From: a virus | Taxonomy: Duplodnaviria > Heunggongvirae > Uroviricota > Caudoviricetes | Virus record (IMG/VR): IMGVR_UViG_2671181100_000006 | Location: 1 to 22,939 of that record | Length of the DNA: 22,939 nt | Direction: 5' to 3' (one strand) | Shown: piece by piece, positions 1 to 22,939 of the stretch | Layout of the letters: each line of letters begins with the position of its first letter | Numbering within the stretch: position 1 is the first letter of the stretch | Notes under the pieces: generated by a model | Databases searched by the model: none | The model's input: the letters and a program-made list of their open reading frames with translations, nothing else | Told to the model about the DNA's origin: nothing | Program-made: the position numbers and the translations under genes

Positions 1-1167
1 GTGGCCCTTAGTGATACCAAACTCCGTAGCATCAATGCTAAGCCATACAGCGGCGCAGCTGAGGTCACAGATGGTGACGGGCTAAGTGTACGCATAACTC
101 CCACAGGCACGATCACATTCCAGTTTCGTTATCGCTGGAACGGTAAGCCCGTTCGCCTCTCCATTGGCCGCTATCCCGCTATGTCTCTCAAGGAGGCGCG
201 CGTTGTCGTCGGTGAGATGCGCGAATTGTACCTCAAGGGACTAAACCCGAAAAATTATTTTGCCAAAGAAGATGGCGAGCTGACTCTAAAAGAGTGCCTG
301 GATCAGTGGTGGAGCAAGTATGTTGAAACGCTGAAGCCGAACACTCAGACGCTGTACAAGTCAGTTGTGTACAACACGATGTACACAGAATTCCCGGACG
401 CTCCGGTAGTAAACATTCCTGTTTCGGCATGGGTGCGTTTCTTTGATAAGCAGGAAAAGAAGAACAGCAAAAAGGCCAGGGTGCTTCTTCTACAGCTACG
501 TTCCGTCATGAACTGGTGTATCAGCCGCCAGTTGATCCCATCGTGCGAGGTCCTGAAGCTTAGCGTTAAGACCATTGGCAAAAAACCTGATGTGGGTAGC
601 CGTGTTCTCACGTATACCGAATTGGCAAAAATCTGGCTGGCGCTGGAGAACAACAAGATCGTTACCTCCAACAAGGTGCTTCATCAGCTGCTTTTGCTTT
701 GGGGAGCCAGGCTATCAGAGCTGCGTCTAGCTACCGCCAGCGAATTCAACATGGATGATCTTATCTGGACGACGCCAGGAGAGCATTCCAAGATGGGTAA
801 CGTTATCCGTCGACCGGTGTTCGATCAGGTGAAACCTTTTGTTGAAAGACTCCTCAATGCAGGAAACGATGTTCTGTTTCCTGGCCAGGAACTGGACAAG
901 CCTATAGATCGCTCGTCAGCAAATCTCTATATGAAAAAATTAAGGGATAAAATTGATATACCGGAATGGCGAACCCACGACTTCAGGCGCTCGCTTGTGA
1001 CGAATTTATCAGGGGAAGGGGTTATGCCCCATGTCACCGAAAAAATGTTGGGGCATGAACTGGGGGGCGTGATGGCGGTGTATAACAAACATGATTGGCT
1101 TGATGAGCAGAAAGAAGCATATCAATTATATGCAGACAAAATTTTATGGTACGTTAAGAAATTATGA
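1..1167 (+). CDS. int: Tyrosine recombinase / phage integrase, P4-type with N-terminal DUF4102-like arm-binding domain
   Basis: 388-aa ORF beginning with GTG at window position 1. The N-terminus (MALSDTKLR...TDGDGLSVRITPTGTITFQFRYRWNGK...) matches the characteristic start of P4-family integrases; the C-terminus carries catalytic-region motifs (HDFRRS...GH...Y). The true start could lie upstream of the window, but the N-terminus looks complete. Confidence 0.85.
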   Translation: MALSDTKLRSINAKPYSGAAEVTDGDGLSVRITPTGTITFQFRYRWNGKPVRLSIGRYPAMSLKEARVVVGEMRELYLKGLNPKNYFAKEDGELTLKECLDQWWSKYVETLKPNTQTLYKSVVYNTMYTEFPDAPVVNIPVSAWVRFFDKQEKKNSKKARVLLLQLRSVMNWCISRQLIPSCEVLKLSVKTIGKKPDVGSRVLTYTELAKIWLALENNKIVTSNKVLHQLLLLWGARLSELRLATASEFNMDDLIWTTPGEHSKMGNVIRRPVFDQVKPFVERLLNAGNDVLFPGQELDKPIDRSSANLYMKKLRDKIDIPEWRTHDFRRSLVTNLSGEGVMPHVTEKMLGHELGGVMAVYNKHDWLDEQKEAYQLYADKILWYVKKL

Positions 1168-1225
1168 ATTTATATTAATTTTAATTTTTGATGTGTTAAT
1201 TTATTAATCTTAATGAGGAAATGAT

Positions 1226-2539
1226 ATGAGCGGTGGGGTTGAGCTTAATATAGATGTCATGAAAGCACTAAGGTGGCTTGCAGAAACGACTACTGACCCT
1301 CAAGGATTTTCCGAGAGATTGGAAGTCGCTCAGGATAACTATATTAAAGAAACATCAAAGAAGGTGAATTTTGGTGCCCCGTTTGACAAAAGTTGGTATG
1401 GCGATGATGTTGTCGCTGGTTTTTTTTCGCAAGCGAAGTCTTTAATTGATAATCGACGAGCATTTGAAATATCTACCGCGTCACAAATCATTCCTTGGGT
1501 TAAACAATTAGGTCAAAACGTAAAGATTCTTAATGAAATATCAGGAGCTAAAGAGCGGGCTAAAAGAATGCTCGATAGCACCAGTGTTTATCCAGATACA
1601 GCATTGTTTGAATTAATACTTGCAGGGAATTATGCCTCAATGGGATATGAGGTTGAGTTTATTCCTGAACGAAAGGGAATTGCAAAAACCCCGGAATTTA
1701 AATGTAGTTATGATGGCGGAGTGGAGTTTTTTGTTGAATGTAAAAGACTCCAAAAAGGGTCATATGCAATCCAGGAAGAACATACACACTTAATCAGAGC
1801 CCATTTGGCAGAACTTCGAATCCATTCTAAAAGGATGAGTGTCTGGATGGATGTGACCTATAAAACTGAAGTTAAAGAGACTCCTGATAATTATCTTTTG
1901 AATCATTTAAGTAACTATTATGGGAAAGATTACTCCTGGGATGATGATTTTGGTGTTGGATTTGTAAAAGCAGTGAATTTAAATTCGGCAAAATATGATG
2001 TGGAAGTTAACGGTTCACTTTCGTTTCATAGTAAACTAGCGAGGTTACTGAAAGGTAATCCGATTGGTGATGATTTTTATAATATCTTTGCGTCTGGTAG
2101 GCCTGATGAGCGTGATCAACGGTTTATTTCAAAAATTAAATACGCATCTTTGTTGACATGGCGTTGTATTAATGAAAAATCTTTGGATTGTCGTTCTCGG
2201 CATATTAAAAGCACATTGGCTGAAATAGAAAAACAAATTTCTAATAATGGGCTTGGTGTTGGTCATGTTGCAATAGATGCTGATATTCAAAAGGATGTTG
2301 CAGATAAGCGGCGTGAGAAAAATCTTGAGGTTACGAAATCATTTAAGCTTGAGTCAAAGCTTGTACGGTTAAATATTCATTACCTTGTCCAACGTATAGA
2401 AGAAAGTCATTCTTGGATGGTTGATGAAACTCTTGACTATTTTTATACCGATAAGCTCATAGAGTATTTTATTCCAGCTGTTCAAATATTTCCTGATGCC
2501 GATGAATTTAACAACGACCTGCCAGGTTGGCATCAATGA
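1226..2539 (+). CDS. Hypothetical 437-aa protein; AT-rich cargo gene between int and xis; possible PD-(D/E)xK-like nuclease core (speculative)
   Basis: Long uninterrupted ORF with RBS GAGGAAATGAT before the ATG. Codon usage is conspicuously A/T-rich compared with the flanking integrase and early-operon genes. No family recognised by eye. Segment ...GYEVEF...CSYDGGVEFFVECKRL... has an E/D...D...ExK arrangement. Confidence 0.7.
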   Translation: MSGGVELNIDVMKALRWLAETTTDPQGFSERLEVAQDNYIKETSKKVNFGAPFDKSWYGDDVVAGFFSQAKSLIDNRRAFEISTASQIIPWVKQLGQNVKILNEISGAKERAKRMLDSTSVYPDTALFELILAGNYASMGYEVEFIPERKGIAKTPEFKCSYDGGVEFFVECKRLQKGSYAIQEEHTHLIRAHLAELRIHSKRMSVWMDVTYKTEVKETPDNYLLNHLSNYYGKDYSWDDDFGVGFVKAVNLNSAKYDVEVNGSLSFHSKLARLLKGNPIGDDFYNIFASGRPDERDQRFISKIKYASLLTWRCINEKSLDCRSRHIKSTLAEIEKQISNNGLGVGHVAIDADIQKDVADKRREKNLEVTKSFKLESKLVRLNIHYLVQRIEESHSWMVDETLDYFYTDKLIEYFIPAVQIFPDADEFNNDLPGWHQ

Positions 2540-2544
2540 TCAGT

Positions 2545-2574
2545 TGAGTGCAACCCCGTTAATGGTTGCACTCA
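2545..2574. terminator. Strong hairpin between convergent genes (11-bp perfect stem TGAGTGCAACC / GGTTGCACTCA, 8-nt loop); possible bidirectional terminator
   Basis: Perfect inverted repeat read directly from the sequence, 6 nt after the cargo stop codon and 6 nt before the 3' end of the minus-strand excisionase gene. No clear U-tract on either side, so a terminator role is uncertain. Confidence 0.3.
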
Positions 2575-2579
2575 CTTGC

Positions 2580-2765
2580 CTATGAATGTTTATTTATTCC
2601 TCCTTCATCTATCCAGCGGGTAACTGCTTTTCTACTATAACGAGTAGGATATGTTAGAACGGGTTGTGGAAAACCATGTTCTTTCCGTAATCTCCAAACG
2701 GCTGTTTTTTTCTTGCCCAACAGGTTAAAAACTTCCTGCTCTTCCATAAAATCATTCGCAGTCAT
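2580..2765 (-). CDS. xis: AlpA/Xis-family excisionase-like DNA-binding protein
   Basis: 61-aa basic protein (MTANDFMEEQEVFNLLGKKKTAVWRLRKEHGFPQPV...RWIDEGG) with the helix-turn-helix signature typical of AlpA/excisionase proteins partnering P4-type integrases. GAGGT RBS upstream. Confidence 0.7.
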   Translation of the reverse strand: MTANDFMEEQEVFNLLGKKKTAVWRLRKEHGFPQPVLTYPTRYSRKAVTRWIDEGGINKHS

Positions 2766-2787
2766 AAATTACCTCAATAATTCATTT

Positions 2788-3345
2788 TTACGCCCGAATC
2801 AAACGCTGCCAGATTGCGGAAACGTATTTAGCCTGGTGTTTGGCATCAGCAAGCGCGTTATGCATATCGCCCTCAAACGGTATGTCGCGGCGCGGATTGA
2901 TGCCAATCGCTCGACCTAATTCAACGATTGTTCGGACATCACGATCATTCCAAAATTTCCATATGCAGGGCATATACTCACGGTCATAGCTGGCCCGAAG
3001 GATTACATTGTCAAACGTAGCGCCATTACCCCAGACCTGAACTTTTTCTGGGTCGGCGTTATCACGTATGAAGCAATTCAAATTGCTCAATGCAGTAACA
3101 AGATTCATAGCCGCGTCTTTATCGCAAATGGCCTTTCGGGCCTCTTCGCTTTGCTGCATCCACCAAATAATCGTTTCAGGGTCAGGAATGGCACCGCCGT
3201 CTACTGCGCTTTTAAGGCTGACTACTCTGTAGAATTCCTCTCCGAGTTCGCCAGTTGAGGGCTCAAAAAAAACCGCACCGATGGAGACGATAGGGGCGTT
3301 TGGTTTATTGCCCATTGTTTCGAGGTCGATCATGAGGTTATTCAT
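2788..3345 (-). CDS. DnaQ-like DEDDh 3'-5' exonuclease (phage early exonuclease)
   Basis: Motifs IDLETMG (D-x-E), FDNVIL and HNALADA (H-x4-D). Start placed at the internal ATG (MNNLMIDLE...) preceded by AGGAG. Start overlaps the stop of the upstream gene (ATGA). Confidence 0.75.
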   Translation of the reverse strand: MNNLMIDLETMGNKPNAPIVSIGAVFFEPSTGELGEEFYRVVSLKSAVDGGAIPDPETIIWWMQQSEEARKAICDKDAAMNLVTALSNLNCFIRDNADPEKVQVWGNGATFDNVILRASYDREYMPCIWKFWNDRDVRTIVELGRAIGINPRRDIPFEGDMHNALADAKHQAKYVSAIWQRLIRA

Positions 3346-3725
3346 TTTTTCTCCTGCTGCGGTGCCGCTGGCAATGCGCATACTTCAACCGCTTTTTGAT
3401 AAATGAGTTTGATTGTCGGCCAGTCGATGGTCTGGTCTTCATGCCAGTCACCTCGCCCCTCACAATCGCCACAGCCGTCACCGTCACATTCAGGACAGAT
3501 GACCACACGGGGAATGCTGAACTCACCAGATAAAGCGTACTTTGCGCCGTTTTCGGCAGTCAGTTTCTTCGGCACCATCACGTAACCATCCCGAATTACA
3601 GGAGGGTTGCCAACTTTGCGGCGCTCCCTATCCAAGTCTGTTTGCAACTGAATCACCCAGCGAGCGAGTTCACCTTTTTCACCGGATTCAAGACGTAAAT
3701 CATCCAAACGATATTTATCAATCAT
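3342..3725 (-). CDS. Hypothetical protein with Cys-rich cluster (CPECDGDGCGDCEGRG), possible zinc ribbon
   Basis: ORF on the track is 3342-3782. I place the start at the internal ATG (MIDKYRLDD...) to minimise overlap with the upstream gene; start is uncertain. Confidence 0.5.
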   Translation of the reverse strand: MIDKYRLDDLRLESGEKGELARWVIQLQTDLDRERRKVGNPPVIRDGYVMVPKKLTAENGAKYALSGEFSIPRVVICPECDGDGCGDCEGRGDWHEDQTIDWPTIKLIYQKAVEVCALPAAPQQEKK

Positions 3726-4386
3726 TGCTGTTATCCTCACAGCAGTGGTGCCGCCCCTCTGGGTCAGTGGATACATGTCCACAGATATCGCACTCTATTT
3801 CATCCAGCACTACCGACGCTAGCTGCTCTTTGATGTGCAATCGCGGCTCACCATCTTTCGGCTCAGGCCACACCCGCGCCTTATTCACCGCTAGTTTTTC
3901 AATCATCGCCTTAGTGATTTGCTCGTCAGTGATACCGGCGCGGCGTTGGGCATCCCATAGCAGAAACTGCAAATCGGCCCACTCGCTGAGGTCGCCTGGT
4001 GCTGCTGCGGCTTCCAGCGCTTCTTTGCTTAAGTGTTTCAGTGGACCAATCGGGCCGACATTACCAAAGGTGGCCTGAGACCACGCGGTGTGCTCGCGGC
4101 GAACGTGCTCGCGGTCCGGCGCTGGCTGCGGTATGGCGTAGAGTTGCGCACCAAAGTCAGGAAGTTCGCCAGTGACCTGGACGAACTTTTGTTTACCTCC
4201 GTCAATTCCTAGCGGGTAGTAAGCTCTAATCTCTGCCACCGGCTCACTGTCCATTTCGGCCAGCGCGATGCGAGCCAGCTCCTCGGCCTCTTCAGCTGGC
4301 AGCATGACGTTGCTTCCGGCTCCGTAGGTTTCACGCCATGACTTAATTTTTTCCAGACGTTCTCTGGTTATGATTGATTGGGTCAT
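3718..4386 (-). CDS. MazG-like nucleotide pyrophosphohydrolase-type protein (DUF550 / dATP-dGTP pyrophosphohydrolase-like)
   Basis: 222 aa with AAGGAG RBS. C-terminal region (...SKEALEAAAAPGDLSEWADLQFLLWDAQRRAGITDEQITKAMIEKLAVNKARVWPEP...) resembles MazG-type all-alpha NTP pyrophosphohydrolase segments seen in prophage proteins. Assignment from memory, not a search. Confidence 0.5.
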   Translation of the reverse strand: MTQSIITRERLEKIKSWRETYGAGSNVMLPAEEAEELARIALAEMDSEPVAEIRAYYPLGIDGGKQKFVQVTGELPDFGAQLYAIPQPAPDREHVRREHTAWSQATFGNVGPIGPLKHLSKEALEAAAAPGDLSEWADLQFLLWDAQRRAGITDEQITKAMIEKLAVNKARVWPEPKDGEPRLHIKEQLASVVLDEIECDICGHVSTDPEGRHHCCEDNSND

Positions 4387-5456
4387 TAGCTGGACTCCTT
4401 ATCATTAGTTACAGATAAGTTTTTATTCACGATGGCATCCATCAATCGTGATGCAGCAGCCTTCTGGGCAGAGACATTGGCAATGACCGTTGGCCTGGAT
4501 TTCTCGCAGCTGGCGCAAATACCATCCCATGATGAAATGAGGAAGAAATCTTCACGATCGGCAATGCCGGTATTCATTACCAGGTCCTCAATCATCAGCG
4601 TGACCCCGCGAACTCCCCGGCCTTCACTTAACCTCTGTACTGCGTAGCCGAAGGCGTTAATCATCACAGCATGGAACTGGATGTACTCGCGTTTGTACTC
4701 AGCCTGATTCGTACCTCGGCGAATATCATCTAAACCAGTCAGCATCAGCCAAGCATTCCACAACCCCTCAAGATCATCCTGTGAGCAGGAATCTGAAAAT
4801 TTTGCCGTGGCATCACTAAGGGCTTTGAAGCTGACCCACTTATCACTTTTCGCAGGAACGACGTTATGCTCAAAATCGGTGACTTCAGAAAAGACGTCGT
4901 GTGAACTGATAAAACTGACCATCTCCTGCGCGTTCTTATCGCGCCCGTTATAGGCCATGTTGATAGCCGCAGATGGCTTCGAAACATTGTTGTTAATGTC
5001 GGAAAAGAACTGCTGCCGTGTTTTCAACGAGAGCTTATGTGTGAGCATTAGTGGTACGTGGATTGGTTCGCCAACTGTGCGGCAAAATTCGGCGATCCCC
5101 GCTGCACGGTGCTGGCCGTCGAAAAGCTTAATTTCTGCATCCATAGGGAAGCGCACAACACCAACGTTGGTATTGCCGAATTCCTGAAACTCAATCTCAG
5201 AGTTACAGTTACCGACCAGCGGTGGGATAATGAAGGGCTCTTTATTTTCGTGAGCATTAACCAGATATTCATAGAATTTCTTAGCACGCGCTGGGTTAAT
5301 TTCACGCTGAGAACGTTCTAAAGTATCTCCGTAATTATCACTGGCGAGGACGCGTGCCAAGGTTCGTGCTGGCACTGTCATCATAAGGACAATCGCTCCG
5401 CCCTGAACGCCGCGAGACGCAGGGAACTCAAAGAAATAATCTCCAACTATGCTCAT
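4386..5456 (-). CDS. DGQHR-domain protein (DndB-like, ParB/Srx superfamily)
   Basis: Contains the literal DGQHR motif (KLFDGQHRAAGI). Start placed at the ATG (MSIVGDYFF...) rather than the upstream GTG on the ORF track. Stop overlaps the start of the downstream gene by 1 nt. Confidence 0.7.
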   Translation of the reverse strand: MSIVGDYFFEFPASRGVQGGAIVLMMTVPARTLARVLASDNYGDTLERSQREINPARAKKFYEYLVNAHENKEPFIIPPLVGNCNSEIEFQEFGNTNVGVVRFPMDAEIKLFDGQHRAAGIAEFCRTVGEPIHVPLMLTHKLSLKTRQQFFSDINNNVSKPSAAINMAYNGRDKNAQEMVSFISSHDVFSEVTDFEHNVVPAKSDKWVSFKALSDATAKFSDSCSQDDLEGLWNAWLMLTGLDDIRRGTNQAEYKREYIQFHAVMINAFGYAVQRLSEGRGVRGVTLMIEDLVMNTGIADREDFFLISSWDGICASCEKSRPTVIANVSAQKAAASRLMDAIVNKNLSVTNDKESS

Positions 5457-5587
5457 GCTACCCACCACTCAATAAACATGCAGATACCAACGGTTACTAC
5501 GGCAATAAGCACCCAGCAGATCACATCGAACAAGGCGGCGAACCGACGTAGGGTGTATTTGCTATAATTCTCATGATCAATATTCAT
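5453..5587 (-). CDS. Small hydrophobic peptide (44 aa, predicted single transmembrane helix), not on the ORF track
   Basis: My own translation of the minus strand: MNIDHENYSKYTLRRFAALFDVICWVLIAVVTVGICMFIEWWVA. Its ATG overlaps the ParB-like stop (ATGA) and its TGA overlaps the DGQHR start (ATGA), suggesting translational coupling. Confidence 0.4.
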   Translation of the reverse strand: MNIDHENYSKYTLRRFAALFDVICWVLIAVVTVGICMFIEWWVA

Positions 5588-6369
5588 ACCGCCTCCCCAA
5601 TCACCCAACGAAGTGCGCTTGCATACTCACCCTCGGCTGATTCAAGGGCTTTGATGATTTCTTTGCGGGTTTTCAGGCGCGGCTTTGCCTCGCCGAGGAT
5701 CTGACGCTGACGCCGGGCTTTTTCATGGCCGGTTGTGCCAGCAGTTGCCGCTTCGATTTCAGAGACCTTCTCCCGCTGCTCTTCTGGTTTAAGCGATGCC
5801 AGCTGACGCGCCTGGGTAACGGTGACCGTTCCGGACTCCACTGCATCGCGAACAGCCTGGGTGGCATCCAGCAGAGACAGAGTTGCGCGTACGGTCTGGA
5901 CACTCACGCCAAACATCAGCGCTAAATCGTCCTCGTCGTGCCCGCGTTCCAGCGCATCAGCCATTTTCTTTGCTCGGCCCAGTGGCGTATCTGCCTGGCG
6001 GATTTCGTTAGCACTTACCATCGCCTGCGCCATGCGAACGGCGGAGCCACGTTTAGCGACTGCTGGAACCAGTAACGGTTCTTTGCCCTCTTTCGACAGA
6101 CGCTTGTTGGCTTCCAGTGTATGGCGCACACGCTGGCGACCATCGACTACACAAGACAGCCCTGTCTCCGGGTCTTTCCAGACGATAATCGGCTCAAGAA
6201 CGCCCTGGTCCATGATGTTCAGCACCATTGCCTCGCTGATAGGCAGGTGGATACGCTCATCGTAAAGCGGGTGCGTTTTGTCGGTAACCAGGTGCAGGTT
6301 TTCAGGTTCGAACGTCAAAACGTTCGTTTTGCCACTCGCGCCATATACCAGCTTTGAGTCTTTAGCCAT
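5584..6369 (-). CDS. ParB-like N-terminal domain protein (ParB/Srx nuclease-like fold plus helix-turn-helix)
   Basis: Motif ...GVLEPIIVWKDPETGLSCVVDGRQRVRHTLEA... matches the ParB box region (GERRxRAA-like). A downstream HTH-like segment (DLALMFGVSVQTVRATLSLL) follows. Confidence 0.7.
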   Translation of the reverse strand: MAKDSKLVYGASGKTNVLTFEPENLHLVTDKTHPLYDERIHLPISEAMVLNIMDQGVLEPIIVWKDPETGLSCVVDGRQRVRHTLEANKRLSKEGKEPLLVPAVAKRGSAVRMAQAMVSANEIRQADTPLGRAKKMADALERGHDEDDLALMFGVSVQTVRATLSLLDATQAVRDAVESGTVTVTQARQLASLKPEEQREKVSEIEAATAGTTGHEKARRQRQILGEAKPRLKTRKEIIKALESAEGEYASALRWVIGEAV

Positions 6370-6668
6370 TAGACAGCCTCCGGATTGCTGGTGGATGTCG
6401 TTGAGATACTCTTCAGATCGCGCATTGCTTCCAGTACGTGCATATTGCTGCGGTTTTTTGTGTGACGCTCAACAATTCGATCGCATTCTTTCGCCCAGGA
6501 AATAACTTCTTCCTTCATAGCGTCACGTTCTTTACATGCCTGCCGAAGGGTAATATTCGAAACATCGAGCATTGTTGCCAGCTCTTTAATAAGTTCTGAA
6601 TTTGCAGGAGGCATTGTTTTAGCTGCCTCAAAGGCATCTTTAATTAACTGCTGTACTGTTTTTCCCAT
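6369..6668 (-). CDS. Hypothetical early protein (99 aa)
   Basis: ORF with GGAG RBS; stop overlaps the ParB-like start codon. No family recognised. Confidence 0.5.
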   Translation of the reverse strand: MGKTVQQLIKDAFEAAKTMPPANSELIKELATMLDVSNITLRQACKERDAMKEEVISWAKECDRIVERHTKNRSNMHVLEAMRDLKSISTTSTSNPEAV

Positions 6669-6755
6669 TTTTTATTTCTCCAACTGACGCGCTGCAACGC
6701 GTTTTAGGGTGCAGCAACCCAACCCATGAGAATGGGGTAATTGCTGCTGTTCTAA

Positions 6756-7673
6756 TCAGGCTGCTGGTTTTTGTTCTTCGGGCTCTTTGTAGGCGAGCAG
6801 ATCACAAAGCTGGTTAATTACTTTACAGAACTGGAACATGTCCGTACCTGCCTGGTGACGCCAGCGGTAGGCTTTGTCGTCATCATCAGAATAATCATTA
6901 TCCTTGGTATCGATCCGCCGGAAATGGAACTTATCTGTAAGCAGAAAAGAGACGCCGCAGCCTCTTAATTCCATGTTATCGACGATAAAACCTGTGTTCA
7001 GGCTCTCCAGAATTTCACTGGTAACGGAAGTGTGTTCCGCAGAGTAGCGAATAACTTCTTTCTGTTCTGCCAGGCGGGATAGCTGGACATAATCACCGAC
7101 CTCAAACCCGGCAAAGGCTGATTCTTCGCCGTCCAGATGGTTTTTAAGGCGCGTTGTCAGGCCGTTTTTGATATCACTGATGTTGATCGTGACTGTTTTT
7201 ACTGAGCCAATCACTTTAACCAGCATCGCCCCGACTAAATTGGCAATATTTTTATTGGCGGAATTAATGATCAGCAGATTTTCTTCAGTGTTATACAGGA
7301 CCAGGATCAGAGACGACTTGATGAATGCCTGTTTGCAGAGCTGAACCTTAGCATCCTGGATAATGTTGTTACGGTCAGCGCGCTTCAATTTCTGACCACA
7401 CGCATTTTCGATGCGCTGGATACGCTCATTGGCTTCTTTCATTACGACGTGCTGGGGGATTATTTTCTCATCGCGGCGAACCACGATTGCATAACCGCCA
7501 GTAATTGGCGTAACCAGCTCGCCAGTAATCGGATTAGGGACGAAGGAAGCCCGCGCGAACTCCGTTTCTGTAAGTTCAGAGTAGGGCAATTCCTGCAGGT
7601 GCCCTTCAACCGCTTCAATGCTGGGCAAAGTAGCCCGATAGACAATGGCGTTACGTAACTTTGATATTTTCAT
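6756..7673 (-). CDS. rdgC: Recombination-associated protein RdgC homologue
   Basis: 305 aa, similar in length to E. coli RdgC (303 aa). N-terminus (MKISKLRNAIVYRATLP...) resembles the RdgC N-terminus (…FKNLMVYRL…). GAGGA RBS. Confidence 0.65.
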   Translation of the reverse strand: MKISKLRNAIVYRATLPSIEAVEGHLQELPYSELTETEFARASFVPNPITGELVTPITGGYAIVVRRDEKIIPQHVVMKEANERIQRIENACGQKLKRADRNNIIQDAKVQLCKQAFIKSSLILVLYNTEENLLIINSANKNIANLVGAMLVKVIGSVKTVTINISDIKNGLTTRLKNHLDGEESAFAGFEVGDYVQLSRLAEQKEVIRYSAEHTSVTSEILESLNTGFIVDNMELRGCGVSFLLTDKFHFRRIDTKDNDYSDDDDKAYRWRHQAGTDMFQFCKVINQLCDLLAYKEPEEQKPAA

Positions 7674-8333
7674 TTCTGTTTCCTCTGCAAAGGATTAGTT
7701 AGTTATCTCCACACAACGGAAAGAGCACTGAAGCACTGGAAACTCACTTGACTAACACAGTGCTTTTTCCTGTTGTGTGCCGGGCTTCCACCGGCTCCCA
7801 TCTGTTTTTAAAGCCACTCAGATATCGTCTGGGCTGTGCCGTCTACTTCCGGCTGTCACTGCCGTCGAGAGTGCTGGCAGCTCACTGACCTGATAACTCC
7901 CAGGATCAACTGGAGTGGTTGTTATCGCTACCAAAGCGCCACTGTCCAGGACATTTAAAAGGACCGTCTCCAAGTGGTAACTCTTCCAGTCCCGCTAAAC
8001 ACTCGTGTAAATGCTTAACGTGAATGGCTGATATCCTCGTCTCTTCCGAGGCGTCACACCTTTTCGCCGCGCTGGTGGGGCGCACGTCGTGCCTGAACAC
8101 TTAGCTTGCACATTCCGGTTGTTCTGAGAGGCATGGATAAAGGGACTCTCAGGCCGCTAACGCTGCATGTGCCATACAACGGTCATGAATATTGCCGTTC
8201 ACAACTGGAAGCGCACTCCTTCAGTTACAAACCGATCCCCACCGGAAAGAAGGGGAATGCGCTTCCATGTTGTGTTCTGTTCATCCTTGTCCGTAAGTTT
8301 CGTCATGTGCCGACGAGTAGAAGATAATCATAA

Positions 8334-8370
8334 ATTGCGAGTAACGCAATAGATGTGTGCGTAAAACGCA
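8334..8370. promoter_or_regulatory. Candidate left operator (OL) with two inverted-repeat sites, ATTGCGagtaaCGCAAT and TGCGtaaaaCGCA; probable pL region
   Basis: Palindromic GCG-N5-CGC sites read directly from the sequence, of the same type as three sites in the cI-cro intergenic region. Located just beyond the repressor-gene terminator, where a leftward early promoter is expected. Confidence 0.4.
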
Positions 8371-8380
8371 AATTTAGGGC

Positions 8381-8406
8381 GAAAAAAAAGGCCTCGAATG
8401 AGGCCT
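8381..8406 (-). terminator. Rho-independent terminator downstream of the repressor gene (minus strand)
   Basis: Hairpin AGGCCTC-gaat-GAGGCCT followed on the minus strand by an 8-nt U-tract (A8 on the plus strand at 8382-8389). Confidence 0.6.
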
Positions 8407-8424
8407 AGTTTATGATGATGAATG

Positions 8425-9120
8425 CTATCCATGCCGTTTAAAGGACTGAGACTGGCTTATTAAAACCTTTCCATAGATATAGAATCTGTGTTCATTCTCT
8501 TTAGTTATATTCCATTCTCTATAACGAGGGTTATCAGAGATGACTAGCAGTTGGTCTGGTATCATCTGCAGGCGTTTAACATAAACTTTTCCATCAAAAC
8601 CAAAGACGTAAATCCCATCCCCATCGAACTCATTGATAGTTACGTCCACAAAGATTAGGTCGCCAGGCTCAATCGTTGAGGCCATGCTATCACCGCGAAC
8701 GTTGATGACCTTTACTCCAGATGGAGTCCTGCCACCAAACATTGCCAATGCCTGATCATTGCTGAACTCGATAGCATGAATGACATCTATGACGTCACTA
8801 CCGTGTATATGTCCTGCCCCGGCGCTTGCGCTCACATCAAGTACCTCGACTCTGTATACATCCACATCCTTTACGGGAGATGCATATTTTTCACTGTTTA
8901 TATGTACAGTAGTATCATTTTCGTCAGAGGTAAATAGGTCAGGTACACTTACGCTTAAAGCTTGAGCAAGTCGGTTAAGTGTCTGTTCTGAAAACTGCTT
9001 TTGTTTACCAGTTTCAAGCCTGGAAATATTGGCAGCATCAACGCCCACAGCTTCTGCAAGCTCTGCGATTTTAATGTTCTTCGCTAAGCGAAGTTGTCGT
9101 ATGCGAGATCCTATTTTCAT
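8425..9120 (-). CDS. cI: CI-like prophage repressor (XRE-type HTH plus S24 LexA-like autopeptidase domain)
   Basis: N-terminal HTH (IRQLRLAKNIKIAELAEAVGVDAANISRLETG) and C-terminal S24 motifs (GDSM...VKRL). Divergent from cro across an operator-containing intergenic region. Confidence 0.85.
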   Translation of the reverse strand: MKIGSRIRQLRLAKNIKIAELAEAVGVDAANISRLETGKQKQFSEQTLNRLAQALSVSVPDLFTSDENDTTVHINSEKYASPVKDVDVYRVEVLDVSASAGAGHIHGSDVIDVIHAIEFSNDQALAMFGGRTPSGVKVINVRGDSMASTIEPGDLIFVDVTINEFDGDGIYVFGFDGKVYVKRLQMIPDQLLVISDNPRYREWNITKENEHRFYIYGKVLISQSQSFKRHG

Positions 9121-9141
9121 TCACTCATTACATGTTGTTTT

Positions 9142-9202
9142 TGCGTTTCGTGCAAAGCAACTTGCGCAATTCGCTAGCGTGGAATAACATGCGTAATACG
9201 CA
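9142..9202. promoter_or_regulatory. Candidate tripartite right operator (OR) with divergent pRM/pR region
   Basis: Three GCG-N5-(C/T)GC palindromes: TGCGtttcgTGCA (9142-9154), TGCGcaattCGCT (9163-9175) and TGCGtaataCGCA (9190-9202), between divergent cI and cro starts. Possible pR -35 TTGCGC / -10 TAACAT with 17-bp spacing. Confidence 0.5.
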
Positions 9203-9217
9203 AAAATAGGAGGCGTT

Positions 9218-9460
9218 ATGCAATCACCATTAAGAAAATTGCGAAAATCGCATGGCATGACCTTATTGCACGTTGCAACCGGGGTACAGGTAGATCCTGC
9301 AACGTTGAGCCGCATTGAAAGATGCGAGCAAGTCCCATCTGTCGAACTGGCGGAGAGATTAGCCAAGTTCTTTAGAGGAGAAATAAGCGAATTACACATT
9401 TTGTACCCAAGTCGCTATCAAACAGATGACGTACCAAGTGCAAATAATCGTACTGCTTAA
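9218..9460 (+). CDS. cro: Cro-like HTH transcriptional regulator
   Basis: 80-aa protein with XRE-type HTH (MTLLHVATGVQVDPATLSRIERCE). AGGAGG RBS. Divergent from the repressor. Confidence 0.75.
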   Translation: MQSPLRKLRKSHGMTLLHVATGVQVDPATLSRIERCEQVPSVELAERLAKFFRGEISELHILYPSRYQTDDVPSANNRTA

Positions 9461-9494
9461 GCGGTTATTCGATAACTACAAAAGGTAAATCAAG

Positions 9495-9956
9495 ATGGTA
9501 GAGCCAAACCTCAAAGAAGCCGTCAAAGCGATGTGCAAAGCATATCCAGGTGGGCGCGAAGCAATGGCTGGCGCACTGGGAATGACGGTGACGCAGTTTA
9601 ATAACAACCTTTACGAGAAAAACGGCTGTCGTTTCTTCGAAGTCAGCGAGCTGGAAGCGATGGAAGACATTTCCAACACGTCGTTACTGGCTGATTACTT
9701 CGCTCGCCGCCGTGGTGCTCTGCTGGTGGATGTTCCGCACCTGGAAGAGCTGGATCGCGTGGACTTGTTCAGCCGGGCAATGCGTACCTCTGCCGCCAGA
9801 GGACAGGTTGATCAGATTATCGAACAGGCACTTGAGGATGGGGTAATCGAAAGACATGAAGCTGAAGAAATCATGGTGCATCACCGCCGCCACTTGGCTG
9901 CGCGTGAAGAAGAGATTGCGGCAATTATCACGTTATTTGCACGCAAAAAGAAGTGA
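9495..9956 (+). CDS. CII-like / YdaT-like early regulatory protein (family assignment tentative)
   Basis: 153-aa ORF immediately downstream of cro, in the canonical cII position. Resemblance to prophage CII/YdaT-type proteins is from memory only. Confidence 0.45.
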   Translation: MVEPNLKEAVKAMCKAYPGGREAMAGALGMTVTQFNNNLYEKNGCRFFEVSELEAMEDISNTSLLADYFARRRGALLVDVPHLEELDRVDLFSRAMRTSAARGQVDQIIEQALEDGVIERHEAEEIMVHHRRHLAAREEEIAAIITLFARKKK

Positions 9957-10193
9957 CGCCAGCGAGTTGCAGCTCCTGGCGTCGTGGCGTGTCGTTATCA
10001 GTGGAGATTACTAACGCATGAACAGTTTATCAACACAATACCGCAGGTCGCAACTTGTAGCGCGGCCAGTTCCTGGTGGAGCAGGACCGGTGCAGTTCGT
10101 GTATGGGGTAAGAGTACCAGGCGGTTTCGAACCTGTCTGCTACCAGTTTGCTCAGTGGGTGGTAGGGGACTTTAACGGCCAGGCGGAGAAAGT

Positions 10194-10373
10194 ATGCGAG
10201 AGCTCAACCGATGGTTCAGAGATCACTACGGCGTCCCGGTCAGGGTCATACGCTGGGAGCCCCAGACACAGCGCGTTATATACCTGCGTAAAGGGTACGA
10301 GCATGAATGCTTTAGCCCCCTTGAGCAGTTCAGACGTAAATTCAGAGAAATAAAGGACGATCATGAGCACTAA
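10194..10373 (+). CDS. Small hypothetical protein (59 aa), not on the ORF track
   Basis: My own translation: MRELNRWFRDHYGVPVRVIRWEPQTQRVIYLRKGYEHECFSPLEQFRRKFREIKDDHEH. GGAGAA RBS; G/C-rich third codon positions; stop overlaps the start of the O-like gene. It overlaps the track ORF 10018-10353 in another frame, and only one of the two is likely real. Confidence 0.35.
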   Translation: MRELNRWFRDHYGVPVRVIRWEPQTQRVIYLRKGYEHECFSPLEQFRRKFREIKDDHEH

Positions 10374-11331
10374 ATTAACAGGATACGTCTGGGACGCTTG
10401 CGCATCTTCGGGGATGAAACTATCCAGCGTGGCAATCATGGCGCGCCTGGCTGACTTCAGCAACGATGAGGGTGTTTGCTGGCCTTCTATCGCGACCATA
10501 TCCCGTCAGATTGGCGCTGGTGAAAGTACTGTCAGAACGGCGATAACTGCGCTTGAGAAAGAGGGATGGCTCACCCGTACGCAACGCCGCAATGGCAACC
10601 GTAATGCATCGAACGTCTACCAGCTCAACGTTTCCAAACTACAGAAAGCGGCATTTTCTCACCTGTCAGTTTCTGACACGTCAAAATCTGACACATCAAA
10701 ATCTGAACCGTCAAAATCTGATGCGTCAAAAATTGACCCCTCAAAATTTGAGGCGTCGGAATCCACCAAAAAAACCAGTTTTGACCCGTCAGAATCTGGG
10801 GGGGATCCGTCAGTAAAATCAACTACTGATCCATCAGATATAAATCCTTCTTGTCCGGACGCTTCGCAACCGGACGAACAGGGCTCTGCTGATGAATTTC
10901 TGTCACGACATCCTGACGCGGTGGTGTACAGCGCTGCAAAGCGGCAGTGGGGCAGCCAGGACGATTTAACCTGCGCCCAGTTCATTTGGGGAAAAATTAT
11001 CAGCATGTACGAACTGGCTGCTGAAAGTGATGGTGAGGTAGTTCGCCCTAAAGAACCAAACTGGACCGCATGGGCGAATGAGGTTCGCCTGATGGTGATG
11101 CAGGACGGGAGAACCCATAAGCAAATTTGCTCACTGTTCAAGCGCGCCAACAAAGATTCGTTCTGGTGTAAAAACGTACTCAGCCCGTCGAAGCTTCGGG
11201 AAAAATGGGATGAGCTGTCGTTAAAACTATCTGCTCCACTCAATAGCTCCCGCCAGGAGTCGTCCATTTCGCGAGCCAGCTTCGATGGGGTTGATTACTC
11301 ATTGCCAGAAAACTCGGGGTTCCGCACATGA
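10363..11331 (+). CDS. Replication initiator (lambda O-like) with N-terminal winged-helix DNA-binding domain and internal origin iterons
   Basis: N-terminal HTH-like region (SVAIMARLADFSNDEGVCWPSIATISRQIGAGESTVRTAITALEKEGWL). Low-complexity linker encoded by tandem 15-bp DNA repeats. Position after cII matches O. Confidence 0.65.
   Translation: MSTKLTGYVWDACASSGMKLSSVAIMARLADFSNDEGVCWPSIATISRQIGAGESTVRTAITALEKEGWLTRTQRRNGNRNASNVYQLNVSKLQKAAFSHLSVSDTSKSDTSKSEPSKSDASKIDPSKFEASESTKKTSFDPSESGGDPSVKSTTDPSDINPSCPDASQPDEQGSADEFLSRHPDAVVYSAAKRQWGSQDDLTCAQFIWGKIISMYELAAESDGEVVRPKEPNWTAWANEVRLMVMQDGRTHKQICSLFKRANKDSFWCKNVLSPSKLREKWDELSLKLSAPLNSSRQESSISRASFDGVDYSLPENSGFRT
10666..10755 (+). repeat. Putative replication origin: six tandem ~15-bp iterons (TCAAAATCTGAnnnn) followed by an A/T-rich tract, embedded in the initiator ORF
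   Basis: Units read directly: tcagtttctgacacg / tcaaaatctgacaca / tcaaaatctgaaccg / tcaaaatctgatgcg / tcaaaaattgacccc / tcaaaatttgaggcg, then caccaaaaaaaccagtttt. Same layout as ori-lambda inside gene O. Confidence 0.6.
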
Positions 11332-12137
11332 GTAAGCCATTTCTCAAATGGGCTGGTGGAAAGTATACCCAGCTGGCTGACCTGTTCGTGCATATCCCGG
11401 CAGGGAAACGCCTGATAGAGCCATTCGTTGGTGGTGGGTCGGTATTCCTGAACAGCGAAAAGCACGCAGATTACCTGCTGGCGGACGTTAACCCAGACCT
11501 GATTAATCTGTATCAGATGTTAGCGGTGGTGCCGGATGAAGTGGAATTAAAGGCCCGCTGGATGTTTGAGCACATGCGGTCACCAGATGGCTATGAGCTG
11601 ATCCGTTCCGAGTTCAACGCTCAGACGCTGGATGCTACTGAACGCGCAGCTGCATTCCTGTATCTCAACCGGCATTGTTTCAATGGCCTGATGCGCTACA
11701 ACCAGGCGAATAAGTTCAATGTGGGCTGGGGAGGCTACAAGGCCCCGTATTACCCGATGGATGAGATGAAAGCCTTTGCGGCTATGGCGCATAACTGCGT
11801 ATTCATGACCGCTGATTACCGTCGGACAATCAGCCTGGCCGGGAAAGGGGATGTGGTTTACTGCGATCCGCCTTACGAACCGATGCCGGGAACAGCCGGA
11901 TTCACTGCCTACGCCGCTGGTGGGTTTAACTGGGAGAACCAGGTAGACCTGGCGAAGCAATGTGTATCAGCCTTTCACCGTGGGGCTCGGGTAGTGATTT
12001 CTAACTCATCCGCCCCGAAGGTTCTCGACCTGTACCGGGAGCATGGTTTTAACCTGCAATTCATCAAAGCGCGCCGTTCGATCTCCTGCAAAAGCAGTAC
12101 GCGGGAAGTCGCAAAAGACGTTGTAGCGATCCTTTAA
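11328..12137 (+). CDS. dam: DNA adenine N6-methyltransferase (Dam-like, D12 class), orphan phage methylase
   Basis: Motifs KWAGGK, FVGGGSV (AdoMet binding) and DPPY (catalytic). No adjacent restriction endonuclease gene. Confidence 0.85.
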   Translation: MSKPFLKWAGGKYTQLADLFVHIPAGKRLIEPFVGGGSVFLNSEKHADYLLADVNPDLINLYQMLAVVPDEVELKARWMFEHMRSPDGYELIRSEFNAQTLDATERAAAFLYLNRHCFNGLMRYNQANKFNVGWGGYKAPYYPMDEMKAFAAMAHNCVFMTADYRRTISLAGKGDVVYCDPPYEPMPGTAGFTAYAAGGFNWENQVDLAKQCVSAFHRGARVVISNSSAPKVLDLYREHGFNLQFIKARRSISCKSSTREVAKDVVAIL

Positions 12138-12146
12138 GGGGGCTAA

Positions 12147-12524
12147 ATGAAACTGACTTTACCATTTCCACCGAGCGTAAATAGTTACTGGCGCGCTCCG
12201 AGCAAGGGACCGCTGAAAGGCAGGCATCTGGTAAGCGAGACAGGGCGCAAGTTCCAGCAGGCAGCGAGAGCGGCGATTATTGAGCAACTGCGGGCCGCTC
12301 CCCGGCCATCCTCTGATCTGGCCGAGGTTCACATTGTGTTGTATCCGCCGGATGAGCGCCGTCGGGATATCGATAACTACAACAAAGCGCTGTTCGATGC
12401 CCTGACTCTAACAGGCGTCTGGGAAGACGACAGTCAGGTTAAGCGCATGCTGGTGGAGTGGGGGAACATCGTGAAGAAAGGGAAAGTAGAAATCACTATC
12501 CGTCGTTTTCGTGCAGCTGCCTGA
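12147..12524 (+). CDS. rusA: Holliday junction resolvase RusA
   Basis: 125-aa protein close in sequence and length to E. coli RusA (LPFPPSVNSYWR..., ...RRRDIDNYNKALFDALT...). Confidence 0.9.
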   Translation: MKLTLPFPPSVNSYWRAPSKGPLKGRHLVSETGRKFQQAARAAIIEQLRAAPRPSSDLAEVHIVLYPPDERRRDIDNYNKALFDALTLTGVWEDDSQVKRMLVEWGNIVKKGKVEITIRRFRAAA

Positions 12525-12536
12525 CGTGGAGATGAT

Positions 12537-13517
12537 ATGAGAGCACTACTAACCCCTGAGATTGCCCCACGCATGGGCGTTGTTCTGCTTCGCCCAGGCG
12601 CTGATCTCATGCCGATGTTCAGGAGAGGGCGGGTACTGATTGAGCCTGCACCGGAAAAATACAGCGACTACGCAACCGGCGCTATCCCTCCCGCCACGCA
12701 GCCACTGGCAGAAGACCCGGTTTTGAAGCCAGTCTTCGAAAACAAAGACGTCATTCTGCGCGCGGGTGGTATCAGCTCGCTGGAGGCCGAGCTGGAGCGT
12801 CGTTTTGAATGCCAGTATCCGCATGGCTCGTGGCACAGCGAAAATTTTACGCTGTTCCGGCATGAGCCTGGCAGCATCCGCCTTTGCTGGGCCTGCGATA
12901 ACCTGGTGCGTGATCAGTACACAGAGACGCTGGCAGGCATTGCGCGTGGGAACCTGGTATCCTGGTTGATAACGGTCATCCGCTCACAGCTGGGGTTCAA
13001 CGAAGACCATCAACTGACGATCCCAGAGTTGTGCTGGTGGCTGGTAATAAACAATCTGGCGCACGTCATCCCTGAATCGCTGGCCCGGAAAGCCCTGCGA
13101 TTGCCGGAAATAAAGCATCAACCGGTGATGAAGGAGAGCGATATTGTGCCGGAGCCAGCGGCGAGCGAAGTGGTGCAGAAAAAGATTCTCGGTCTTCGCG
13201 TAGATCCTGAAACGCCGGAATCATTTATGCTGCGACCAAAGCGCCGCCGCTGGGTAAACGAGAGCTGGACGCGCTGGGTTAAGTCTCAGTCGTGTGTCTG
13301 CTGTAACAAACAAGCAGATGATCCCCATCACCTGATAGGCCACGGACAAGGTGGAATGGGAACAAAAGCGCATGACCTGTTTGTGTTGCCGCTTTGCAGA
13401 GCGCATCACGACGAGTTGCACGCTGACACCGTGGCATTTGAGGAGAAGCACGGCTCACAGCTGGAGCTGCTGTTTCGATTTCTGGATCGTTCGCTGGCAA
13501 TTAGCGTGCTGGCATAG
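12537..13517 (+). CDS. Phage protein with C-terminal DUF968-like / HNH-like Cys-His motif
   Basis: C-terminus CVCCNKQADDPHHLIGHGQGGMGTKAHDLFVLPLCRAHHDELH resembles HNH/DUF968 zinc-binding regions common in lambdoid nin regions. Assignment from memory. Confidence 0.5.
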   Translation: MRALLTPEIAPRMGVVLLRPGADLMPMFRRGRVLIEPAPEKYSDYATGAIPPATQPLAEDPVLKPVFENKDVILRAGGISSLEAELERRFECQYPHGSWHSENFTLFRHEPGSIRLCWACDNLVRDQYTETLAGIARGNLVSWLITVIRSQLGFNEDHQLTIPELCWWLVINNLAHVIPESLARKALRLPEIKHQPVMKESDIVPEPAASEVVQKKILGLRVDPETPESFMLRPKRRRWVNESWTRWVKSQSCVCCNKQADDPHHLIGHGQGGMGTKAHDLFVLPLCRAHHDELHADTVAFEEKHGSQLELLFRFLDRSLAISVLA

Positions 13518-13530
13518 TGGAGAACGCATA

Positions 13531-14109
13531 ATGATTAACCCGTCCGAGGTTGGAAAAGCTGGTGAAATGGTCAGGCTGAAAACGCTGGAGGCCATCTGGA
13601 TTCAGGGGAAGCTGCGCATGTGGGGCCGCTGGTCTTACATCGGCGGCGGTAGTGGCGGCAATATGTTTAACCAGTTACTGGCTTCCGGGAAAGTCACTAA
13701 AACAGCCATCAACGAAGCATTACGCCGGATGAAGAAGTCCGGCATCTCGAAGCCAGAGCTTGAGGCGTTTTTTCGTGAAATACTCGCGGGGAAAAACAAA
13801 AGCGGCCTGGCCTTCTGTACAGACGATGAAGGACTGCTGATTGATAAGGTACTGGGGGCAGTCCTCATTACGGGTGGTCATAAAGAGCTATACCACCTGC
13901 TGGTGGAGCATTACCGGTTACGGAAGAGCAAACGCCGCATAGCGGAAGAGCTCTATGAAAAGCATCCAGACTGGTGCTTTATGACATGCAGACGAAGAGT
14001 TGATACATGGCTAAGTTTGGCAGAATCGATGCTGTACGCACCAATGTGTGACGCATTCGGCACAAATGGCGACAGATTTTACTTGCAAAGTGAGCCAGAA
14101 ACTGCTTGA
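13531..14109 (+). CDS. Q: Late-gene antiterminator Q (phage 82-type family)
   Basis: Start placed at the ATG (MINPSEV...) with GGAG RBS, in frame with the longer track ORF. Motif KLRMWGRW resembles the ERWGAW signature of phage 82-type Q proteins. Followed by a terminator. Confidence 0.65.
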   Translation: MINPSEVGKAGEMVRLKTLEAIWIQGKLRMWGRWSYIGGGSGGNMFNQLLASGKVTKTAINEALRRMKKSGISKPELEAFFREILAGKNKSGLAFCTDDEGLLIDKVLGAVLITGGHKELYHLLVEHYRLRKSKRRIAEELYEKHPDWCFMTCRRRVDTWLSLAESMLYAPMCDAFGTNGDRFYLQSEPETA

Positions 14110-14154
14110 ATTGTGATAGGCTCGGGACGTTAAAGCGAACTGAGCAGCAGAACC

Positions 14155-14186
14155 AAAAAAAACCCGCTTAAAGGCGGGTTTTGTGC
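14155..14186 (+). terminator. Rho-independent terminator after Q (possible tR' or insulating terminator)
   Basis: A8 run, hairpin ACCCGC-ttaaag-GCGGGT, then TTTTG. Confidence 0.6.
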
Positions 14187-14260
14187 GAAAAATAGCCACT
14201 CCAAGATGGCCCATTAAAGCATGGTAAAATACGTGTTAACCCCACAAAGAGGAGTTAGAC

Positions 14261-14500
14261 ATGGCTATTACCCTGCATCAAAAAGAAATCATGATTCTCA
14301 TGACGGACCCCAACTTAAAAGTGCCGGTCCAACACACCAACTTCCCTTTTGAGCATCCATACAAAATTGATTCGGCTATAGAGCAGCTATATCGGATGGG
14401 ATACATTACAGCAATACAGTCGAAATCTGATTCTAGTTGGCTCGCCACTTCAATCACACCAAAAGGTTATGTCTTTCTTAACGAGGCAGGGTTGGTTTAA
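14261..14500 (+). CDS. Hypothetical small protein (79 aa), moron between Q and the lysis cassette
   Basis: Strong RBS AGAGGAG. Upstream extended -10-like element TGGTAAAAT at about 14228-14240. Followed by its own terminator. Confidence 0.6.
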   Translation: MAITLHQKEIMILMTDPNLKVPVQHTNFPFEHPYKIDSAIEQLYRMGYITAIQSKSDSSWLATSITPKGYVFLNEAGLV

Positions 14501-14531
14501 TAGAATTTCAGCAACTGTGTATATCAAAAGT

Positions 14532-14556
14532 AAAACCCCGCTTCGGCGGGTTTTTT
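14532..14556 (+). terminator. Rho-independent terminator
   Basis: AAAACCCCGC-ttcg-GCGGG followed by TTTTTT. Confidence 0.65.
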
Positions 14557-14665
14557 CATTTATGGCCCAGGCTAAAAATTGCATATTAACCGTGAAACGC
14601 ATAAGCCTGCGGCCTGAATTCTTTCCCCTCGTTCTGAGAGGATTCACAGCAATAGAGGGGGACCG

Positions 14666-15052
14666 ATGTCCGAACCAATAACCGGCACAGGCTTAGCTGG
14701 TGGCGCTTTAACTGGGGCGAGTGTTTACGGGCTATTAACCGGTACAGACTACGGTGTTGTGTTCGGGGCATTTGCTGGTTCCGTCTTTTATATAGCGACA
14801 GCGGCCGATTTGAGCGCCCCACGACGGATGGCATATTTCGTTGTGTCCTATATTGCTGGAGTTCTGTGCTCCGGGCTGGTCGGTTCTAAGTTATCCGACC
14901 TTACCGGGTACAACGATAAGCCTCTGGATGCAATTGGTGCCGTAATCATTTCGGCATTGGCCGTAAAAATACTCACCTTCCTGAACAATCAGGATATTGG
15001 CTCGCTGGTGGCGCTAATAACGCGCCGGGGAGGTTCCGGTGGTACTAAATGA
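14666..15052 (+). CDS. Holin (multi-TMD small membrane protein)
   Basis: 128-aa Gly/Ala-rich hydrophobic protein with several predicted TM helices and a charged C-terminus, first gene of the lysis cassette. RBS GAGGGGGA. Confidence 0.6.
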   Translation: MSEPITGTGLAGGALTGASVYGLLTGTDYGVVFGAFAGSVFYIATAADLSAPRRMAYFVVSYIAGVLCSGLVGSKLSDLTGYNDKPLDAIGAVIISALAVKILTFLNNQDIGSLVALITRRGGSGGTK

Positions 15053-15320
15053 TCCTACTGCAACCATCAATGCGCTGTTATGTGCTGGTGTCGTTGTTAC
15101 GTTGATGTTCTATCGCCGCAGAGACTCACGTCATCGTAAGTGGGTGTCGCGGCTGGCATGGCTGATAACAGTGATTTACAGCTCTGTGCCGTTGGCGTAT
15201 CTGTGCGGCATCTATCCCTATTCATCATGGCCCACCATTGCGGCCAATATCATGATCCTTGTTGTGCTGCTGAGCGTAAGAGGCAATGTAGCGCGGCTGG
15301 TTGATGCACTGAGGCACTAA
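15039..15320 (+). CDS. Small membrane protein of the lysis cassette (second holin / antiholin-like)
   Basis: 93 aa with three hydrophobic segments. GTG start preceded by GGGAGG. Overlaps the holin 3' end and its stop overlaps the endolysin start. Confidence 0.5.
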   Translation: MVLNDPTATINALLCAGVVVTLMFYRRRDSRHRKWVSRLAWLITVIYSSVPLAYLCGIYPYSSWPTIAANIMILVVLLSVRGNVARLVDALRH

Positions 15321-15949
15321 TGAATCAAACACAATTCCAGAAGGCGGCTGGTATCAGCGCCGGGTTAGCTGCGCGCTGGTATCCGCATATTACAGCTGCG
15401 ATGAAAGAGTTCGGCATCACTGCTCCACTCGATCAGGCAATGTTCATTGCTCAATGCGGCCATGAAAGCCTCGGTTTTAACAGGGTGGTGGAGAATTTCA
15501 ACTACAGCATCGCCGGGCTTGCTGATTTTGTTCGTTACGGCAGGTTAACGCAGGATCAGGCCAATTCCCTCGGGCGTAGCCAGTCGGAAACAGTGTTACC
15601 TCTGGAGCGCCAGCGGGCTATCGCCAACATTGTCTATAGCAAGCGGTTGGGTAACAACAGGGCAACTGATGGATGGGCTTATCGTGGGCGCGGACTTATT
15701 CAAATAACCGGATTGTCAAATTACCGGGACTGCGGTAACGGGCTGAAGGTTGATCTAGTGGCACAGCCAGAATTACTGGAGCAGTCCTCGTACGCGGCCC
15801 GTAGTGCAGCGTGGTTCTATGTCTCAAAAGGTTGCTTGAAATATCCGGGTGAGCTTGTCCGGGTTACTCAGATTATCAACGGCGGACAAAACGGGATTAA
15901 TAACCGGCGCGCTCGCTTCCTGAAAGCAAAATCGGTACTGGTGGTGTGA
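15320..15949 (+). CDS. Endolysin, glycoside hydrolase family 19 (chitinase-like lysozyme)
   Basis: GH19 signature ...WAYRGRGLIQITGLSNYRDCG... and catalytic-region CGHESLGF. Sits between the holin genes and the spanins. Confidence 0.75.
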   Translation: MNQTQFQKAAGISAGLAARWYPHITAAMKEFGITAPLDQAMFIAQCGHESLGFNRVVENFNYSIAGLADFVRYGRLTQDQANSLGRSQSETVLPLERQRAIANIVYSKRLGNNRATDGWAYRGRGLIQITGLSNYRDCGNGLKVDLVAQPELLEQSSYAARSAAWFYVSKGCLKYPGELVRVTQIINGGQNGINNRRARFLKAKSVLVV

Positions 15950-16227
15950 TCATGGGAATCGAAGCTATCGCGGGGCTGGTGGTTGTCATCCTGGGTGCTA
16001 TCGCTGGCGCGTTCGGCATCGGCCATGCTCGCGGGACCAGTAAGGCAGAAGCCAAAGCCGATCAGCAGCGTACCGAAGAGAACGCCGCCGCCACCGTCGC
16101 CGCGGCAGAACGTAAGGCGGAAGTTGTGAAAGAGGCAAGCGATGTACAGCAAACCGTTAGTCATATGCCTGATGACGATGTTGATCGCGAGCTGCGCGAA
16201 AAGTTTACCCGCCCCGGTAGTCGTTGA
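15946..16227 (+). CDS. i-spanin (Rz-like inner-membrane spanin subunit)
   Basis: N-terminal TM segment (IAGLVVVILGAIAGAFGI) followed by a charged periplasmic domain. Start is GTG at 15946 or ATG at 15952. Confidence 0.6.
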   Translation: MIMGIEAIAGLVVVILGAIAGAFGIGHARGTSKAEAKADQQRTEENAAATVAAAERKAEVVKEASDVQQTVSHMPDDDVDRELREKFTRPGSR

Positions 16228-16357
16228 TACGGCCTGCAGCTGGGTGAGGGTCATCTACCTGACCGACCACGATATTGACGTGCTGGATAAGCAGACCAAG
16301 CGCGACATTCTGGCGCATAACAAAGCAGTGGAAGTCAACTGCCAGAAAGGGAAGTGA
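16142..16357 (+). CDS. o-spanin (Rz1-like outer-membrane lipoprotein), overlapping the i-spanin in another frame
   Basis: Signal peptide with lipobox (MTMLIASC). Begins inside the i-spanin gene in a different frame and extends beyond it. Confidence 0.6.
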   Translation: MYSKPLVICLMTMLIASCAKSLPAPVVVDTACSWVRVIYLTDHDIDVLDKQTKRDILAHNKAVEVNCQKGK

Positions 16358-16418
16358 TATTGCTCAAAATTAAATGAGATTTATCTTAATTGCTTTAGTG
16401 CCAGGAAGTAGATTGAAG

Positions 16419-16664
16419 ATGCTGCAATTGGCAGTATCACTCTGGGACATAACAATGGGACAGTATTACTACGTCAATAAAAATGTTCAGGCAAACGGAG
16501 ATCATGAGGTGCATGTCACCGGGTGTACCTTTATGCCTGCATCAGAAAACCGCGTGTACCTTGGAATATTTGAAACCTGCCGTCCTGCAGTAGTAGAAGC
16601 GAAGAAATATTATTCTCAATCAAATGGTTGTTATTACTGCTGTAGAGCTTGTCATACTTCATAG
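16419..16664 (+). CDS. Hypothetical small protein with Cys-rich C-terminus (…NGCYYCCRACHTS)
   Basis: Track ORF 16374-16664. Start uncertain (ATG at 16374, 16419 or 16455); AGGAAG lies upstream of 16419. Followed by a terminator. Confidence 0.4.
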   Translation: MLQLAVSLWDITMGQYYYVNKNVQANGDHEVHVTGCTFMPASENRVYLGIFETCRPAVVEAKKYYSQSNGCYYCCRACHTS

Positions 16665-16682
16665 TTAACCAAAAACAATCGC

Positions 16683-16708
16683 AAGGTCGCCAATGGCGGC
16701 CTTTTTTA
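16683..16708 (+). terminator. Rho-independent terminator
   Basis: AAGGTCGCC-aat-GGCGGCCTT (one G-U wobble) followed by TTTTTT. Confidence 0.5.
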
Positions 16709-16731
16709 TTGCCAGAAGCAGGAGAAGAAGC

Positions 16732-16926
16732 ATGTTAACAGTAAAAGTAATGTCACCAGATGGTGGCGAAGAAATCCATTGCGGCCTGAGCGTTGGTTTC
16801 AACCCCAATCAGCAGAGTATCGCAGTGTCGGGAATGGACCAGAACGTTTTCCTGAAGCAGGGAGAAGTGGCGTACGTGATGAACGCAAACGGAAAGACCA
16901 TTTCCCGTTACGAGCACTTGACCTGA
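16732..16926 (+). CDS. Hypothetical small protein (64 aa)
   Basis: Start at the internal ATG (MLTVKVMSPDGG...) preceded by AGGAG; the longer track ORF would run through the terminator. Confidence 0.5.
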   Translation: MLTVKVMSPDGGEEIHCGLSVGFNPNQQSIAVSGMDQNVFLKQGEVAYVMNANGKTISRYEHLT

Positions 16927-17264
16927 CAATAAGCAGCACTGGCGCCCTTCATTGAAGGGCATCAATAATGATAAACCGAAGCATCTGCCTTAAGTGTTAT
17001 AAAAAACCCCGTGGAGGAAATCCCAAAGCTACGGGGTGCTGTACAGCCAGCCAATGACTGATTGTAGCCACGAAGTTGGTTTATTTTCTACTGGTTGAGA
17101 ATAAAACTGAGAGCCAGGAAGGCTTGAGAGTGGCTCATTCATGAGCTCACGGGTAGAACGGCAGACTTTGTCATGGCAGAGCAAAGTTATAAGTTAGTTT
17201 AGGTAACATTTCGGATATAACAAGCGTAGCGGGGTATTCCTAATAATGGAGCACCGCAGCTAAA

Positions 17265-17303
17265 GCATTACAGGAGCCATTCACCGAGTGGCTTCGATAA
17301 TGC
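17265..17303. repeat. Copy 1 of a ~40-bp nested stem-loop element (GCATTACAG-gAGCCAttcaccgagTGGCTtc-GATAATGC)
   Basis: Outer inverted repeat GCATTA/TAATGC; inner stem AGCCA/TGGCT; loop TTCACCGAG. Lies 25 nt upstream of the ATG at 17329. Confidence 0.6.
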
Positions 17304-17328
17304 TCCCCACATCGCACAGAGGTAAGAC

Positions 17329-17574
17329 ATGGCAGAGATCACCGTATCCGAACAAATCCGCCTGGATATCATCAAAAAAGTTAACTACGACACCGCAGCG
17401 GCCAAGCTGGCCATTGACTGGGTAGGGGACAGCTATCTGAAGTCTGAGCTATTCGCAGACTCTTTCGATCGTGTTTTCACGGAAAGCGAGATTGTCTCGA
17501 AGACCCGTAAGGCCATCCAGGAAGCGACCGAAGCGCTGGCGCTGTTTGATACCAGCGCAGAGCAGGCGAGCTAA
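17329..17574 (+). CDS. Hypothetical protein (81 aa)
   Basis: RBS GAGGT. Flanked on both sides by copies of the stem-loop element. Confidence 0.6.
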   Translation: MAEITVSEQIRLDIIKKVNYDTAAAKLAIDWVGDSYLKSELFADSFDRVFTESEIVSKTRKAIQEATEALALFDTSAEQAS

Positions 17575-17575
17575 G

Positions 17576-17614
17576 GCATTACAGCAGGCATTCACTGAGT
17601 GCCTGTGATAATGC
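17576..17614. repeat. Copy 2 of the stem-loop element (GCATTACAGc-AGGCAttcactgagTGCCTg-TGATAATGC)
   Basis: Same outer inverted repeat. Inner stem is AGGCA/TGCCT, a compensatory G-C swap relative to copy 1 that preserves pairing. Begins right after the stop codon of the 17329-17574 gene. Confidence 0.6.
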
Positions 17615-17679
17615 CGTGCTCAATTGCGGTACTGTTGTTTCCCCTGTTAATCTGTCCCAAACAAACCGATGGGGATAGG

Positions 17680-18060
17680 GACGTGAAAAAGTTACTTTTT
17701 GCAGCATTAATTGGTGTTTCAGCTTTAACAATTACCGCATGTGCGCCAACAGTCCAGAAAGTAGATTACAACCAGAGATCAATGCTTTTATCTCTTGGAA
17801 TGAATAAAAACGACGTCATGCAGATCATGGGGTCGCCACGCAGGACTGATGTGAACCAGGAACGCGAACGCTGGATATACTGGAATAAGGCTCTCTATGG
17901 TTACACAATCATTGATAACGAACAATTGGCTAACGATCGACTGGTTATAACGTTCGTTAATGGTAAGGTCACCAAGTGGGGTCAGCAAACGCTGACTGAT
18001 GACATAATGGAGTCATCACAAAAGAGTGCACAGGCTTATGCTGAGGCATTCAAGAAATAG
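17680..18060 (+). CDS. Phage lipoprotein, BamE/SmpA-OmlA-like (moron)
   Basis: Start at GTG (MKKLLFAALIGVSALTITAC...) giving a signal peptide plus lipobox ITAC; the longer track ORF start is unlikely. BamE-like assignment (...LSLGMNKNDVMQIMGSPRR...ERWIYW...) is from memory. Confidence 0.55.
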   Translation, partial: DVKKLLFAALIGVSALTITACAPTVQKVDYNQRSMLLSLGMNKNDVMQIMGSPRRTDVNQERERWIYWNKALYGYTIIDNEQLANDRLVITFVNGKVTKWGQQTLTDDIMESSQKSAQAYAEAFKK

Positions 18061-18079
18061 ACATTTCAGTCAAATGATA

Positions 18080-18104
18080 ACCTCGCTTTGGCGGGGTTTT
18101 TTTA
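18080..18104 (+). terminator. Rho-independent terminator
   Basis: CCTCGC-tttg-GCGGGG (one G-U wobble) followed by T8. Confidence 0.6.
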
Positions 18105-18125
18105 TATCTAAAAGAGGTAAAACCG

Positions 18126-18311
18126 ATGAGCTTTAAACATGAACTTGGTCAGGTGGTAACCGTTACTATCAGTGAAGAAAAAGGGCATATCAAAGCTCGC
18201 GCTGAATATACGCATAGCCCCAATCAGTACCTTATTCATTATCACGCAGCAGACGGGCGAGCTGTAGACGCATGGTTTGAAGAAGGGGAGCTGTCTCCAT
18301 CTGCACTGTAG
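18126..18311 (+). CDS. Hypothetical small protein (61 aa)
   Basis: RBS AAAGAGG; compact ORF between a terminator and copy 3 of the stem-loop element. Confidence 0.5.
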   Translation: MSFKHELGQVVTVTISEEKGHIKARAEYTHSPNQYLIHYHAADGRAVDAWFEEGELSPSAL

Positions 18312-18317
18312 ACGCAC

Positions 18318-18360
18318 GCATTACAGAAGCCCTTCACATTGCGAGGAGCTTTGATAATGC
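18318..18360. repeat. Copy 3 of the stem-loop element (GCATTACAG-AAGCCCttcacattgcgagGAGCTTt-GATAATGC), more diverged
   Basis: Same outer GCATTACAG...GATAATGC arms. Inner region has an insertion and one stem mismatch. Begins 7 nt after the stop of the 18126-18311 gene. Confidence 0.5.
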
Positions 18361-18498
18361 GAATGAATATCATTATCGATGGATGGAAGGGGGTGTGTAG
18401 ACGTTTAGATGTCTAAATGTCTACATGGTCGATTTCTCCTGGCAATGTGCAAATGATAGTCATTATCATTTAAGGGTCCTCCCAGAGGGGGAGGTTAC

Positions 18499-18520
18499 CA
18501 CGGGGCGGCGGACTCGCGGA
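18499..18520. other. Candidate cosN (cohesive-end site); predicted 12-nt cohesive end GGGCGGCGGACT at 18503-18514
   Basis: CACGGGGCGGCGGACTCGCGG matches the phage lambda cosN region as I recall it (TACGGGGCGGCGACCTCGCGG) at 18 of 21 positions. Lies ~115 bp upstream of the Nu1-like small terminase gene, the lambda arrangement. Confidence 0.55.
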
Positions 18521-18631
18521 AAACGGCTAGTTTTCATTTTTCATAGTCATCATCATCATGTGCACAGGTTATTGATTTTCCAGATGTCGGATTTTCAATG
18601 ATGTCGAATCGTATAAAAAGTGTTCACCATC

Positions 18632-19123
18632 ATGGATCAGGAAATCGCTACTTTAAAACTCAATATCAACCAGCTTGCCGGGATTACTGGCGTACACCGG
18701 CAGACCGTCGCTACCAGGCTAAAAAATGTCAGTCCCGCCCAGGGAAGCAACAGCAAACTTAAGTTGTATCTTGTCACCGATATTCTGACAGAATTAATGA
18801 TCCCGACGGTTTCCTCATCGAATCTTGAAGAGATGACACCCCCTGATCGCCTCGCTCACTGGAAAGCAGAAAACGAGCGGTTGAAATTTGAAGTAGATAC
18901 CAAACAACTTATCCCCGCCGAAGACGTCGCACGTGAATTTTCAATGATGGCGAAAGCCGTCGTCATGGTACTTGAAACACTTCCGGACATTCTTGAGCGC
19001 GACTGTGCACTTACGCCGGTTGCGGTATCACGCGTGCAAAGCGTGATTGATGACCTGCGCGATCAGGTTGCCCAAAAAGTAATGGACGCTGAACCAGAGG
19101 AGGATGAGCCAGAGGAGGACTGA
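18632..19123 (+). CDS. Terminase small subunit (lambda Nu1-like, N-terminal winged HTH)
   Basis: N-terminus LKLNINQLAGITGVHRQTVATRL... parallels lambda Nu1 (VNKKQLADIFGASIRTIQNW...); acidic C-terminus. Start is ATG at 18632 or GTG at 18620. Stop overlaps the large-subunit start (ATGA). Confidence 0.7.
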   Translation: MDQEIATLKLNINQLAGITGVHRQTVATRLKNVSPAQGSNSKLKLYLVTDILTELMIPTVSSSNLEEMTPPDRLAHWKAENERLKFEVDTKQLIPAEDVAREFSMMAKAVVMVLETLPDILERDCALTPVAVSRVQSVIDDLRDQVAQKVMDAEPEEDEPEED

Positions 19124-21231
19124 TGACAAAACGGGCATCTGCCAGGGGGATACGCCGCGATGTCTCCGGTATTCTTCGTGCCCCACGTCGTATGCAGGTG
19201 GCCGATGCGGTCAGCTCATATATGCGTGTGCCGATGGGGGCGGGTAACTCCGTACCATGGGACCCCAATCTGGCCCCTTATATTATTGAGCCGATGAATT
19301 GTCTGGCATCCCGTGAATATGATGCGGTGGTGTTTGTCGGACCGGCCCGAACCGGGAAAACGATTGGCCTGATTGATGGCTGGATTGTCTACAACATCGT
19401 TTGTGATCCCGCTGACATGCTGGTTATTCAGGTCTCCGAAGAGAAAGCGCGTGAACATTCCAAGAAACGCCTCGATCGCACATTCCGGTGTAGTCCGGAA
19501 GTAAAATCGCGACTCAGTCCGCGTCGTAACGACAATAACGTTCACGACCGCACCTTCCGGGCCGGTAACTATCTCAAACTGGGCTGGCCGTCAGTCAACA
19601 TTATGTCGTCGTCAGACTATAAAAGCGTGGCGTTGACTGACTATGACCGCTTTCCTGAAGATATCGACGGGGAAGGTGATGCATTTTCCCTGGGTTCGAA
19701 ACGTACCACTACGTTTATGTCCAGCGGCATGACTCTGGTTGAGAGTTCACCTGGCCGAGATATTCGTGACACGAAATGGCGACCAAACACCGCACATGAG
19801 GCACCGCCGACTACCGGCATATTATCGTTGTTTAATCGTGGTGACCGCCGCCGCCTTTACTGGCCGTGTCCGCATTGCGGAGAATATTTTCAGCCGGAGG
19901 TAGCCAATATGACGGGCTACCGGGATTCCCTTGATCCCGTTGTGGCAAGTGAGTCTGCATATCTCCAGTGCCCGGCCTGCAAAGGCAGGATCACCGCAGA
20001 TATGAAACGTGAACTGAATATCCGCCATGTCTGGTTACGCGATGGAGAAAAAATAGATCGTGATGGCAACAGATTTGGGGAGCCGCGGCGATCACGCATC
20101 GCTTCATTCTGGATGGAGGGGCCTGCGGCTGCATATCAGACATGGTCGCAGATGATATACAAATTCCTGACTGCTGAGCAGGAATATGAGTCCACCCAGA
20201 GTGAAGAGACGCTGAAAACGGTAGTTAATACCGACTTTGGTCGGCCTTATCTACCCCGAGCCAGTCTCGAACAACGTAAGAGTGAGCTGCTCGAACGACG
20301 CGCTGAAGACGTGCCGAAGCGATCTGTACCAGATGGTGTGCTCTTTATGACTGCAACCGTTGATGTGCAGGGCGGTAAATCCCGTCGTTTCGTGGTTCAG
20401 GTGACTGGCTACGGTGAGCAGGGTGAGAGATGGCTGGTAGATCGCTACAACATCCGCCAGTCTCTGCGGGCAAACGAGCACGGTGAATGTTACTCCATCG
20501 ATCCGGCAAGTTACCCGGAAGACTGGGATTTACTTTTGTCTGACGTGTTCGAAAAGTCATGGCCCTTAGCGAGTAACCCGTCAAAACGCATGCGGCTCAT
20601 GGCGATGGCTGTCGATTCCGGCGGTGAGGATGGTGTCACCGATAACGCATATAAGTTCTGGCGTAAGTGCCGCCGGGATGGGCTTGGTAAAAAGATTTTC
20701 CTCTTCAAGGGCGACAGTGTCCGACGCTCAAAACTAATTACCCGAACATTTCCTGATAACACTGACAGATCAACTCGCCGGGCAAAAGCCGCTGGCGATG
20801 TGCCGCTTTACCTTCTTCAGACTGATGCGCTGAAAGATCAGGTGAATAACGCCCTGTGGCGAGAATCACCCGGCCCGAACTATGTGCATTTCCCTAAATG
20901 GCTCGGCAGCTGGTTTTACGATGAGCTGACCTATGAGGAACGTTCACCCGATGGAAAATGGAGCAAACCGGGCCGAGGTCCGAATGAAGCTTTCGATCTA
21001 CTCGTTTATGCCGATGCGCTGGCCATATTGCACGGATACGAAAAGATCAAATGGCCGGATGCGCCTGAATGGGCGAGGCGGACAACGTGGATCGAAGAAA
21101 GCACGCCGGAAACTGGCGAAGTGTCACCCACGTTATCAGCAAAAACGACCCATAGCAGAAAAAAACGGAAGGCAAATAAGCCGGATGTTGAAAACAATCC
21201 GTGGACTACATCATCAGGAGGCTGGGTGTGA
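19123..21231 (+). CDS. Terminase large subunit (lambda GpA-like)
   Basis: 702 aa. Recognisable similarity to lambda gpA: WPCPHCGEYF vs ACPHCGEEQY, VNTDFG vs VNTTLG, NEAFDLLVYADALA vs NEALDCFVYALAAL. RBS GAGGAGG. Confidence 0.9.
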   Translation: MTKRASARGIRRDVSGILRAPRRMQVADAVSSYMRVPMGAGNSVPWDPNLAPYIIEPMNCLASREYDAVVFVGPARTGKTIGLIDGWIVYNIVCDPADMLVIQVSEEKAREHSKKRLDRTFRCSPEVKSRLSPRRNDNNVHDRTFRAGNYLKLGWPSVNIMSSSDYKSVALTDYDRFPEDIDGEGDAFSLGSKRTTTFMSSGMTLVESSPGRDIRDTKWRPNTAHEAPPTTGILSLFNRGDRRRLYWPCPHCGEYFQPEVANMTGYRDSLDPVVASESAYLQCPACKGRITADMKRELNIRHVWLRDGEKIDRDGNRFGEPRRSRIASFWMEGPAAAYQTWSQMIYKFLTAEQEYESTQSEETLKTVVNTDFGRPYLPRASLEQRKSELLERRAEDVPKRSVPDGVLFMTATVDVQGGKSRRFVVQVTGYGEQGERWLVDRYNIRQSLRANEHGECYSIDPASYPEDWDLLLSDVFEKSWPLASNPSKRMRLMAMAVDSGGEDGVTDNAYKFWRKCRRDGLGKKIFLFKGDSVRRSKLITRTFPDNTDRSTRRAKAAGDVPLYLLQTDALKDQVNNALWRESPGPNYVHFPKWLGSWFYDELTYEERSPDGKWSKPGRGPNEAFDLLVYADALAILHGYEKIKWPDAPEWARRTTWIEESTPETGEVSPTLSAKTTHSRKKRKANKPDVENNPWTTSSGGWV

Positions 21232-21443
21232 AACAAACCGATATTGAATCCATTATCCAGCGTTATACCGATGCGGAAATAGCTGTGCTGGATGGAAAGT
21301 CTATTACATTCAACGGACAGCAGATGACGCTGGAGAACCTGTCCGAAATCCGCAAGGGGCGTCAGGAATGGGAGCGCCGTCTTGCATCCCTGTTGGCTCA
21401 ACGTCACGGGCGACCTGGTTATAAACTCGCGAGGTTTCCATGA
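21228..21443 (+). CDS. Head-tail joining protein (lambda gpW-like)
   Basis: Start placed at GTG 21228 (AGGAGG RBS; GTGA overlap with the terminase stop). Small protein in the W position, with a C-terminal ...RHGRPGYKLARF resembling gpW ...RRGPAGFYV. Confidence 0.55.
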   Translation: MKQTDIESIIQRYTDAEIAVLDGKSITFNGQQMTLENLSEIRKGRQEWERRLASLLAQRHGRPGYKLARFP

Positions 21444-22939
21444 GCCTGTTAGATGATGCGATTGGCGTCTTTTCCCCTGGATGGAAAGCGGCGCGGTTAC
21501 GTTCGAGAGCAATGATACAGGCATATGAAGCTGTTAAGCCTACTCGTACGCATAAGGCCCGCAGGGAAAATCGTTCCGCTAACCAGCTTAGTCAGATGGG
21601 AGCTGTTTCACTTCGAGAACAGGCTCGCTGGTTGGACAATAACCACGATCTGGTTATTGGTGTATTCGATAAGCTCGAGGAAAGGGTAGTTGGAGCTAAA
21701 GGAATTATTGTTGAGCCACACCCGGTTCTAAAAAACGGAAATATAGCAAAAAAACTGGCAGAACAAATCAGAACGAAGTGGGCCGAATGGTCAGTCAGCC
21801 CTGAGGTTACCGGACAGTTTACCCGCCCGATGCTTGAGCGGTTGATGCTCAGGAGTTGGCTCAGGGACGGGGAAATTTTCGCTCAGATGGTGAGTGGCTC
21901 AGCGCAGGGACTTGATCCAGTGGCTGGCGTACCTTTCTGGCTTGAAGCGCTAGAGGCTGATTTTGTGCCGATGACCAACAATGAGTCACAGCAACTTTGT
22001 CAGGGGGTTTATGTCGATAACTGGGGGCGCCCGAAAAAGTACCTGGTTTATAAAAGTCTGCCTGTTACCGGCCGTCAATTGGATACGAAAGATGTCGATG
22101 CCGGGAATATGCTTCATCTCAAATTTACCCGCCGTCTTCATCAGACCCGAGGGACCTCTCTCCTTTCTGGTGTGCTCATGCGCCTCAGTGCGCTGAAAGA
22201 ATACGAGGATGCGGAGTTAACGGCAGCACGTATTGCAGCTGCGCTGGGGATGTACATAAAAAAAGGAGACGGGCAAAGTTTTACGGACGATACCACCAAA
22301 GACAATCGTGACGTAATGATTGAGCCAGGCATTATTTATGATGATCTGCTGCCCGGTGAAGACATCGGGATGATCAAGTCCGACAGACCAAACCCTAACC
22401 TTGAAACATTCCGAAATGGGCAATTGCGCGCTGTCGCTGCCGGTGCTCGTCTCAGCTTCTCCAGTACAGCCAGAAACTACGATGGAACATACAGTGCCCA
22501 GCGCCAGGAGTTGGTTGAATCAACAGATGGTTATCTAATCCTTCAGGACTGGTTCATCGGCGCAATCACCCGGCCAATGTACCGAAACTGGTTAAAAATG
22601 GCGGTGGCTTCTGGCGAAATTCAGCTACCACGTGGGCTGGATATGGCGTCGCTTTACACCGCAGTTTATTCCGGTCCGGTCATGCCATGGATCGACCCAG
22701 TTAAAGAAGCTAATGCCTGGAAAGCGCAAATCCGAGGTGGTGCTGCGACAGAATCTGACTGGGTGCGAGCTAGCGGACGCAATCCGGATGATGTGAAACG
22801 TCGTCGCAAGGCTGAAGTTGATGATAACCGCGAACTGGGACTGGTGTATGACACCGATCCTGCAAACGATAAAGGAGGCACCAGTGCCGAAGTCAAAGAA
22901 CCGGACGCCCCGTCGTCCGAAAGCCAGCGCAAGAAGTAA
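21440..22939 (+). CDS. Portal protein (lambda gpB-like)
   Basis: 499-aa protein immediately after the W-like gene, with the size and position of a lambda-type portal. Stop codon at the window end. Confidence 0.85.
   Translation: MSLLDDAIGVFSPGWKAARLRSRAMIQAYEAVKPTRTHKARRENRSANQLSQMGAVSLREQARWLDNNHDLVIGVFDKLEERVVGAKGIIVEPHPVLKNGNIAKKLAEQIRTKWAEWSVSPEVTGQFTRPMLERLMLRSWLRDGEIFAQMVSGSAQGLDPVAGVPFWLEALEADFVPMTNNESQQLCQGVYVDNWGRPKKYLVYKSLPVTGRQLDTKDVDAGNMLHLKFTRRLHQTRGTSLLSGVLMRLSALKEYEDAELTAARIAAALGMYIKKGDGQSFTDDTTKDNRDVMIEPGIIYDDLLPGEDIGMIKSDRPNPNLETFRNGQLRAVAAGARLSFSSTARNYDGTYSAQRQELVESTDGYLILQDWFIGAITRPMYRNWLKMAVASGEIQLPRGLDMASLYTAVYSGPVMPWIDPVKEANAWKAQIRGGAATESDWVRASGRNPDDVKRRRKAEVDDNRELGLVYDTDPANDKGGTSAEVKEPDAPSSESQRKK

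Follow-up and report, generated by a model that had tools for sequence, protein, structure and literature searches.

Do five overlapping genes in the early region of a prophage form one system, or have they come to lie together by chance? The genes encode a ParB-like protein, a 44-aa membrane peptide, a DGQHR-domain protein, a MazG-like (DUF550) protein and a Cys-rich protein. They lie in a stretch of 22,939 nucleotides from a Caudoviricetes record (IMGVR_UViG_2671181100_000006), which was analysed as a whole and is called the window here. The original prediction had taken them for one functional module and for an unnamed system. We find that they are part of the close-packed accessory genes that a lambda-like E. 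coli prophage carries in its early-left operon (Table 1), and we consider it probable that they are separate cassettes placed side by side by chance, through ordinary mosaicism.

Table 1. Features of the window and the matches or motifs that define them
Feature	Position	Strand	Evidence
Small HTH protein, AlpA/Xis-like; the operon's final gene ahead of int	2580..2765	-	weak HTH_17 and Phage_Cox matches; phrog_66 excisionase
DEDDh-type 3'-5' exonuclease	2788..3345	-	PF16473 Rv2179c-like E=4e-74; phrog_255
Cys-rich protein, zinc-finger-like CxxCxGxG pair	3342..3725	-	motifs at residues 77 and 85
Mosaic protein made of an N-terminal Ea22-like module, a DUF550 MazG-like dNTP pyrophosphohydrolase domain and a short Cys-rich tail	3718..4386	-	PF04447 E=1.8e-40, residues 96-190
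DGQHR-domain protein, ParB/Srx-like fold then helical C-terminal half; not DndB proper	4386..5456	-	PF14072 E=3.6e-44; phrog_7901 E=5e-195
44-aa single-pass membrane peptide	5453..5587	-	phrog_2936 E=1e-23; hydrophobic core residues 16-40
Orphan ParB-like protein, 261 aa, ParB N-terminal fold and HTH	5584..6369	-	HTH_ParB E=1e-10 (Pfam); phrog_1033
99-aa protein	6369..6668	-	phrog_15091 E=1.4e-43
RdgC homologue; the operon's first large gene	6756..7673	-	Pfam RdgC E=3.3e-35; phrog_724
OL-type operators beside presumed PL promoter (whole leftward operon)	8335..8370	-	two TTGCG-N5-CGCAA-type palindromes
Intrinsic terminator after cI	8389..8406	-	7-pair stem (5 G-C), then T run
D12-class Dam-like DNA methyltransferase, early-right operon	11328..12137	+	PF02086 E=1.3e-51

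A prophage 100% identical to the window is found in E. coli WP2-S18-ESBL-08 (NZ_AP021946.1) beside tRNA-Arg and dsdC, where the names DGQHR, ParB/RepB/Spo0J, DUF550 and 3'-5' exonuclease are present in the RefSeq annotation. Its layout is lambda-like, with int, xis, the early-left operon, cI, cro, cII, replication, a Q-like gene, lysis and a lambda-type terminase and portal, and the phage integrates at tRNA-Arg with its own integrase. The operator palindromes match three copies between cI and cro (9141–9252), and we infer a PL promoter beside them; a consensus scan of the minus strand gave no match for it. The terminator after cI parts the cI transcript from the early-left operon. Since no strong internal terminator was found between 6668 and 2580, co-transcription of the early-left genes is likely.

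The five open reading frames were found as predicted, all on the minus strand, and their junctions overlap by 4, 4, 1 and 8 nt at ATGA or TAATG-type start/stop sites, within the predicted 1–8 nt. Their start codons agree with RefSeq, DUF550 excepted. The borders of the set are arbitrary, as the overlaps run on past both: upstream by 1 nt, between the 99-aa and ParB-like genes, and downstream by 4 nt, between the Cys-rich frame and the exonuclease. Unrelated genes of the window are also joined by overlaps of 1–4 nt (replication protein and Dam methyltransferase, 11328–11331; holin and endolysin, 15320), and overlap alone is thus little evidence of shared function. Of the co-expression deduced from the overlaps, a single transcript is likely from the lack of a strong internal terminator, but the overlaps themselves do not mark out a unit.

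Profile searches bear out the predicted ParB-like, DGQHR and MazG/DUF550 assignments. The ParB-like protein aligns to Spo0J and Noc in phmmer over residues 49–207 (47–234 at the widest), N-terminal domain and HTH both included, and carries DGRQRV at residue 76; an ANEIR sequence is aligned opposite the ENLQR box of ParB. A low-confidence model (pLDDT 60) has CTP-bound ParB, ParB-CDP, Noc and KorB as its best Foldseek matches (E down to 5e-9). The family is ∼261 aa long, and its members from Klebsiella, Serratia, Raoultella and E. coli share 78% identity or more. The neighbouring peptide has the predicted single hydrophobic span (Kyte-Doolittle >2.4 over its core).

The DGQHR protein scores 194.9 bits with TIGR03187 (cut-off 58.85) and has a literal DGQHR at residue 113. 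Its AF2 model (pLDDT 81) matches ParB-N/PadC as well as viral DndB-like and GmrSD-like proteins. It had been called DndB-like, and it does contain the Pfam DndB domain, but it is not a true DndB: we rejected that identity at 107 bits with TIGR03233, against an equivalog cut-off of 328 bits.

The DUF550 protein has an N-terminal module that matches phrog_660 and phrog_3323, the motifs EALE (residue 122) and EWAD (residue 135), and a CDIC tail; its match to S-2L MazZ (7ODY) is weak (E=0.03). The frame is intact; RefSeq calls the gene a pseudogene. The Cys-rich frame matched no Pfam family, and both predicted Cys motifs are present. At their C-termini, the single DUF550 fusion proteins of Klebsiella phage ST101-KPC2phi6.3 (MK416017) and of a further locus (L031) align with residues 47–117 of the Cys-rich protein, and the DUF550 and Cys-rich halves both match phrog_60. 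In MK416017, the closest published phage, one protein of 302 aa comprises DUF550 and the Cys-rich domain, and this fusion upholds the link between the two.

To what extent the genes travel together can be described from related contigs. As these were picked by similarity to one gene and are not phylogenetically independent, their co-occurrence fractions are descriptive and carry no formal test: among 77 viral contigs whose ParB-like gene is nearly identical, the DGQHR gene is present in 22, the 44-aa peptide in 39, DUF550 in 38 and the Cys-rich frame in 11. The 99-aa gene precedes the ParB-like gene in 54 of the 77, and the peptide follows it in its 39 with or without the DGQHR gene; both thus often co-travel with the ParB-like gene, the second of two links that hold. 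When contigs were selected by the DGQHR gene, the ParB-like gene was found, adjacent to it, in 36 of 81, and its many other neighbours included RecT, a YqaJ-type exonuclease, Erf and methyltransferases. Among 40 more distant genomic loci none has a window-type ParB, although one has a neighbour with an HTH_ParB domain, and tblastn/blastn could overlook a strongly diverged partner. Among complete E. coli genomes, 365 are matched by the ParB-like/DGQHR pair, 8 of them with both genes, and the full 4.1-kb arrangement occurs in only one of 5,426 E. coli genomes. Neighbourhood conservation across prophages is seen in the DUF550/Cys-rich fusion and often in the 99-aa, peptide and ParB-like genes, but not in the set of five. 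Because the genes assort independently among related phages, we see ordinary phage mosaicism rather than a new multi-gene system, and the proposed module does not survive the comparison. The adjacency of the ParB-like and DGQHR genes in a sizeable minority (22–36 contigs) leaves room for a facultative interaction, and the two proteins may interact in this way.

These counts already weaken the idea that two ParB/Srx proteins, a membrane peptide, a MazG-like enzyme and a zinc protein act as one coherent counter-defence or DNA-modification system, which we now regard as unlikely. It would account for the tight start/stop overlaps within a single operon and for the ParB-like/DGQHR adjacency, and pairs of ParB_N-domain proteins do act together in some GmrS/GmrSD restriction systems (PMC12373910). 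Against it, each of the five genes is frequently present without the others, the full arrangement occurs in just that one of the 5,426 E. coli genomes, the overlaps reach unrelated flanking genes and recur window-wide, and PADLOC finds in the window solely a DndB-like match and a weak DEDDh match. The same generic DndB match is all that PADLOC offers for the view that the DGQHR and/or ParB-like genes are prophage-borne anti-phage defence, resembling the ParB_N NTPase domains of GmrSD-type restriction enzymes. Fold matches to GmrSD N-terminal domains and to giant-virus HNH-linked DndB-like proteins speak for this view, but neither protein has a nuclease domain and the genes lie behind repressor-controlled operators, where they would be silent in a lysogen; we hold it to be quite improbable. 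That the ParB-like protein serves in true partition, segregating a plasmid-like form of the phage, is suggested by its RefSeq name (ParB/RepB/Spo0J family partition protein) and by its N-terminal fold and HTH. Yet the window holds no ParA partner, no parS-like or repeated palindrome was found, the phage integrates into the chromosome at tRNA-Arg, ANEIR replaces the ENLQR box, and a published survey regards lambdoid ParB-like genes of this kind as functionally diverged (PMC12315714), so that a role in partition is very improbable. Least credible is a 2-aminoadenine (Z-genome) or other non-standard-base pathway marked by DUF550: PF04447 takes its name from the dATP/dGTP pyrophosphohydrolase that PurZ phages encode, and MazZ is weakly matched, but PurZ, DatZ and DpoZ are absent from the window, the DUF550 enzymes of Z-genome phages form a separate clade, and DUF550 is a very common mosaic module of enteric prophages.

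A role in DNA modification or anti-restriction for the DGQHR gene alone is a reasonable guess from its recurrent neighbours. In its fuller form, the DGQHR protein, by itself or sometimes with the ParB-like protein, would aid the establishment of mobile elements: it would bind DNA in a nucleotide-gated manner and direct, stimulate or regulate an orphan methyltransferase, or else block a defence that senses modified DNA; we consider this possible but doubtful. The Dam-like enzyme would be the methyltransferase concerned here; the window yielded no other DNA-modifying enzyme. Elsewhere, methyltransferases of five Pfam families (Dam PF05869, MT-A70, D12, N6_N4 and C5) follow DGQHR genes as the first or second gene downstream. 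In 11 viral contigs the methyltransferase starts <100 nt after the DGQHR stop, and in 21 of 76 it does so <1.3 kb after it. The same gene order stands beside int in Salmonella phage SPN1S and a Vibrio phage, a Pseudoalteromonas phage has its DGQHR gene among PAPS-reductase and C5-methylase genes, and phage fusions of a ParB-fold domain with a methyltransferase are common. DGQHR matches are also present in 1,070 plasmids (mostly ∼43% identical), 886 of them conjugative. A single IncL/M plasmid was inspected; its DGQHR gene has radC/JAB, antirestriction and ssb genes around it, upstream of mobA/traI, within what is presumed to be the leading region. [quoted passage not shown] On the other side, no methyltransferase adjoins the DGQHR gene in the window or in the one major-lineage E. 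coli genome inspected. Of 43 contigs with the ParB-like gene but without DGQHR, 8 also have a methyltransferase <2.5 kb downstream of the former, and the association may thus in part reflect the region itself. IS1 often interrupts the plasmid copy, indicating that it is dispensable there. Its recurrence beside orphan methyltransferases in phages is one lead worth following.

The set had also been seen as standing in place of the lambda recombination and anti-RecBCD genes. No such gene was found between int and cI, but a replacement by DGQHR is contradicted by the one major-lineage E. coli genome inspected, where the DGQHR gene lies directly downstream of lambda-type bet/exo and hence is not a stand-in for the recombination module. 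In the 23-kb window, which is part of the prophage, all 11 Chi sites are on the same strand (0.65 expected), in agreement with the 'no Rec module, high Chi' class. With no recombination module found between int and cI, and rich in Chi, the phage probably relies on host RecBCD, as described for such lambdoid phages. [quoted passage not shown]

Judged by the families involved, the operon might work as follows. On induction or infection, leftward transcription would start from the operator region near cI and read through rdgC, the 99-aa gene, the ParB-like gene, the 44-aa peptide, DGQHR, DUF550, the Cys-rich frame and the exonuclease to the xis-like gene, and the short overlaps would couple the translation of adjoining genes. 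A compact layout with such overlaps is usual in phage operons. The ParB-like protein may form a nucleotide-gated clamp on phage or host DNA without ParA, for which HerB is the closest analogy. The DGQHR protein would be a second, unrelated nucleotide-binding DNA protein of ParB/Srx fold, belonging to the set that mobile elements express on cell entry, with DNA methylation or anti-restriction as the likeliest setting of its role. Together with the Cys-rich domain, DUF550 would convert dATP/dGTP-type nucleotides to monophosphates, and the exonuclease would trim 3' ends of DNA. DUF550 activity has been measured on an Acinetobacter phage homologue, as cited in PMC12884076.

Among known elements, MK416017 and related Klebsiella prophages share the block of rdgC, 99-aa gene, ParB-like gene, 44-aa peptide and DGQHR gene at 97.5% DNA identity, annotated in MK416017 as 'Spo0J superfamily', 'DGQHR domain-containing protein' and 'DUF550'. 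Downstream, that phage has the fusion protein and no exonuclease, whereas the window has two frames and the exonuclease. HerB (YfjB) from the F-plasmid leading region (PMC13370423) is likewise an orphan ParB-like early protein of a mobile element, with an N-terminal ParB fold and HTH but no ParA. Unlike the phage protein, it has 652 aa and the extra domains D3 and D4, and the nucleotide-binding boxes of the phage protein depart from canonical ParB; the latter is found in only 8 plasmid records (tblastn, E<=1e-5).

DndB, the phosphorothioation regulator (TIGR03233, PF14072), shares with the DGQHR protein the motif and the Pfam domain over residues 15–281. The phage protein differs in its sub-cut-off score, its early-operon setting and the lack of dndCDE or other sulfur-modification genes near it; the window contains no dnd, dpd or purZ genes. 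In other elements DGQHR genes lie beside several methyltransferase families or in a leading region, recalling ParB-fold/methyltransferase fusions and leading-region orphan methyltransferases, but here the two are separate, non-adjacent genes. With the MazZ/DUF550 dATP-dGTP pyrophosphohydrolases of Z-genome phages the window protein shares PF04447, the ExxE and ExxD acidic motifs and slight similarity to S-2L MazZ. It differs in lacking the PurZ/DatZ partner and in being fused to an Ea22-like module and a Cys-rich tail (in relatives, to a zinc-finger-like domain). Finally, the type phage of the Chi-rich class, LLS (Zheng et al., Genome Res 2025, PMC12315714), has in common with the window, itself part of a prophage, the lambda-like layout, one-strand Chi and an int–cI interval in which no recombination or anti-RecBCD genes were found. 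In that study rdgC was suggested to belong perhaps to the cI transcript, whereas the rdgC of the window lies behind the OL operators and the cI terminator, apparently outside that transcript.

The five minus-strand genes at 3342-6369, which encode a ParB-like protein, a 44-aa membrane peptide, a DGQHR protein, a DUF550 (MazG-like) protein and a Cys-rich protein, do not travel together; known gene families have come to lie side by side here by chance. Our first set comprised 77 viral contigs, each with at least 1.5 kb of downstream sequence and encoding a ParB-like protein that shares 92% identity or more with that of the window. The DGQHR gene is present in 22 of these, the peptide in 39, DUF550 in 38 and the Cys-rich gene in 11, and a 99-aa gene lies upstream of the ParB-like gene in 54. 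The 99-aa gene and the 44-aa peptide are the most frequent partners of the ParB-like gene, independently of DGQHR. In a second set, selected for a DGQHR protein at least 70% identical (n=81), the ParB-like gene lies immediately upstream in 36 contigs; other upstream neighbours include a small zinc-ribbon protein, a YqaJ-type exonuclease, RecT and Erf. Downstream of DGQHR we found a 283-aa protein of unknown function (27 contigs), a DUF550 fusion (15 contigs) or a methyltransferase. At more distant genomic loci (n=40, down to 31% identity), a ParB-like gene of the window type is never found (0/40), and HTH_ParB occurs in one neighbour. The ParB-DGQHR stretch is matched in 365 of 5,426 complete E. 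coli genomes, with both genes covered in 8; nearly all remaining matches are DGQHR-only or ParB-only, and the full 4.1-kb arrangement occurs in a single genome. These neighbourhood counts show the genes occurring separately and give no support to reading them as a single novel multi-gene system.

Features of the window and of plasmids with DGQHR matches
Feature	Position	Strand	Basis or remark
Integrase	1-1167	+	ORF/domain scan
437-aa ORF, low GC, unannotated	1226-2539	+	ORF scan
Xis-like small gene	2580-2765	-	end of leftward operon
DEDDh 3'-5' exonuclease		-	PF16473, E=4e-74; directly downstream of Cys-rich ORF
Cys-rich ORF	3342-3725	-	two adjacent CxxCxGxG motifs
DUF550 protein	3718-4386	-	PF04447 residues 96-190, E=1.8e-40
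DGQHR protein	4386-5456	-	curated DGQHR-domain model TIGR03187; PF14072
44-aa ORF	5453-5587	-	single-span hydrophobic peptide, phrog_2936
ParB-like protein	5584-6369	-	HTH_ParB, E=1e-10
cI repressor, S24/HTH	8425-9120	-	
Dam-like methyltransferase, D12-class	11328-12137	rightward	
cro, cII, replication protein, Dam-like methyltransferase (row above), RusA, DUF968		rightward	
Q-like antiterminator, holins, endolysin, terminase and portal of lambda type		rightward	continuation of the preceding genes
Chi sites	6387, 8071, 9722, 11352, 11916, 12449, 13033, 13899, 14696, 15004, 15975	+	
IS1B-split DGQHR	plasmid matches H33-H43, e.g. NZ_CP063280.1 30197-32007		

Judged from its gene content, the window is a prophage of lambda-like type. 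Segment 2580-6668 matches the E. coli WP2-S18-ESBL-08 chromosome (NZ_AP021946.1) at 100% identity, and the prophage adjoins tRNA-Arg and dsdC there; the closest deposited phage is Klebsiella phage ST101-KPC2phi6.3, with 97.5% identity across the rdgC-to-DGQHR portion. All of the open reading frames and domains originally named are real, as established by profile searches and motifs, and the locus already carries DGQHR-, ParB- and DUF550-type names in RefSeq. As a system, the block is therefore of little importance, being a chance juxtaposition that is publicly annotated. Rfam gave 0 matches for the whole window, and PADLOC gave a generic DndB match, a weak DEDDh match, a very weak mad1 match and nothing further. 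The 437-aa ORF between int and the xis-like gene has a GC content of about 36-37%; it has no match in Pfam, NCBIfam, PADLOC or the PDB and a weak one to phrog_37220, and tblastn finds homologues with 64-76% identity in three other contigs (L040, L087 and L105). It looks like a moron, possibly a defence gene.

Two operator-like palindromes at 8335-8370 match three located between cI and cro. A good terminator follows cI (8389-8406), and no strong terminator was found to the left of it. Because of this pattern of operators and terminators, rdgC through the xis-like gene is most simply read as a single repressor-controlled early-left operon. The consensus promoter scan found no PL on the minus strand, and the position of PL was assigned from the operator repeats instead. 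Between the OL operators and rdgC lies a leader of about 650 nt (7673-8330, minus strand) with no obvious N-like ORF and with two well-paired hairpins (8206-8219/8254-8267 and 7718-7730/7758-7770). The leader has no match in Rfam; as an RNA element, it could serve in antitermination or regulation.

Start/stop overlaps are present at every junction of the five-gene stretch (4, 4, 1 and 8 nt), just as first described. The operon described above makes co-expression likely, though of nine genes rather than five, and co-expression does not imply a shared function. Nor do the proposed borders hold, since the coupling runs on at both ends: upstream, the 99-aa gene has 1 nt in common with the ParB-like gene, and downstream, the exonuclease overlaps the Cys-rich ORF by 4 nt. 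Elsewhere in the window, plainly unrelated genes of the rightward operon are joined by similar overlaps. Overlaps and borders together make a weak case for a five-gene unit.

Two associations survive comparison with other genomes: that of the 99-aa gene and the peptide with the ParB-like gene, described above, and that of DUF550 with the Cys-rich ORF. The counterparts of these two ORFs form a single protein of 302 aa in ST101-KPC2phi6.3 (MK416017) and one of 372 aa in a further contig, and each half also has a match to phrog_60, a mosaic family. No Pfam family was found for the Cys-rich ORF. The DUF550 protein scores 137.5 bits with PF04447 (cut-off 23) and carries EALE at residue 122 and EWAD at residue 135, in agreement with the ExxE/ExxD pattern of the family; its separate N-terminal module recurs in many prophage proteins. 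In RefSeq, the gene is called a pseudogene with a "missing N-terminus" (5639-6070 of locus L206). The ORF in the window is uninterrupted (222 aa), and its ATG start overlaps the DGQHR stop codon. The pseudogene call is probably due to the mosaic N-terminus of the protein and not to gene decay. The family member of a PurZ phage has been measured to convert dATP and dGTP to monophosphates (cited in PMC12884076). By its domain score and acidic motifs, the window protein belongs to the same MazG-like dNTP pyrophosphohydrolase family, and it probably has a similar activity. PurZ, DatZ and DpoZ are all missing from the window, which is part of the prophage and holds no PurZ pathway.

The DGQHR protein belongs to the family for which it was named, with 194.9 bits for TIGR03187 (cut-off 58.85) and 151.6 bits for PF14072 (cut-off 29.1), and its DGQHR motif, at residue 113, is invariant among 24 homologues. 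The description of the protein as DndB-like is sound at this level, but does not extend to DndB proper: with the TIGR03233 equivalog the protein reaches 107 bits, below the cut-off of 328. Searches of the window ORFs with Pfam, NCBIfam and PADLOC revealed no dndCDE, ssp or pbe phosphorothioation genes. DpdB of the 7-deazaguanine (Dpd) system is also a ParB/DndB-like protein; no DpdA/TGT-like transglycosylase or preQ0 synthesis domain is encoded in the window. The AF2 model (pLDDT 81) consists of one ParB/Srx-like half and one helical half. It gives weak matches only to ParB-N and PadC among PDB folds, a search that returned no solved DndB-like structure, and it matches DndB-like and GmrSD-like proteins among viral models. 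PDB sequence searches gave nothing meaningful for the DGQHR protein, the Cys-rich protein or the 437-aa ORF.

DGQHR proteins are widespread in mobile elements, often beside orphan methyltransferases or anti-restriction genes. About 6-7% of complete E. coli genomes carry one, as do more than 1,000 plasmid records; the protein search matched 1,070 plasmids, mostly at about 43% identity, of which 886 are conjugative. In the one IncL/M plasmid inspected, the DGQHR gene lies among radC/JAB, antirestriction and ssb genes with mobA/traI downstream, a neighbourhood which we take to be the leading region. Leading regions of plasmids are enriched for anti-defence genes and orphan methyltransferases (PMC11541004). 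In many plasmids of pOXA-48 size (63.6 kb, judged by size), an IS1B insertion splits the DGQHR homologue, and the gene is therefore dispensable for those plasmids.

Across loci, orphan DNA methyltransferases of five Pfam families are found among the next one or two genes after DGQHR. Salmonella phage SPN1S and a Vibrio phage share the order DGQHR, methyltransferase, int, and in a Pseudoalteromonas phage PAPS-reductase and C5-methylase genes surround the DGQHR gene. These neighbours are suggestive of a specific link between DGQHR and methyltransferases, but the link is weakened by the control, in which 8 of 43 ParB-like contigs without DGQHR have a methyltransferase in the same slot. Because of this control, and because in the window DUF550 and no methyltransferase follows the DGQHR gene, we keep the lead as a hypothesis only. 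In its most novel form, it holds that the phage (phrog_7901) and conjugative-plasmid DGQHR proteins would form one family of early-entry factors, nucleotide-gated ParB/Srx-fold DNA binders that act with orphan methyltransferases or counter modification-sensing defences and so protect arriving DNA, a proposal that we consider rather improbable as it stands. A literature search on DGQHR, DndB-like phage proteins, DUF550, lambdoid ParB-like proteins and leading regions found no functional study of phage DGQHR. Screens for anti-defence or establishment functions could reasonably include the family. As possible early-entry factors of mobile elements, it and, less so, the orphan ParB-like proteins account for the residual interest of the locus.

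Chi (GCTGGTGG) occurs 11 times in the window, always on the plus strand and 0 times on the other, with 0.65 expected by chance, and no SSAP, exonuclease or Gam recombination family was found between int and cI. The 'No Rec module, high Chi' class of lambdoid phages is defined by the absence of a recognisable Rec module and by its Chi sites, of which at least 8 share one orientation and no more than 6 have the opposite one; its members have no recombination module or RecBCD inhibitor, are Chi-enriched and depend on host RecBCD (PMC12315714). With 11 versus 0 Chi sites, counted within the window only, the prophage falls inside these limits and, judged from the window, adds a further clear example to the class. 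The lambda-type recombination genes are absent because the prophage belongs to this class. Among DGQHR genes of E. coli, the lineage seen most often has about 69% DNA identity. In the one genome of this lineage inspected (L207, E. coli NZ_CP023899.1), a degraded prophage beside icd has the order bet (partial), exo, DUF1317, DGQHR, TraR/DksA-like gene, DUF4222, xis, int. Here DGQHR directly follows lambda-type bet/exo and the DUF1317 gene, and it is therefore no stand-in for a recombination module.

The ParB-like protein has the architecture of the ParB/Spo0J family of CTP-dependent DNA clamps, an N-terminal ParB/Srx fold followed by a ParB-type HTH. A phmmer alignment with Spo0J and Noc spans residues 47-234, covering the N-terminal domain plus the HTH, and Foldseek ranks ParB-CDP, Noc and KorB highest (E as low as 5e-9, with a model pLDDT of only 60). 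Its nucleotide-binding boxes read GRQRVRH and ANEIR versus the canonical GERRxRA and ENLQR, the first Glu of the latter being replaced, and the aligned box residues are invariant or nearly so in 18 family members. No ParA-type ATPase is encoded among the scanned ORFs of the 23-kb window, which is part of the prophage. Within the same 23 kb we listed every palindrome whose arms reach 7 nt or more and looked for the consensus sequences of parS, the Noc-binding site (NBS) and the KorB operator (OB) with up to 3 mismatches; there were no parS-, NBS- or OB-like sites or repeated palindromes, and no convincing centromere emerged. The protein is an orphan, with neither ParA nor a detectable centromere-like repeat. 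The sole palindrome cluster near the gene is a pair of overlapping palindromes with 7-nt arms (CGAACGTCAAAACGTTCGTTTTG) at 6309-6331, within its 5' end. As a separate observation, in contigs L154 and L155 the ParB-like gene and peptide are immediately followed by an MT-A70-type methyltransferase gene (5902-6507), which thus takes the exact place of DGQHR in the window.

In the F-plasmid leading region, the orphan ParB-like protein HerB acts as soon as the plasmid has entered, binding to the chromosome of the host and reprogramming its transcription (PMC13370423), and by analogy it may be the nearest functional counterpart of the phage protein. HerB has 652 aa and comprises D1 (ParB N-terminal), D2 (HTH), D3 and D4 (dimerisation core), whereas the phage protein has 261 aa and equivalents of D1 and D2 only. 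Lacking D3 and D4, it lies outside the HerB family; a plasmid search at E<=1e-5 found it in just 8 records. Distant ParB-like, RdgC and DnaQ-type nuclease genes occur sporadically in the early-left regions of lambdoid phages, often near int/cI, and are not counted as recombination-module genes (PMC12315714), an account that fits the present locus well. What is new at the locus is the combination: the gene families, the type of mosaic operon and the class of phage are all known.

Follow-up and report, generated by a model that had tools for sequence, protein, structure and literature searches.

A conserved 44-codon gene in the early-left operon of a lambdoid prophage, predicted to encode a single-pass membrane microprotein

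A 44-codon open reading frame (ORF) of 135 bases occupies positions 5453-5587 on the minus strand of the window, the 22,939-nucleotide stretch of viral DNA that was analyzed here as a whole, and comparative evidence indicates that it is a genuine protein-coding prophage gene. Its product is predicted to be a single-pass membrane microprotein. The overall reading that we favor, and consider fairly probable, is of a coding gene in the early-left operon, ATGA-coupled to its neighbors, that forms a single-helix microprotein cassette and whose N-in product acts as an inner-membrane accessory by binding a membrane partner. The best inference as to its expression and place in the cell is an early-expressed, translationally coupled accessory microprotein of the inner membrane. 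RefSeq, GenBank, and PHROGs already list both the gene and its family as hypothetical. The operon, the small gene, and the two genes that adjoin it are as follows.

2580-7673, minus strand: early-left operon, from the annotation and family scans
4386-5456, minus strand: DGQHR/DndB-like gene, 356 aa, with matches to TIGR03187 (194.9 bits) and Pfam DndB (3.5e-44)
5453-5587, minus strand: small gene, predicted single-pass membrane microprotein, from its translation, a full-length phrog_2936 match, RefSeq WP_254913183.1, the open frame in relatives, and a dN/dS of 0.43
5584-6369, minus strand: ParB-like gene, 261 aa, with HTH_ParB and phrog_1033 matches; the constant upstream partner of the small gene

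In this lambdoid Klebsiella/E. coli prophage the early-left operon has the repressor on one side and the integrase on the other. It consists of rdgC, a hypothetical gene, the ParB-like gene, the small gene, the DGQHR gene, a DUF550-type gene, a second hypothetical gene, a 3'-5' exonuclease gene, and a xis-like gene, and the gaps at its eight junctions run +22, -4, -8, -1, -4, -4, -1, and +87; six are overlaps, three of them ATGA. ATGA is the commonest gene overlap in prokaryotes (PMC6728339), and the tidy ATGA junctions of the small gene are normal gene packing in an ATGA-coupled early operon built from cassettes. A consensus scan found no promoter-like site on the minus strand inside the operon and located no promoter of the operon's own, and the region held 5 promoter-like sites where 8.6 are expected by chance. 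The sole guide to the timing of small-gene expression is therefore gene order.

The small gene starts with ATG at 5587-5585 and ends with TGA at 5455-5453, is short and AT-rich (44% GC), and has the translation MNIDHENYSKYTLRRFAALFDVICWVLIAVVTVGICMFIEWWVA. Read on the minus strand, the region around 5620-5440 is ...GGGGAGGCGGT ATG AAT ATT ... GTA GCA TGA GC..., in which the ParB-like gene ends as GTA TGA with its stop at 5586-5584. The earlier note on this DNA had described a start that overlaps the ParB-like stop and a stop that overlaps the DGQHR start, each as ATGA; both overlaps are as described, on the minus strand, at 5587-5584 and 5456-5453. The elements at the two junctions are listed below.

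5592-5598, minus strand: Shine-Dalgarno sequence GGGGAGG, within the final ParB-like codons and 4 nt 5' of the small-gene ATG
5584-5587, minus strand: ATGA junction of the ParB-like stop (TGA) with the small-gene ATG, found in 80/80 peptide-seeded loci (as TTGA in two)
5461-5466, minus strand: SD-like element GGTGGG, supplied by the codons of W41 and W42 and lying 4 nt 5' of the DGQHR ATG; putative in role
5453-5456, minus strand: ATGA junction of the small-gene stop with the DGQHR ATG (5456-5454); also a mosaic breakpoint, where prophage homology ends

The GGGGAGG sequence is kept in 41 of 42 loci, the same bases being constrained also by the C-terminal codons of ParB, and the ATGA into the next ORF is present in 82/82 loci irrespective of which gene comes downstream. 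An alternative TTG start at 5608, which would give 51 aa, was rejected: the ATG has a Shine-Dalgarno sequence, starts all homologs, and is the choice of RefSeq. As in known ATGA termination-reinitiation pairs (PMC6728339), a 4-nt stop/start overlap is combined with a Shine-Dalgarno element in the 3' end of the upstream gene, here at both ends of the ORF and as read from the sequence. Experiments on gene pairs of E. coli have demonstrated coupling through ATGA (Huber et al. 2019, PMC6728339). The overlaps, together with GGGGAGG 4 nt upstream, make re-initiation by ribosomes arriving from the ParB-like gene possible. In the two adjacent tryptophan codons W41-W42 (TGG TGG), constraint on the peptide is inseparable from a nucleotide-level role as the SD-like element of the downstream gene.

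The fit between the two neighboring genes, which the earlier note had judged unlikely to arise by chance, is weak evidence by itself, because the frame stays open in 8.7% of cases when its interior bases are shuffled and overlapping junctions are usual in the left operon; it is the comparative data that show more than chance. The small-gene frame is open in 82 non-redundant related loci, and disruptions are rare: there is a single premature stop, in locus L081, the ATG start has become TTG in two cases, and a few database entries are frameshifted. Conservation of the frame in related prophages, proposed beforehand as a check, was thus borne out with rare exceptions. Substitutions were analyzed in 31 distinct nucleotide alleles, all of 44 codons. 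Even where identity has fallen to 56-62% in nucleotides and 36-44% in amino acids, these alleles keep an uninterrupted frame of exactly 44 codons, and both shifted forward frames carry stops in 31/31. The dN/dS of the small gene is 0.43 (bootstrap CI 0.28-0.66), which indicates moderately purifying selection on the peptide, while the shifted frames give 0.79 and 1.11 and ParB in the same loci gives 0.12. Two independent pairs of divergent alleles yield Fisher p = 0.004 and 0.009. The conserved C-terminal motif carries synonymous wobble changes (GAA/GAG, ACA/ACG/ACT), so that the constraint there acts on amino acids.

The proposal that the frame is a chance ORF in a non-coding spacer, and no gene at all, can draw on the shuffles that stay open and on the shortness and AT-richness of the sequence. 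Against it stands the comparative evidence as a whole, namely the phrog_2936 match described below, the homolog clusters, the open frame, and the dN/dS, so the proposal is effectively refuted and we give it almost no credence. A functional RNA element in place of a gene was also ruled out, as the small-gene region folds no more stably than its shuffles (z = +1.57) and a search of Rfam at E<=1 gave no match at the small gene and one chance sRNA match elsewhere. The ORF was also examined for a parS-like palindrome that could serve the ParB-like protein; this was rejected, as only weak palindromes (77%) occur there.

The description of the ORF as unannotated in the earlier note holds for that note's own ORF track and fails for the public databases. 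In NZ_AP021946.1, a record that is identical over the region, RefSeq has a CDS at exactly 5453-5587 (WP_254913183.1, "hypothetical protein"), and in Klebsiella phage ST101-KPC2phi6.3 (GenBank MK416017, 98% identical) the same ORF is QBQ71625.1, also "hypothetical protein". Among 25 phage records, the small gene is either called hypothetical or left uncalled. The protein matches phrog_2936 over its full length (E=1e-23, 84.1 bits, residues 1-44 on profile positions 1-44 of 44). With the phrog_2936/WP_254913183.1 family it shares length, hosts, and genomic position, with no differences, and it is a member of that family. Homolog clusters at 90% identity, drawn from 5.8 billion proteins, numbered 49 and then 115; nearly all are exactly 44 aa, and their sources are Klebsiella, Raoultella, and E. 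coli. When 1.84 billion representatives were searched exhaustively with a profile, no more than 24 clusters at 50% identity emerged, which marks a real family of narrow extent. Its length range is 41-52 aa in Klebsiella/Raoultella/E. coli prophages, and the divergent members retain a hydrophobic core with basic residues ahead of the helix, as well as a YS(K/R)(Y/R)xL motif and an (L/M)IEWW ending. PADLOC and NCBIfam, which cover defense, anti-defense, and curated families, returned no match for the small protein, and the PDB returned only E=0.1-0.3 matches to unrelated single-pass TM helices. Pfam DUF6693 was rejected as a candidate family, its match lying below threshold (18 vs 31 bits) and covering the TM helix only. 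Literature searches on DGQHR in phages, on the Klebsiella phage record, and on small phage genes yielded nothing on this protein.

The encoded protein has two recognizable parts.

5540-5584, minus strand: polar basic N-terminal tail, codons 2-16, from alignments and K/R bias; P5, Y8, S9, L13, R14 motif; predicted cytoplasmic
5459-5539, minus strand: predicted hydrophobic TM helix, codons 17-43, from hydrophobicity windows, AlphaFold2, and column conservation; includes T32, I35, C36, I39, E40, and W41

The best 17-residue window, residues 23-39, has a summed Hessa energy of -3.2 and a mean Kyte-Doolittle value of 2.83. Across alleles the best 17-residue windows range from -3.2 to +0.4 in summed Hessa free energy, and divergent alleles are similar. 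In the AlphaFold2 prediction one helix takes up residues 5-43 (pLDDT 82.6). The hydrophobic stretch that had been pointed out earlier is therefore real, and TM prediction, suggested at the same time as a check, returns one TM helix. In most alleles there are three to five K/R residues on the N side and none on the C side, a bias that favors an N-in arrangement, ambiguous in alleles L046 and L082 with only 0-1 in the tail; the topology is probably N-in. Conservation sits at the N-terminal tail and the outer third of the helix, and mid-helix positions swap freely among hydrophobic residues. No one-sided conserved helical face of the kind expected of a packing interface was detected, the conservation moment at 100 degrees being not above permutations (p about 0.4). 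A lipoprotein signal peptide ending at C36 was rejected because an Ile at position -1 and an overlong h-region do not fit the customary lipobox rules.

Gene order in related phages separates what is constant about the small gene from what is exchanged around it. In 82 non-redundant loci the downstream neighbor belongs to one of ten unrelated families, including DUF550-type (28 loci), phrog_6675 (24), phrog_28696 (10), DGQHR (6 loci and 1 truncated), DpdA-like (4), and MT-A70 (3) genes. Prophage homology typically stops 1-4 nt past the small-gene stop codon, and the E. coli matches stop at query position 1249-1252, that is, at window positions 5452-5449. The DGQHR neighbor in the window is thus one of several occupants of a shared slot. 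The earlier note had the ORF precisely bridging the ParB-like and DGQHR genes and perhaps anchoring or regulating their module, and an anchor or regulator specific to that pair is indeed suggested by the window and a few relatives, in which the small gene lies exactly between both genes and is coupled to both. This is contradicted by the wider set of loci: DGQHR is downstream in 7 of the 82 as against ten alternative families, and it adjoins the small gene in 3 of the 30 E. coli matches listed. In 15 ParB loci DGQHR abuts ParB directly, with no small-gene homolog within about 6 kb, and in the more distant locus L179 a DndB-like gene lies four genes further downstream. A component of a dnd/DGQHR (DNA phosphorothioation-associated) module would be expected to co-occur consistently with the DGQHR/DndB gene, and these counts show that the small gene does not. 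The DGQHR protein of the window itself scores under the DndB equivalog cut-off (107 vs 328 bits), and the annotation of the locus contains no dndACDE genes. A module-specific role is extremely improbable, and the small gene should not be assigned to a ParB-DGQHR system.

The mosaic junctions raise another explanation, according to which the frame is kept as a coupling spacer or adaptor that passes ribosomes from ParB to the next cassette and provides conserved ends for exchange, the peptide itself being functionless. The ATGA junctions are invariant at both ends, both are mosaic breakpoints, the 3' end supplies the SD-like element, and selection on the peptide is only moderate, all of which such a spacer would explain. 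A spacer is not needed, however, as ParB is directly coupled to other genes in half of the loci. Moreover, the hydrophobic pattern, the length, and residues Y8, L13, I35, I39, and W41 persist at 30-40% identity, the motif shows synonymous changes, and the in-frame dN/dS is clearly below the out-of-frame values. We regard the spacer as highly improbable.

On the upstream side the picture is close to constant. A ParB-like gene, 79-100% identical, lies directly upstream in 80 of 80 peptide-seeded loci, in one of them as an internally deleted remnant. Among 5,426 complete E. coli genomes the small gene is found in 33, in a single copy each that adjoins ParB. A relative of about 40% identity (P0126, in L179) again follows ParB. 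Loci seeded with ParB (n=87) give the converse view: the gene directly 3' of ParB is the small gene in 43, DGQHR in 15, a phrog_1226 protein in 11 (63-74 aa, one truncated to 53 aa), and another gene in 18. In 44 of the 87 no small-gene homolog was found within about 6 kb, and an identical ParB C-terminus (...ALRWVLGEAV) precedes different genes in different phages. Variants of 48 and 52 aa occur in a rightward early operon, after genes for DnaB helicase, phrog_4183, and a Pol III theta/HOT homolog, and are followed by MT-A70 or Dam methylases, while the variant P0128 lies in a nin-like stretch 5' of an N6/N4 methylase; no ParB gene was found in those operons. These comparisons indicate that the small gene is an optional cassette on the 3' end of a phage ParB-like gene, in a near-constant position, and since about half of the ParB loci are without it, any role is accessory.

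The near-constant position after a phage ParB-like gene leads to one specific hypothesis, that the microprotein tethers the ParB-like protein to the membrane or regulates it. Its cytoplasmic tail would attach to the ParB clamp and keep the clamp, with the phage DNA that it coats, at the inner membrane, or would gate the clamp's activity. The hypothesis gains from the upstream ParB-like gene in all 80 peptide-seeded loci and in the ~40%-identical relative, from translational coupling, which would link microprotein output to ParB translation, and from one contig in which an in-frame ParB C-terminus is fused to a TM helix. That contig, taken up as a possible "Rosetta stone" fusion, comes from just one read-archive assembly, in which ParB is frameshifted, and was set aside as too weak. 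Co-adaptation of ParB alleles with the small gene was likewise rejected: the ParB residues associated with its presence cluster only beside the junction, where linkage is expected. The 44 of 87 ParB loci that have no copy within about 6 kb, some with an identical ParB C-terminus, and the 48/52-aa and P0128 variants in operons without a nearby ParB also speak against a tether, which we consider unlikely though worth keeping in view. Still more speculative, and in our estimation very unlikely, is the extension in which the microprotein serves a phage ParB-like NTPase clamp as its partner in the membrane and holds ParB-coated phage DNA at the inner membrane. If this were true, incoming or replicating DNA could be modified or protected there by an enzyme from the downstream cassette (DGQHR/DndB-like, DpdA-like transglycosylase, MT-A70 or Dam methylase), and the ParB-microprotein pair would be a platform onto which DNA-modification enzymes that counter restriction are generically loaded. 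The platform has its one foundation in the conserved order of the genes, and the ParB loci lacking the small gene and the variants lacking ParB argue against an obligate role.

The favored reading of a coupled accessory membrane protein translates into the following sequence of events. The early operon would be derepressed at induction or infection, and the microprotein would be produced only then. Ribosomes that end the ParB-like gene would re-initiate on the small gene, and those that end the small gene would re-initiate on the next, so the amount of microprotein would be set by translation of the ParB-like gene. The product would insert into the inner membrane with its N-terminus in and its C-terminus out. 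The conserved tail and the outer end of the helix would then probably bind another membrane protein, of host or phage, as characterized bacterial small membrane proteins do. Beyond correct annotation the small gene matters little, being an ordinary phage microprotein in a tightly coupled mosaic operon. It is nevertheless a clean example of a conserved phage membrane microprotein, a class mostly without assigned functions.

Lambdoid phages keep host-killing functions in early operons. The location of the small gene in such an operon, and a Lambda_Kil gene in a related locus, would suit a host-inhibiting membrane toxin (Kil-like, type-I-toxin-like, or pore-forming) that depolarizes the membrane or blocks division during early lytic growth, and the occasional TTG starts and truncations could reflect its cost. 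Size, a single TM helix, and short extensions fit the general build of small membrane toxins and are shared with the type I toxins Hok, TisB, DinQ, and ZorO (PMC12648545). However, type I toxin mRNAs uncouple translation from transcription (PMC12648545), whereas the small gene is translationally coupled to the gene upstream. Neither an antisense RNA antitoxin nor a processed transcript of its own with uncoupled translation, the marks of a type I toxin locus (PMC12648545), was found at the small gene, and the promoter scan, the fold z-score, and Rfam gave no own promoter, antisense RNA, or structured leader. PADLOC and NCBIfam show no homology to such toxins, the helix is neither amphipathic nor charge-zippered, and the prophage copies are nearly all intact. 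A toxin is, on these grounds, decidedly unlikely.

Binding to a membrane partner, as the favored reading has it, is how the small single-pass membrane regulators MgrB, AcrZ, and MgtS act (PMC12648545). These are likewise under 50 aa, with one TM helix and no catalytic domain, and by analogy the phage protein may be expected to act on a larger membrane protein too. It has no sequence similarity to them, and its gene is phage-encoded and operon-internal, whereas theirs are stress-regulated and stand-alone.

Early phage membrane proteins with a similar setting include T4 Imm and phi29 p16.7, of about 80-130 aa and with a functional soluble domain, which serve in superinfection exclusion or in DNA organization at the membrane; p16.7 links a DNA process to the membrane. 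The small protein resembles both in being small, putatively membrane-anchored, and presumably encoded on an early transcript, and a ParB tether would resemble p16.7. It differs from them in having no sequence similarity and only about 15 residues predicted to lie outside the membrane.

A holin or antiholin was also considered and rejected on the basis of position. Over its left 13.5 kb the window matches E. coli WP2-S18-ESBL-08 (NZ_AP021946.1) exactly, and beyond that point the two diverge; in that record a holin and an endolysin are annotated at locus positions 14669-15504, which places the lysis genes by way of NZ_AP021946.1, as the window is not colinear with it past ~13.5 kb. The small gene lies in the early-left operon, across the immunity region from the late genes, and is not part of a lysis cassette. 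A terminator hairpin is present 3' of the repressor gene.

In the related loci compared with the window (L010 to L089), the 3' end of the ParB-like gene (window 5584-5600) is a mosaic junction formed by its last codons, which encode ...ALRWVLGE and include the motif GGGGAGG. Beyond the identical ParB-like C-terminus, these loci continue with the small gene, with a gene for a 67-aa phrog_1226 protein, with DGQHR or DUF550-type genes, or with others, and the ParB-like gene and the next gene are nearly always joined by an ATGA overlap.

Just 3' of the pair formed by the ParB-like gene and the small gene, genes linked to DNA modification are recurrent, and the kinds found there are DGQHR/DndB-like, DpdA-like transglycosylase (phrog_887), MT-A70 methylase, and Dam methylase.

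Positions of DNA-modification-linked genes in the window and in related loci
Window: 4386-5456 (-), DGQHR/DndB-like gene
Locus L047: 6914-7666
Locus L082: 6914-7504
Locus L169: 5144-5734
Locus L175: 5156-5986

A ParB-like gene with modification genes downstream is reminiscent of the bacterial DpdA-DpdB pair, in which DpdA activity requires DpdB, a ParB-fold ATPase (PMC10164549). By analogy, the phage ParB-like protein might serve the DNA-modification enzymes.

The phage records OM816834 and OM816835, named as Stenotrophomonas phages, carry a small-gene copy of 50% identity followed by an MT-A70 methylase gene, together with a ParB segment of 89% identity. The Stenotrophomonas host attribution is odd, as the small-gene family is elsewhere found only in enterobacteria. 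The family also includes proteins of altered architecture, as listed below; the contig of the P0122 fusion, on which ParB is frameshifted, comes from a single read-archive assembly.

Variants among homologous proteins of the small-gene family
P0093 and P0117: 62 and 68 aa, transmembrane segment duplicated in tandem
P0104/P0107: 52 aa, helix longer by 4 residues
P0122: locus L183, 541-828, in-frame deletion joining the ParB C-terminus to the helix; one contig

RefSeq calls the DUF550-type gene a pseudogene without an N-terminus (3718-4149); contrary to this call, the ORF is intact at 3718-4386 (-), with 222 codons and an ATG start that overlaps the DGQHR stop (TAATG), and it encodes a protein with a match to dATP/dGTP pyrophosphohydrolase (Pfam PF04447, 1.8e-40). 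On the strand opposite to the early operon and adjoining the integrase, window 1226-2539 (+) encodes a 437-aa hypothetical protein with no match in Pfam, PADLOC, or NCBIfam and only a weak PHROG match; moron genes or defence genes expressed in the lysogen are typically found at such a site. The 751 bp at 7674-8424, flanked by the repressor gene (8425-9120, -) and rdgC (6756-7673, -), carry no annotated gene; at 8406-8389 lies a strong hairpin with a run of T, and a consensus scan found no leftward promoter-like site and thus no promoter for the operon.

The identity of the window to E. coli NZ_AP021946.1 extends only as far as about 13.5 kb, therefore the RefSeq annotation of that record cannot be applied to the window's right half. 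From about 13,500 to 22,939, a position-by-position comparison gave 6,578 differences, which suggests a different mosaic segment in the late region.

Follow-up and report, generated by a model that had tools for sequence, protein, structure and literature searches.

What does the long untranslated leader of the early left operon encode in a prophage with no recognizable N gene? The window, i.e. the whole stretch of 22,939 nucleotides that was analysed, is 100% identical to a prophage of E. coli WP2-S18-ESBL-08 sited at tRNA-Arg/dsdC. In the PGAP annotation there is no feature between rdgC (6756-7673, minus strand) and the cI-like repressor gene (8425-9120, minus strand). The first gene of the pL operon is rdgC and not an arginine-rich protein gene, as would be expected of a lambda-type N/nut system. 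No arginine-rich N-like protein occurs among the ORF translations of the early-left operon, and PGAP lists no N-like gene on the pL or pR side, as the original prediction had stated for the pR side. Its leader of about 650 bp between pL/OL and the first early-left gene is also confirmed, at about 640 nt (about 8314 to 7674, minus strand).

Modules of the leader

The interval as a whole is densely conserved and structured, which had been overlooked. Conserved RNA modules follow one another in the leader, namely the hairpin hp1, a core, module 2 and the hairpin hp2. The features are listed below in the direction of transcription; the operators were read from the sequence.

8389..8406, minus strand: intrinsic terminator at the end of the cI-like gene, AGGCCUCAUUCGAGGCCU with a U8 tract, just upstream of pL
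8334..8371, minus strand: OL operator palindromes overlapping pL, ATTGCGTTACTCGCAAT at 8350-8334 and TTGCGTTTTACGCA upstream of it
8321..8349, minus strand: candidate pL, -35 box TTGCGT (8349-8344), N17 spacer, -10 box TATCTT (8326-8321)
8200..8274, minus strand: boundary hairpin hp1, CACAAC-A-UGGAAGCGCAUUCC ... GGAGUGCGCUUCCA-GUUGUG, 20 pairs with one bulge
8022..8180, minus strand: core structured RNA, about 160 nt, five helices and a pseudoknot; 129.5 bits with CM R2, E 4e-39
8180-8162, minus strand: core helix P1
8156-8154/8118-8116, minus strand: core helix P2, with the inner stem 8152-8146/8130-8124
8116-8106, minus strand: invariant joiner of the core, GGAAUGUGCAA
8105-8103/8068-8066, minus strand: core helix P3
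8083-8080/8072-8069, minus strand: core helix P4
8077-8074 (CACC) with 8060-8057 (GGUG), minus strand: core pseudoknot
8051-8035, minus strand: core helix P5 with the loop GAAGAGA
7921..8034, minus strand: module 2, the second conserved segment, common to mEp390, PAT1 and six viral contigs
8018-7995, minus strand: module 2 hairpin UUAAGCAU..GUGUUUAG
7993-7937, minus strand: module 2 block GGGACUGGAAGAGUUACCACUUGGAGACGGUCC...GGACAGUGGCG
7939-7926, minus strand: module 2 hairpin GCGCUUUGGUAGCG
7780..7920, minus strand: less conserved segment with small purine-loop hairpins, GCCGGAAGUAGACGGC at 7853-7838 and GCCGGUGGAAGCCCGGC at 7795-7779 (from the alignment)
7710..7779, minus strand: boundary hairpin hp2, CACACAAC-A-GGAAA-A-AGCACUG ... 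CAGUGCU-C-UUUCC-GUUGUGUG
7671..7686, minus strand: ribosome-binding site AGAGGAA and start codon AUG (7673-7671) of rdgC

The assignment of pL is based on homologous promoters of relatives: the layout TTGC(G/A)T-N17-TATCTT also occurs in L020 and L082, two loci of the same immunity type, and in UTI89. Transcription probably starts near 8314. The TTGCG..CGCAA half-sites of the OL palindromes recur on the pR side.

The boundary hairpins belong to one family with 51 distinct members, and no member was found in the window outside the pL leader. hp1 coincides with the inverted repeat I1 and has a duplex energy of -35.6 kcal/mol (z = -5.4 against shuffles). hp2 is about 20 bp long (z = -3.5 against shuffles), and its 3' strand ends 36 nt ahead of the rdgC AUG. 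Across the family, each strand pairs better with its own partner (-28.2 kcal/mol) than in cross pairs (-21.2 kcal/mol), and the sense strand is the more stable one in 41 of the 51 hairpins, owing to G-U pairs. The interiors vary from about 25 to 170 nt.

hp2 is the hairpin for which alternative pairing of two GCACTG copies with CAGTGC had been proposed. Both the hairpin and the alternative pairing are real in the window, since the MFE and centroid structures use different CAGUGC copies; the positions have to be shifted by one (plus-strand GCACTG at 7725-7730 and 7733-7738, partner CAGTGC at 7758-7763). The second CAGUGC copy (7738-7733) lies in the loop. It looks like a local 8-nt duplication, and no such copy was noticed in the few relatives in which the interior of the hairpin was inspected. 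The hexamer GCACTG is no more frequent in the window than expected (12 versus 12.9). The flagged hairpin is not the element of main interest; it is one of two that bound the modules.

The boundary hairpins are sense-strand RNA structures. They are imperfect duplexes of about 20-22 bp with a bulge or internal loop and show compensatory changes on the transcribed strand, as is typical of RNase III sites, and the hp1-homologous hairpin of epsilon15 is annotated in RefSeq as 'RNaseIII, mRNA processing' (2720-2819). Together with one mapped 5' end (see below) and the analogy with known sites, this suggests cleavage by RNase III. The leader of the lambda N gene has an RNase III site in a phage early transcript, upstream of the first gene. 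The hairpins of the window resemble this site and the T7 R-sites in being imperfect stems of about 20 bp with a bulge or mismatch that separate units of one early transcript; hp2, like the lambda site, lies just upstream of the ribosome-binding site of the first gene. Unlike the T7 and lambda sites, they form a sequence family (CAAC...GAGC / GCUC...GUUGUG) and mark cassette junctions, and their cleavage is a prediction by analogy.

The core as an RNA fold

The core is a real RNA fold, and the support for it comes entirely from covariation. The structure was derived with RNAalifold from a structure-blind MAFFT alignment, from which the same helices are recovered. The 85 homologues score 110-166 bits. 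In these, 98.2% of cells are paired, compared to 89.1% in shuffles and 29-45% with partners slid, and 15 of the 30 pairs show compensatory changes. The pseudoknot CACC/GGUG becomes AACC/GGUU in the UTI89-type clade. Roughly 60 nucleotides are invariant, many of them unpaired. The folding energy is no better than that of shuffles, either for the core (z = +0.88) or significantly so for the whole leader (z = -1.68). Structural support for module 2 is modest, as only four of the 34 pairs predicted by RNAalifold are compensated. A long-range pairing GCACAU (8172-8167)/AUGUGC (8113-8108) is possible; both its sides are invariant, so covariation is uninformative here.

The core is present in a single copy: CM R2 finds nothing above 3.7 bits elsewhere in the window, the pR side included. 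Rfam 15 at the gathering score gives no match in the entire window, and positions 7500-8600 at E up to 10 give nothing relevant. In 13 related loci Rfam 15 recognizes only tRNAs. A literature search with the conserved sequence strings returned nothing relevant, and the papers on the Pas sRNA and on neaT had no bearing on the core.

Several known elements were considered for the core and rejected. Some cores contain GGCGGTACGGTG, an 11/12 match to the RfaH ops element GGCGGTAGnnTG; positions 5-8 vary (the window has GGCGAAAAGGTG), and the segment falls between P3 and the pseudoknot. No convincing -10 box of an internal sigma-70 promoter was seen on inspection. GGA is only mildly enriched (19 observed, 13.3 +/- 3.0 expected), which does not suit a CsrA sponge.

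Cassettes at the head of early operons

The core occurs in lambdoid and epsilon15-like phages of Enterobacterales, where it heads early transcription units that are at least partly repressor-controlled. Of the complete E. coli genomes, about 24% contain a partial match. In about 60 loci from these two unrelated phage groups it is sense-oriented and promoter-proximal, and most loci have no other element between the promoter and the core; in L020, L082, L040 and L116 it begins at about +2 to +5 from the inferred start. The promoter of the epsilon15 island has an annotated repressor operator, and the same palindrome is found in related islands. Spurious ORFs have been called over the core-family region (mEp390_036, PhiV10p04); where this is not the case, automated annotation shows an empty stretch of about 700 bp.

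Near-identical prophages that do not contain the core show it to behave as a cassette, whose junctions fall precisely on the GUUGUG of the hairpins. In EC7, which has the same immunity region, hp1 is joined at GUUGUG directly to the rdgC 5' UTR, and neither the core nor module 2 nor hp2 is present. XJW9B277 and SCU-308 have a 119-aa ORF and another hairpin in place of the core, whereas L032 contains two cores. In other loci the same hairpins bound RNA genes, namely tRNA-Arg and tRNA-like units. The cargo following the core is unrelated between loci and includes tRNA-Arg, tRNA-like RNAs, toxin-like ORFs, yfdP and rdgC. ARAGORN calls no tRNA or tmRNA on the cargo units, and this identity was rejected for them.

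A strong terminator separates the core from the first co-oriented ORF in 34 of 61 loci. Terminators sit 150-400 nt from the core, with other RNAs between. In epsilon15 the ribosome-binding site of the ORF starts 3 nt past the U-tract of the terminator, and in related islands the ORF follows within about 15-40 nt. In BUCT708-type lambdoid phages the order is pL, core, hairpin, terminator, early genes.

One cargo unit is a published RNA, the 193-nt sRNA-17 of E. coli K1 RS218 (Sun et al. 2020, PMC7719688). Mapped on UTI89, the published primers and probe (PMC7719688) define a 193-nt RNA in the same orientation as the core. The 5' end is at CUCAG|CGUUGUGG, within the 3' strand of a boundary hairpin, and the 3' end is at the terminator, so that the UTI89/RS218 array reads pL, core, hairpin, sRNA-17, terminator, hairpin, yfdP. 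Since the qRT-PCR amplicon begins at the 5' edge of the core, the data are consistent with co-transcription of core and cargo in RS218. The fragment that the authors considered the sRNA-17 promoter (PMC7719688) is in fact a core-family member plus hairpin. The similarity between the two leaders lies in the pL-proximal array and in the 5' end inside a boundary hairpin; sRNA-17 itself is a tRNA-like cargo cassette and not the core, which was not recognized as an RNA in that study (PMC7719688). sRNA-17-like cargo is present in 11 of 73 family loci. In the window there is no homologue, since a blastn comparison with sRNA-17 of UTI89 yields chance matches only (E at least 0.15).

Candidate functions

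The reading that we prefer, with a probability of about 0.4, takes the core for an accessory structured RNA that is excised from the pL leader at the RNase III-type hairpins. Upon derepression, pL would transcribe hp1, core, module 2, hp2 and rdgC as a single RNA punctuated by the two imperfect hairpins of about 20 bp. Cleavage would occur in the 3' strand of a hairpin near the internal bulge, by analogy with the T7 early sites, the lambda N leader and the sRNA-17 5' end. It would release a structured RNA of about 200-460 nt, the core with or without module 2, retaining a protective 3' hairpin, and leave a short mature rdgC 5' UTR. The core would then be a moron-like accessory non-coding RNA, not a put RNA and not needed in cis by the operon, and its approximately 60 invariant nucleotides might bind a conserved host component. 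Release, stability and action in trans would be predictions of this reading, which is favoured by several lines of evidence: the covariation in 85 homologues; the sense-strand hairpins with the RNase III annotation of epsilon15; gain and loss of the core as a cassette (EC7, XJW9B277, SCU-308, and L032 with two copies); the tRNA-Arg and tRNA-like RNA genes delimited by the same hairpins and the terminator before the first ORF in 34 of 61 loci; and sRNA-17, a discrete RNA from the neighbouring cassette of a related array (PMC7719688). Moreover, no strong intrinsic terminator that would have to be overcome was found in the leader and early-left operon of the window, and G exceeds C in the leader (C/G below 1 in 13 of 15 windows), which thus should be a poor Rho substrate. 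On the other hand, the promoter-first position better suits a cis-acting element, terminators between the core and ORFs are the layout of antitermination, and the folding energy of the core does not exceed that of shuffles.

The main rival, possible although rather unlikely, is a role of the core as a new processive antiterminator that consists of RNA only, or as an anti-Rho element, in either case unrelated to put. The fold of the nascent pL transcript would then stay on RNA polymerase and cause read-through of terminators, substituting for N/nut. The sense-oriented, promoter-proximal cores in about 60 loci suit this role, and since they come from two unrelated phage groups, the core would have to work with host factors only. 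Given the annotated operator of epsilon15 and the palindrome shared by related islands, these islands look like early operons. As their ORFs follow terminators directly, leaving no room for a promoter, expression would be by read-through only, the classic layout of antitermination; 34 of 61 loci have a terminator before the ORF. The BUCT708-type gene order, the failure to find an N-like protein and the invariance of many unpaired nucleotides point in the same direction. However, near-identical prophages manage without the core, the pR side has no copy, the window has no intrinsic terminator in its leader or early-left operon, and processive read-through in epsilon15-like phages would run antisense into terL. 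In RS218 the 3' end of sRNA-17 lies discretely at the terminator past a core, and yfdP, just beyond this terminator, is silent (0.49 vs 47 reads in the mutant; PMC7719688), so that transcripts containing the core would end there. These RS218 data count only weakly, because the promoter of sRNA-17 is not established.

Membership in the put family of HK022, which had been suggested for the leader, is not supported. The core occupies the nutL/putL position as a conserved pL-sense, promoter-proximal RNA, and to this extent the idea of an RNA element stands; the assignment to put does not. It shares with put the sense-oriented position at the beginning of the pL transcript in phages without N, the terminators that often follow, and, in some relatives, a location a few nucleotides from the point where transcription starts, as in putL (PMC9378689). 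However, a covariance search with the put model CM R1, made of six RNAs (HK022 putL and putR, HK639, phiEt88, CobraSix and S9-5), gives at best 5.6 bits in the window (E about 7), with no hit inside the leader, whereas its own members score 54-95 bits; five family loci likewise have nothing above this level. The sequences and structures are dissimilar, put being about 70 nt with two stem-loops and the core about 160 nt with five helices and a pseudoknot. Put elements occur in copies after both pL and pR, while the core is single, and close relatives of the window prophage lack it.

A query with boxA (CGCUCUUA / UGCUCUUUAACAA) and boxB identified UGCUCUUU followed by GUUGUGUGG in the 3' strand of hp2, resembling rrn boxA and boxC and base-paired in the hairpin. 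L091 is the sole family locus with a canonical boxA. In the core, the P5 loop GAAGAGA is similar to the purine loop of boxB, but has no known partner protein.

It is unlikely that the leader is a purely cis-regulatory 5' UTR of rdgC or the operon, with no independent RNA product, setting mRNA stability or translation through RNase III at hp2 or through riboswitch-like sensing. The distance of 36 nt from hp2 to the rdgC AUG, the precedent of the lambda N leader and the riboswitch-like conservation (invariant joining nucleotides, a pseudoknot, no excess stability) agree with it. However, the same core precedes unrelated cargo, and rdgC of EC7 has hp1 only. The terminators 150-400 nt away, behind other RNAs, leave no adjacent expression platform, and a riboswitch with an adjacent terminator was rejected for this reason.

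Even less probable, indeed very improbable, is that the hairpins are DNA-level recombination sites, either integron attC-like or linkers of modular exchange, with a structure that reflects mobility. The exact junctions at GUUGUG, the variable interiors and the ends CACAAC/GTTGTG, similar to attC R''/R' (RYYYAAC/GTTRRRY), would fit. However, the ends ACACAAC and GTTGTGT are one position off the attC consensus on each side, and it is the sense (top) strand that is more stable in 41 of 51 hairpins, whereas attC sites fold on the bottom strand. Thus the hairpins fall outside integron attC sites on both consensus and strand. The sole annotated recombinase is the phage integrase at the attachment site, homologous recombination between conserved hairpins suffices for the junctions, and covariation inside the core would be left unexplained.

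An unrecognized small protein, N-like or other, was rejected: the minus-strand ORFs of the gap are only 35, 38 and 64 aa long and, although the 38-aa one is arginine-rich (ARRKGVTPRKRRG) and an 80-aa ORF is annotated over module 2 in the mEp390 record, none of the three matches Pfam or PHROGs, the 35-aa ORF has no Shine-Dalgarno box and its frame is disrupted by a 1-nt indel in the near-identical EC7, and the other two, which overlap core P3-P5 and module 2, lie over compensatory base-pair changes and indels that are not multiples of three. With no family match and no conserved frame, the original view that the interval holds no convincing ORF, N-like or otherwise, is upheld, and its alternative of a missed small gene falls with the same small-ORF check.

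GOLLD and ROOL are prophage-carried structured RNAs of about 600-800 nt whose function is unknown, often located beside tRNA genes. The core is likewise structured and prophage-borne; GOLLD and ROOL are much larger and come from other bacterial groups, and the core has no Rfam match. DicF, P4 CI and P1 C4 are short base-pairing RNAs. They are similar to the proposed core RNA in that they are processed from repressor-controlled early or immunity transcripts, as in the dicB operon of the Qin prophage (PMC10448788 for dicBF). However, there is no homology (Rfam is blank), and the core is large and has tertiary structure.

More broadly, and tentatively, the core may be an undescribed class of phage RNA acting on a conserved host machine, either as an antiterminator or as a decoy (sponge) RNA, in an integron-like array of interchangeable RNA and ORF cassettes, delimited by hairpins, at the start of early operons. 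The former, if true, would explain how terminators before early and moron genes are read through in N-less lambdoid and epsilon15-like phages, and a cis-acting core would be the second class of RNA-only antiterminators in phages. The latter would be expressed together with tRNA-like RNAs. An RNA of about 160 nt that shows strong covariation, has a partial match in about a quarter of complete E. coli genomes and is present in many Enterobacterales phages is annotated nowhere, and one published study took it for promoter DNA (PMC7719688). If it acts in trans, it would be a common uncharacterized phage product made immediately upon induction or infection. Finally, the cassettes bounded by hairpins explain in concrete terms how the first part of early operons can be exchanged in a mosaic fashion.

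The gene-free leader

A prophage of E. coli WP2-S18-ESBL-08, 100% identical to the window, is integrated at tRNA-Arg and adjoins dsdC. In E. coli K-12 this site (window 1-1167, with L001 1132-1206 in the flanking record) is where KpLE1/CPS-53 is attached. A 437-aa hypothetical protein is encoded next to the integrase (1226-2539, plus strand), and in the early-left operon a DGQHR-domain protein adjoins a ParB-like protein (4386-5468 and 5584-6369, minus strand). The region upstream of this operon is organized as follows.

9120-8425, minus strand: cI-like repressor
8406-8389, minus strand: terminator of the cI-like repressor
between the cI terminator and the leader, minus strand: operator palindromes
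8349-8321, minus strand: candidate pL, layout common to relatives, inferred start near 8314
between candidate pL and rdgC, minus strand: leader of about 640 nt, no annotated feature
7673-6756, minus strand: rdgC

The placement of pL and of its start is based on the promoter layout TTGC(G/A)T-N17-TATCTT, which is common to relatives with the same or a similar immunity region. In the relative from UTI89, yfdP, yfdQ and yfdR come after the leader.

The original observation of a gene-empty leader before rdgC was correct. The only minus-strand ORFs in the gap encode 35, 38 and 64 aa and have no matches in Pfam or PHROGs. The 35-aa ORF has no Shine-Dalgarno box, and its frame is shifted by a 1-nt indel in the near-identical EC7 prophage; the sequence under the other two varies through compensatory pair changes and indels of lengths not divisible by three. 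None of the three was accepted as a gene. The absence of an N-like gene on either side also holds, as there is none in the PGAP list and no arginine-rich N-like protein in the early-left operon.

The core RNA and its contexts

Part of the gap is common to many otherwise unrelated temperate phages, as seen by blastn. Scanning IMG/VR with a pattern and then filtering by motif yielded 73 full copies (63 unique) of this element, the core. RNAalifold applied to a structure-blind MAFFT alignment of 31 non-redundant copies gives five helices, P1-P5. The covariance model built from this alignment finds a single copy in the window (8180-8022, minus strand, 129.5 bits), with none on the pR side, and 85 copies in 100 further loci (110-166 bits). 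In these 85 sequences, aligned by fitting to the model, standard pairs fill 98.2% of cells, compared to 89.1% in column shuffles and 29-45% when the partners are slid by 1-3 columns. Both sides change in 15 of 30 pairs, and the covariation score reaches 0.30, whereas slid controls do not exceed 0.073; the MAFFT alignment has the same compensations. The P4 loop CACC forms a pseudoknot with a downstream GGUG. The latter pairing is otherwise invariant, being replaced by AACC/GGUU in three distinct sequences of the 85-copy alignment, and also in the UTI89 copy. Some 60 positions do not vary, and many of these are unpaired, including the stretches UAUGGCACAUG, GGAAUGUGCAAG, CACCA, GGCG, GGUGUG and GAAGAG. 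The core does not surpass shuffles in predicted folding energy (z = +0.88), and thus the evidence for the fold is evolutionary, not thermodynamic. Several viral contigs, mEp390 and PAT1 also contain a second conserved segment 3' of the core, module 2 (8034-7921), in which most positions do not vary and compensation is seen in four pairs only.

Rfam 15 has no match anywhere in the window at the gathering score, and nothing relevant in 7500-8600 at E-values up to 10. The suggested kinship with HK022 put is not supported at the level of family membership: a covariance model built from HK022 putL and putR, HK639, phiEt88, CobraSix and S9-5, which recovers its own members at 54-95 bits, gives at most 5.6-7.2 bits in the window and five family loci. 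In Rfam, in record annotations and in the open literature searched, we came across no description of the core as an RNA.

Copies of the core fall into two settings. In lambdoid phages the core lies 3' of the cI-like gene on the same strand and heads the early-left genes, often starting 110-250 nt past the cI stop codon, and in L020, L082, L040 and L116 no more than a few nucleotides from the inferred transcription start. In the epsilon15-like podoviruses (Uetakevirus), a small island with the core at its head separates the portal gene from terL, and its transcription runs opposite to that of the late genes. Its promoter, TTGACA-N17-TACCTT, overlaps ATTACC-N5-GGTAAT, a palindrome given as a repressor operator in the epsilon15 record. 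Thus, at least in the epsilon15 and lambdoid cases, the core fronts a repressor-controlled early unit. In epsilon15 itself (L165, NC_004775, 2646-2720, minus strand) nothing of the core is left beyond the 5' half of P2 (32 bits), although the promoter, operator, hairpin annotated for RNase III, terminator and ORF p50 are retained. A tRNA-Met(CAU) gene immediately precedes the core in L075, L106 and L130 (reading ...CCACCAUAUUUGGUUGUAACACGG-core), and thus the core is not always the first element of the transcript.

In a search with one genome per species, all hits were to Enterobacterales genera, except one short MAG contig. Part of the core has a blastn match, in no case annotated, in 1281 of 5426 complete E. 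coli genomes; the two sampled, UTI89 and E2348/69, contain full-length members by the covariance model.

Boundary hairpins and exchangeable cassettes

The hairpins bounding the leader, hp1 (8274-8200) and hp2 (7779-7710), are members of one family of the form (C)ACAAC-N-NN-N-RAGMGCRYU ... RGUGCKCU-N-NN-GUUGUG(G). The stem has about 20 pairs, one mismatch and a bulged A, and the interior varies, with a length of 25-170 nt. In the window such hairpins are confined to the pL-rdgC leader. The GCACTG/CAGTGC hairpin noticed originally is real and is hp2, but its hexamer coordinates were off by one. The alternative CAGUGC partner, a second copy in the hp2 loop, is real in the window (MFE versus centroid) but was not seen in the few relatives whose interiors were inspected. 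Compared to shuffles, both hairpins have a much higher stability (z = -5.4 for hp1, -3.5 for hp2). Among 51 distinct hairpins, pairing of a 5' strand with its own 3' strand gives -28.2 kcal/mol, compared to -21.2 kcal/mol with the 3' strands of others. For 41 of the 51, the transcribed strand folds more stably than its complement, which points to selection at the RNA level. In the curated epsilon15 RefSeq record, the homologous hairpin is labelled as a processing site of RNase III.

The 3' strand of hp2 (7710-7730, minus strand) reads CAGUGCUCUUUCCGUUGUGUGG, resembling rrn boxA (UGCUCUUUAACAA) followed by boxC (UGUGUGGG), but base-paired; among family loci, canonical boxA was found in L091 only. 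Small hairpins with purine loops (GGAAGAGA, GGAAGUAGA, GGGAAAGA) recur in the window (7838-7853 and 7779-7795, minus strand), in P5 of the core (8035-8051) and in the leaders of L008 and L002. Their loops resemble those of lambda boxB and are complementary to UCUUUCC / CUCUUC in the 3' strands of boundary hairpins.

Prophages with the same immunity region differ exactly at the hairpins. In EC7, hp1 is joined straight to the rdgC 5' UTR at GUUGUG, without the core, module 2 and hp2, whereas XJW9B277 and SCU-308 have a 119-aa ORF and another family hairpin in this slot. The core is therefore an exchangeable accessory unit and not an obligatory part of the operon. The viral contig L032 contains two same-strand cores (3987-4151 and 4794-4956) about 800 nt apart. 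The acidic 119-aa protein of the core-less relatives, WP_023317569.1 (L162 1786-2145, minus strand; also L160), matches neither Pfam nor PHROGs; in several family loci an ORF of this length (360 nt) is the first one past the leader.

Variable cargo downstream, delimited by the same hairpins, includes tRNA-Arg, tRNA-like units, toxin-like and other ORFs, and ordinary early genes. The tRNA-like units have an acceptor-like stem UGUGGUG ... CACCACA-N-CCA. They lie 3' of the core in L020, L059, L007, L163 (5152-5345) and others, not in the window; their first and last hairpins are conserved, the middle is variable, and a hairpin AAUCACG..CGUGAU trails. The unit of L020 contains CGGACUUUUAAUCCG, resembling the tRNA-Lys(UUU) anticodon arm. 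A possible role for such units is to act as decoys of anticodon nucleases. They are called by neither ARAGORN nor Rfam; PGAP labels one in E2348/69 'pseudogenic tRNA-Gly'. The deposited ORFs mEp390_036 (L002 2953-3195, over module 2) and PhiV10p04 (L006 2622-2873, over hairpin/tRNA cargo) are probably spurious.

RACE and Northern blotting were used to map a 193-nt 'sRNA-17' of E. coli K1 RS218 (Sun et al. 2020, PMC7719688). Placing the published primers and probe on the sister strain UTI89 identifies it as a tRNA-like cargo cassette that is oriented like the core. The 5' end of sRNA-17, between CUCAG and CGUUGUGG, is inside the 3' strand of a family hairpin, and its 3' end is at an intrinsic terminator. 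The published 'promoter fragment' is the core plus hairpin, and the qRT-PCR amplicon starts at the 5' edge of the core, consistent with co-transcription of the two. The yfdP gene, directly past the terminator, is silent in the wild-type lysogen, with 0.49 reads compared to 47 in the deletion mutant (PMC7719688). The window has no sRNA-17 homologue.

Possible function of the core

One possibility is that the core is an antiterminator. It is biased to promoter-proximal positions, N is absent, and in other loci terminators are set immediately before ORFs: 34 of 61 unique loci have a strong intrinsic terminator that separates the core from the first ORF of the same orientation, and in epsilon15 the terminator U-tract ends 3 nt before the ribosome-binding site. 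However, the leader and early-left operon of the window contain no intrinsic terminator, and G outnumbers C in the leader, a poor composition for Rho. Thus there is little in the window for an antiterminator to do. We consider this role the less likely one, but still plausible.

We rank above it, at a probability of about 40%, the reading of the pL leader as an array punctuated by RNase III, with the core an accessory structured RNA released from it. RNase III would cleave at the boundary hairpins, hp2 might also set the 5' end of the rdgC mRNA, and the released core RNA would be stable and could act in trans. Phage leader RNAs, RNase III punctuation and processed prophage ncRNAs are known kinds; the core RNA family and its cassette organization appear to be new.

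Follow-up and report, generated by a model that had tools for sequence, protein, structure and literature searches.

In the characterised lambdoid switches, CI and Cro use common operators. Those of phage 434 have the form ACAA-N6-TTGT and span 14 bp with even spacing, and CII of the lambda type binds direct TTGC repeats. Auxiliary operators can also be located within transcribed regions, for example, the OD site in the mor gene of TP901-1 and the stoperators of mycobacteriophage L5. The hexameric TP901-1 repressor loops three sites, and L5 stoperators are numerous, asymmetric, orientation-dependent sites in transcription units, distributed genome-wide. Particularly relevant to the present case is phage 933W. 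Its operators are 15 bp long and have rotational symmetry around a central base pair, with three sites in OR and two in OL; conserved blocks of ~4 bp in the half-sites flank a less conserved centre, and the repressor binds non-cooperatively (PMC3317979).

In this work, we analyze the immunity region of a lambdoid prophage contained in a stretch of 22,939 nucleotides, which was examined at its full length and is referred to as the window. Its immunity region is 98.5-98.9% identical to those of the Klebsiella pneumoniae phages 1 LV-2017 (KY271401) and ST147-VIM1phi7.2 (MK448232), and literature searches for an operator or repressor of this type returned nothing specific. The analysis leads us to propose, with a probability of roughly 0.85, that a set of related palindromes on both sides of the repressor gene are operators of a lambda-type lysis/lysogeny switch that would be bound by CI and probably also by Cro. 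The genes and the terminator on which the argument depends are the following.

8425-9120, minus strand: cI, encoding a repressor of 231 aa with HTH_3 and Peptidase_S24 domains
9218-9460, plus strand: cro, 80 aa, HTH_3 (Pfam E = 4e-10)
9495-9956, plus strand: gene for a CII-like protein of the CP76 family
8389-8406, minus strand: intrinsic terminator of the cI transcript, between cI and OL, with a 7-bp G+C-rich stem and a T8 run, -12.5 kcal/mol

The cI and cro genes are divergent and separated by a 97-bp region. Leftward of this module lie rdgC, a ParB-like gene and an exonuclease gene, and rightward of it are replication genes, Dam, RusA and a Q-like antiterminator. CI matches Pfam HTH_3 in its N-terminal part (E = 5e-11) and Peptidase_S24 in its C-terminal part (E = 1e-20), and is assigned by PHROG to transcriptional repressor / CI-like repressor. 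Its translation has the predicted features of self-cleavage, namely Ser145 in a GDSM motif, Lys182 in a VKRL motif and an Ala-Gly near positions 100-103. Compared with solved structures, it gives weak matches to the N-terminal domain of the 434 repressor (E ~1e-4 to 1e-5) and to UmuD. It is also ~40% identical to the CI of an Stx2 phage, which need not be of the 933W type. The recognition helices of the two regulators in the window are alike, with DPATLSRIER in Cro and DAANISRLET in CI, and across relatives the Cro helix follows D-P-[AG]-[TN]-L-S-R-I-E-R.

Six sites were identified in and around this module, two at OL and four on the OR side, the last of which lies inside cro and is here called O-cro.

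8336-8348: OL1, TGCGAGTAACGCA, perfect core, PL-proximal, at ~-34 to -22 of the inferred PL; with flanks a 15-bp site, TTGCGAGTAACGCAA, 8335-8349
8358-8370: OL2, TGCGTAAAACGCA, perfect core, its centre 22 bp from that of OL1
9142-9154: OR3, TGCGTTTCGTGCA, with an imperfect half TGCA, overlapping the -35 and spacer of PRM
9163-9175: OR2, TGCGCAATTCGCT, imperfect, ending in CGCT; its left half plus the flanking T forms the -35 of PR
9190-9202: OR1, TGCGTAATACGCA, perfect, at ~-7 to +6 of PR
9240-9252: O-cro, TGCGAAAATCGCA, perfect, in cro codons 8-12, at ~+44 to +56 of PR and 50 bp from OR1

The centre-to-centre spacings are thus 22 bp for OL1-OL2, 21 bp for OR3-OR2, 27 bp for OR2-OR1 and 50 bp for OR1-O-cro. 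A first-pass annotation of this DNA had described five palindromes flanking the repressor gene, which it took to share the motif GCG-N5-CGC and to comprise two OL and three OR sites, one of the latter being imperfect. All five are indeed present at the positions listed above. However, the true motif is longer, TTGCG-N5-CGCAA, which spans 15 bp and is symmetric about its central base pair; the best sites follow TGCGT-N3-ACGCA. The pair of OL sites likewise stands, but the OR side holds four sites rather than three, since O-cro had been missed, and the extended core reveals two imperfect OR sites in place of one, at 9142-9154 (TGCA) and at 9163-9175 (CGCT). The annotation had also suggested a motif search for further sites, which in the window added the one perfect site at 9240-9252 in cro and none elsewhere.

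The extended core also separates the sites from the background. TGCG-N5-CGCA occurs in four perfect copies in the 22.9 kb against 0.44 expected, a number reached in 0 of 100 shuffles, and all four copies sit within 8336-9252. The minimal motif GCG-N5-CGC shows no enrichment across the window (7 found vs 7.9 expected), and five of these seven copies fall inside a single 915-bp span (binomial P = 2e-6). Matches to the core with one mismatch are at chance level elsewhere in the window, with 12 found and 13 expected. No other repeated motif was seen on inspection of OR and OL. Two further palindromic candidates, CTTCGCTAAGCGAAG (9080-9094, in cI) and TTGCACGTTGCAA (9265-9277, in cro), were rejected as extra operators, having the wrong geometry or core and being lost in distant relatives.

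In order to judge conservation, two sets of relatives were used, one chosen by protein and the other by DNA. The former is an unbiased set of 12 loci picked through a CI protein search (68-91% identity), originating from E. coli, Kosakonia, Enterobacter, Citrobacter, Lonsdalea, Buttiauxella and Salmonella, together with a single stray contig. A CI peptide scan of genome contigs gave only one locus, a 1.4-kb contig in an Actinomadura assembly, which is probably contamination but could serve as a relative. Across the relatives, the region between cI and cro measures 97-98 bp in all 12, its alignment needs hardly any gaps, and pairwise identities go down to 67%. Within it, no change is seen in 20 of the 24 columns that belong to half-sites, compared to 31 of the remaining 73 (Fisher p = 4e-4; 12 relatives), and the operator spacers vary freely. 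The first-pass annotation expected the palindromes to be conserved alongside the repressor in related phages, and this is what we observe: the OR-side sites are retained in all 12 relatives and the OL pair in all 11 that have the OL region on record, in each case at orthologous positions and, for the OL pair, with a spacing of 22-23 bp. Perfect sites occur in each relative only at positions orthologous to OL1, OL2, OR1 and O-cro. The two imperfect sites behave differently from each other. In OR3, all eight core positions are invariant among the 12 relatives, including those of the imperfect TGCA, compared to one of five spacer positions; because the TGCA half is invariant, selection evidently acts on the imperfection itself. 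In OR2, the left half is invariant. Its right half varies more than any other half-site, being kept when the repressor is at least 86% identical and degenerate in several relatives at 80% or below.

The second set came from a search of viral contigs for the invariant OR3/OR2 block, a pattern that includes neither OR1 nor O-cro. The search returned at least 119 loci, and every locus among the matches listed encodes a CI of the same family (54-100% identity), in keeping with the proposal that the palindromes would serve as a handle for finding homo-immune phages. The recognition helix of CI is conserved as D-[AGS]-[AG]-N-[IV]-S-R-[LVM]-E-T-G-K-Q-K in all loci among these matches. Since all relatives share one recognition helix, the data represent conservation and not true covariation within the family. 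Of the 81 distinct OR regions among the matches listed, 78 have a perfect OR1, the centre of which is variable, and 78 have a perfect O-cro; OR2 is perfect in none of the 81, one base off in 65, and has a right half of the form CG(C/T)N in ~80%. On the other side of cI, 105 of the 107 distinct OL regions among the matches listed contain the OL pair. An OL1 site is found in the same number of these (105/107), 95 of them perfect, and OL2 is perfect in 68 of 105, with the variant half-site TGCA in 34; OL1 and OL2 are 22-23 bp apart in 97 of the 105. The listed loci together span 1.22 Mb and contain 472 perfect sites, of which only 18 are outside immunity regions, vs ~18.6 expected by chance. The conserved imperfections of OR2 and OR3 would fit graded affinity, a reading that they support only indirectly.

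The site inside cro encodes the residues Leu-Arg-Lys-Ser-His. Its codons are fixed among the 12 relatives, with TTG for Leu8 in 11 of 11, CGN for Arg9 in 12 of 12 and TCG for Ser11 in 9 of 9. Outside O-cro, by comparison, 26 of the 27 degenerate codon columns of cro that are invariant at the amino acid level vary among these relatives. The other Arg columns of cro mostly use AGA, and among Ser codons, TCG is the one least used elsewhere in the same genes (4 of 62). Moreover, the core usually survives when the protein changes: Ser is replaced by Ala via GCG, and the replacements Leu to Met and Lys to Ile do not touch the core. A change from Ser to Leu in one lineage forms the exception, converting CGCA to the variant TGCA. 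O-cro is thus maintained through codon choice, also across amino acid replacements, which amounts to selection at the DNA level. It is absent from a divergent lineage that has another Cro (L029 and L051). A possible non-coding copy of O-cro at one locus (L023) is apparently what remains of a rearranged cro and carries no independent weight.

The sites are also closely interwoven with the predicted early promoters. A consensus promoter scan called none of PL, PR and PRM, because their -35 hexamers match the consensus at only three of six positions, and the promoters were instead assigned by conservation.

8349 to 8344 and 8326 to 8321, minus strand: PL, -35 TTGCGT (OL1 half-site) and -10 TATCTT, 17 bp apart, predicted start ~8314
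9162-9167 and 9185-9190, plus strand: PR, -35 TTGCGC (OR2 left half) and -10 TAACAT, 17 bp apart, predicted start ~9197
9155 to 9150 and 9132 to 9127, minus strand: PRM, -35 TTGCAC (OR3 half-site) and -10 TGTAAT, 17 bp apart, predicted start 9120

In the -10 of PL, the T, the A and the final T are invariant at a fixed 17 bp in 53 distinct relatives; the -10 of PR reads TAAnAT, its T, A, A and T being invariant across 65 distinct relatives; and the key -10 positions of PRM are invariant at fixed spacing in 35 distinct relatives. Variants of the PR -10 are TAAAAT, TAATAT and TATCAT. From these patterns, we infer that the TTGCR half-site serves as the -35 element in all three early promoters. Since each -35 is a half-site, each promoter would have one site at -34 to -22 (OL1, OR2 or OR3, respectively) and another 21-23 bp upstream. 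The complement of the PRM -10, ATTACA, is invariant in all relatives and always lies six variable nucleotides from the ATG of cI, and no Shine-Dalgarno sequence is present ahead of this ATG. A leaderless cI mRNA starting with the A of the ATG is therefore predicted. PRM and PR are thus arranged back to back. PL would read leftward toward rdgC and the ParB-like and exonuclease genes. We saw no N-like ORF between PL and rdgC. The PL leader contains a conserved structured RNA element of ~150 nt, which shows no similarity to the put region of HK022, and an Rfam search of 7000-10500 gave one sub-threshold match, Atu_C8 (E = 0.39), judged to be due to chance.

If the palindromes define immunity, as the first-pass annotation held, phages with the same layout and another repressor should carry other sites, and two such controls bear this out. 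In the Klebsiella phage ST101-KPC2phi6.3 (MK416017), a different cI/cro pair lies between the same neighbours, rdgC and cII, and at the same places there are sites of the GTAAC-N4-GTTAC type, three plus three, four of which are strict and two one base off. TGCG-N5-CGCA is absent from MK416017, and GTAAC-N4-GTTAC is absent from the window. The E. coli element e14 (YmfK/YmfT/YmfL) has the same layout with GTAC-type palindromes and a different repressor. With another repressor, other palindromes thus occupy the same places, which indicates that the operators are exchanged together with the repressor. We also considered e14 as a member of the same immunity type, because relatives of the window carry ymfL annotations; this was rejected, as its repressor aligns in the S24 domain only and its sites are of the GTAC type.

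These observations bear on several other explanations of the palindromes. The TTGCR blocks might be promoter -35 elements only, in which case the dyad would be incidental and the repressor would bind elsewhere. Indeed, OL1, OR2 and OR3 each provide a -35 exactly 17 bp from a conserved -10, the half of OR2 that is not part of a promoter is poorly conserved, and since three half-sites also serve as -35 hexamers, their conservation could be due in part to promoter activity. However, promoter function does not account for OR1, O-cro and OL2, which match no promoter hexamer and are best or equally conserved, in both halves, nor for the far halves of OL1 and OR3, which are conserved inside promoter spacers, where constraint is not expected; in addition, heteroimmune phages swap all sites along with the repressor. 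We consider it very unlikely that the blocks are promoter elements and nothing else. An origin as hairpins in RNA or DNA, such as small terminators or processing sites, or as products of chance, has the least to recommend it and appears scarcely credible. A scan for terminator-like structures does flag 8350-8334, 9202-9190 and 9252-9240 on the minus strand, but these stems are only 5-6 bp long with energies of -2.6 to -5.8 kcal/mol, vs ~-13 for the real cI terminator. Furthermore, the six sites share one sequence and not merely a structure, and no compensatory change is seen in relatives; the cI terminator shows the opposite pattern, with a stem that shifts in sequence while its pairing is kept. 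Chance is excluded by the enrichment and clustering.

A different question is which protein the sites serve. They could belong to Cro alone, or to another regulator of phage or host, with CI using a different motif that escaped notice. The HTH_3 recognition helix of Cro resembles that of CI, so that sequence alone cannot tell the binder, and Cro might favour the conserved TGCA variant of OR3. Nonetheless, OR and OL contain no second repeated motif that could be assigned to CI, the OL sites lie beyond cI at the leftward promoter, a classical CI target, and CI and Cro share their operators in the characterised lambdoid switches. An arrangement in which CI has no part in these sites is therefore unlikely in our view. 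The TTGC blocks were also compared with the direct repeats of lambda-type CII (TTGC-N6-TTGC), a candidate that was dropped because the CII here is of the CP76 type and the sites are dyads.

For the preferred reading, in which the palindromes are operators of CI and probably Cro, the following mechanism can be proposed. CI dimers would recognise the 15-bp dyad TTGCG-N5-CGCAA, and Cro would probably use the same sites. In the lysogen, CI bound at the perfect OR1, together with OR2, would block PR, and CI at OL1 and OL2 would block PL. The weaker sites OR2 (one base off) and OR3 (TGCA) may be filled later or cooperatively, and occupancy of OR3 at high CI levels would turn PRM down. RecA-stimulated self-cleavage of CI would lift the repression. 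O-cro, finally, might act as a downstream roadblock for PR or as a loop partner of OR1. The spacing of the sites introduces a complication, since OR1 and OR2 are 27 bp or 2.6 helical turns apart, a distance that does not readily suggest cooperativity. The pairs that are in phase, OR2-OR3 (21 bp) and OL1-OL2 (22 bp), differ from OR1-OR2 of lambda. As OR1 and OR2 are out of phase, the filling order of lambda may not apply. A wiring unlike that of lambda, with a repeated two-site module at PL, PR and PRM, and with OR1 and O-cro as a high-affinity pair that clamps or roadblocks PR, can be put forward tentatively, although we doubt it. Under such wiring, the cooperative OR pair would be OR2-OR3 and not OR1-OR2, and O-cro would be an essential fourth operator, the loss of which should raise spontaneous induction.

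The module is by no means restricted to the window. Near-identical copies are present in Klebsiella pneumoniae prophages, and the CI protein search identified relatives in Salmonella, Citrobacter, Kosakonia, Enterobacter and Lonsdalea. Among complete E. coli genomes, 1,059 of 5,426 carry a relative of the module at a coverage of at least 80%, and in one STEC strain among these, all sites are in place in a more degenerate form. An operator sequence, a site map and a promoter map are now available for an immunity group of which we found no description in the searchable literature. The motif TTGCG-N5-CGCAA offers a simple classifier to predict superinfection immunity among these prophages, which is relevant to the choice or engineering of temperate phages against Klebsiella.

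Compared to the systems described at the outset, the immunity region shows a mixture of shared and distinct features. As in TP901-1 and L5, a repressor-type site is located downstream of the lytic promoter, in the first of the lytic genes. Unlike in those phages, whose repressors are unrelated, O-cro is a single symmetric intragenic site, with none elsewhere in the window. O-cro was therefore not assigned to the stoperator class, since it is symmetric and the only such site within a gene, the 22.9 kb contain no further perfect copy, and matches with one mismatch do not exceed chance. The N-terminal domain of CI weakly matches the DNA-binding domain of the 434 repressor, and Cro is likewise an HTH_3 protein. 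However, the sites are of the form TGCG-N5-CGCA and not of the 434 type, and the first residues of the recognition helix are A-A-N here and Q-Q-S in 434.

The similarity to lambda extends to the divergent cI and cro genes, the graded dyad operators at OR overlapping PR and PRM, the OL sites at the leftward promoter beyond cI, the repressor with HTH and S24 domains, the terminator after cI, and an inferred leaderless PRM mRNA starting at the cI ATG. Several features differ. The operator measures 15 bp (TTGCG-N5-CGCAA), whereas that of lambda is a 17-bp site; there are two OL and four OR-side sites, one of them within cro; a half-site forms the -35 of all three promoters, with spacings of 21, 27 and 50 bp; CII is a member of the CP76 (186-type) family; and downstream of PL, no N-like gene can be seen. 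The operator within cro and the use of half-sites as the -35 of all three promoters represent small, testable departures from the lambda paradigm. Judging from its sequence, the immunity system is otherwise an ordinary lambdoid CI/Cro switch with a modest 2 + 4 variation in its sites. Among characterised designs, that of 933W comes closest: the geometry, the number of OL sites and the three intergenic OR sites all match, although the operator sequence appears to differ and the window has an additional sixth site.

The leader of the inferred leftward early promoter, PL, contains a structured RNA element that is conserved in homoimmune as well as heteroimmune relatives, the latter having another cI/cro pair and other palindromes. 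This element and the other features considered here are the following:

about 8175 to 8025, minus strand: structured RNA element of ~150 nt in the PL leader, downstream of PL
8050-8067 with 9943-9960: inverted-repeat pair 1, 83% complementary
7698-7712 with 10001-10015: inverted-repeat pair 2, 93% complementary
9955-9983: hairpin GACGCCAG…CTGGCGTC, beginning inside the cII stop codon
8389-8406: cI terminator, hairpin-symmetric, flanked by an A-run on one side and a T-run on the other
9080-9094: palindrome CTTCGCTAAGCGAAG inside cI, codons 11-15

The fold obtained with RNAalifold from 13 diverse copies of the PL-leader element comprises 27 pairs, nine of which display compensatory double changes. 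No variation is seen in the loops UAUGGCACAUG and GGAAGAG or in two single-stranded stretches, AGCCGGAAUGUGCAAGC and GGUGUGAC. An Rfam search returned no match for the element, comparison with the HK022 put region revealed no resemblance, and no N-like ORF was found in the interval from PL to rdgC. Possible identities for the element are an antitermination RNA that acts in cis and an sRNA. Through the two inverted-repeat pairs, the PL and PR transcripts both carry GCrAAAAGrwGTGACGCC and GTGGAGATwACTAAC in the same sense; these repeats could represent nut-like signals or the boundaries of mosaic modules.

The stem sequence of the cI terminator has been replaced among relatives with its pairing intact, and the hairpin at the end of cII, which is not followed by a T-run on its 3' side, occurs in the relative L004 in a compensatory version, GACGCCCG…CGGGCGTC. 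L004 (NZ_JBHSON010000232.1, 1,407 bp) is labeled Actinomadura rugatobispora and bears an enterobacterial-type cI/cro/cII immunity region, with a CI N-terminus 82% identical to that of the window and the full complement of OR-side sites; it is most likely a contaminant in an actinomycete assembly.

The palindrome within cI shares the operators' N5 geometry, but its core, TTCG/CGAA, is not theirs. Read as codons, it specifies Leu-Arg-Leu-Ala-Lys, at a position equivalent to that of O-cro, the operator-like site inside cro, in Cro. Since it is absent from one relative (L018), though retained in most, its presence is probably coding-driven.

A relative with ~70% DNA identity, spanning at least 80% of the window's cI/cro module, is present in 1,059 members of a collection of complete E. 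coli genomes (5,426 in all); a copy with at least 99% identity occurs in 18 records. In the E. coli K-12 element e14 (L141; NC_000913, 1202084-1203030), palindromes of the GTAC type lie at the ymfK/ymfT control regions. The sequence TACTTCGTGGGCGTCCTGCCTGTT, located 3' of the putative e14 PL, is also found in several relatives of the window (L013-L018), a sharing that illustrates how immunity modules are exchanged in mosaic fashion.

Follow-up and report, generated by a model that had tools for sequence, protein, structure and literature searches.

The window, by which is meant the whole stretch of 22,939 nucleotides that was analysed, carries the immunity and early-right region of an e14/SfII-type lambdoid prophage. 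Between its ymfL/CII-like gene and its replication initiator gene, two reading frames overlap. The features of this region are listed below.

8425-9120, minus strand: cI-like repressor gene.
9218-9460: cro-like gene.
9495-9956: ymfL/CII-like gene (Pfam Phage_CP76).
9955-9983, plus strand: GC-rich hairpin without a U-tract, predicted by folding and starting within the stop codon of the ymfL/cII-like gene.
10003-10006, plus strand: GGAG, Shine-Dalgarno sequence of the ymfM-like gene, at the long spacing of 11 nt before its ATG.
10018-10353, plus strand: ymfM-like ORF in frame 1, 111 amino acids, positional homologue of e14 ymfM (b1148) and of SfII_40.
10018-10191, plus strand: conserved N-terminal domain of about 58 amino acids, the sole part of frame 1 that appears to be under amino-acid selection.
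10173-10175, plus strand: TAA, stop codon in frame 3, ending the ORF 9984-10175 and lying 6 codons upstream of the DUF4222 start.
10185-10188, plus strand: GGAG, Shine-Dalgarno sequence of the DUF4222 gene, 5 nt before its ATG.
10192-10350, plus strand: read-through tail of frame 1, 53 amino acids, rich in serine, overlapping the DUF4222 gene in the +1 frame.
10194-10373, plus strand: DUF4222 gene in frame 3, 59 amino acids, product identical to RefSeq WP_004184738.1.
10351-10353, plus strand: TAA, stop codon of the ymfM-like frame, abutting the Shine-Dalgarno sequence of the initiator gene, whose ATG follows after 9 nt.
10354-10357, plus strand: AGGA, Shine-Dalgarno sequence of the replication initiator gene, read from the sequence.
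10363-11331, plus strand: replication initiator gene (HTH_36, O-like), its start overlapping the DUF4222 stop by 11 nt.

Genes for a Dam methylase and RusA follow the initiator gene. Positions 9900-10450 were 100% identical to an E. coli chromosomal sequence, 96-99% identical to Klebsiella phages and about 76% identical to SfII, SfIV and e14, and matches to this segment were obtained in 2,747 of 5,426 complete E. coli genomes. The locus is an ordinary and widespread prophage locus, and both of its gene families are already in the databases.

Both ORFs that an earlier note had described, at 10018-10353 in frame 1 (111 amino acids) and at 10194-10373 in frame 3 (59 amino acids), are present at these positions with ATG starts. 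Its remark that the shorter ORF has the better ribosome binding site was borne out by the spacing (GGAG at 5 nt from the ATG, against 11 nt for frame 1), and the frame-3 stop at 10371-10373 indeed overlaps the initiator start at 10363 (ATGAGCACTAA). The low complexity noted in frame 1 is a richness in serine past residue 58 or so (13 of 53 residues, 25%). Similarly, the base composition agrees with what had been said of third positions: in the overlap, GC content by codon position is 0.57/0.38/0.62 in frame 3, a gene-like pattern when set beside the neighbouring ymfL-like gene (0.64/0.38/0.55), and the atypical 0.38/0.62/0.57 in frame 1.

The frame-3 product was assigned to Pfam PF13973 (DUF4222), where it scored 66.8 bits at a cut-off of 27 (E=1.2e-18, covering positions 5-53 of the 53-position profile), and to phrog_1343 (E=1.4e-34). 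It matches the family (PF13973; phrog_1343; WP_004184738.1, WP_001250269.1) over its full length of 59 amino acids and shares the conserved residues R6, G13, V18, R20 and P42. Members of the family are typically encoded immediately ahead of a replication gene or an antirepressor gene of a prophage, as is the case in the window. Hundreds of relatives are annotated across Enterobacterales. A purine-rich Shine-Dalgarno sequence was kept in every lineage, while its exact sequence and the start codon (ATG, TTG or GTG) vary; a frame-3 stop lies 2-10 codons upstream of the start in every lineage, and conservation begins at residue 1. Compared with e14, pN was 0.05 and pS 0.785, that is, synonymous sites were saturated; other lineage pairs gave pN of 0.02-0.23 and pS of 0.39-0.89. 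Judged by this conservation, frame 3 is a genuine, independent DUF4222 gene with its own start and under purifying selection. An AF2 model (pLDDT 83) predicted a small SH3/Tudor-like beta-barrel followed by a C-terminal helix. As this fold resembles generic SH3, Tudor, KOW and DUF1653 barrels, no functional conclusion was drawn from it. Sequence searches of the PDB returned nothing, a search of NCBIfam matched neither the DUF4222 nor the ymfM-like product, and the papers found on DUF4222 merely list the name.

The frame-1 product matched phrog_1170 (E=3.2e-35) with residues 1-111 on profile positions 1-112, and its homologues in the databases measure 111-115 amino acids. A gene between the ymfL-like and the replication genes occupies the same position in e14, SfII and KpF5. 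Membership of the YmfM family (phrog_1170) is thus indicated by a full-length profile match and by synteny after ymfL (Phage_CP76). The sequence GTGGAGA around the Shine-Dalgarno sequence was invariant across lineages. Conservation of the protein itself is concentrated at the N-terminus: among 23 full-length homologues, 27 of the 31 invariant alignment columns fall within residues 1-55. The 58-residue N-domain matched phrog_20047, a family of 63 amino acids (E=7.6e-23), was recovered with tblastn from 41 phage records at identities as low as 33%, and gave pN 0.26 and pS 0.60 against e14. No Pfam match was obtained for this domain or for its stand-alone homologues, even at E values up to 1. In L068-type loci the N-domain is weak (HMM score 19-28), and in ST64B-type loci it could not be detected by HMM, with a pN/pS ratio of 0.4-0.7; in both types the ORF is still open. 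As a genuine gene, frame 1 extends no further than codon 58 or so.

The two genes also occur apart. Stand-alone homologues of the N-domain, 59-65 amino acids long, were found in Providencia, Hafnia, Citrobacter, Morganella, Erwinia and others. Providencia phage PSTRCR_117lys has a 63-residue N-domain gene directly before its O gene and lacks DUF4222. In Hafnia yong2 and Citrobacter phiNP, a rha/antirepressor gene stands between an N-domain gene of 59-70 amino acids and DUF4222, and the same arrangement with rha was seen in prophages of Erwinia, Scandinavium, Mixta, Izhakiella and K. spallanzanii. Morganella prophages have a first gene of 63 amino acids, with its stop exactly on the DUF4222 start. 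The stand-alone proteins QQK88380.1 (PSTRCR_117lys, 63 amino acids) and QXN68763.1 (Hafnia yong2, 59 amino acids) share with the window protein the pattern PV.GG ... Y..[RK]V ... F.[EQK]W[AV]VG[DE]F, and stand-alone homologues share the place of the window gene after a cII-like gene. Unlike the window ORF, they end 5-15 residues past WAVGDF without a tail and are followed by rha, by an O gene or by DUF4222 with an overlap of 4 nt only. Because the N-domain is found alone and apart from DUF4222, the two products are regarded as separate modules. The suggestion that there are two short genes therefore stood in so far as both are independent small proteins elsewhere, with the twist that the first gene here reads 53 codons through the second.

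Past residue 58, selection on the frame-1 sequence is no longer discernible. Against e14 the tail gave pN 0.24 and pS 0.07, which is indistinguishable from the +2 control frame (pN 0.24, pS 0.055). Flanking single-coding stretches had pS values of 0.60-0.70 and the DUF4222 overlap 0.785; as the synonymous divergence of DUF4222 is not reduced below that of the flanks, the tail imposes no detectable constraint on it. The alignment of the 23 full-length homologues contrasts an almost invariant N-domain with a variable tail, and in an AF2 model of the 111-residue protein, itself of low confidence (mean pLDDT 42), the tail was predicted without secondary structure at a pLDDT of 31-36. The earlier note had named conservation of one frame only, with variation at synonymous sites, as the observation that would count against its ambiguous reading. 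For the overlap this is what was seen, frame 3 alone being conserved in amino acids with its synonymous sites saturated.

The tail frame is nevertheless kept open, although its sequence is free. Loci were collected using DUF4222 queries only, so that the collection carries no ascertainment bias on frame 1. In the 'RWEP' clade of DUF4222, which takes in the window/Klebsiella, e14/SfII, L068, Raoultella, ST64B and Stx-phage types, the tail frame was free of stops in 87 of 87 unique sequences. It is also open in Pantoea AH07, and in the clade and AH07 alike it is always in phase with the upstream MNSL start. Elsewhere the +1 frame was open in 0 of 27 sequences of the Morganella-like clade and in 4 of 37 phiNP-like sequences, with a mean of 2.2-3.0 stops. 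With the DUF4222 protein of each lineage kept and its synonymous codons drawn at random, the +1 frame would be open with a calculated probability of 0.018-0.076 per lineage. Chance openness does occur: L250-252 and L191, outside the clade, have an open +1 frame without an in-phase ymfM start.

Codon choice in DUF4222 follows the same line. Where a codon with T in the middle precedes A, a purine at its third position would create TGA or TAA in the tail frame, and a pyrimidine was found there in 304 of 304 cases; before C or T, the third position is a purine in 42%. At DUF4222 codons 16 and 19, the choice of codon varies together with the base that follows. In Fitch counts on an NJ tree, stop-prone four-fold sites showed 15 transitions and 0 transversions, against 41 transitions and 51 transversions at thirteen safe four-fold sites (Fisher p=2.6e-5), a comparison that concerns about four stop-prone sites and parsimony counts on a tree of 159 nt, from phage DNA that recombines. 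Of the features expected of dual coding, frames open beyond chance among diverged relatives were thus found, whereas a lowered pS within the overlap and constraint on the amino acids of both frames were not. These substitution patterns show an overlap whose amino-acid sequence is dictated by DUF4222 alone, with a tail that drifts freely and with stops in the tail frame selected against.

The position at which the tail ends is fixed as well. Its TAA (10351-10353) is directly followed by AGGA, 5 nt and then the initiator ATG, and the resulting gap of 9 nt between the frame-1 stop and the next ATG was found in 89 loci with three unrelated downstream genes, whose products start with MSTKLTG (the initiator of the window), MSLLMPS or MSQIFEI. 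In Pantoea AH07 the gap is 3 nt. In 75 loci of the ST64B/Stx type there is no stop, and the frame runs on into the antirepressor ORF; ST64B Sb41 is annotated as one ORF of 385 amino acids. The layout in the window is the one expected of a coupled junction, with an upstream ORF that ends within a few nt of the downstream Shine-Dalgarno sequence and start.

Taken together, the locus likely holds two independently initiated genes that overlap out of frame, the second lying nearly entirely within the tail of the first, and with this tail kept open for read-through to the next gene. In the lineage of the window there is no stop after the N-domain, so that ribosomes would read 53 codons further. Selection would then act on translation that continues as far as the next gene's start, rather than on the tail peptide. 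Such transit could couple the replication (or antirepressor) gene to ribosomes from the ymfM frame by termination and reinitiation, could protect the mRNA, or both. For a tail that ends 9 nt before the next ATG, translational coupling is our best guess, and the fixed tail end would favour selected ribosome transit over a selected peptide. Coupling through frame 1 is made less compelling by the fact that DUF4222 already terminates on the initiator start, and it may be redundant with translation of DUF4222.

The idea that a frameshift, programmed or mutational, joins the two frames was raised in the earlier note and did not survive the comparison. For a programmed -1 shift fusing the N-terminal part of frame 1 to DUF4222, the step from frame 1 to frame 3 has the right direction, a single phased X_XXY_YYZ heptamer (A_AAG_GGT) is present at 10290-10296, and some database proteins (P0020, P0025, P0028, P0030 and P0031) mix the frames. 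This heptamer varies across lineages, however, with AAA, GAA or AAG at codon 33 and GGG, GGC or GAC at codon 34; besides it, a C5 run was the only frameshift-prone sequence, and no slippery heptamer was found between the frame-3 stop (10173-10175) and 10194. Upstream of DUF4222, frame 3 is closed within 2-10 codons in all lineages; the gene has its own Shine-Dalgarno sequence and start, is conserved from its first residue and is separated elsewhere from the first gene by a rha gene of about 700 nt. A search of Rfam with 9800-10500 gave no match, either to a frameshift element or to the hairpin at 9955-9983. The mixed-frame proteins are singletons with several switches each, as is typical of indel errors, and together with P0022 they were judged to be assembly indel artefacts. 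Neither mark of a programmed -1 site, that is, a conserved phased heptamer and a downstream frame that lacks initiation of its own and is made only as a fusion, is found here, and such a shift is considered very improbable. Still less credible, to the point of being negligible, is a pseudogene in which one ancestral gene was split by an indel in the strain of the window. Such an event classically leaves two ORFs that overlap in different frames, but this two-frame layout recurs in the E. coli locus of identical sequence, in Klebsiella phages, e14, SfII and Pantoea AH07 and in more than 85 unique sequences, each half is a family of its own (phrog_20047 and PF13973), and an in-frame fusion was found in no lineage. 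Both ORFs are, by these comparisons, more than chance, and a frameshift is neither needed nor supported.

Two further explanations concern the tail itself. According to one, a rearrangement put DUF4222 behind the first gene and the tail is accidental read-through, open by ancestry and chance and not by selection. The freely drifting and predicted disordered tail, the stand-alone homologues that stop at 59-65 amino acids, the Morganella-type gene that ends at the DUF4222 start, the +1 frames of L250-252 and L191 that are open by chance and the neglect of the long ORF by PGAP all agree with this. Against it, synonymous sites between the lineages are saturated (pS 0.68-0.89), so that codon choice is effectively independent between them, yet each lineage is open where the chance of this is 2-8%. 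No stop-creating transversions were counted, where comparable sites have 51; the choice at codons 16 and 19 varies with the following base in a context-dependent manner, and the stop is fixed 9 nt ahead of three different downstream genes. We regard an accident as quite unlikely. The other explanation is true dual coding: a Ser/Thr-rich, disordered tail would function within YmfM, for instance in division inhibition, stability or localisation, and stops would be excluded for that reason. Stop avoidance is in line with this, as are the full length of nearly all database homologues (111-115 amino acids), the near-invariant tail columns C60, E61, T64, G66, S75, G80, S81, L87 and C90 and the use of the full 112-residue e14 ORF in the only functional experiments (bioRxiv 10.1101/2020.11.19.390815). 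These columns, however, fall on codons conserved in DUF4222, the tail and the +2 control frame do not differ in pN/pS, synonymous divergence in DUF4222 is not depressed, and homologues without any tail exist. In the ST64B/Stx type the 'tail' runs straight on into the antirepressor ORF, an arrangement more in keeping with ribosome transit than with a specific peptide. Because an overlapping frame confounds dN/dS, a weakly constrained functional tail keeps some credit, although it is unlikely. Read-through to the next gene over a tail of free sequence is preferred over both.

Two known arrangements are useful for comparison with this preferred reading. In lambda Rz/Rz1, a small gene is embedded in the +1 register with its own Shine-Dalgarno sequence and start, and both products are conserved and functional. 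The window resembles it in having an embedded +1 small gene with its own signals and in having both frames open across relatives; it differs in that the overlapping part of its outer gene appears to be without amino-acid constraint and subject to stop avoidance only. The dnaX gene and the lambda G/GT tail chaperone gene are programmed -1 frameshift sites. G/GT and dnaX share with the window two frames related by -1, in a phage operon, and differ from it in two respects: the window lacks a conserved slippery heptamer and an upstream target frame that is open, and its downstream ORF has its own Shine-Dalgarno sequence and start and is a separate gene elsewhere.

The closest characterized relative of the frame-1 gene is ymfM of e14. 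Both genes lie between ymfL/cII-like and replication genes, encode proteins of similar length (111 amino acids in the window, 112 in e14) that begin with MNSL, match phrog_1170, overlap DUF4222 in the +1 frame and have their stop 9 nt before the next ATG. The proteins are 61% identical in the N-domain and 55% overall. The loci differ in that the DUF4222 start is ATG in the window and TTG in e14, and in that a 61-nt spacer with the hairpin precedes the gene in the window, whereas the ymfL stop overlaps the ymfM start (ATGA) in e14 and SfII.

Mapping of SfiC took about 35 years. The product of e14 ymfM (b1148) was reported as SfiC, an SOS-inducible inhibitor of Z-ring formation (Ansari et al., bioRxiv 10.1101/2020.11.19.390815), on the evidence of expression of the cloned ymfM ORF and of a ymfM deletion; the embedded DUF4222 ORF is not mentioned in that paper. 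The original library clone comprised ymfL(142-185), ymfM and ymfN(1-92) (PMC3614548), and a second screen mapped only the ymfN-ymfK region (PMC6206680). In our e14 sequence (L002), ymfM lies at 1580-1918 and DUF4222 at 1759-1938. By these coordinates, all published ymfM filamentation clones include the Shine-Dalgarno sequence of DUF4222, the TTG with which it starts and 53 or more of its 59 codons, and the ymfM deletion removes both genes. As the clones all carry DUF4222, the division-inhibitor phenotype of ymfM is not yet assignable to one product. Filamentation and FtsZ-ring inhibition are known for the e14 allele only, where the product was not separated from the DUF4222 ORF. Because the homologous e14 gene was reported as SfiC, the window locus probably also encodes a division inhibitor, an activity that either of the two products could carry. 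It is conceivable, though we hold it with considerable doubt, that the SfiC phenotype stems wholly or partly from DUF4222 or needs both products, the 111/112-residue ORF being mainly a 58-residue protein with a translational bridge of free sequence, which would be maintained as an open frame solely to let ribosomes arrive at the following gene. Since the filamentation clones and the ymfM deletion involve both ORFs, a few point mutations would suffice to test directly which product is the inhibitor.

Annotations of the region disagree. RefSeq/PGAP has only the 59-residue ORF, as a 'DUF4222 domain-containing protein', in K-12 e14 as well as in the E. coli locus of identical sequence, and in the SfII and KpF5 records the depositors give the long ORF alone; in the ribosome-profiling literature no paper mentioning ymfM was found. 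This conflict between the 111-residue ORF and DUF4222 affects thousands of enterobacterial prophages, in which both frames would be used, for different reasons. What is modestly new here is that the ymfM tail appears to be selected to stay open and not for its sequence, and that the SfiC assignment lies between two overlapping products. The region offers a clean natural example in which selection keeps part of an ORF open and leaves its peptide sequence to drift.

Two minor features were recorded in addition. An antisense ORF at 10152-10499 was considered and set aside as a generic 'shadow' ORF, the in-register antisense frame being open in nearly all DUF4222 genes of every clade. The hairpin at 9955-9983 sits in the 61-nt spacer ahead of the ymfM-like gene; a scan of 9100-10500 for promoters and terminators gave nothing relevant and did not call it a terminator. 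The 76-nt stretch with the hairpin folds at -28.9 kcal/mol (z -2.4), and the hairpin is kept in lineages L253, L256, L008 and L051, with one compensatory change from an A-U to a G-C pair.

The start codon of the DUF4222 gene was found to differ by lineage: the window type uses ATG, e14/SfII use TTG (position 1759 of the e14 locus, L002) and ST64B/Stx use GTG (position 1501 of the ST64B locus, L100). In a single metagenomic contig (L257, n = 1), an Ile codon is located where the start codon is expected by position. Despite these differing start codons, the SD ahead of DUF4222 was kept in all these lineages. At the other end of the gene, a recombination (mosaic) boundary separates the ymfM/DUF4222 module from the different replication modules that can follow it, and it falls at the frame-1 stop and the SD next to it (comparison loci L045, L049 and L253). 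Therefore, the C-terminal 5-16 residues of DUF4222 are dictated by the downstream gene, giving versions of 59, 61 or 70 aa. Features located in the window are as follows.

9955-9983: GC-rich hairpin, 8 bp + bulge + 4 bp, loop UGCA
10152-10499, minus strand: antisense ORF of 115 aa, covering DUF4222 and the initiator start
~10354: mosaic boundary
10640-10790: tandem 'GTCAAAATCTGA(C/T)(A/G)C'-like repeats within the initiator gene

The antisense ORF was rejected as a gene. It is a generic shadow ORF, because the in-register antisense frame of DUF4222 lacks stops in nearly every DUF4222 gene of all three clades (83/87, 26/27 and 30/37 sequences).

DUF4222 is also crossed out of frame by long annotated ORFs in further deposited records:

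L100:1358-2515: Sb41 of ST64B
L007:2996-3679: 'Ash family protein' of Hafnia yong2

In ST64B/Stx-type prophages, the N-domain of the MNSL-ORF is unrecognisable; this ORF is open all through DUF4222 and then fused in frame with the antirepressor ORF.

The 5′ edge of the hairpin lies within the TGA stop of the ymfL-like gene, and no U-tract was found on it. The hairpin is kept in related loci, with a single compensatory pair change from A-U to G-C (loci L256 and L008), whereas e14/SfII lack it and have an ATGA ymfL/ymfM overlap there. Possible roles for it are those of an RNA processing site, an attenuator or an inverted repeat bound by a protein.

The tandem repeats, encoding the protein sequence SKSDxSKS, presumably represent iterons/ori within the O-like initiator gene, resembling the iterons/ori inside the lambda O gene.

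Follow-up and report, generated by a model that had tools for sequence, protein, structure and literature searches.

The stretch of phage DNA analysed here, a window of 22,939 nucleotides, encodes an intact, stand-alone Dam methyltransferase that is probably active, expressed with the early-right genes and used to complete GATC methylation of the phage genome when the host Dam is limiting. The gene, a Dam-family orphan N6-adenine DNA methyltransferase gene, was identified at 11328..12137 on the plus strand by ORF, profile, structure and PADLOC matches. The analysis described below established the family and the fold of the enzyme, the integrity of its catalytic and DNA-contact residues, the purifying selection on its gene, its status as an orphan and the operon in which it lies.

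The ORF starts with ATG, ends with TAA and spans exactly these positions, coding for a protein of 269 aa. Residues 8-252 of this protein were aligned to the whole Pfam profile of D12-class N6-adenine methyltransferases, PF02086 (positions 1-253 of 253; E=1.3e-51, 176.2 bits against a cutoff of 22), and the NCBIfam model of the Dam subfamily, TIGR00571, gave 247.7 bits with a cutoff of 114.85, both matches being far beyond chance. The protein matched the EcoDam structure PDB 2g1p (E=1.8e-61), and the N-terminus, MSKPFLKWAGGKY, was aligned to EcoDam residues 3-15. The AdoMet-binding motif I (EPFVGGGSV) contains the FxGxG residues F33-V-G35-G-G37, and the catalytic motif IV (D180-P-P-Y183) lies C-terminal to it, with the target-recognition region in between. 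Both motifs were fixed in 74/74 close alleles and present in at least 118 of 120 homologues. The DNA-recognition hairpin covers about residues 118-137, and the lysine K7 is found at the N-terminus.

An AlphaFold model, for which the P1 Dam sequence was left out of the underlying alignment, had a mean pLDDT of 80.6 and a pTM of 0.80, and showed a methyltransferase fold of the Rossmann-like type into which a DNA-recognition domain is inserted, as in EcoDam. When this model was searched with Foldseek, the top matches were all EcoDam (E about 1e-23, TM 0.82-0.90). The protein is a full-length D12-class (alpha-group) enzyme of the Dam subfamily with the EcoDam fold, and the complete D12-class methylase described in the initial annotation was confirmed by the full-length PF02086 match, the intact motifs I and IV and the alignment of the N-terminus to EcoDam. 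It is nonetheless distinct from the host chromosomal orthologue, as it missed the cutoff of the host Dam equivalog NF008152 (258.5 bits, cutoff 441), shares 43.5% identity with EcoDam and is encoded in a prophage setting. The MT-A70-type (METTL3-like, beta-class) prophage 'Dam-like' enzyme M.EcoGV / M.EcoPA8orf6770P was also considered and discarded as a model, the window protein being D12/alpha-class by sequence and fold; that precedent is an rRNA methylase of the MT-A70 family (PMC10810198).

The genes of this region are arranged on the plus strand in the order cro, cII, DUF4222, O-like, Dam, RusA, DUF968/HNH and DUF1133/Q-like. Directly 5' of Dam lies an O-like replication initiator gene (10363..11331, plus strand; HTH_36 and DnaD_N-like by Pfam), whose homologues in related phages are annotated as 'DNA replication protein O' and within which a 15-bp iteron-like array, a putative origin, was found at 10657-10760 by repeat search. 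The TGA stop of the O-like gene and the ATG start of Dam form an ATGA overlap at 11328..11331 on the plus strand, read directly from the sequence (...CGCACATGAGTAAG...), which suggests translational coupling of Dam to the replication gene. Directly 3' of Dam is the gene of a RusA Holliday-junction resolvase (12147..12524, plus strand; PF05866, E=5.5e-16), and the Shine-Dalgarno-like AAGGGGG of rusA overlaps the Dam stop codon. The same operon includes the gene of a DUF968/YdfU-family protein with an HNH-like domain (12537..13517, plus strand; PF06147 E=2.9e-76, HNHc_6 E=2.7e-6), followed by a DUF1133 / Q-like antiterminator gene (13531..14109, plus strand; PF06576 E=1.1e-93, Phage_antitermQ 40.6 bits with a cutoff of 26) that forms the right-hand boundary of the nin-like region. 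The intergenic gaps downstream of Dam measure 9-13 nt. As Dam is flanked by the O-like and RusA genes and lies 5' of DUF968 and the Q-like antiterminator, the label of nin-like given to its location is correct. A scan for internal promoters gave 5 sites compared to 6.4 expected from shuffles, hence no signal above background, and the two sites within the O-like gene corresponded to the iteron repeats.

The window also bears the hallmarks of a prophage, with an integrase beside tRNA-Arg, cI/cro/cII, the Q-like gene, lysis genes, terminase and portal, and its DNA is 96-97% identical to that of Klebsiella and Escherichia phages; the phage that carries Dam is a common Klebsiella/E. coli lambda-like prophage. 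About 4,100 near-identical Dam sequences were found, mostly in Klebsiella; the protein itself has the accession WP_061363443.1, and a Klebsiella cluster is 98% identical to it. A scan of GTDB genomes returned only distant chromosomal Dams (Neisseriaceae, Moraxellaceae and others) with 31-45% identity, which gave no information on the gene neighbourhood. The full-length copies, which represent 64 alleles, were intact in 74/74 cases, and the ratio of nonsynonymous to synonymous variants was 0.51 versus a neutral 3.19. As judged from these variants, the gene is under purifying selection and its function has been retained.

The residues of EcoDam that contact the bases are listed in PMC4417163. 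Five of the seven GATC-reading residues compared (K9, Y119, N120, L122, R124, P134 and Y138) are identical in the window Dam, where K9, N120, L122, R124 and Y138 correspond to K7, N119, L121, R123 and Y137 and are fixed in the 74 close alleles. The two differences are the conservative Y119F and a real change, P134G, which were detected in 114/120 and 109/120 homologues, respectively, and are both carried by the P1 Dam domain. P134 is a base-pair-3 contact in EcoDam and Gly here, and R137 is also Gly. As the EcoDam contacts are conserved except for Y119F and P134G, and both of these are present in the GATC-dependent P1 Dam, the adenine of GATC is the likely target of the enzyme.

According to the gene order, Dam would be transcribed within the early-right (pR-type) operon alongside the replication initiator, and probably coupled to it in translation; the protein would therefore be made at prophage induction or phage infection, and not in the stable lysogen. 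In the mechanism that we propose, motif I would hold AdoMet, the beta-hairpin (residues about 118-137) and K7 would read the GATC bases, and the target adenine would be flipped out for methyl transfer at the DPPY site. In this way the GATC methylation of the fast-replicating phage genome would be kept complete despite a limiting host Dam, and the progeny DNA would exit the cell fully methylated. Such full marking could provide protection against GATC-cleaving, methylation-sensitive restriction and independence from the Dam level of the next host, with possible secondary effects on the handling of phage DNA by mismatch repair or SeqA. The premise of a limiting host Dam draws on published methylation data: in lambda virion DNA, GATC methylation was 46% when the host was wild-type and 77% when additional Dam was supplied (bioRxiv 10.1101/2025.08.29.673000), and P22 and lambda have undermethylated virion genomes, 'possibly because replication outstrips modification' (PMC8022706). 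The substrate is plentiful, with 84 GATC sites in 22.9 kb.

The initial annotation had put forward protection against host restriction, a reasonable role for which there are precedents (reviewed in PMC12707154). What the phage would gain is uncertain, since both E. coli and Klebsiella are Dam+ and hence unlikely to carry GATC-cleaving, methylation-sensitive enzymes, and according to the literature what phage Dam enzymes do 'is still not well understood' (PMC7556043). A benefit through mismatch repair is made less likely by the observation that more GATC methylation did not lower the mutation frequency of lambda (bioRxiv 10.1101/2025.08.29.673000). No cluster of GATC sites like those of P1 pac or oriC was detected in the window, the maxima over 100-500 bp being matched by 75-99% of random placements, and the cI-cro and post-Q intergenic regions are devoid of GATC. 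The closest pair of sites, 10804/10828, lies beside the putative origin iterons and is statistically ordinary. Given this lack of a pac- or oriC-like cluster, there was no sign of a dedicated regulatory target.

The residue changes described above could also be read as a sign of relaxed or shifted specificity, with Y119F, P134G and the sub-clade change R137G loosening contacts to the third base pair or to flanking positions, so that GATC and near-cognate sites would be methylated by a broader anti-restriction 'Trojan horse' methylase. An altered or relaxed specificity through P134G and R137G is conceivable, and it is supported by the restriction of Gly at position 137 to the closest relatives of the query, most others having Lys, and by reports that prophage-encoded methylases are often promiscuous and host-silent (PMC4659465; PMC12707154; PMC7556043). 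However, the non-specific phage methylases cited come from other families, the P1 Dam domain with the same F119/G134 signature serves GATC-dependent packaging, and K9, L122 and R124, the last being the residue chiefly responsible for discriminating base pair 4, are all invariant, which makes this reading unlikely. Extended to the whole, very abundant F119/G134 clade of Klebsiella/E. coli prophage Dams (here with G137), targeting of GATC plus near-cognate sites is a speculative and rather improbable idea; if true, the DNA of the phage and, for a short time, also the chromosome of the host would on induction acquire a methylation pattern impossible for the host Dam, and this could bear on how clinical Klebsiella lineages and their phages evade restriction. 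A different question is whether Dam acts alone. When the window ORFs were tested with restriction-enzyme models no match was obtained, the neighbours of Dam are the O-like and RusA genes, and the best PADLOC model for Dam was oMTase (orphan methyltransferase; E=4.8e-89), so that the claim that there is no cognate restriction gene holds as far as it could be tested. The DUF968/HNH gene, two genes downstream, was considered as a partner that would make up, with Dam, a so far overlooked restriction-modification or methylation-dependent system, as its product bears an HNH-like nuclease domain and co-occurs with this Dam in 78/78 close relatives, and in phage mEp460 a methylase is also encoded near the DUF968 gene. 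This co-occurrence was drawn, however, from a single phage lineage; the RusA gene separates Dam from DUF968 in the window, the mEp460 methylase belongs to an unrelated family and is three genes away from DUF968, and no PADLOC match was obtained for DUF968. Moreover, DUF968/YdfU adjoins Q in 175 phage records of many lineages (among them SfV, Stx phages, Vibrio phages and K-12 Qin), and the K-12 Qin prophage contains it without a methylase. In view of this wide, Dam-independent distribution beside Q, DUF968/HNH was rejected as the cognate nuclease, and a restriction pair of this kind is very improbable.

Two further roles suggested in the initial annotation fared less well. As a lysogenic-conversion epigenetic regulator, Dam would be expressed in the lysogen and raise the cellular Dam activity, and a changed methylation of normally protected GATC sites would shift host gene expression or prophage stability. 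The dam product of phage Phi24B was detected in lysogen cultures (PMC3342100), and stable 933W lysogeny reportedly requires host Dam, in a work cited by the same source; the signal from lysogen cultures can, however, stem from spontaneously induced cells, and for a prophage Dam homologue of E. coli EC958, transcriptional data led to the prediction that the lysogen has no activity of this enzyme under the conditions examined (PMC4659465). An alteration of host gene regulation in lysogens by the window Dam is doubtful, as the gene lies within the repressor-controlled early-right operon, where it overlaps the replication gene downstream of cro and cII in a tightly packed array with no excess of promoters, and as E. 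coli and Klebsiella hosts already methylate GATC, with more than 92% of the Klebsiella host sites methylated; overall, we regard this role as improbable. The other suggestion was a functional link to the DndB-like (DGQHR) module of the early-left operon. Such a link might, for example, consist of cross-talk with phosphorothioate or other backbone or base modification, and it could draw on the report that Dam and Dnd modification shift each other's site distribution in bacteria (PMC12707154). The co-occurrence of the genes was analysed by tblastn searches with the window proteins in 80 IMG/VR loci that encode the same Dam, 63 of which (Dam 97-100% identical, enough upstream sequence) were eligible for the count, and the DndB-like gene was found in just 8/63 of them. 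The product of the ORF itself is a DGQHR-domain protein of a generic kind, with a score below the cutoff of the DndB equivalog model TIGR03233 (106.9 bits, cutoff 328), no dndACDE genes were found in the window, and about 6 kb separate the Dam gene from the DGQHR gene, which belongs to another operon on the other strand. The link was rejected on the basis of the low co-occurrence and the failed equivalog; the partnership is largely refuted by the co-occurrence data, and its probability is minimal.

Orphan Dam genes have long been known in temperate phages (P1, T-even phages, HP1 and VT2), and the window Dam is an ordinary representative from which no new principle emerges. In practical terms it is of modest relevance. 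The allele occurs in thousands of genomes of Klebsiella pneumoniae and in some of E. coli. Should Dam be active upon induction, it would determine how far GATC sites are methylated in phage DNA that is transduced or released, a point of importance for the host range of phages and for reading the methylomes of clinical isolates. With methylation of the phage's own genome during the lytic phase as the preferred role, the locus would offer a convenient inducible lambdoid model for the idea that host Dam is limiting during lytic replication. In general, a Dam carried by phages of Dam+ hosts seems redundant.

Compared to known enzymes, the window Dam resembles EcoDam (PDB 2G1P and others), likewise an orphan, in its Pfam/NCBIfam family, fold (TM 0.82-0.90), length, motifs I and IV and hairpin length, with 43.5% identity over 262 aligned residues and conservation of K9, N120, L122, R124, N126, N132 and Y138; it differs in Y119F, P134G and R137G and in belonging to a prophage early operon instead of the chromosomal dam operon. 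T4 Dam and DpnM (M1.DpnII), found among the PDB matches, share the D12 fold and GATC specificity, and the intercalating residue of T4 Dam is likewise Phe, but both are much more distant (Foldseek identity 19-30%), and DpnM is part of a restriction-modification cassette. In phage P1, Dam corresponds to the D12 domain of the dmt product and is a phage-borne orphan acting on GATC that has 49% identity to the window Dam and the same clade signature, HCFNGLxRYNxxxxFNVGxGKY, including F119 and G134. In contrast to the window Dam, it makes up the C-terminal portion of a longer protein (673-aa CDS, MH445380), and packaging of P1 requires GmATC methylation, which in Dam- hosts is provided by P1 dam (PMC12707154), whereas the window has no pac-like GATC cluster and the terminase of its phage is of the lambda type. 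Among the phage relatives that have a name, damL of the lambdoid phage phi80 is the closest (70% identity), although this is a frameshifted pseudogene of the leftward recombination operon near xis/int, outside the nin region. M.EcoVT2Dam of the Stx2 phage VT2-Sa and M.EcoMIV of E. coli EC958 are likewise orphan Dam-type methylases of lambdoid prophages; VT2 Dam was reported to target GATC, and for M.EcoMIV the prediction was one of inactivity in the lysogen under the conditions examined (PMC4659465). As a positional analogy, phage mEp460 encodes an unrelated N6-adenine methyltransferase at the corresponding place, between the replication gene and RusA.

The open reading frame at 11328..12137 (+) comprises 269 codons, from an ATG start to a TAA end, and its product (window Dam) covered the whole Pfam profile PF02086 of D12-class N6-adenine DNA methyltransferases (E=1.3e-51, 176 bits, cutoff 22). 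It scored above the cutoff of the Dam subfamily model NCBIfam TIGR00571 (247.7 bits vs 114.85) and below that of the host-Dam equivalog NF008152 (258.5 bits vs 441). Among solved structures, entries of E. coli Dam (EcoDam), 2G1P among them, ranked first (E=1.8e-61), ahead of DpnM and T4 Dam. An AlphaFold model made with 25 family members as input (mean pLDDT 80.6, pTM 0.80) was superposed on EcoDam with a TM of 0.82-0.90, and the sequence has F33-x-G35-x-G37 for AdoMet binding and DPPY at residues 180-183 for catalysis. Therefore, the complete D12 methylase proposed in the initial annotation was borne out: all sequence and fold criteria tested place the protein in the D12/Dam family. It is not the orthologue of host Dam, and it falls in a phage/prophage clade with P1 Dam (49% identical) and the phi80 damL pseudogene (70%).

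The window is the left half of a lambdoid prophage. Its first 14.5 kb have a 99.5%-identical copy in E. coli WP2-S18-ESBL-08, adjoining tRNA-Arg and dsdC, in which the Dam gene is 100% identical; the closest phage records are for the most part Klebsiella phages and prophages (96-97% DNA identity). The E. coli prophage carries an IS66-family (ISEc22) insertion absent in the window (L001 20369-22704 vs window 14561-18095) and is otherwise 97-99.5% identical to it, with a lysis region that differs in part, so the window comes from another strain.

Rightward, cro (9218-9460), cII (9495-9956), DUF4222 (10194-10373) and an O-like replication gene (10363-11331) precede Dam (11328-12137, +), which is followed by RusA (12147-12524), a DUF968/YdfU protein with an HNH-like domain (12537-13517) and a DUF1133 protein that also matches Phage_antitermQ (13531-14109), and then by lysis and terminase genes, an order which fits the 'nin-like region' named in the initial annotation. 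The stop codon of the O-like gene overlaps the Dam start codon (ATGA), the gaps downstream of Dam are just 9-13 nt, and a promoter scan gave no excess of sites (5 vs 6.4 in shuffled sequence). On this gene anatomy, the simplest reading is that Dam lies within a single early-right transcription unit that would be repressed in the lysogen. A role of the enzyme in lysogen gene regulation, as had been proposed, is doubtful because of this operon position and because the prophage Dam homologue of E. coli EC958 was predicted to be inactive under the tested conditions (PMC4659465), although the dam product of Phi24B was detected in lysogen cultures (PMC3342100).

Within the O-like gene, six in-phase 15-bp iteron-like repeats (TCTGACNCGTCAAAA) were observed at 10657-10760, with an inverted copy at 10779-10798; they encode a repetitive peptide linker of SKSDT type and plausibly form a lambda-style origin inside the gene of the initiator. 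The closest GATC pair of the window (10804, 10828) lies directly 3' of this array, its spacing being statistically ordinary.

The proposed absence of a cognate restriction gene was likewise upheld by the flanking genes (a replication protein on one side, the RusA resolvase on the other), by zero matches of restriction-enzyme models to the window ORFs tested, and by PADLOC, whose best model for the protein was 'orphan methyltransferase' (E=4.8e-89). The sole nuclease-like gene nearby, DUF968/HNH, was present alongside the same Dam in all 78 close relatives, which form a single lineage. The DUF968 family, however, adjoins Q in 175 phage records (Stx phages, SfV, SfII, cdtI and Vibrio phages) and also in the K-12 Qin prophage, where there is no methylase, and on this broad distribution it was rejected as the cognate nuclease.

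EcoDam contacts its target through R124 (guanine of base pair 4), L122 and P134 (base pair 3), Y119 (intercalated between the central base pairs), N120 (hydrogen bond to a base), and K9 and Y138 (recognition of base pair 1), as summarised in PMC4417163. Window Dam has R123, L121, G133, F118, N119, K7 and Y137 at these positions: five of the seven residues are unchanged, the substitution Y119F (EcoDam numbering) is conservative, and P134G truly alters a contact residue. T4 Dam also has Phe at the Y119 position. Among 120 relatives, Phe was found at this position in 114 and Gly at the P134 position in 109, whereas R137G was limited to the closest relatives, with Lys in most others. The D12 domain of P1 Dam bears the same hairpin signature, HCFNGLxRYNxxxxFNVGxGKY, and the P1 pac site requires GmATC methylation, which P1's own methylase provides in Dam- hosts (PMC12707154). 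Based on this shared signature and the dependence of P1 on GmATC, GATC is the likely specificity of window Dam.

The 84 GATC sites in the window (0.72 of the number expected under a Markov model and 0.94 of that expected from base composition) make the Dam substrate plentiful, and no pac-like or oriC-like GATC cluster was found across the window. Lambdoid phages that lack a Dam gene are released with undermethylated DNA: in lambda virions, GATC methylation was 46% after growth on a wild-type host, against 77% when additional Dam was supplied (bioRxiv 10.1101/2025.08.29.673000). Dam made together with the replication initiator would be a simple means of closing this gap. The benefits classically proposed for a phage Dam are a shield from methylation-sensitive GATC-cutting systems and independence of the host Dam level (PMC12707154); a mismatch-repair benefit is weakened, as raised methylation did not lower the mutant frequency of lambda (bioRxiv 10.1101/2025.08.29.673000). 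In phage mEp460 (L096 2130-2783 / 7368-8420), an unrelated 'DNA N-6-adenine-methyltransferase' takes up the same slot, with the replication gene on one side and RusA on the other, and another DNA methylase lies shortly downstream of Q. Non-homologous methylases thus recur at equivalent positions of lambdoid phages, and by analogy this slot may be a recurrent home of self-methylation functions.

Purifying selection on Dam was clear. Among 80 IMG/VR loci with 97-100% identical Dam, all 74 full-length ungapped copies scored were intact (64 distinct alleles), with 72 nonsynonymous and 142 synonymous codon variants, a ratio of 0.51 vs 3.19 expected from codon content. All catalytic and DNA-contact residues were fixed, save one variant each at residues 136 and 250.

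The suggested link to a DndB-like module was not supported. The ORF at 4386-5468 (-), a stand-alone gene, passed just the generic DGQHR-domain model (TIGR03187) and failed the DndB equivalog (106.9 bits vs 328), no dndACDE genes were found in the window, and about 6 kb separate the ORF from Dam, which lies in the opposite operon. It was present in only 8 of 63 same-Dam loci with sufficient upstream sequence, whereas the adjoining ParB-like HTH protein gene (5584-6369, -; early-left operon) was present in 71 of 72; the former is a variable accessory and the latter almost constant. Two further products of the early-left operon are a dATP/dGTP pyrophosphohydrolase-domain protein (PF04447; 3718-4386, -), which the E. 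coli reference annotates as a truncated DUF550 pseudogene, and an Rv2179c-like 3'-5' exonuclease (PF16473; 2788-3381, -). The 437-aa ORF directly after the integrase (1226-2539, +) had zero matches in Pfam, NCBIfam and PADLOC, and its position is typical of a cargo or defence gene.

With respect to known enzymes, a prophage 'DNA adenine methylase' recently reported to be an rRNA methylase is no precedent for window Dam, as it is an MT-A70 enzyme (PMC10810198). The phi80 damL (L015 2932-3817), a frameshifted pseudogene, lies in the leftward recombination operon beside xis/int, so the same gene occurs in different operons of different lambdoid phages. Eleven relatives at 64-69% identity (P0046, P0050, P0055, P0057, P0059, P0062, P0089, P0092, P0097, P0114 and P0116; Salmonella, E. 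coli and Phytobacter) have an extra PF00145 (C5-cytosine methyltransferase) domain and are therefore Dcm-type/Dam-type fusions of about 345-470 aa; in P0028, PF06996 is joined with the Dam domain, possibly as a gene-call artefact. Window Dam itself is abundant, with more than 7,700 relatives among 5.8 billion proteins searched, including a 98%-identical cluster with about 4,100 sequences, most of them from Klebsiella pneumoniae, and public records already annotate it as 'Dam family site-specific DNA-(adenine-N6)-methyltransferase'. Long-standing examples of orphan Dam enzymes come from P1, VT2, the T-even phages and HP1 (PMC7556043; PMC6602927), and the sole non-trivial point beyond them is a possible effect of the clade's G134 hairpin on fidelity, which we consider improbable.

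Follow-up and report, generated by a model that had tools for sequence, protein, structure and literature searches.

The segment at 14187-14560 of the window, by which we mean the whole 22,939-nt stretch of DNA analysed and which is part of a Klebsiella lambdoid prophage, is best read as a moron, a transcriptionally autonomous unit of cargo (probability about 0.75). As far as sequence can test the matter, this cassette has every property of a moron: a patchy presence between like flanks, a promoter of its own as judged from a conserved extended -10 element, a terminator of its own (T2), and a base composition unlike that of its flanks. A self-contained moron between Q and the lysis genes was what the sequence-only reading of this DNA had proposed, and the analysis supports the proposal.

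All features of the interval lie on the plus strand. Upstream are genes for a Dam methylase (11328-12137), RusA (12147-12524), a DUF968/HNH protein (12537-13517) and a 192-aa Q antiterminator (13531-14109), which matches DUF1133 (1e-93) and Phage_antitermQ (3e-10) and is distantly related to the solved Q21 protein (6P18, 6JNX; E = 2e-5). The region expected to hold the late promoter pR' and the Q binding element (14083-14122) is followed by a hairpin terminator, T1 (14159-14185; hairpin 14159-14182), which likely represents tR' and forms the left boundary of the cassette. Within the cassette we located a conserved box, TAGCCACTCCAA (14193-14204), an extended -10 element, TGgTAAAAT (TGGTAAAAT, 14222-14230), a ribosome binding site (RBS) read from the sequence as AAGAGGAG (14247-14254, 6 nt before the ATG), an open reading frame of 79 aa (14261-14500) encoding a predicted winged-helix protein, and the intrinsic terminator T2 (14532-14556), found by both the consensus scan and folding, with its stem-loop at 14537-14550 and six T at 14551-14556. 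Two holins, a GH19-like endolysin and spanin-like ORFs lie downstream of T2. The extended -10, strong RBS, reading frame and terminator that had been noted at the outset were thus all present, and with Q upstream and holins and endolysin downstream, the assignment of the unit to the Q-to-lysis cargo slot held as well.

The distribution of the cassette among relatives is that of optional cargo. A BLAST search with the Q-to-holin interval against 50,697 phage records returned 27 records of Klebsiella or Escherichia phages, and the 79-aa gene was present in only 3 of these slot-matching records (PQ351753, MK416017 and MK416007), the contents of the slot varying among the relatives compared; tblastn with three family members identified no phage records beyond the same three carriers. 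The Q proteins of KY271401 (locus L003) and MK448232 (locus L004) are 100% and 99.5% identical, respectively, to that of the window, yet both phages lack the cassette: the sequence they have in common with the window stops at T1, with nothing beyond 14182 in KY271401, and after T1 the former carries a TciA-like gene and the latter a tRNA-Gly(TCC) gene and a lambda-like S leader instead. From the other side, MK422452 (locus L002) has the same holin cassette behind a different Q and is without the 79-aa gene, its match to the window beginning at 14548, inside the 3' half of the T2 stem. Two more holin types occur in the carriers MK416017 and MK416007, and across 24 IMG/VR relatives the cassette is joined to at least four holin types. 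These comparisons place the left boundary of the cassette just after T1, at ~14183-14186, and the right boundary at or just past the T-tract of T2, at 14548-14569. Over 14180-14540 the G+C content is ~0.42, as against ~0.53 on both flanks. The sequence-only reading would have given up the moron had the gene been conserved in all relatives as a core late gene with a recognised structural or lysis function; the gene is instead absent from MK422452 and KY271401, despite a holin and endolysin cassette of the same type in both.

The alternative occupants of the slot have some structure of their own. In MK448232 the tRNA-Gly(TCC) gene (L004 2670-2744) is followed by sequence resembling the lambda tR'-to-S region and then by another terminator. 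The slot of KY271401 (L003 2720-3700) contains, besides the TciA-annotated gene, a short ORF of membrane-like character and a G+C-rich non-coding stretch of ~250 nt (~3390-3640), which ends in a strong terminator directly ahead of the holin leader; ARAGORN found no tRNA in this stretch. A motif, TTCATTTCAGGC(T/C)CA(C/G)GG, was observed just 3' of the pre-holin terminator in the window (14551-14570) and in loci L001, L002, L005, L006 and L008. At least three different holin types are preceded by it, and it may represent either a joint at which lysis cassettes recombine or a leader that they conserve.

Support for the cassette promoter comes from comparison across loci. TGNTAMAAT has a single match in the 22.9-kb window against 1.67 expected, which is chance level; the window by itself is thus no proof of a real promoter. 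In contrast, TGnTA(A/C)AAT was found 35-42 nt before the ATG in all 41 homologous loci scanned (17 from homologue context look-ups and 24 from IMG/VR). The element takes the forms TGGTAAAAT, TGATAAAAT, TGTTAAAAT and TGATACAAT, the positions that vary being those tolerated by the extended -10 consensus, and it is kept even where the surrounding sequence cannot be aligned. In an alignment of ten diverged upstream regions (alignment A4), no columns were invariant other than TG.TA.AAT, the ATG and two G positions in the RBS, and the GGAG core of the RBS is kept across diverged homologues. The promoter at 14222-14230 has no good -35 element, and it is for lack of a usable -35 hexamer that the consensus scan did not list the site. 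From the sequence and its conservation we infer promoter activity, a transcription start near 14236-14238 (~7 nt after 14230) and the efficiency of T2. In 7 of the 10 diverged lineages the -10 hexamer is preceded, always at a distance of exactly 20 nt, by the box TAGCCACTCCAA; its register is not -35-like, and it may serve as an operator or as an upstream promoter element. As a repeated operator it was rejected, its sole other near-match in the window being at chance level.

The cassette is bracketed by terminators on both sides. T1, which was absent from the sequence-only reading, has a predicted fold of -14.6 kcal/mol (z = -3.4). Relatives with the same Q have a hairpin at the T1 position with a different loop or a different sequence, and our own scan placed a terminator between Q and the cassette promoter in 14 of 17 homologous loci; among the other three, the scan missed an imperfect hairpin in L014, the L021 contig ends 56 nt before the gene, and L020 has none. 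The consensus scan reported T1 on the minus strand only, our own scan detecting it on the plus strand with the tail TTTTGTGC. Eight T follow the stem on the minus strand, and the plus-strand T-tract is interrupted (TTTTGTG); flanked by an A-tract and a T-tract, T1 looks bidirectional, and no minus-strand gene converges on it. T2 is formed by a CCCGC/GCGGG stem with a UUCG loop followed by six T (fold -10.5 kcal/mol). A hairpin and T-tract terminator follows the stop codon by 16-80 nt in 17 of 17 scanned loci, the stems being unrelated in sequence, and in L016 and L020 the gene has a tandem pair of terminators behind it. T2 resembles the single terminator ahead of the same holin leader in MK422452, and on the strength of this likeness it may stem from the lysis module rather than from the gene.

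Alongside the moron, the sequence-only reading had offered a second view of the interval, in which TGGTAAAAT is pR', the hairpin at 14532-14556 is tR', and the 79-aa gene sits inside a short constitutive pR'-tR' transcript. An extended -10 followed by a terminator just downstream of Q does superficially look like the pR'-tR' unit known from lambda 6S RNA and from Q21 (6P18/6JNX), in which a promoter and then a terminator lie directly downstream of Q. Q, however, loads only at a Q binding element beside a sigma-dependent pause element at pR' (bioRxiv 10.1101/651190; PMC6606751), and a phage whose Q is 100% identical to that of the window, KY271401, has neither the cassette promoter nor anything else past 14182. 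Because this identical Q comes without anything like 14183-14560, pR' and the Q binding element must lie at or before T1, in the sequence held in common with KY271401; and with pR' upstream of the end of T1, T1 is the first terminator after pR' and hence likely tR'. No second -10-like element that could serve as a pause element occurs between 14231 and the ATG, whereas TGaTAGGCT and TTGAAT are present upstream of T1. The same TGGTAAAAT cassette stands behind four unrelated Q families, which makes one common Q binding site impossible, and in loci with a lambda-type Q both a lambda-type pR' (TTGCAA, 17 nt, TAGGAT) and the pause element AACGATGGG behind it precede T1. The cassette thus differs from a pR'-tR' unit in not being co-inherited with Q, in lacking Q binding and pause elements, and in coding for protein, and we consider it highly improbable that its promoter is pR'.

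By this comparison the real pR'-tR' unit is just upstream of the cassette, at roughly 14083-14185. All relatives with the Q of the window, those without the cassette included, have inherited the block at 14083-14122 along with the Q gene, and on sequence grounds pR' must lie within this block. Several candidate elements are present there, all on the plus strand: TTGCAA (14083-14088), TTGAAT (14106-14111), which taken as a -10 element is without the -11 A, and TGaTAGGCT (14114-14122). Comparison with the Q21 binding element TGAGCA revealed a single TGAGCC (14091) and a TGAGCA (14141), without the 8-bp spacing of phage 21. The DUF1133 Q protein itself exists as two alleles that are 76-80% identical (window versus L001 and L006, with L001/L006 2474-2513 compared), and their divergence is greatest where they align with the DNA-contact helices of Q21, the residues aligned with its DNA contacts included. 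The DNA at 14086-14103, between the two TTG(C/A)A(A/T) hexamers, also differs between the Q alleles, and 14104-14154 is invariant. That the DNA and the residues aligned with Q21 contacts both differ between alleles hints at a Q binding element at 14086-14103, which may be that of a Q21-like family with an undescribed late promoter.

The cassette has the likely tR' (T1, part of the Q module) on its left and the lysis leader on its right, and for this arrangement the moron reading predicts two modes of transcription. In the lysogen, sigma-70 RNA polymerase would start at the -35-independent extended -10 element TGGTAAAAT and make a transcript of ~320 nt, carrying a well-translated 79-aa gene and ending at T2. 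Polymerases from the cassette promoter would never pass a Q binding element or a sigma-dependent pause site, so they would not be Q-modified, and T2 would bar them from the holin and endolysin genes; T2 would in this way shield the holin gene from the cassette promoter and protect the cell from holin expression. Upon induction, Q-modified polymerase from pR', upstream of T1, would read through T1, the gene and T2. The 79-aa gene lies downstream of tR' and should therefore also be transcribed by Q-modified polymerase as the first late gene. To that extent the suggestion of the sequence-only reading that this is the first Q-dependent late gene stands; its identification of the cassette promoter with pR' does not.

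It is unlikely that the gene is nothing but such a first late gene, purely Q-dependent, with no autonomous promoter and with T2 acting as a second safety terminator. Its position downstream of the likely tR', its orientation with the late operon and its place as first gene after Q wherever the contig reaches upstream would all suit this explanation, as would the lack of a -35 element and the failure of the consensus promoter scan to list the site. An extended -10 that is invariant at a fixed distance from the ATG would, however, be pointless if unused, and as relatives whose Q or lysis cassette is identical do without the gene, it has no core late function. Far less probable is that the ORF is untranslated and the unit is a regulatory RNA or a non-functional remnant. 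The absence of a recognised protein family, the small size of the family and some moderately high dN/dS values might be cited for this, but homologues with as little as 34-40% protein identity retain the length, frame, RBS and N-terminus, dN/dS is <1 in every pair compared, and the protein has a confident fold prediction; there was no Rfam match, and in folding the 5' leader has no advantage over shuffled sequence (z = 0.29).

The 79-aa protein belongs to a small family. A word-indexed search identified 13 close relatives, an exhaustive HMMER search of 1.84 billion representatives gave 11 matches at E <= 0.001, and a profile search yielded ~31 clusters, from Klebsiella, Kosakonia, Citrobacter and metagenomes; the long repetitive proteins P0016 and P0022, in which a 20-residue stretch was matched many times in the representative search, were left out. 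A scan of genome contigs with patterns from alignment A1 found no relative. Family members are 79-83 aa long and can be aligned end to end down to 34% identity, and the N-terminus is conserved among homologues together with the RBS. Values of dN/dS ranged from 0.17 to 0.67 and were below 1 in 10 of 10 pairs, those of 0.55-0.67 in some pairs suggesting fairly relaxed or diversifying evolution. In every homologue whose contig reaches far enough upstream, the gene is the first after Q, and all placed homologues are upstream of lysis genes, with downstream holins of at least five Pfam families. The Q genes preceding them belong to DUF1133 (Q21-like) in the window and the 24 IMG/VR loci, to PF03589 (lambda-Q-like) in L007, L016, L017, L019, L020 and L022, to PF06323 in L008-L011, and to PF06530 in L012 and L013.

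Structure prediction indicates a compact, mostly acidic, stand-alone winged helix that is distantly YjcQ/DUF2513-like and resembles the MarR core. An AlphaFold2 model built from the diverse alignment A3 (pLDDT 89, pTM 0.78) superseded a first model from near-identical sequences (pLDDT 63); its predicted elements are a helix at residues 5-14, a short turn, a helix at 33-46, a beta hairpin (49-53, 60-65) and a helix at 67-75. The statement of the sequence-only reading that the protein has no recognisable family proved right in that no Pfam, NCBIfam or PADLOC threshold was passed, PADLOC and NCBIfam giving only scattered matches to single family members, and the homology and structure searches it had called for added this distant likeness without a threshold family. 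Eight of nine members matched phrog_32916, to which no function has been assigned. For DUF2513 the protein of the window scored 16.3 bits against a gathering threshold of 29.6, and sub-threshold matches were obtained for 7 of 9 members (best member E = 1.5e-4); assignment to Pfam DUF2513 was thus rejected on score, and kinship at the superfamily level with DUF2513/YjcQ is plausible. With the profile of the broader alignment A5, matches were obtained to YjcQ of Bacillus subtilis (PDB 2HGC; E = 0.0037), itself uncharacterised, and to BldR, a MarR protein (E = 0.016). The narrow alignment A1 found nothing among solved structures, a viral fold library gave weak generic winged-helix matches only, none with E <= 0.001, and a literature search on DUF2513 produced nothing relevant.

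The likeness to MarR proteins is confined to the core. A winged helix-turn-helix core is present, with a recognition helix, a beta-hairpin wing and a "T-x-K-G" wing end as in MarR. At 79 aa, however, the protein is half the size of a MarR protein (~140 aa in total) and is without the N- and C-terminal dimerisation helices. MarR proteins contact DNA through basic positions in the wing and after the recognition helix, D-x-R and G-L-V-x-R, respectively, and there the 79-aa family reads D-S-H/S-W and G-Y-I-T-A. With dimer helices and basic contact residues both absent, the protein was rejected as a MarR-family regulator. The family alignment contains no invariant basic residue, and 7 of 8 scored members are acidic (net charge -1 to -7), one being +1.

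Our best guess is a small binding module that works in the lysogen's cytoplasm. Tentatively, its target may be a protein, for instance a host regulator or part of a competing phage, which it would block. Only slightly less likely is DNA binding of a non-canonical kind, the product then being a regulator that might act on the TAGCCACTCCAA box of its own cassette; some different role altogether is less likely than either. The slight preference for protein binding over canonical DNA binding is due to the acidic charge and the replacement of the MarR contact residues; against it, the fold matches are overwhelmingly to DNA-binding regulators. We also considered that the family is tied to the late switch, the small acidic winged helix, produced in the lysogen, binding RNA polymerase, sigma-70 or the terminator region and so tuning read-through of tR' or delaying the lysis genes. 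This would explain a position directly 3' of tR' across four Q families and ahead of other cargo, but ordinary modular recombination in lambdoid phages explains the fixed position equally well, and we regard a role in the late switch as rather improbable. Apart from this constant place behind tR' in four Q families, nothing about the cassette is even mildly unusual.

Morons in the sense of Hendrix and Juhala include lambda bor and lom and the morons of HK97. The cassette resembles these lambdoid morons in being a single gene with its own promoter and terminator between modules that are adjacent in related phages, in its atypical base composition and in its expected expression from the repressed prophage; it differs in that the best-known morons encode envelope or virulence factors, whereas here the predicted product is a cytoplasmic winged helix. 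In Stx and related lambdoid phages the slot between tR' and the holin gene holds stx genes and tRNA genes. Such cargo, like the 79-aa gene, has Q, pR' and tR' on its upstream side and the holin on its downstream side, and the same logic would be expected, a promoter of its own combined with Q-dependent read-through after induction. Unlike that cargo, the 79-aa unit has no toxin or secretion signal, and a dedicated terminator, T2, parts it from the lysis genes. No specific report of Klebsiella prophage morons between Q and holin emerged from a literature search. The cassette challenges nothing in current understanding and is an ordinary example of a moron, well delimited, with promoter, terminator and boundaries backed by comparison. 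It is a possible test case for how prophage cargo is insulated from adjoining lethal lysis genes, and it draws attention to a small, rare and uncharacterised winged-helix family in prophages of Klebsiella, Kosakonia and Citrobacter, whose proteins are probably made in lysogens of clinically important bacteria. Should the protein affect superinfection, induction or host regulation, it would be one more lysogenic-conversion or exclusion factor.

Where further cargo accompanies homologues of the gene, it lies downstream of the 79-aa gene, examples being an N6/N4 methyltransferase, an FRG-domain gene and a 169-aa ORF. Genes with an Acb2/Tad1 hairpin domain, an anti-CBASS/anti-Thoeris sponge family, were observed shortly downstream of the lysis cassette in L012 (7397-7690) and L016 (6456-6698), both of which carry a 79-aa homologue. 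In the window, past the spanin region, the interval 16374-16926 contains two small ORFs of 96 and 77 aa without a Pfam match, the 96-aa ORF having a cysteine-rich C-terminus (CYYCCRAC); the G+C content drops to ~0.46 over this interval, and the two ORFs may be further cargo.

Follow-up and report, generated by a model that had tools for sequence, protein, structure and literature searches.

Covariation and strand-specific G-U pairing show that a short hairpin element, repeated in the late region of this prophage, is selected as a sense-strand structure, and similarity between otherwise different phages begins or ends at these hairpins and at two intrinsic terminators. We consider it reasonably probable that the region is an array of promoterless cassettes within a Q-dependent late operon, in which the hairpins would act as 3'-end signals and as recombination linkers. 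The mosaicism of lambdoid phages is well known and what defines its joints is less clear; a short conserved motif at the mosaic joints of the lysis-to-terminase cargo region, in many phages including P22 and phi80, offers a testable mechanism for the exchange and expression of promoterless cargo genes. Read as a moron cluster alone, the region would be ordinary.

Gene content of the cargo interval

The window (the whole stretch of 22,939 nt that was analysed) derives from a lambda-like (Klebsiella-type) prophage, and its five small open reading frames, here O1 to O5, are real accessory genes. Each matches a phage protein family (PHROG, E from 9e-23 to 3e-70), and they are thus genes and not chance frames; all five are conserved, lie on the + strand from the spanin side to the cos side, and have ribosome-binding sites. 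The preliminary description had named the same five genes, and only the starts of O1 and O4 had to be moved. Upstream, also on the + strand, a Q-like gene (13531-14109) is followed by holins, endolysin and spanins, and the TerS and TerL genes downstream of O5 are on the + strand as well, such that O1 to O5 are co-oriented with the Q-dependent late operon. To judge from similarity, the right boundary of the cargo region is formed by cosQ-like and cosN-like sites of lambda/phi80 type, in agreement with the cos previously placed there: a cosQ-like site at 18464-18479 (+ strand, TATCATTTAAGGGTCC) resembles those of phi80 and lambda, and a cosN-like site at 18503-18514 (+ strand, GGGCGGCGGACT) aligns to the phi80 cos junction, where the phi80 record annotates cosQ/R4 and the 12-nt sticky end GGGCGGCGACCT.

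O1 (16455-16664, + strand) encodes a 69-aa Cys/His-rich protein. An earlier proposed start at 16419 was rejected, that ATG being present in only two of nine homologous loci; the ATG at 16455 is aligned in all nine, with a family length of 68-69 aa. The sequence CYYCCRAC, formerly taken for the terminus of a Cys-rich peptide, is present but is no free tail; it forms part of a C-x2-C-x3-C-H motif that is invariant in a family of 68-aa proteins. O1 probably binds two zinc ions. Its homologues from very different bacteria share 65-81% identity with it, and the family is widespread, with members that stand alone on the chromosomes of unrelated bacteria; one phage locus has another small gene between the lysis genes and O2 in place of O1. 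The O1 start is preceded, at a distance of about 20 nt, by a short conserved hairpin (TGCTGnAAnnnnCAGC, 16420-16434, + strand) that is kept in six phage loci with a compensatory C/G to A/T change and is absent from three chromosomal O1 homologues, being found in the phage-borne copies only. An intrinsic terminator follows the gene (16683-16710, + strand; stem 16683-16703), with a 9-bp stem that includes six GC pairs and then TTTTTTATT; this terminator is a mosaic breakpoint too, with matches that begin at 16687-16696. O2 (16732-16926, + strand; 64 aa) has a strong Shine-Dalgarno sequence, AGGAG, matches phrog_3909 (E=3e-37) and adjoins O1 in five other loci; in four loci a full hairpin follows it.

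O3 (17329-17574, + strand) belongs to DUF2560 (PF10834, E=4e-19; 68.9 bits against a cut-off of 25), the family of P22 Orf80, with which it shares 39% identity. By tblastn the family was detected in 149 phage records, among them that of P22, whose orf80 is located between rha and gene 3. In every locus examined O3 occupies the lysis-to-terminase gap, beside three different packaging systems, those of P22-like, HNH/P27-type and lambda-type phages, and its behaviour is that of a broadly conserved gene of the late region, not that of strain-specific cargo. The protein is predicted to form four helices (model pLDDT 87.7) and its fold matches only generic helical structures; neither Pfam, PHROGs nor the phage records annotate a function for DUF2560.

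O4 (17683-18060, + strand) starts with GTG and encodes a 125-aa lipoprotein with a BamE/SmpA_OmlA domain. The start previously given, 17680, was rejected, the codon there being GAC; the GTG lies at 17683 and the resulting 125 aa equal the length of the RefSeq homologue. Direct reading of the sequence gives a signal peptide with the lipobox ITA|C (MKKLLFAALIGVSALTITA|C), and the Ala at +2 suggests sorting to the outer membrane. The BamE-like fold raised as a possibility in the preliminary description is borne out by PF04355 (25.5 bits, above the curated cut-off of 23.2; E=1.1e-5), which is carried by most O4 homologues, seen across Enterobacterales. O4 also matches phrog_18614 (E=3e-70), and its identity to E. 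coli BamE is only 25% over 88 aa (E=0.003); it has the BamE domain but belongs to a distinct subfamily of about 125 aa, located here in prophage late regions. After O4 comes a second intrinsic terminator (18079-18105, + strand; stem 18079-18098), with an 8-bp stem, five GC pairs and then TTTTTTTAT, and a mosaic breakpoint lies within it at 18102. O5 (18126-18311, + strand; 61 aa, one domain of about 55 aa) matches phrog_8618 (E=5e-37) and is represented by 353 clusters, with no Pfam family; apparent distant homologues in long repeat proteins look compositional and were set aside, a Pfam search on nine of them giving no shared domain. O4 and O5 are adjacent in all five other loci that hold both, and in three further loci both are missing, with other genes or an HNH gene after DUF2560.

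Our analysis also revealed a conserved unit on the minus strand, absent from the preliminary description, at about 16999-17223. It opens with a promoter-like site (TTGTTA-N16-TAAACT, 17223-17196), has a conserved 5' region, closes with a strong terminator (17038-16999) and is kept in eight loci; in the most divergent of them the 5' region of about 100 nt and the terminator are invariant and the middle diverges. The ATG of the minus-strand reading frame is not conserved, the z-score of the fold is only -1.55, and no Rfam family matches the unit, which is a candidate antisense small RNA or small-ORF moron.

Helper, moron and cassette readings of the genes

Homology searches with the proteins led to the Cys/His family for O1, DUF2560 for O3 and BamE for O4, none of them a structural or lysis accessory family. 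More widely, no structural, lysis or defence family was matched by any of O1 to O5 in Pfam, PHROG, NCBIfam or PADLOC (NCBIfam has no family for them and PADLOC detected no defence system), consistent with the interval being a cargo region, as first described, and a PDB sequence search with all five proteins gave nothing below E=0.07.

The location of the genes within the late operon, with the lysis genes before and the terminase genes after them, the place of O3 just upstream of the packaging genes in all three phage types, and the lack of detectable promoters of their own would also be consistent with O1 to O5 being lytic-cycle helpers, acting in packaging, lysis timing or virion maturation and expressed only late. 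However, many related phages with the same lysis or terminase genes lack all five, O1 is found in chromosomal settings outside phages, and similarity to known packaging or lysis families was not found, which leaves this explanation possible but somewhat doubtful.

A classical moron cluster, as the interval had initially been interpreted, would consist of independent units expressed from the repressed prophage and conferring host fitness or virulence traits, with O4 as a Bor-like envelope lipoprotein and O1 as a host-directed zinc protein. Part of the evidence points this way: O1 and O4 have strong terminators of their own, the GC content of O1 (0.414), O4 (0.426) and O5 (0.468) is low against about 0.52 in the flanks (lysis genes 0.51-0.59, TerL 0.53), the O1 and O4-O5 units are patchy among related phages, O1 stands alone in chromosomes of unrelated bacteria, and the five proteins include no structural, lysis or defence family. 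Yet O2, O3 and O5 are without terminators and have instead the hairpin, which lacks a U-tract, such that the earlier attribution of terminators to several of the genes applies to O1 and O4. All five genes share the orientation of the late operon, and O3 is widely distributed among phage records, with a GC content of 0.528 resembling that of the flanks. The bor-like and lom-like cargo to which the genes had been likened did not materialise, since a Pfam scan of O1 to O5 at E up to 0.1 contained no Bor or Lom family. A consensus scan of the + strand found no convincing, suitably placed sigma-70 promoter before any of the five, and its sole promoter-like match (16428-16456) overlaps the O1 start codon; such a simple scan would let weak or non-sigma-70 promoters escape, which leaves room for O1 or O4 to be genuine morons with expression in the lysogen. 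For the cluster as a whole we regard the moron interpretation as unlikely, and what remains of it concerns O1 and O4-O5, the insertions that on sequence grounds most resemble morons and whose expression may extend to the lysogen.

The reading we favour instead treats this 2-kb interval as the variable cargo section of the late operon, made up of about four exchangeable cassettes: O1-terminator-O2, the minus-strand unit, O3, and O4-terminator-O5, with hairpins between them. The main transcription of O1 to O5 would come from a Q-dependent late promoter upstream of the holins, and polymerase modified by Q would pass both internal terminators and so reach the terminase genes.

A conserved sense-strand hairpin

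The stem-loop elements mentioned in the preliminary description proved to be copies of one element of 39-43 nt, with the arrangement GCAUUACAG-[covarying stem]-GAUAAUGC; as RNA it reads GCAUUA, a CA/GA internal loop, a covarying upper stem and UAAUGC. Three full copies and one decayed copy occur in the window, all on the sense strand, where 0.02 occurrences of the pattern would be expected by chance, and a model scan of the 22.9 kb found none beyond the three full ones. Copy 1 (17265-17303, + strand) scores 66.5 bits and folds at -20.7 kcal/mol (z -6.2), and copy 2 (17576-17614, + strand; 65 bits, -22.1 kcal/mol, z -5.9) begins 1 nt past the O3 stop. Copy 3 (18318-18360, + strand; 48.6 bits, -16.1 kcal/mol, z -4.4) has a longer loop and is the last element before cos, and four other loci have this variant ahead of their cos region. 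The decayed copy (16935-16971, + strand; -13.6 kcal/mol) has kept the upper stem and lost the lower one; it shares 60% identity with the repeat at 17249-17303 and aligns with full copies elsewhere.

Among 65 distinct copies, 98.5% of the cells are paired, and pairing falls to 28-49% in shifted-register controls. Compensatory changes affect six of the seven upper-stem pairs (115 cells), a score reached in none of 500 shuffles. The copies contain 61 G-U or U-G wobbles and 7 A-C or C-A mismatches, an excess that assigns the structure to the sense strand, and in a diverged P22 copy the lower stem is held by three G-U pairs. At about 16 bp, interrupted by a 2x2 internal loop, the helix is shorter than RNase III substrates typically are, and the invariant arms might alternatively serve as the binding site of a protein. 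Rfam 15 has no family at gathering score in the window and none overlapping the hairpins at E up to 10 (16300-18700). Weak Rfam matches in that E range sit on the two terminators.

An intrinsic terminator was considered for the hairpin and rejected: the sequences that follow the three stems (CGTGCTCA, TCCCCACA and GAATGAAT) contain no U-tract, and the terminator scan does not call the copies.

Position and occurrence of the hairpin

The hairpin occurs in P22, phi80, ST64B, Enterobacterales prophages and more than 100 related phage contigs, and is unannotated in the phi80 record. In P22 a copy stands after rha, and copies are likewise present in phi80 strains of the DH5alpha type and in Nissle 1917. 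The loci used for its position and context were collected by exact match to the invariant arms, such that the lower stem is fixed by design and the sample is biased towards close relatives; in this collection, 84 of 124 copies (68%) start between -1 and 8 nt past the stop codon of a reading frame 45 codons or more in length, as do 4.6% of random same-strand positions. The upstream frames belong to at least 28 families, and the distance to the downstream start varies widely. When 106 IMG/VR loci were oriented by the hairpin, all lysis-gene matches fell upstream and all terminase or HNH matches downstream, every one of them on the strand of the hairpin. In this window, as in two phage records that were scanned over their full length, the copies are confined to the lysis-to-terminase gap. 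DUF2560 is the commonest neighbour, detected in 38 of the 106 loci.

A genome-wide pattern scan (596 Gb, 17 fixed bases) returned mostly chance matches among the 120 listed, as expected; nine of these 120 have the canonical fold, and all six of those with known titles are from Enterobacterales. Literature searches on the motif, DUF2560 and P22 orf80, and on stem-loops and morons of lambdoid phages, brought up no account of the element. We tentatively propose, as a possibility that we hold with less confidence than the cassette model itself, that the temperate phages of Enterobacterales, P22 and phi80 among them, have in this hairpin a structured RNA element of a class not described before. It would mark the 3' ends of cassettes, as a processing or stability signal and also as a recombination linker through which promoterless cargo genes pass between phages that are unrelated elsewhere, and would be a lambdoid counterpart of the T4 PeSLs (promoter-early stem-loops) with an integron-like logic.

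Mosaic joints and the proposed exchange of cassettes

The O3 module matches exactly over 17262-17614 in more than 100 genomes, comprising E. coli genomes and phages, and its edges are copy 1 on the left and copy 2 on the right; other cross-phage matches end at 16687-16696 and at 18102. Pairs of copies that share only the upstream flank share the inner stem in 71% of cases, those sharing only the downstream flank in 37.5%, against a background of 16%, and this dependence on the upstream flank indicates that the variable stem of the hairpin travels with the upstream gene.

Under the favoured cassette model, the hairpin would have two roles. On the RNA, it could be a 3'-end stability or processing signal for the preceding gene, for which T7 RNase III sites or REP-type exonuclease barriers would be the models by analogy. 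On the DNA, the invariant arms would supply about 17 bp of shared sequence, and homologous recombination at the arms would swap units of gene plus hairpin between phages. The hairpin also provides a practical marker to delimit cargo cassettes in prophage annotation, and the recurrent cargo proteins, namely the 68-aa Cys/His family, the BamE-domain lipoprotein and DUF2560/Orf80, are suited to functional study.

The invariant arms, the CA/GA loop and an apical AUUC...GAGU exceed what a simple exonuclease barrier would need, which would be consistent with a regulatory operator or promoter, either as RNA or DNA bound by a protein that controls the downstream gene or with GATAAT, the -10-like hexamer of the 3' arm, as an (extended) -10 element for the next cassette, a role for which the T4 PeSLs would be the precedent. 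This hexamer matches TATAAT at five of six positions, and the copy after O3, which reads TGTGATAAT at 17576-17614, lies about 70 nt upstream of O4. However, no -35 element lies at a usable distance, many copies lack the TG motif, whose position is paired with G17 and is a C in 46 of 65, and the element is tied to the upstream stop and not to the downstream start, whose distance is so variable; we therefore find control of the downstream gene quite improbable. The idea that the hairpin is a DNA site for a site-specific or single-strand recombinase, in an integron-like array read from one upstream promoter, would accommodate the one-way promoterless frames, each with a 3' imperfect palindrome of conserved ends and a variable, structure-preserving centre, the movement of the site variant with the upstream frame, and a strand asymmetry befitting one folded DNA strand, but is very improbable given that the arms do not fit the attC R''/R' consensus (RYYYAAC / GTTRRRY), that no co-occurring partner recombinase gene was found (DUF2560, the commonest neighbour, is limited to the loci counted above, and no gene of that name is annotated in the phi80 or ST64B regions retrieved), and that the joints are accounted for by ordinary homologous recombination at the arms, where about 17 bases out of 39-43 nt are conserved.

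Comparison with known systems

The hairpins between T7 genes are processed by RNase III and REP-type hairpins stabilise 3' ends. Like these, the present element is an intergenic, non-terminating structure with an internal loop that lies directly after a gene, on the sense strand of a polycistronic transcript; it differs in being shorter (about 16 bp), in its invariant arms and in its restriction to one genome region, and cleavage or stabilisation would be its presumed effect.

Morons in the sense of Hendrix and Juhala are known from lambdoid phages, an example being lambda bor, which lies on the opposite strand; of bor and lom, to which the genes had been likened, only bor is known from the right-end region of lambda. 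The interval described here resembles the bor moron in its lysis-to-cos site, in the foreign composition and own terminators of O1 and O4, and in O4 being a lipoprotein as Bor is, but differs in having no detected promoter of its own, in its late-operon orientation and in the absence of a Bor family match. O3 in particular is widely conserved in the lysis-to-terminase gap and is not an insertion, unlike a moron. It shares with P22 Orf80 its place just upstream of the packaging genes; P22 packages by the headful (pac) route, whereas O3 is flanked by hairpins on both sides and lies beside a lambda-type cos and a Nu1-like terminase.

Integron cassettes are similar in consisting of promoterless frames in one orientation, each with a 3' imperfect palindrome whose centre varies and preserves the structure. 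The hairpin was rejected as an attC site, its arms (GCATTACAG ... GATAATGC) being unlike the R''/R' core consensus, and it also differs in its much shorter site and its setting in a phage late operon.

The PeSLs of T4-type phages combine a strong sigma-70-like early promoter with a terminating stem-loop (Arbiol et al. 2010, PMC2839356; Comeau et al. 2014, PMC4122927). PeSLs and the hairpin are alike in being short conserved intergenic stem-loop motifs in a hyperplastic region of small non-essential genes of unknown function, where flanking units are gained, lost or replaced; recombination between copies shuffles the modules, as is proposed here for the hairpin (PMC2839356; PMC4122927). The hairpin was nevertheless rejected as a PeSL, having no -35 element at 16-18 nt from GATAAT, and thus no usable -35/-10 pair, and no U-tract. 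Its sequence is unrelated to that of PeSLs, its place is a late operon in temperate phages of the lambda/P22 kind, and it is linked to the stop codon of the gene upstream.

Genomic setting

The window covers the late region of a prophage resembling lambda, whose closest relatives are Klebsiella prophages and phages. Downstream of a Q-type antiterminator gene (DUF1133/Phage_antitermQ; 13531-14109) come a pair of holin genes (14666-15320), a gene for a GH19 endolysin (15320-15949) and those for the spanins, with the i-spanin at 15946-16227 and the o-spanin at 16142-16357; a DUF1441 gene, a terminase small subunit in PHROG, and then the large terminase gene occupy 18620/18632-21231, all on the plus strand. 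The interval between the o-spanin and terminase genes, bordered on both sides by plus-strand late genes, holds five small plus-strand genes (O1 to O5, left to right) arranged as a cassette array, with a conserved hairpin as its marker; this hairpin matched no Rfam family, and no description of it was found in the literature. The preliminary description had placed cos at its right end, and the junction of the phi80 ends indeed aligns with 18448-18520, with a cosQ-like site (TATCATTTAAGGGTCC) at 18464-18479 and a cosN-like site (GGGCGGCGGACT; phi80 sticky end GGGCGGCGACCT) at 18503-18514.

The stretch from the last hairpin to the cosQ-like site contains a near-perfect inverted repeat (TGTAGACGTTTAGA/TGTCTAAATGTCTACA; 18396-18425), and the word CTGTAGACGCA occurs twice, at 18262 and 18306; proteins may bind to these sequences near cos. 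Upstream, a 79-aa ORF without a Pfam match (14261-14500) is flanked by terminator-like hairpins at 14156-14182 and 14537-14556; it sits downstream of the Q-like gene and upstream of the holins, which is the location of the toxin genes in Stx phages.

A conserved hairpin between lysis and packaging genes

The stem-loops noticed earlier belong to a single motif, with three full plus-strand copies (17265-17303, 17576-17614 and 18318-18360) and a decayed one. The motif runs GCATTACAG, a variable 6-7-bp stem, the loop TTCNNNGAG and yGATAATGC, a pattern with a chance expectation of 0.02 occurrences against the three copies present, and folds into 6 bp, a CA/GA internal loop and then at least 7 bp. 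Scanning IMG/VR with the invariant arms yielded more than 120 contigs and 90 distinct sequences. Across 65 distinct copies, 98.5% of cells were paired under the proposed fold, and compensatory changes were found in six of the seven upper pairs (115 cells). No shuffle reached the observed score (0/500), and pairing dropped to 28-49% in shifted-register controls. The lower stem is set by the arm-based search, but a diverged P22 copy retained it through three G-U pairs. G-U pairs outnumbered A-C pairs by 61 to 7, and the sense strand folded more stably than the antisense in two of the three window copies; the G-U excess and sense-strand folding therefore place the structure on the transcript or on the top DNA strand. 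The absence of a T-run after the stem rules out a terminator.

As to position, 68% of copies, versus 4.6% of random positions, start -1 to 8 nt past a stop codon that closes an open frame, and the genes upstream represent at least 28 families. Among the IMG/VR loci, 106 of them oriented by the element, all lysis-gene matches were upstream and all terminase/HNH matches downstream on the same strand. Both in the window and in two phage records that were scanned over their whole length, hairpins were confined to the lysis-to-terminase gap. In phi80 the hairpin lies immediately 3' of rha, unannotated despite the richly annotated record; others occur in mEp390, phiP27, cdtI phage, Fels-1, ST64B, Pectobacterium ZF40 and P22. 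Among complete E. coli genomes, 326 of the 5426 carry a copy. Canonical copies in bacterial genomes were restricted to Enterobacterales among the matches listed. The diverged P22 copy is also 3' of rha (40312-40346; 2013-2047 of L253, the compared P22 locus), and the annotated 25-codon 'orf25' (40329-40406) begins within it, so this ORF call may be spurious.

Mosaicism and a possible mechanism

Similarity between the window and other genomes is interrupted at the hairpins. Many phages and over 100 E. coli genomes match the O3 module exactly from hairpin to hairpin (17262-17614), further matches stop at one of the two terminators, that of O1 (16687-16696) or that of O4 (18102), and O1-O2 and O4-O5 move as pairs. 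The variable stem was shared in 71% of copy pairs with only the upstream flank in common and in 37.5% of those with only the downstream flank in common (background 16%); the exchange unit is thus mostly a gene plus its own 3' hairpin.

All five genes share the orientation of the late operon and are preceded by Shine-Dalgarno sequences; a scan upstream of O1-O5 detected no promoter at a suitable position, and selected sense-strand hairpins stand at the mosaic joints. Transcription would come from the Q-dependent late promoter, reading through two internal terminators. On RNA the hairpin would direct the processing or the stability of 3' ends, and on DNA its invariant arms would provide short homologies for cassette exchange.

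Gene content

All five ORFs are present, and each matched a PHROG family of unknown function (E 9e-23 to 3e-70), therefore representing conserved genes; none had a match in NCBIfam, PADLOC or PDB sequences. Their proposed coordinates hold overall, apart from two starts. For O1, the ATG at 16419 occurs in just two aligned loci, whereas that at 16455 aligns in nine and agrees with the family length of 68-69 aa, and we therefore set the start there; O4 from GTG 17683 has 125 aa, as does its RefSeq homologue. Two strong intrinsic terminators are present, one behind O1 (16683-16703) and the other behind O4 (18079-18098).

O1 (69 aa; family members 68 aa; 16455-16664) has 595 homologues. The 25 that were aligned share 65-81% identity with O1; their sources include Klebsiella, Pantoea, Temperatibacter (an alphaproteobacterium) and a genome bin of Ignavibacteriae. 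The CYYCCRAC terminus reported earlier is real, and forms part of a larger invariant set of eight Cys/His residues (H17, H20, C24, C42, C59, C62, C66, H67), enough for two zinc sites. The family (O1 and loci L124-L127) has no Pfam entry, solved relative or conserved neighbours, and a fold search with a model of fair confidence (pLDDT 81.5) gave no significant match. Chromosomal homologues stand alone among unrelated neighbours, and conservation across such different bacteria is unusually high for a 68-aa protein; O1 looks like a mobile stand-alone gene directed at a conserved cellular target. About 20 nt 5' of the O1 start is a short hairpin (TGCTGnAAnnnnCAGC; 16420-16434) showing one compensatory change; kept in six phage-borne copies and missing from chromosomal homologues, it may act in the 5' leader as a signal specific to phages.

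O2 has 64 aa. O3 (81 aa) belongs to DUF2560, as does P22 Orf80, and is found in 149 phage records, between lysis and packaging genes at every locus examined regardless of packaging type; its confident model has four helices and drew only generic fold matches. Many DUF2560 homologues have 92-123 aa, with 94-97% identity across just 62-85% of the query, and may reflect recombination, fusion or start codons called wrongly, which would fit frequent recombination in the interval. O4, the lipoprotein predicted earlier, bears a lipoprotein signal peptide and, where a BamE-like fold had been put forward as possible, a BamE/SmpA_OmlA domain above the Pfam cut-off, and falls in a ~125-aa subfamily spread over Enterobacterales. 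Identity to E. coli BamE is just 25%, so kinship is claimed for the domain and not for a BAM subunit. O5 (61 aa) is a single ~55-aa domain, widespread and outside Pfam.

Moron-like units

The proposal that the five genes form a moron cluster is partly supported, being plausible for O1 and O4-O5 but not for O3. O1 and O4-O5 have a GC content of 0.41-0.47, versus about 0.52 in the flanks, the terminators behind O1 and O4 are moron-like, and both units are patchy, O1 being absent from one compared locus (L001) and O4-O5 from three (L002, L003, L128). The GC content of O3, on the other hand, resembles that of the flanks, and this gene is widely conserved in the lysis-to-terminase gap. The negative promoter scan, the Shine-Dalgarno sequences of all five genes and their shared direction with the late operon also weigh against a moron reading.

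The only unit of the interval with both a promoter-like site (TTGTTA-N16-TAAACT) and a strong terminator is on the minus strand (16999-17223), between two hairpin copies, and was absent from the preliminary description. Eight loci show its conservation, and the most divergent of them has kept the 5' ~100 nt and the terminator invariant, whereas the middle has changed. The ATG of its 51-codon frame is not conserved. This unit may encode a small antisense RNA or represent a moron with a tiny ORF, opposing the late transcript.

Comparison with known systems

Integron attC sites are a formal analogue of the hairpin, which does not match their core consensus. The closest known system is the promoter-early stem-loop (PeSL) of T4-type phages, defined by a promoter and a terminator (PMC2839356, PMC4122927). 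The hairpin described here lacks both and is therefore not a PeSL, although its evolutionary role is the same.

Follow-up and report, generated by a model that had tools for sequence, protein, structure and literature searches.

Prophages carry trans-acting small RNAs as accessory "moron" units, among them DicF of Qin and the anti-sRNAs AsxR and AgvB of EHEC Stx phages. A moron, in the concept of Juhala and Hendrix, is an additional gene, equipped with a promoter and a terminator of its own, that is situated between genes of the late operon. The bor gene of lambda is such a moron; it is encoded on the opposite strand, in the stretch from the lysis genes to cos. Another type of phage RNA, represented by lambda oop and P22 sar, overlaps a specific coding gene on the opposite strand and regulates it.

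The window analyzed here, a stretch of 22,939 nucleotides taken as a whole, covers the late region of a lambdoid prophage of the Klebsiella type. It contains a Q-like antiterminator (13351–14109), two holins followed by an endolysin and the Rz/Rz1 spanins (14666–16357), and a DUF1441 small terminase with a lambda-gpA-type large terminase (18620–21231). The DUF1441/gpA terminase genes start about 105 nt downstream of a cos-like sequence, GGGGCGGCGGACTC, at 18502–18515. This sequence is probably the cos site, and it resembles the lambda cohesive-end sequence, GGGCGGCGACCT. Several small accessory genes are found between the spanins and the cos-like sequence; in lambdoid phages, the stretch from the spanins to cos and the terminase is the usual accessory-gene zone. 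The interval studied here, 16927–17264, is situated in this zone, between the phrog_3909 gene (16732–16926, plus strand) and the DUF2560 gene (17329–17574).

Two other features of the late operon were observed around the interval. Strong plus-strand intrinsic terminators occur at 16683–16703, after the phrog_4298 gene, and at 18079–18098, after a gene for a BamE-like lipoprotein. Accessory genes with terminators of their own suggest independent transcription units that are read through by the Q-modified polymerase. Farther downstream, two Fur-box-like sites (18359–18377, minus strand, and 18449–18467, plus strand) each have 3 mismatches to GATAATGATAATCATTATC, where 0.01 such sites are expected by chance. 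The pair flanks a 14-nt palindrome (18396–18425) between the third stem-loop copy described below and the cos-like sequence, and the annotation of phi80 lists a "putative Fur-regulated protein" in the equivalent zone.

Our main reading takes the interior of the interval as a non-coding module of the moron type, coding for one or two small RNAs that run antisense to the late operon, and from the conserved signals in the sequence we put its probability at about 0.55. The module, at ~16999–17233, would be self-contained and transcribed from the minus strand, against the Q-dependent late operon. It has a GC content of 45%, compared with 49% for the window. Like the prophage small RNAs DicF and AsxR/AgvB, it is a short non-coding unit in a lambdoid accessory region that is distributed patchily among related phages, with a predicted promoter, a predicted Rho-independent terminator followed by at least 5–6 U, and a conserved 5′ or loop stretch that might act as a seed. 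It differs from them in its lack of similarity to Rfam families, in its two tandem units, and in a host range that is essentially Klebsiella. With lambdoid morons such as bor it shares the location between the spanins and cos, the orientation opposite to the late operon, promoter- and terminator-like signals of its own, and presence or absence between collinear phages, but its cargo is non-coding and not a protein gene. The predicted RNAs of ~55–90 nt with an intrinsic terminator, running against the flow of a phage operon, are also reminiscent of oop and sar. In contrast to those RNAs, nothing is encoded opposite the module, so a purely cis-antisense role is unlikely. Viewed by analogy, the module is conceptually unsurprising, being akin to known prophage small RNAs and to classical morons.

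Stem-loop elements at the edges of the interval

An earlier reading of the window, made from the sequence alone (the sequence-only reading), had pointed to two hairpins in the interval, and both exist at slightly different places. Hairpin 1, GCCCTTC-ATT-GAAGGGC, is at 16944–16960 and not at 16951–16967. Hairpin 2, CCCCGT...ACGGGG, occupies 17007–17036 with an interior of 18 nt, instead of 17005–17036 with a 20-nt loop. Perfect 6-bp hairpins number 7 in the interval; shuffled sequences have 1.3 on average, and 0.6% of them reach 7. The two hairpins are different things: hairpin 1 is probably part of a cassette-boundary stem-loop, and hairpin 2 is a terminator-like structure of the opposite strand.

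The boundary stem-loop is defined by an outer stem, GCATTA/TAATGC, around an inner hairpin, located just after a stop codon. This element, GCATTACAG-N-GATAATGC, occurs in three exact copies in the window (17265–17303, 17576–17614, and 18318–18360), where none is expected by chance. The stem-loops of the window are on the strand of the late operon, each 1–7 nt past the stop codon of a small accessory gene. A probable fourth copy, diverged, at 16933–16971 (plus strand, repeat families D1 and I6) contains hairpin 1 and begins 7 nt past the stop codon of the phrog_3909 gene. It retains the inner hairpin and the position; its outer stem has degenerated (GCAGCA...AATAATGA), and its fold z-score is −2.5. 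At the orthologous position, just past the stop codon of the same upstream gene, the stem-loop is intact in three relatives (L001, L005, and L006), which points to hairpin 1 as a diverged stem-loop copy. Hairpin 1 would thus belong to the cassette of the upstream gene, and it lies outside the non-coding module.

The right boundary of the interval is formed by 15 nt, GAGCACCGCAGCTAA, together with stem-loop copy 1, which has a fold z-score of −6.9. The stem-loop and the ~15 nt upstream of it (GAGCAnnnnAGCTAA) recur at the 3′ end of the DUF2560 gene. The resemblance between the sequence before copy 1 and the stop-codon context of copy 2, AGCTAA(A/G)GCATTACAG, to which the sequence-only reading had drawn attention, is real and is part of a 55-nt plus-strand repeat: 17249–17303 is 80% identical to 17560–17614, which consists of the DUF2560 3′ end and stem-loop copy 2. 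What the interval shares with the stem-loop element is thus confined to its edges, where hairpin 1 is probably a diverged copy, the end of the interval is another copy, and the duplicated stop-codon context is part of the element, whereas the conserved core bears no relation to it.

Among the loci that we fetched, about 50 contain one to three copies of the element. It is found after rha in phi80 (L128, 2300–2338) and also in mEp390 and ZF40. In phages that lack the module, homology to the window starts precisely at the 5′ boundary of stem-loop copy 1, indicating that the stem-loops mark module junctions. The phages 733R5, KPP5665-2, and phi6.3 are of this kind, having the DUF2560 cassette without the module and homology that starts at the stem-loop. 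The stem-loops behave as if they were a cassette junction or a recombination hotspot among phages with different cargo. The flanks of the module vary by locus, with stem-loops on both sides or with an unrelated gene whose stop codon directly adjoins the module, and in one subfamily (the L004 type) the module is present without flanking stem-loops.

Distribution of the conserved core

The conserved non-coding core, ~16999–17233 with units A and B on the minus strand, is supported by blastn, a 24-mer scan, and a conservation profile. With 16927–17264 as the query, blastn matches the interior, at 76–98% identity, to three records of Klebsiella phages and to 5 of 5426 E. coli genomes. At least 119 IMG/VR viral contigs contain a 24-mer taken from the interior, and a scan of IMG/VR with an independent anchor in hairpin H2 of unit A returned nearly the same loci. 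A distant blastn search of PLSDB detected the module in 135 records of plasmids, of which 133 are from Klebsiella. Many of the copies, notably those in plasmid remnants, are near-identical by shared descent, so that these counts overstate the independent support. No gene is annotated beneath the match in the E. coli RefSeq records or in the PLSDB plasmid records among the matches listed.

Two scans of species-representative genomes gave 0 and 1 match, and the single match is probably a mis-binned metagenome-assembled genome. This near-absence indicates that the family is taxonomically narrow. The match in question (L129, JAJUGM010000135.1, bases 49–128) covers the promoter and first-hairpin part of unit A on an 8.4-kb contig binned as Bacteroidota, and the contig is probably mis-binned enterobacterial phage DNA. 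Another record, that of phage KP-Rio/2015 (KX856662, in both GenBank and RefSeq), has bases 1–162 that are 95% identical to 17135–17295 of the window. The start of this record was considered as a physical genome end and rejected, since the phage is T7-like; it is probably a chimeric assembly end instead.

In the two full-module plasmids that we examined, the module is located inside holin/lysozyme prophage remnants flanked by IS elements. The remnants seen on plasmids (L130–L132), with the order holin, lysozyme, hypothetical gene, and module, are flanked by IS903B, IS5, IS110, or IS630 on large Klebsiella plasmids of the IncFIB type; an anti-phage gene, hhe, is a neighbor on one plasmid and higBA on another. 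On the L132 plasmid, unit A alone survives, beside IS110 and unrelated genes. In this commonest plasmid form, for which a count of ~110 was derived from hit numbers with L132 as the copy inspected, the promoter-like site and both hairpins of unit A are kept at ~86% identity, and unit B is without its −35 element and U-tract. When the two units were searched with separate nhmmer models, they were found together in almost all loci. One locus (L071) has unit A only, directly after the spanin gene. These observations hint that unit A is under stronger constraint than unit B.

The module lies between the spanin genes and cos/terminase. Its presence or absence between collinear relatives, its sharp junctions, and the promoter- and terminator-like signals that it appears to carry are the properties by which a moron is recognized, and on these properties it would be classed as one.

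Predicted transcription units on the minus strand

The module contains two tandem promoter-like sites of the sigma-70 type, P1 and P2, each followed by conserved hairpins and a U-tract. In terms of sequence, both sites have hexamers spaced by 16–18 nt, an A at −11, and a T at −7. P1 has the −35-like hexamer TTGTTA (17218–17223, minus strand; column identity 0.98) and the −10-like hexamer TAAACT (17196–17201, minus strand), separated by a 16-nt spacer with an identity of 0.83. The −10 variants TAAACT, TACACT, and TAAAAT all fit TAnnnT, and our own scan finds the hexamer pair in 59 of 64 unique copies. P1 matches 8 of 12 consensus positions in the window, which is below the threshold of the promoter tool; the tool does find P1 in the relative L006.

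Downstream of P1, the predicted 5′ end of RNA A folds into a hairpin, H1 (17164–17188, minus strand), with the loop CUCUGCCAUGA. The H1 sequence is nearly invariant, and because the loci derived from BLAST and from the independent H2 anchor also carry it, the near-invariance is not an artifact of the search key. Between H1 and H2, the stretch GUUCUACCC (17151–17159, minus strand) has an identity of 0.96 next to a linker with 0.66 and is unpaired in the predicted fold, making it a candidate pairing region. H2 (17130–17150, minus strand) has 8 bp and a one-base bulge, with an identity of 0.98 in the stem and 0.90 in the variable loop, and its G-U variants are seen on the minus strand. It is followed by T1 (17100–17124, minus strand), a short hairpin (17112–17124) and a U-rich tract (17100–17107).

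T1 is a possible terminator of RNA A that appears weak in some subfamilies. The terminator tool calls it in L083, and it is clear in the L083 and L047 types; the stem is only 4–5 bp in the type of the window. The hairpin is replaced between subfamilies (AGCC/GGCT, TGGCG/CGCCA, and TGGC/GCCA) and the T-run is retained. The tool does not call T1 as a terminator in L004 or L006, and there is no adjacent hairpin in the L003 and L004 types. RNA A would thus start from P1 near 17190, consist of H1, single-stranded GUUCUACCC, and H2, and end either at a weak T1 (~17100, giving ~90 nt) or after read-through at T2 (~190 nt). Given how unconvincing T1 is in two subfamilies, RNA A may be the longer form that ends at T2.

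Unit B begins with P2, which has the −35-like hexamer TAGAAA (17085–17090, minus strand; identity 0.97), called by the tool scan of the window, and the −10-like hexamer TACAAT (17061–17066, minus strand) after an 18-nt spacer with an identity of 0.72. All five −10 variants (TACAAT, TAAACT, TATACT, TACACT, and TAGAAT) fit TAnnnT, and in our scan 61 of the 64 unique copies retain the hexamer pair. The predicted 5′ part of RNA B (17038–17056, minus strand) contains CAUUGGCUG (17048–17056) and a small hairpin, H4 (17038–17051); the identity is 0.99 for the CAUUGGCUG stretch and 0.68 for the H4 loop. Unit B ends with T2 (16999–17036, minus strand), which is hairpin 2 followed by U6 within 16999–17006. 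P2 would thus produce an RNA B of ~57 nt that starts with CAUUGGCUG, continues into the small hairpin, and ends at T2.

T2 resembles an intrinsic terminator, with a G+C-rich stem that is directly followed by at least 5 U on the transcribed strand. A tract of U5–U8 comes directly after the hairpin on the minus strand in 31 of 31 unique variants, and there is no T-run after the hairpin on the plus strand. The stem has six G-C-rich pairs and a 3-bp extension, with fold energies of −11 to −20 kcal/mol; the identity is 0.97 in the stem and 0.98 in the U-tract. The interior of 18 nt is unusually large, and the tool, with a loop filter of 3–8 nt, missed T2. Neither the open reading frame list of the window nor the annotated relatives have a minus-strand gene flanking the module on either side, so T2 can only terminate a transcript that starts within the module.

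The pattern of conservation follows these features. Conserved blocks coincide with the promoter hexamers (column identity 0.85–0.98), the stems of H2 and T2 (0.97–0.98), and the predicted 5′ ends, and variable blocks coincide with the promoter spacers (0.72–0.83), the loops (0.68–0.90), and the linkers. The candidate single-stranded contact stretches, GUUCUACCC and CAUUGGCUG, have a column identity of 0.96–0.99. The best promoter-like site on the plus strand is kept in 8 of the 64 unique copies, as opposed to 59 and 61 for the two minus-strand sites. RNA structure does not separate the strands in the same way. Consensus folds by RNAalifold are weak on both strands, and single-sequence fold z-scores are about −1.9 for the minus strand and −1 to −2.5 for the plus strand, which is no worse; the counts of G-U and A-C pairs give no decision on the strand. 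Base-pair covariation is absent from the alignment because the helices, which are 94–100% paired, are almost invariant in a family this shallow. The five alignment cells in which both sides of a pair are changed all come from the unrelated row L129.

Rfam 15 gave no match in the window at the gathering score, none in 16927–17264 at E values up to 10, and none in the module of three relatives at E values up to 1; the module is outside every described Rfam family. A scan for tRNA and tmRNA found none in the interval. Possible targets within the window are at chance level, with 40 complementary 9-mers against 33 expected. The H1 loop was considered as an antisense regulator of the DUF2560 start codon, with which it can form a 10-nt pairing in the window (CUCUGCCAUG/CAUGGCAGAG, 17327–17336). 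This candidate was rejected, and the pairing is probably due to chance, because most relatives have CATGTCAGAG in the DUF2560 start region while the H1 loop stays invariant. Searches of the literature for the module sequence, DUF2560, and Klebsiella prophage small RNAs, and of Klebsiella RIL-seq supplements, returned nothing relevant.

Alternative explanations and the significance of the module

The sequence-only reading had proposed that the interval is a decayed duplicate gene or a duplicated cassette. Part of this is borne out in that a cassette boundary is duplicated; the comparison gives no support to a decayed gene, since similarity to DUF2560 by local nucleotide alignment does not extend beyond the last 15 nt (GAGCAnnnnAGCTAA) and the stem-loop. 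The idea of a remnant without present function draws on those 15 nt, which agree with the DUF2560 3′ end at 11 of 15 positions when the stem-loop sets the register (roughly 1e-4 per comparison by our own binomial estimate), and on ATGGCAGAG, which is common to the interval and the DUF2560 start. Against this, the best local alignment of the interval with DUF2560 scores 20, within the range of shuffled sequences (mean 17.7, maximum 27), the best interior match is a 10-mer that shuffled sequences reach as well, and tblastn of six neighboring proteins against the interval found nothing. An intact gene at the orthologous position, which the sequence-only reading had suggested looking for in relatives, is present in 0 of ~130 related loci, and yet the region is strongly conserved; neutral decay would not leave an interior so highly conserved or with such a pattern of conservation. 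Where phages lack the module, moreover, the sequence that precedes stem-loop 1 is unrelated. A decayed remnant is very unlikely and already largely refuted, and as far as these alignments go the duplicated item is a cassette boundary, not a gene. An intact but very small protein is more improbable still. The candidates are MTKSAVLPVSS, from a minus-strand ATG in the invariant H1 loop, and a 51-residue frame with a TTG start (17184–17029, minus strand), which apart from alternative frames overlapping the upstream gene is the only open reading frame of at least 40 residues that touches the interval. Two phage GenBank records do annotate short minus-strand "hypothetical proteins" over the module. 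The H1-loop frame, however, has 11, 17, or 28 codons depending on the subfamily, lacks a Shine-Dalgarno sequence, and has ACG in place of its start codon in the subfamily to which L003, L013, and their relatives belong, and the 51-residue frame is disrupted by frameshifts outside one subfamily (26 of 64 copies). The interval holds no credible open reading frame, in line with the sequence-only reading, which had seen none with a ribosome-binding site: no frame of at least 15 residues on either strand persists in over 55% of the 64 unique copies, and insertions and deletions shift the frames, which is why the annotated "hypothetical proteins" are probably spurious.

Two further explanations accept that the module is functional. 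The promoters and terminators might act by transcription itself, as a convergent antisense insulator that damps, by interference, the read-through from accessory promoters into cos and the terminase during lysogeny. The same promoter and terminator evidence favors this, as does the placement of a module that faces the late operon amid plus-strand accessory genes with terminators of their own. However, H1 and its loop, GUUCUACCC, H2, and CAUUGGCUG, all of which would be transcribed, equal the promoter hexamers in conservation, for which pure interference has no need, and the L132-type plasmid copies (~110 as judged by hit numbers, with L132 as the copy inspected) keep unit A without a late operon; we regard such an insulator as rather improbable. 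A role on the other strand or in the DNA itself, either as a cis element of the plus-strand late transcript (in processing, stability, or antitermination) or as a protein site (in packaging, recombination, or regulation), is unlikely as well. The module does lie within the late transcription unit, its hairpins are strand-symmetric, and the plus strand folds at least as well as the minus strand (z-score −2.5 for 197 nt), but the U/T-runs and promoter hexamers are conserved in the minus-strand sense only. A function in packaging is difficult to reconcile with a module that accompanies lambda-gpA-type terminases as well as P27/HK97-type ones and that is also present in plasmid remnants without cos, and the internal repeats typical of protein-binding arrays are missing from it.

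The reading that we prefer, one or two small RNAs made against the direction of the late operon, would have the RNAs produced in the lysogen, where they would base-pair in trans through the H1 loop, GUUCUACCC, and CAUUGGCUG. A more tentative proposal, which is possible but which we hold with distinctly less confidence, is that the module represents an undescribed family of regulatory RNAs, borne in tandem by prophages and restricted to Klebsiella and its close relatives, that acts from lysogens and plasmid remnants and uses the H1 loop, GUUCUACCC, or CAUUGGCUG to reprogram host genes or to hinder competing phages. If that were true, the preferential retention of unit A (P1-H1-H2) on a number of plasmids estimated at ~110 would reflect selection for an RNA that benefits the host. 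If the RNAs are real, the module would be an unannotated and widespread small RNA locus of Klebsiella prophages that is also present on many large clinical Klebsiella plasmids. It would then enlarge the small group of riboregulators that phages encode and be a concrete candidate for lysogenic conversion at the level of RNA.
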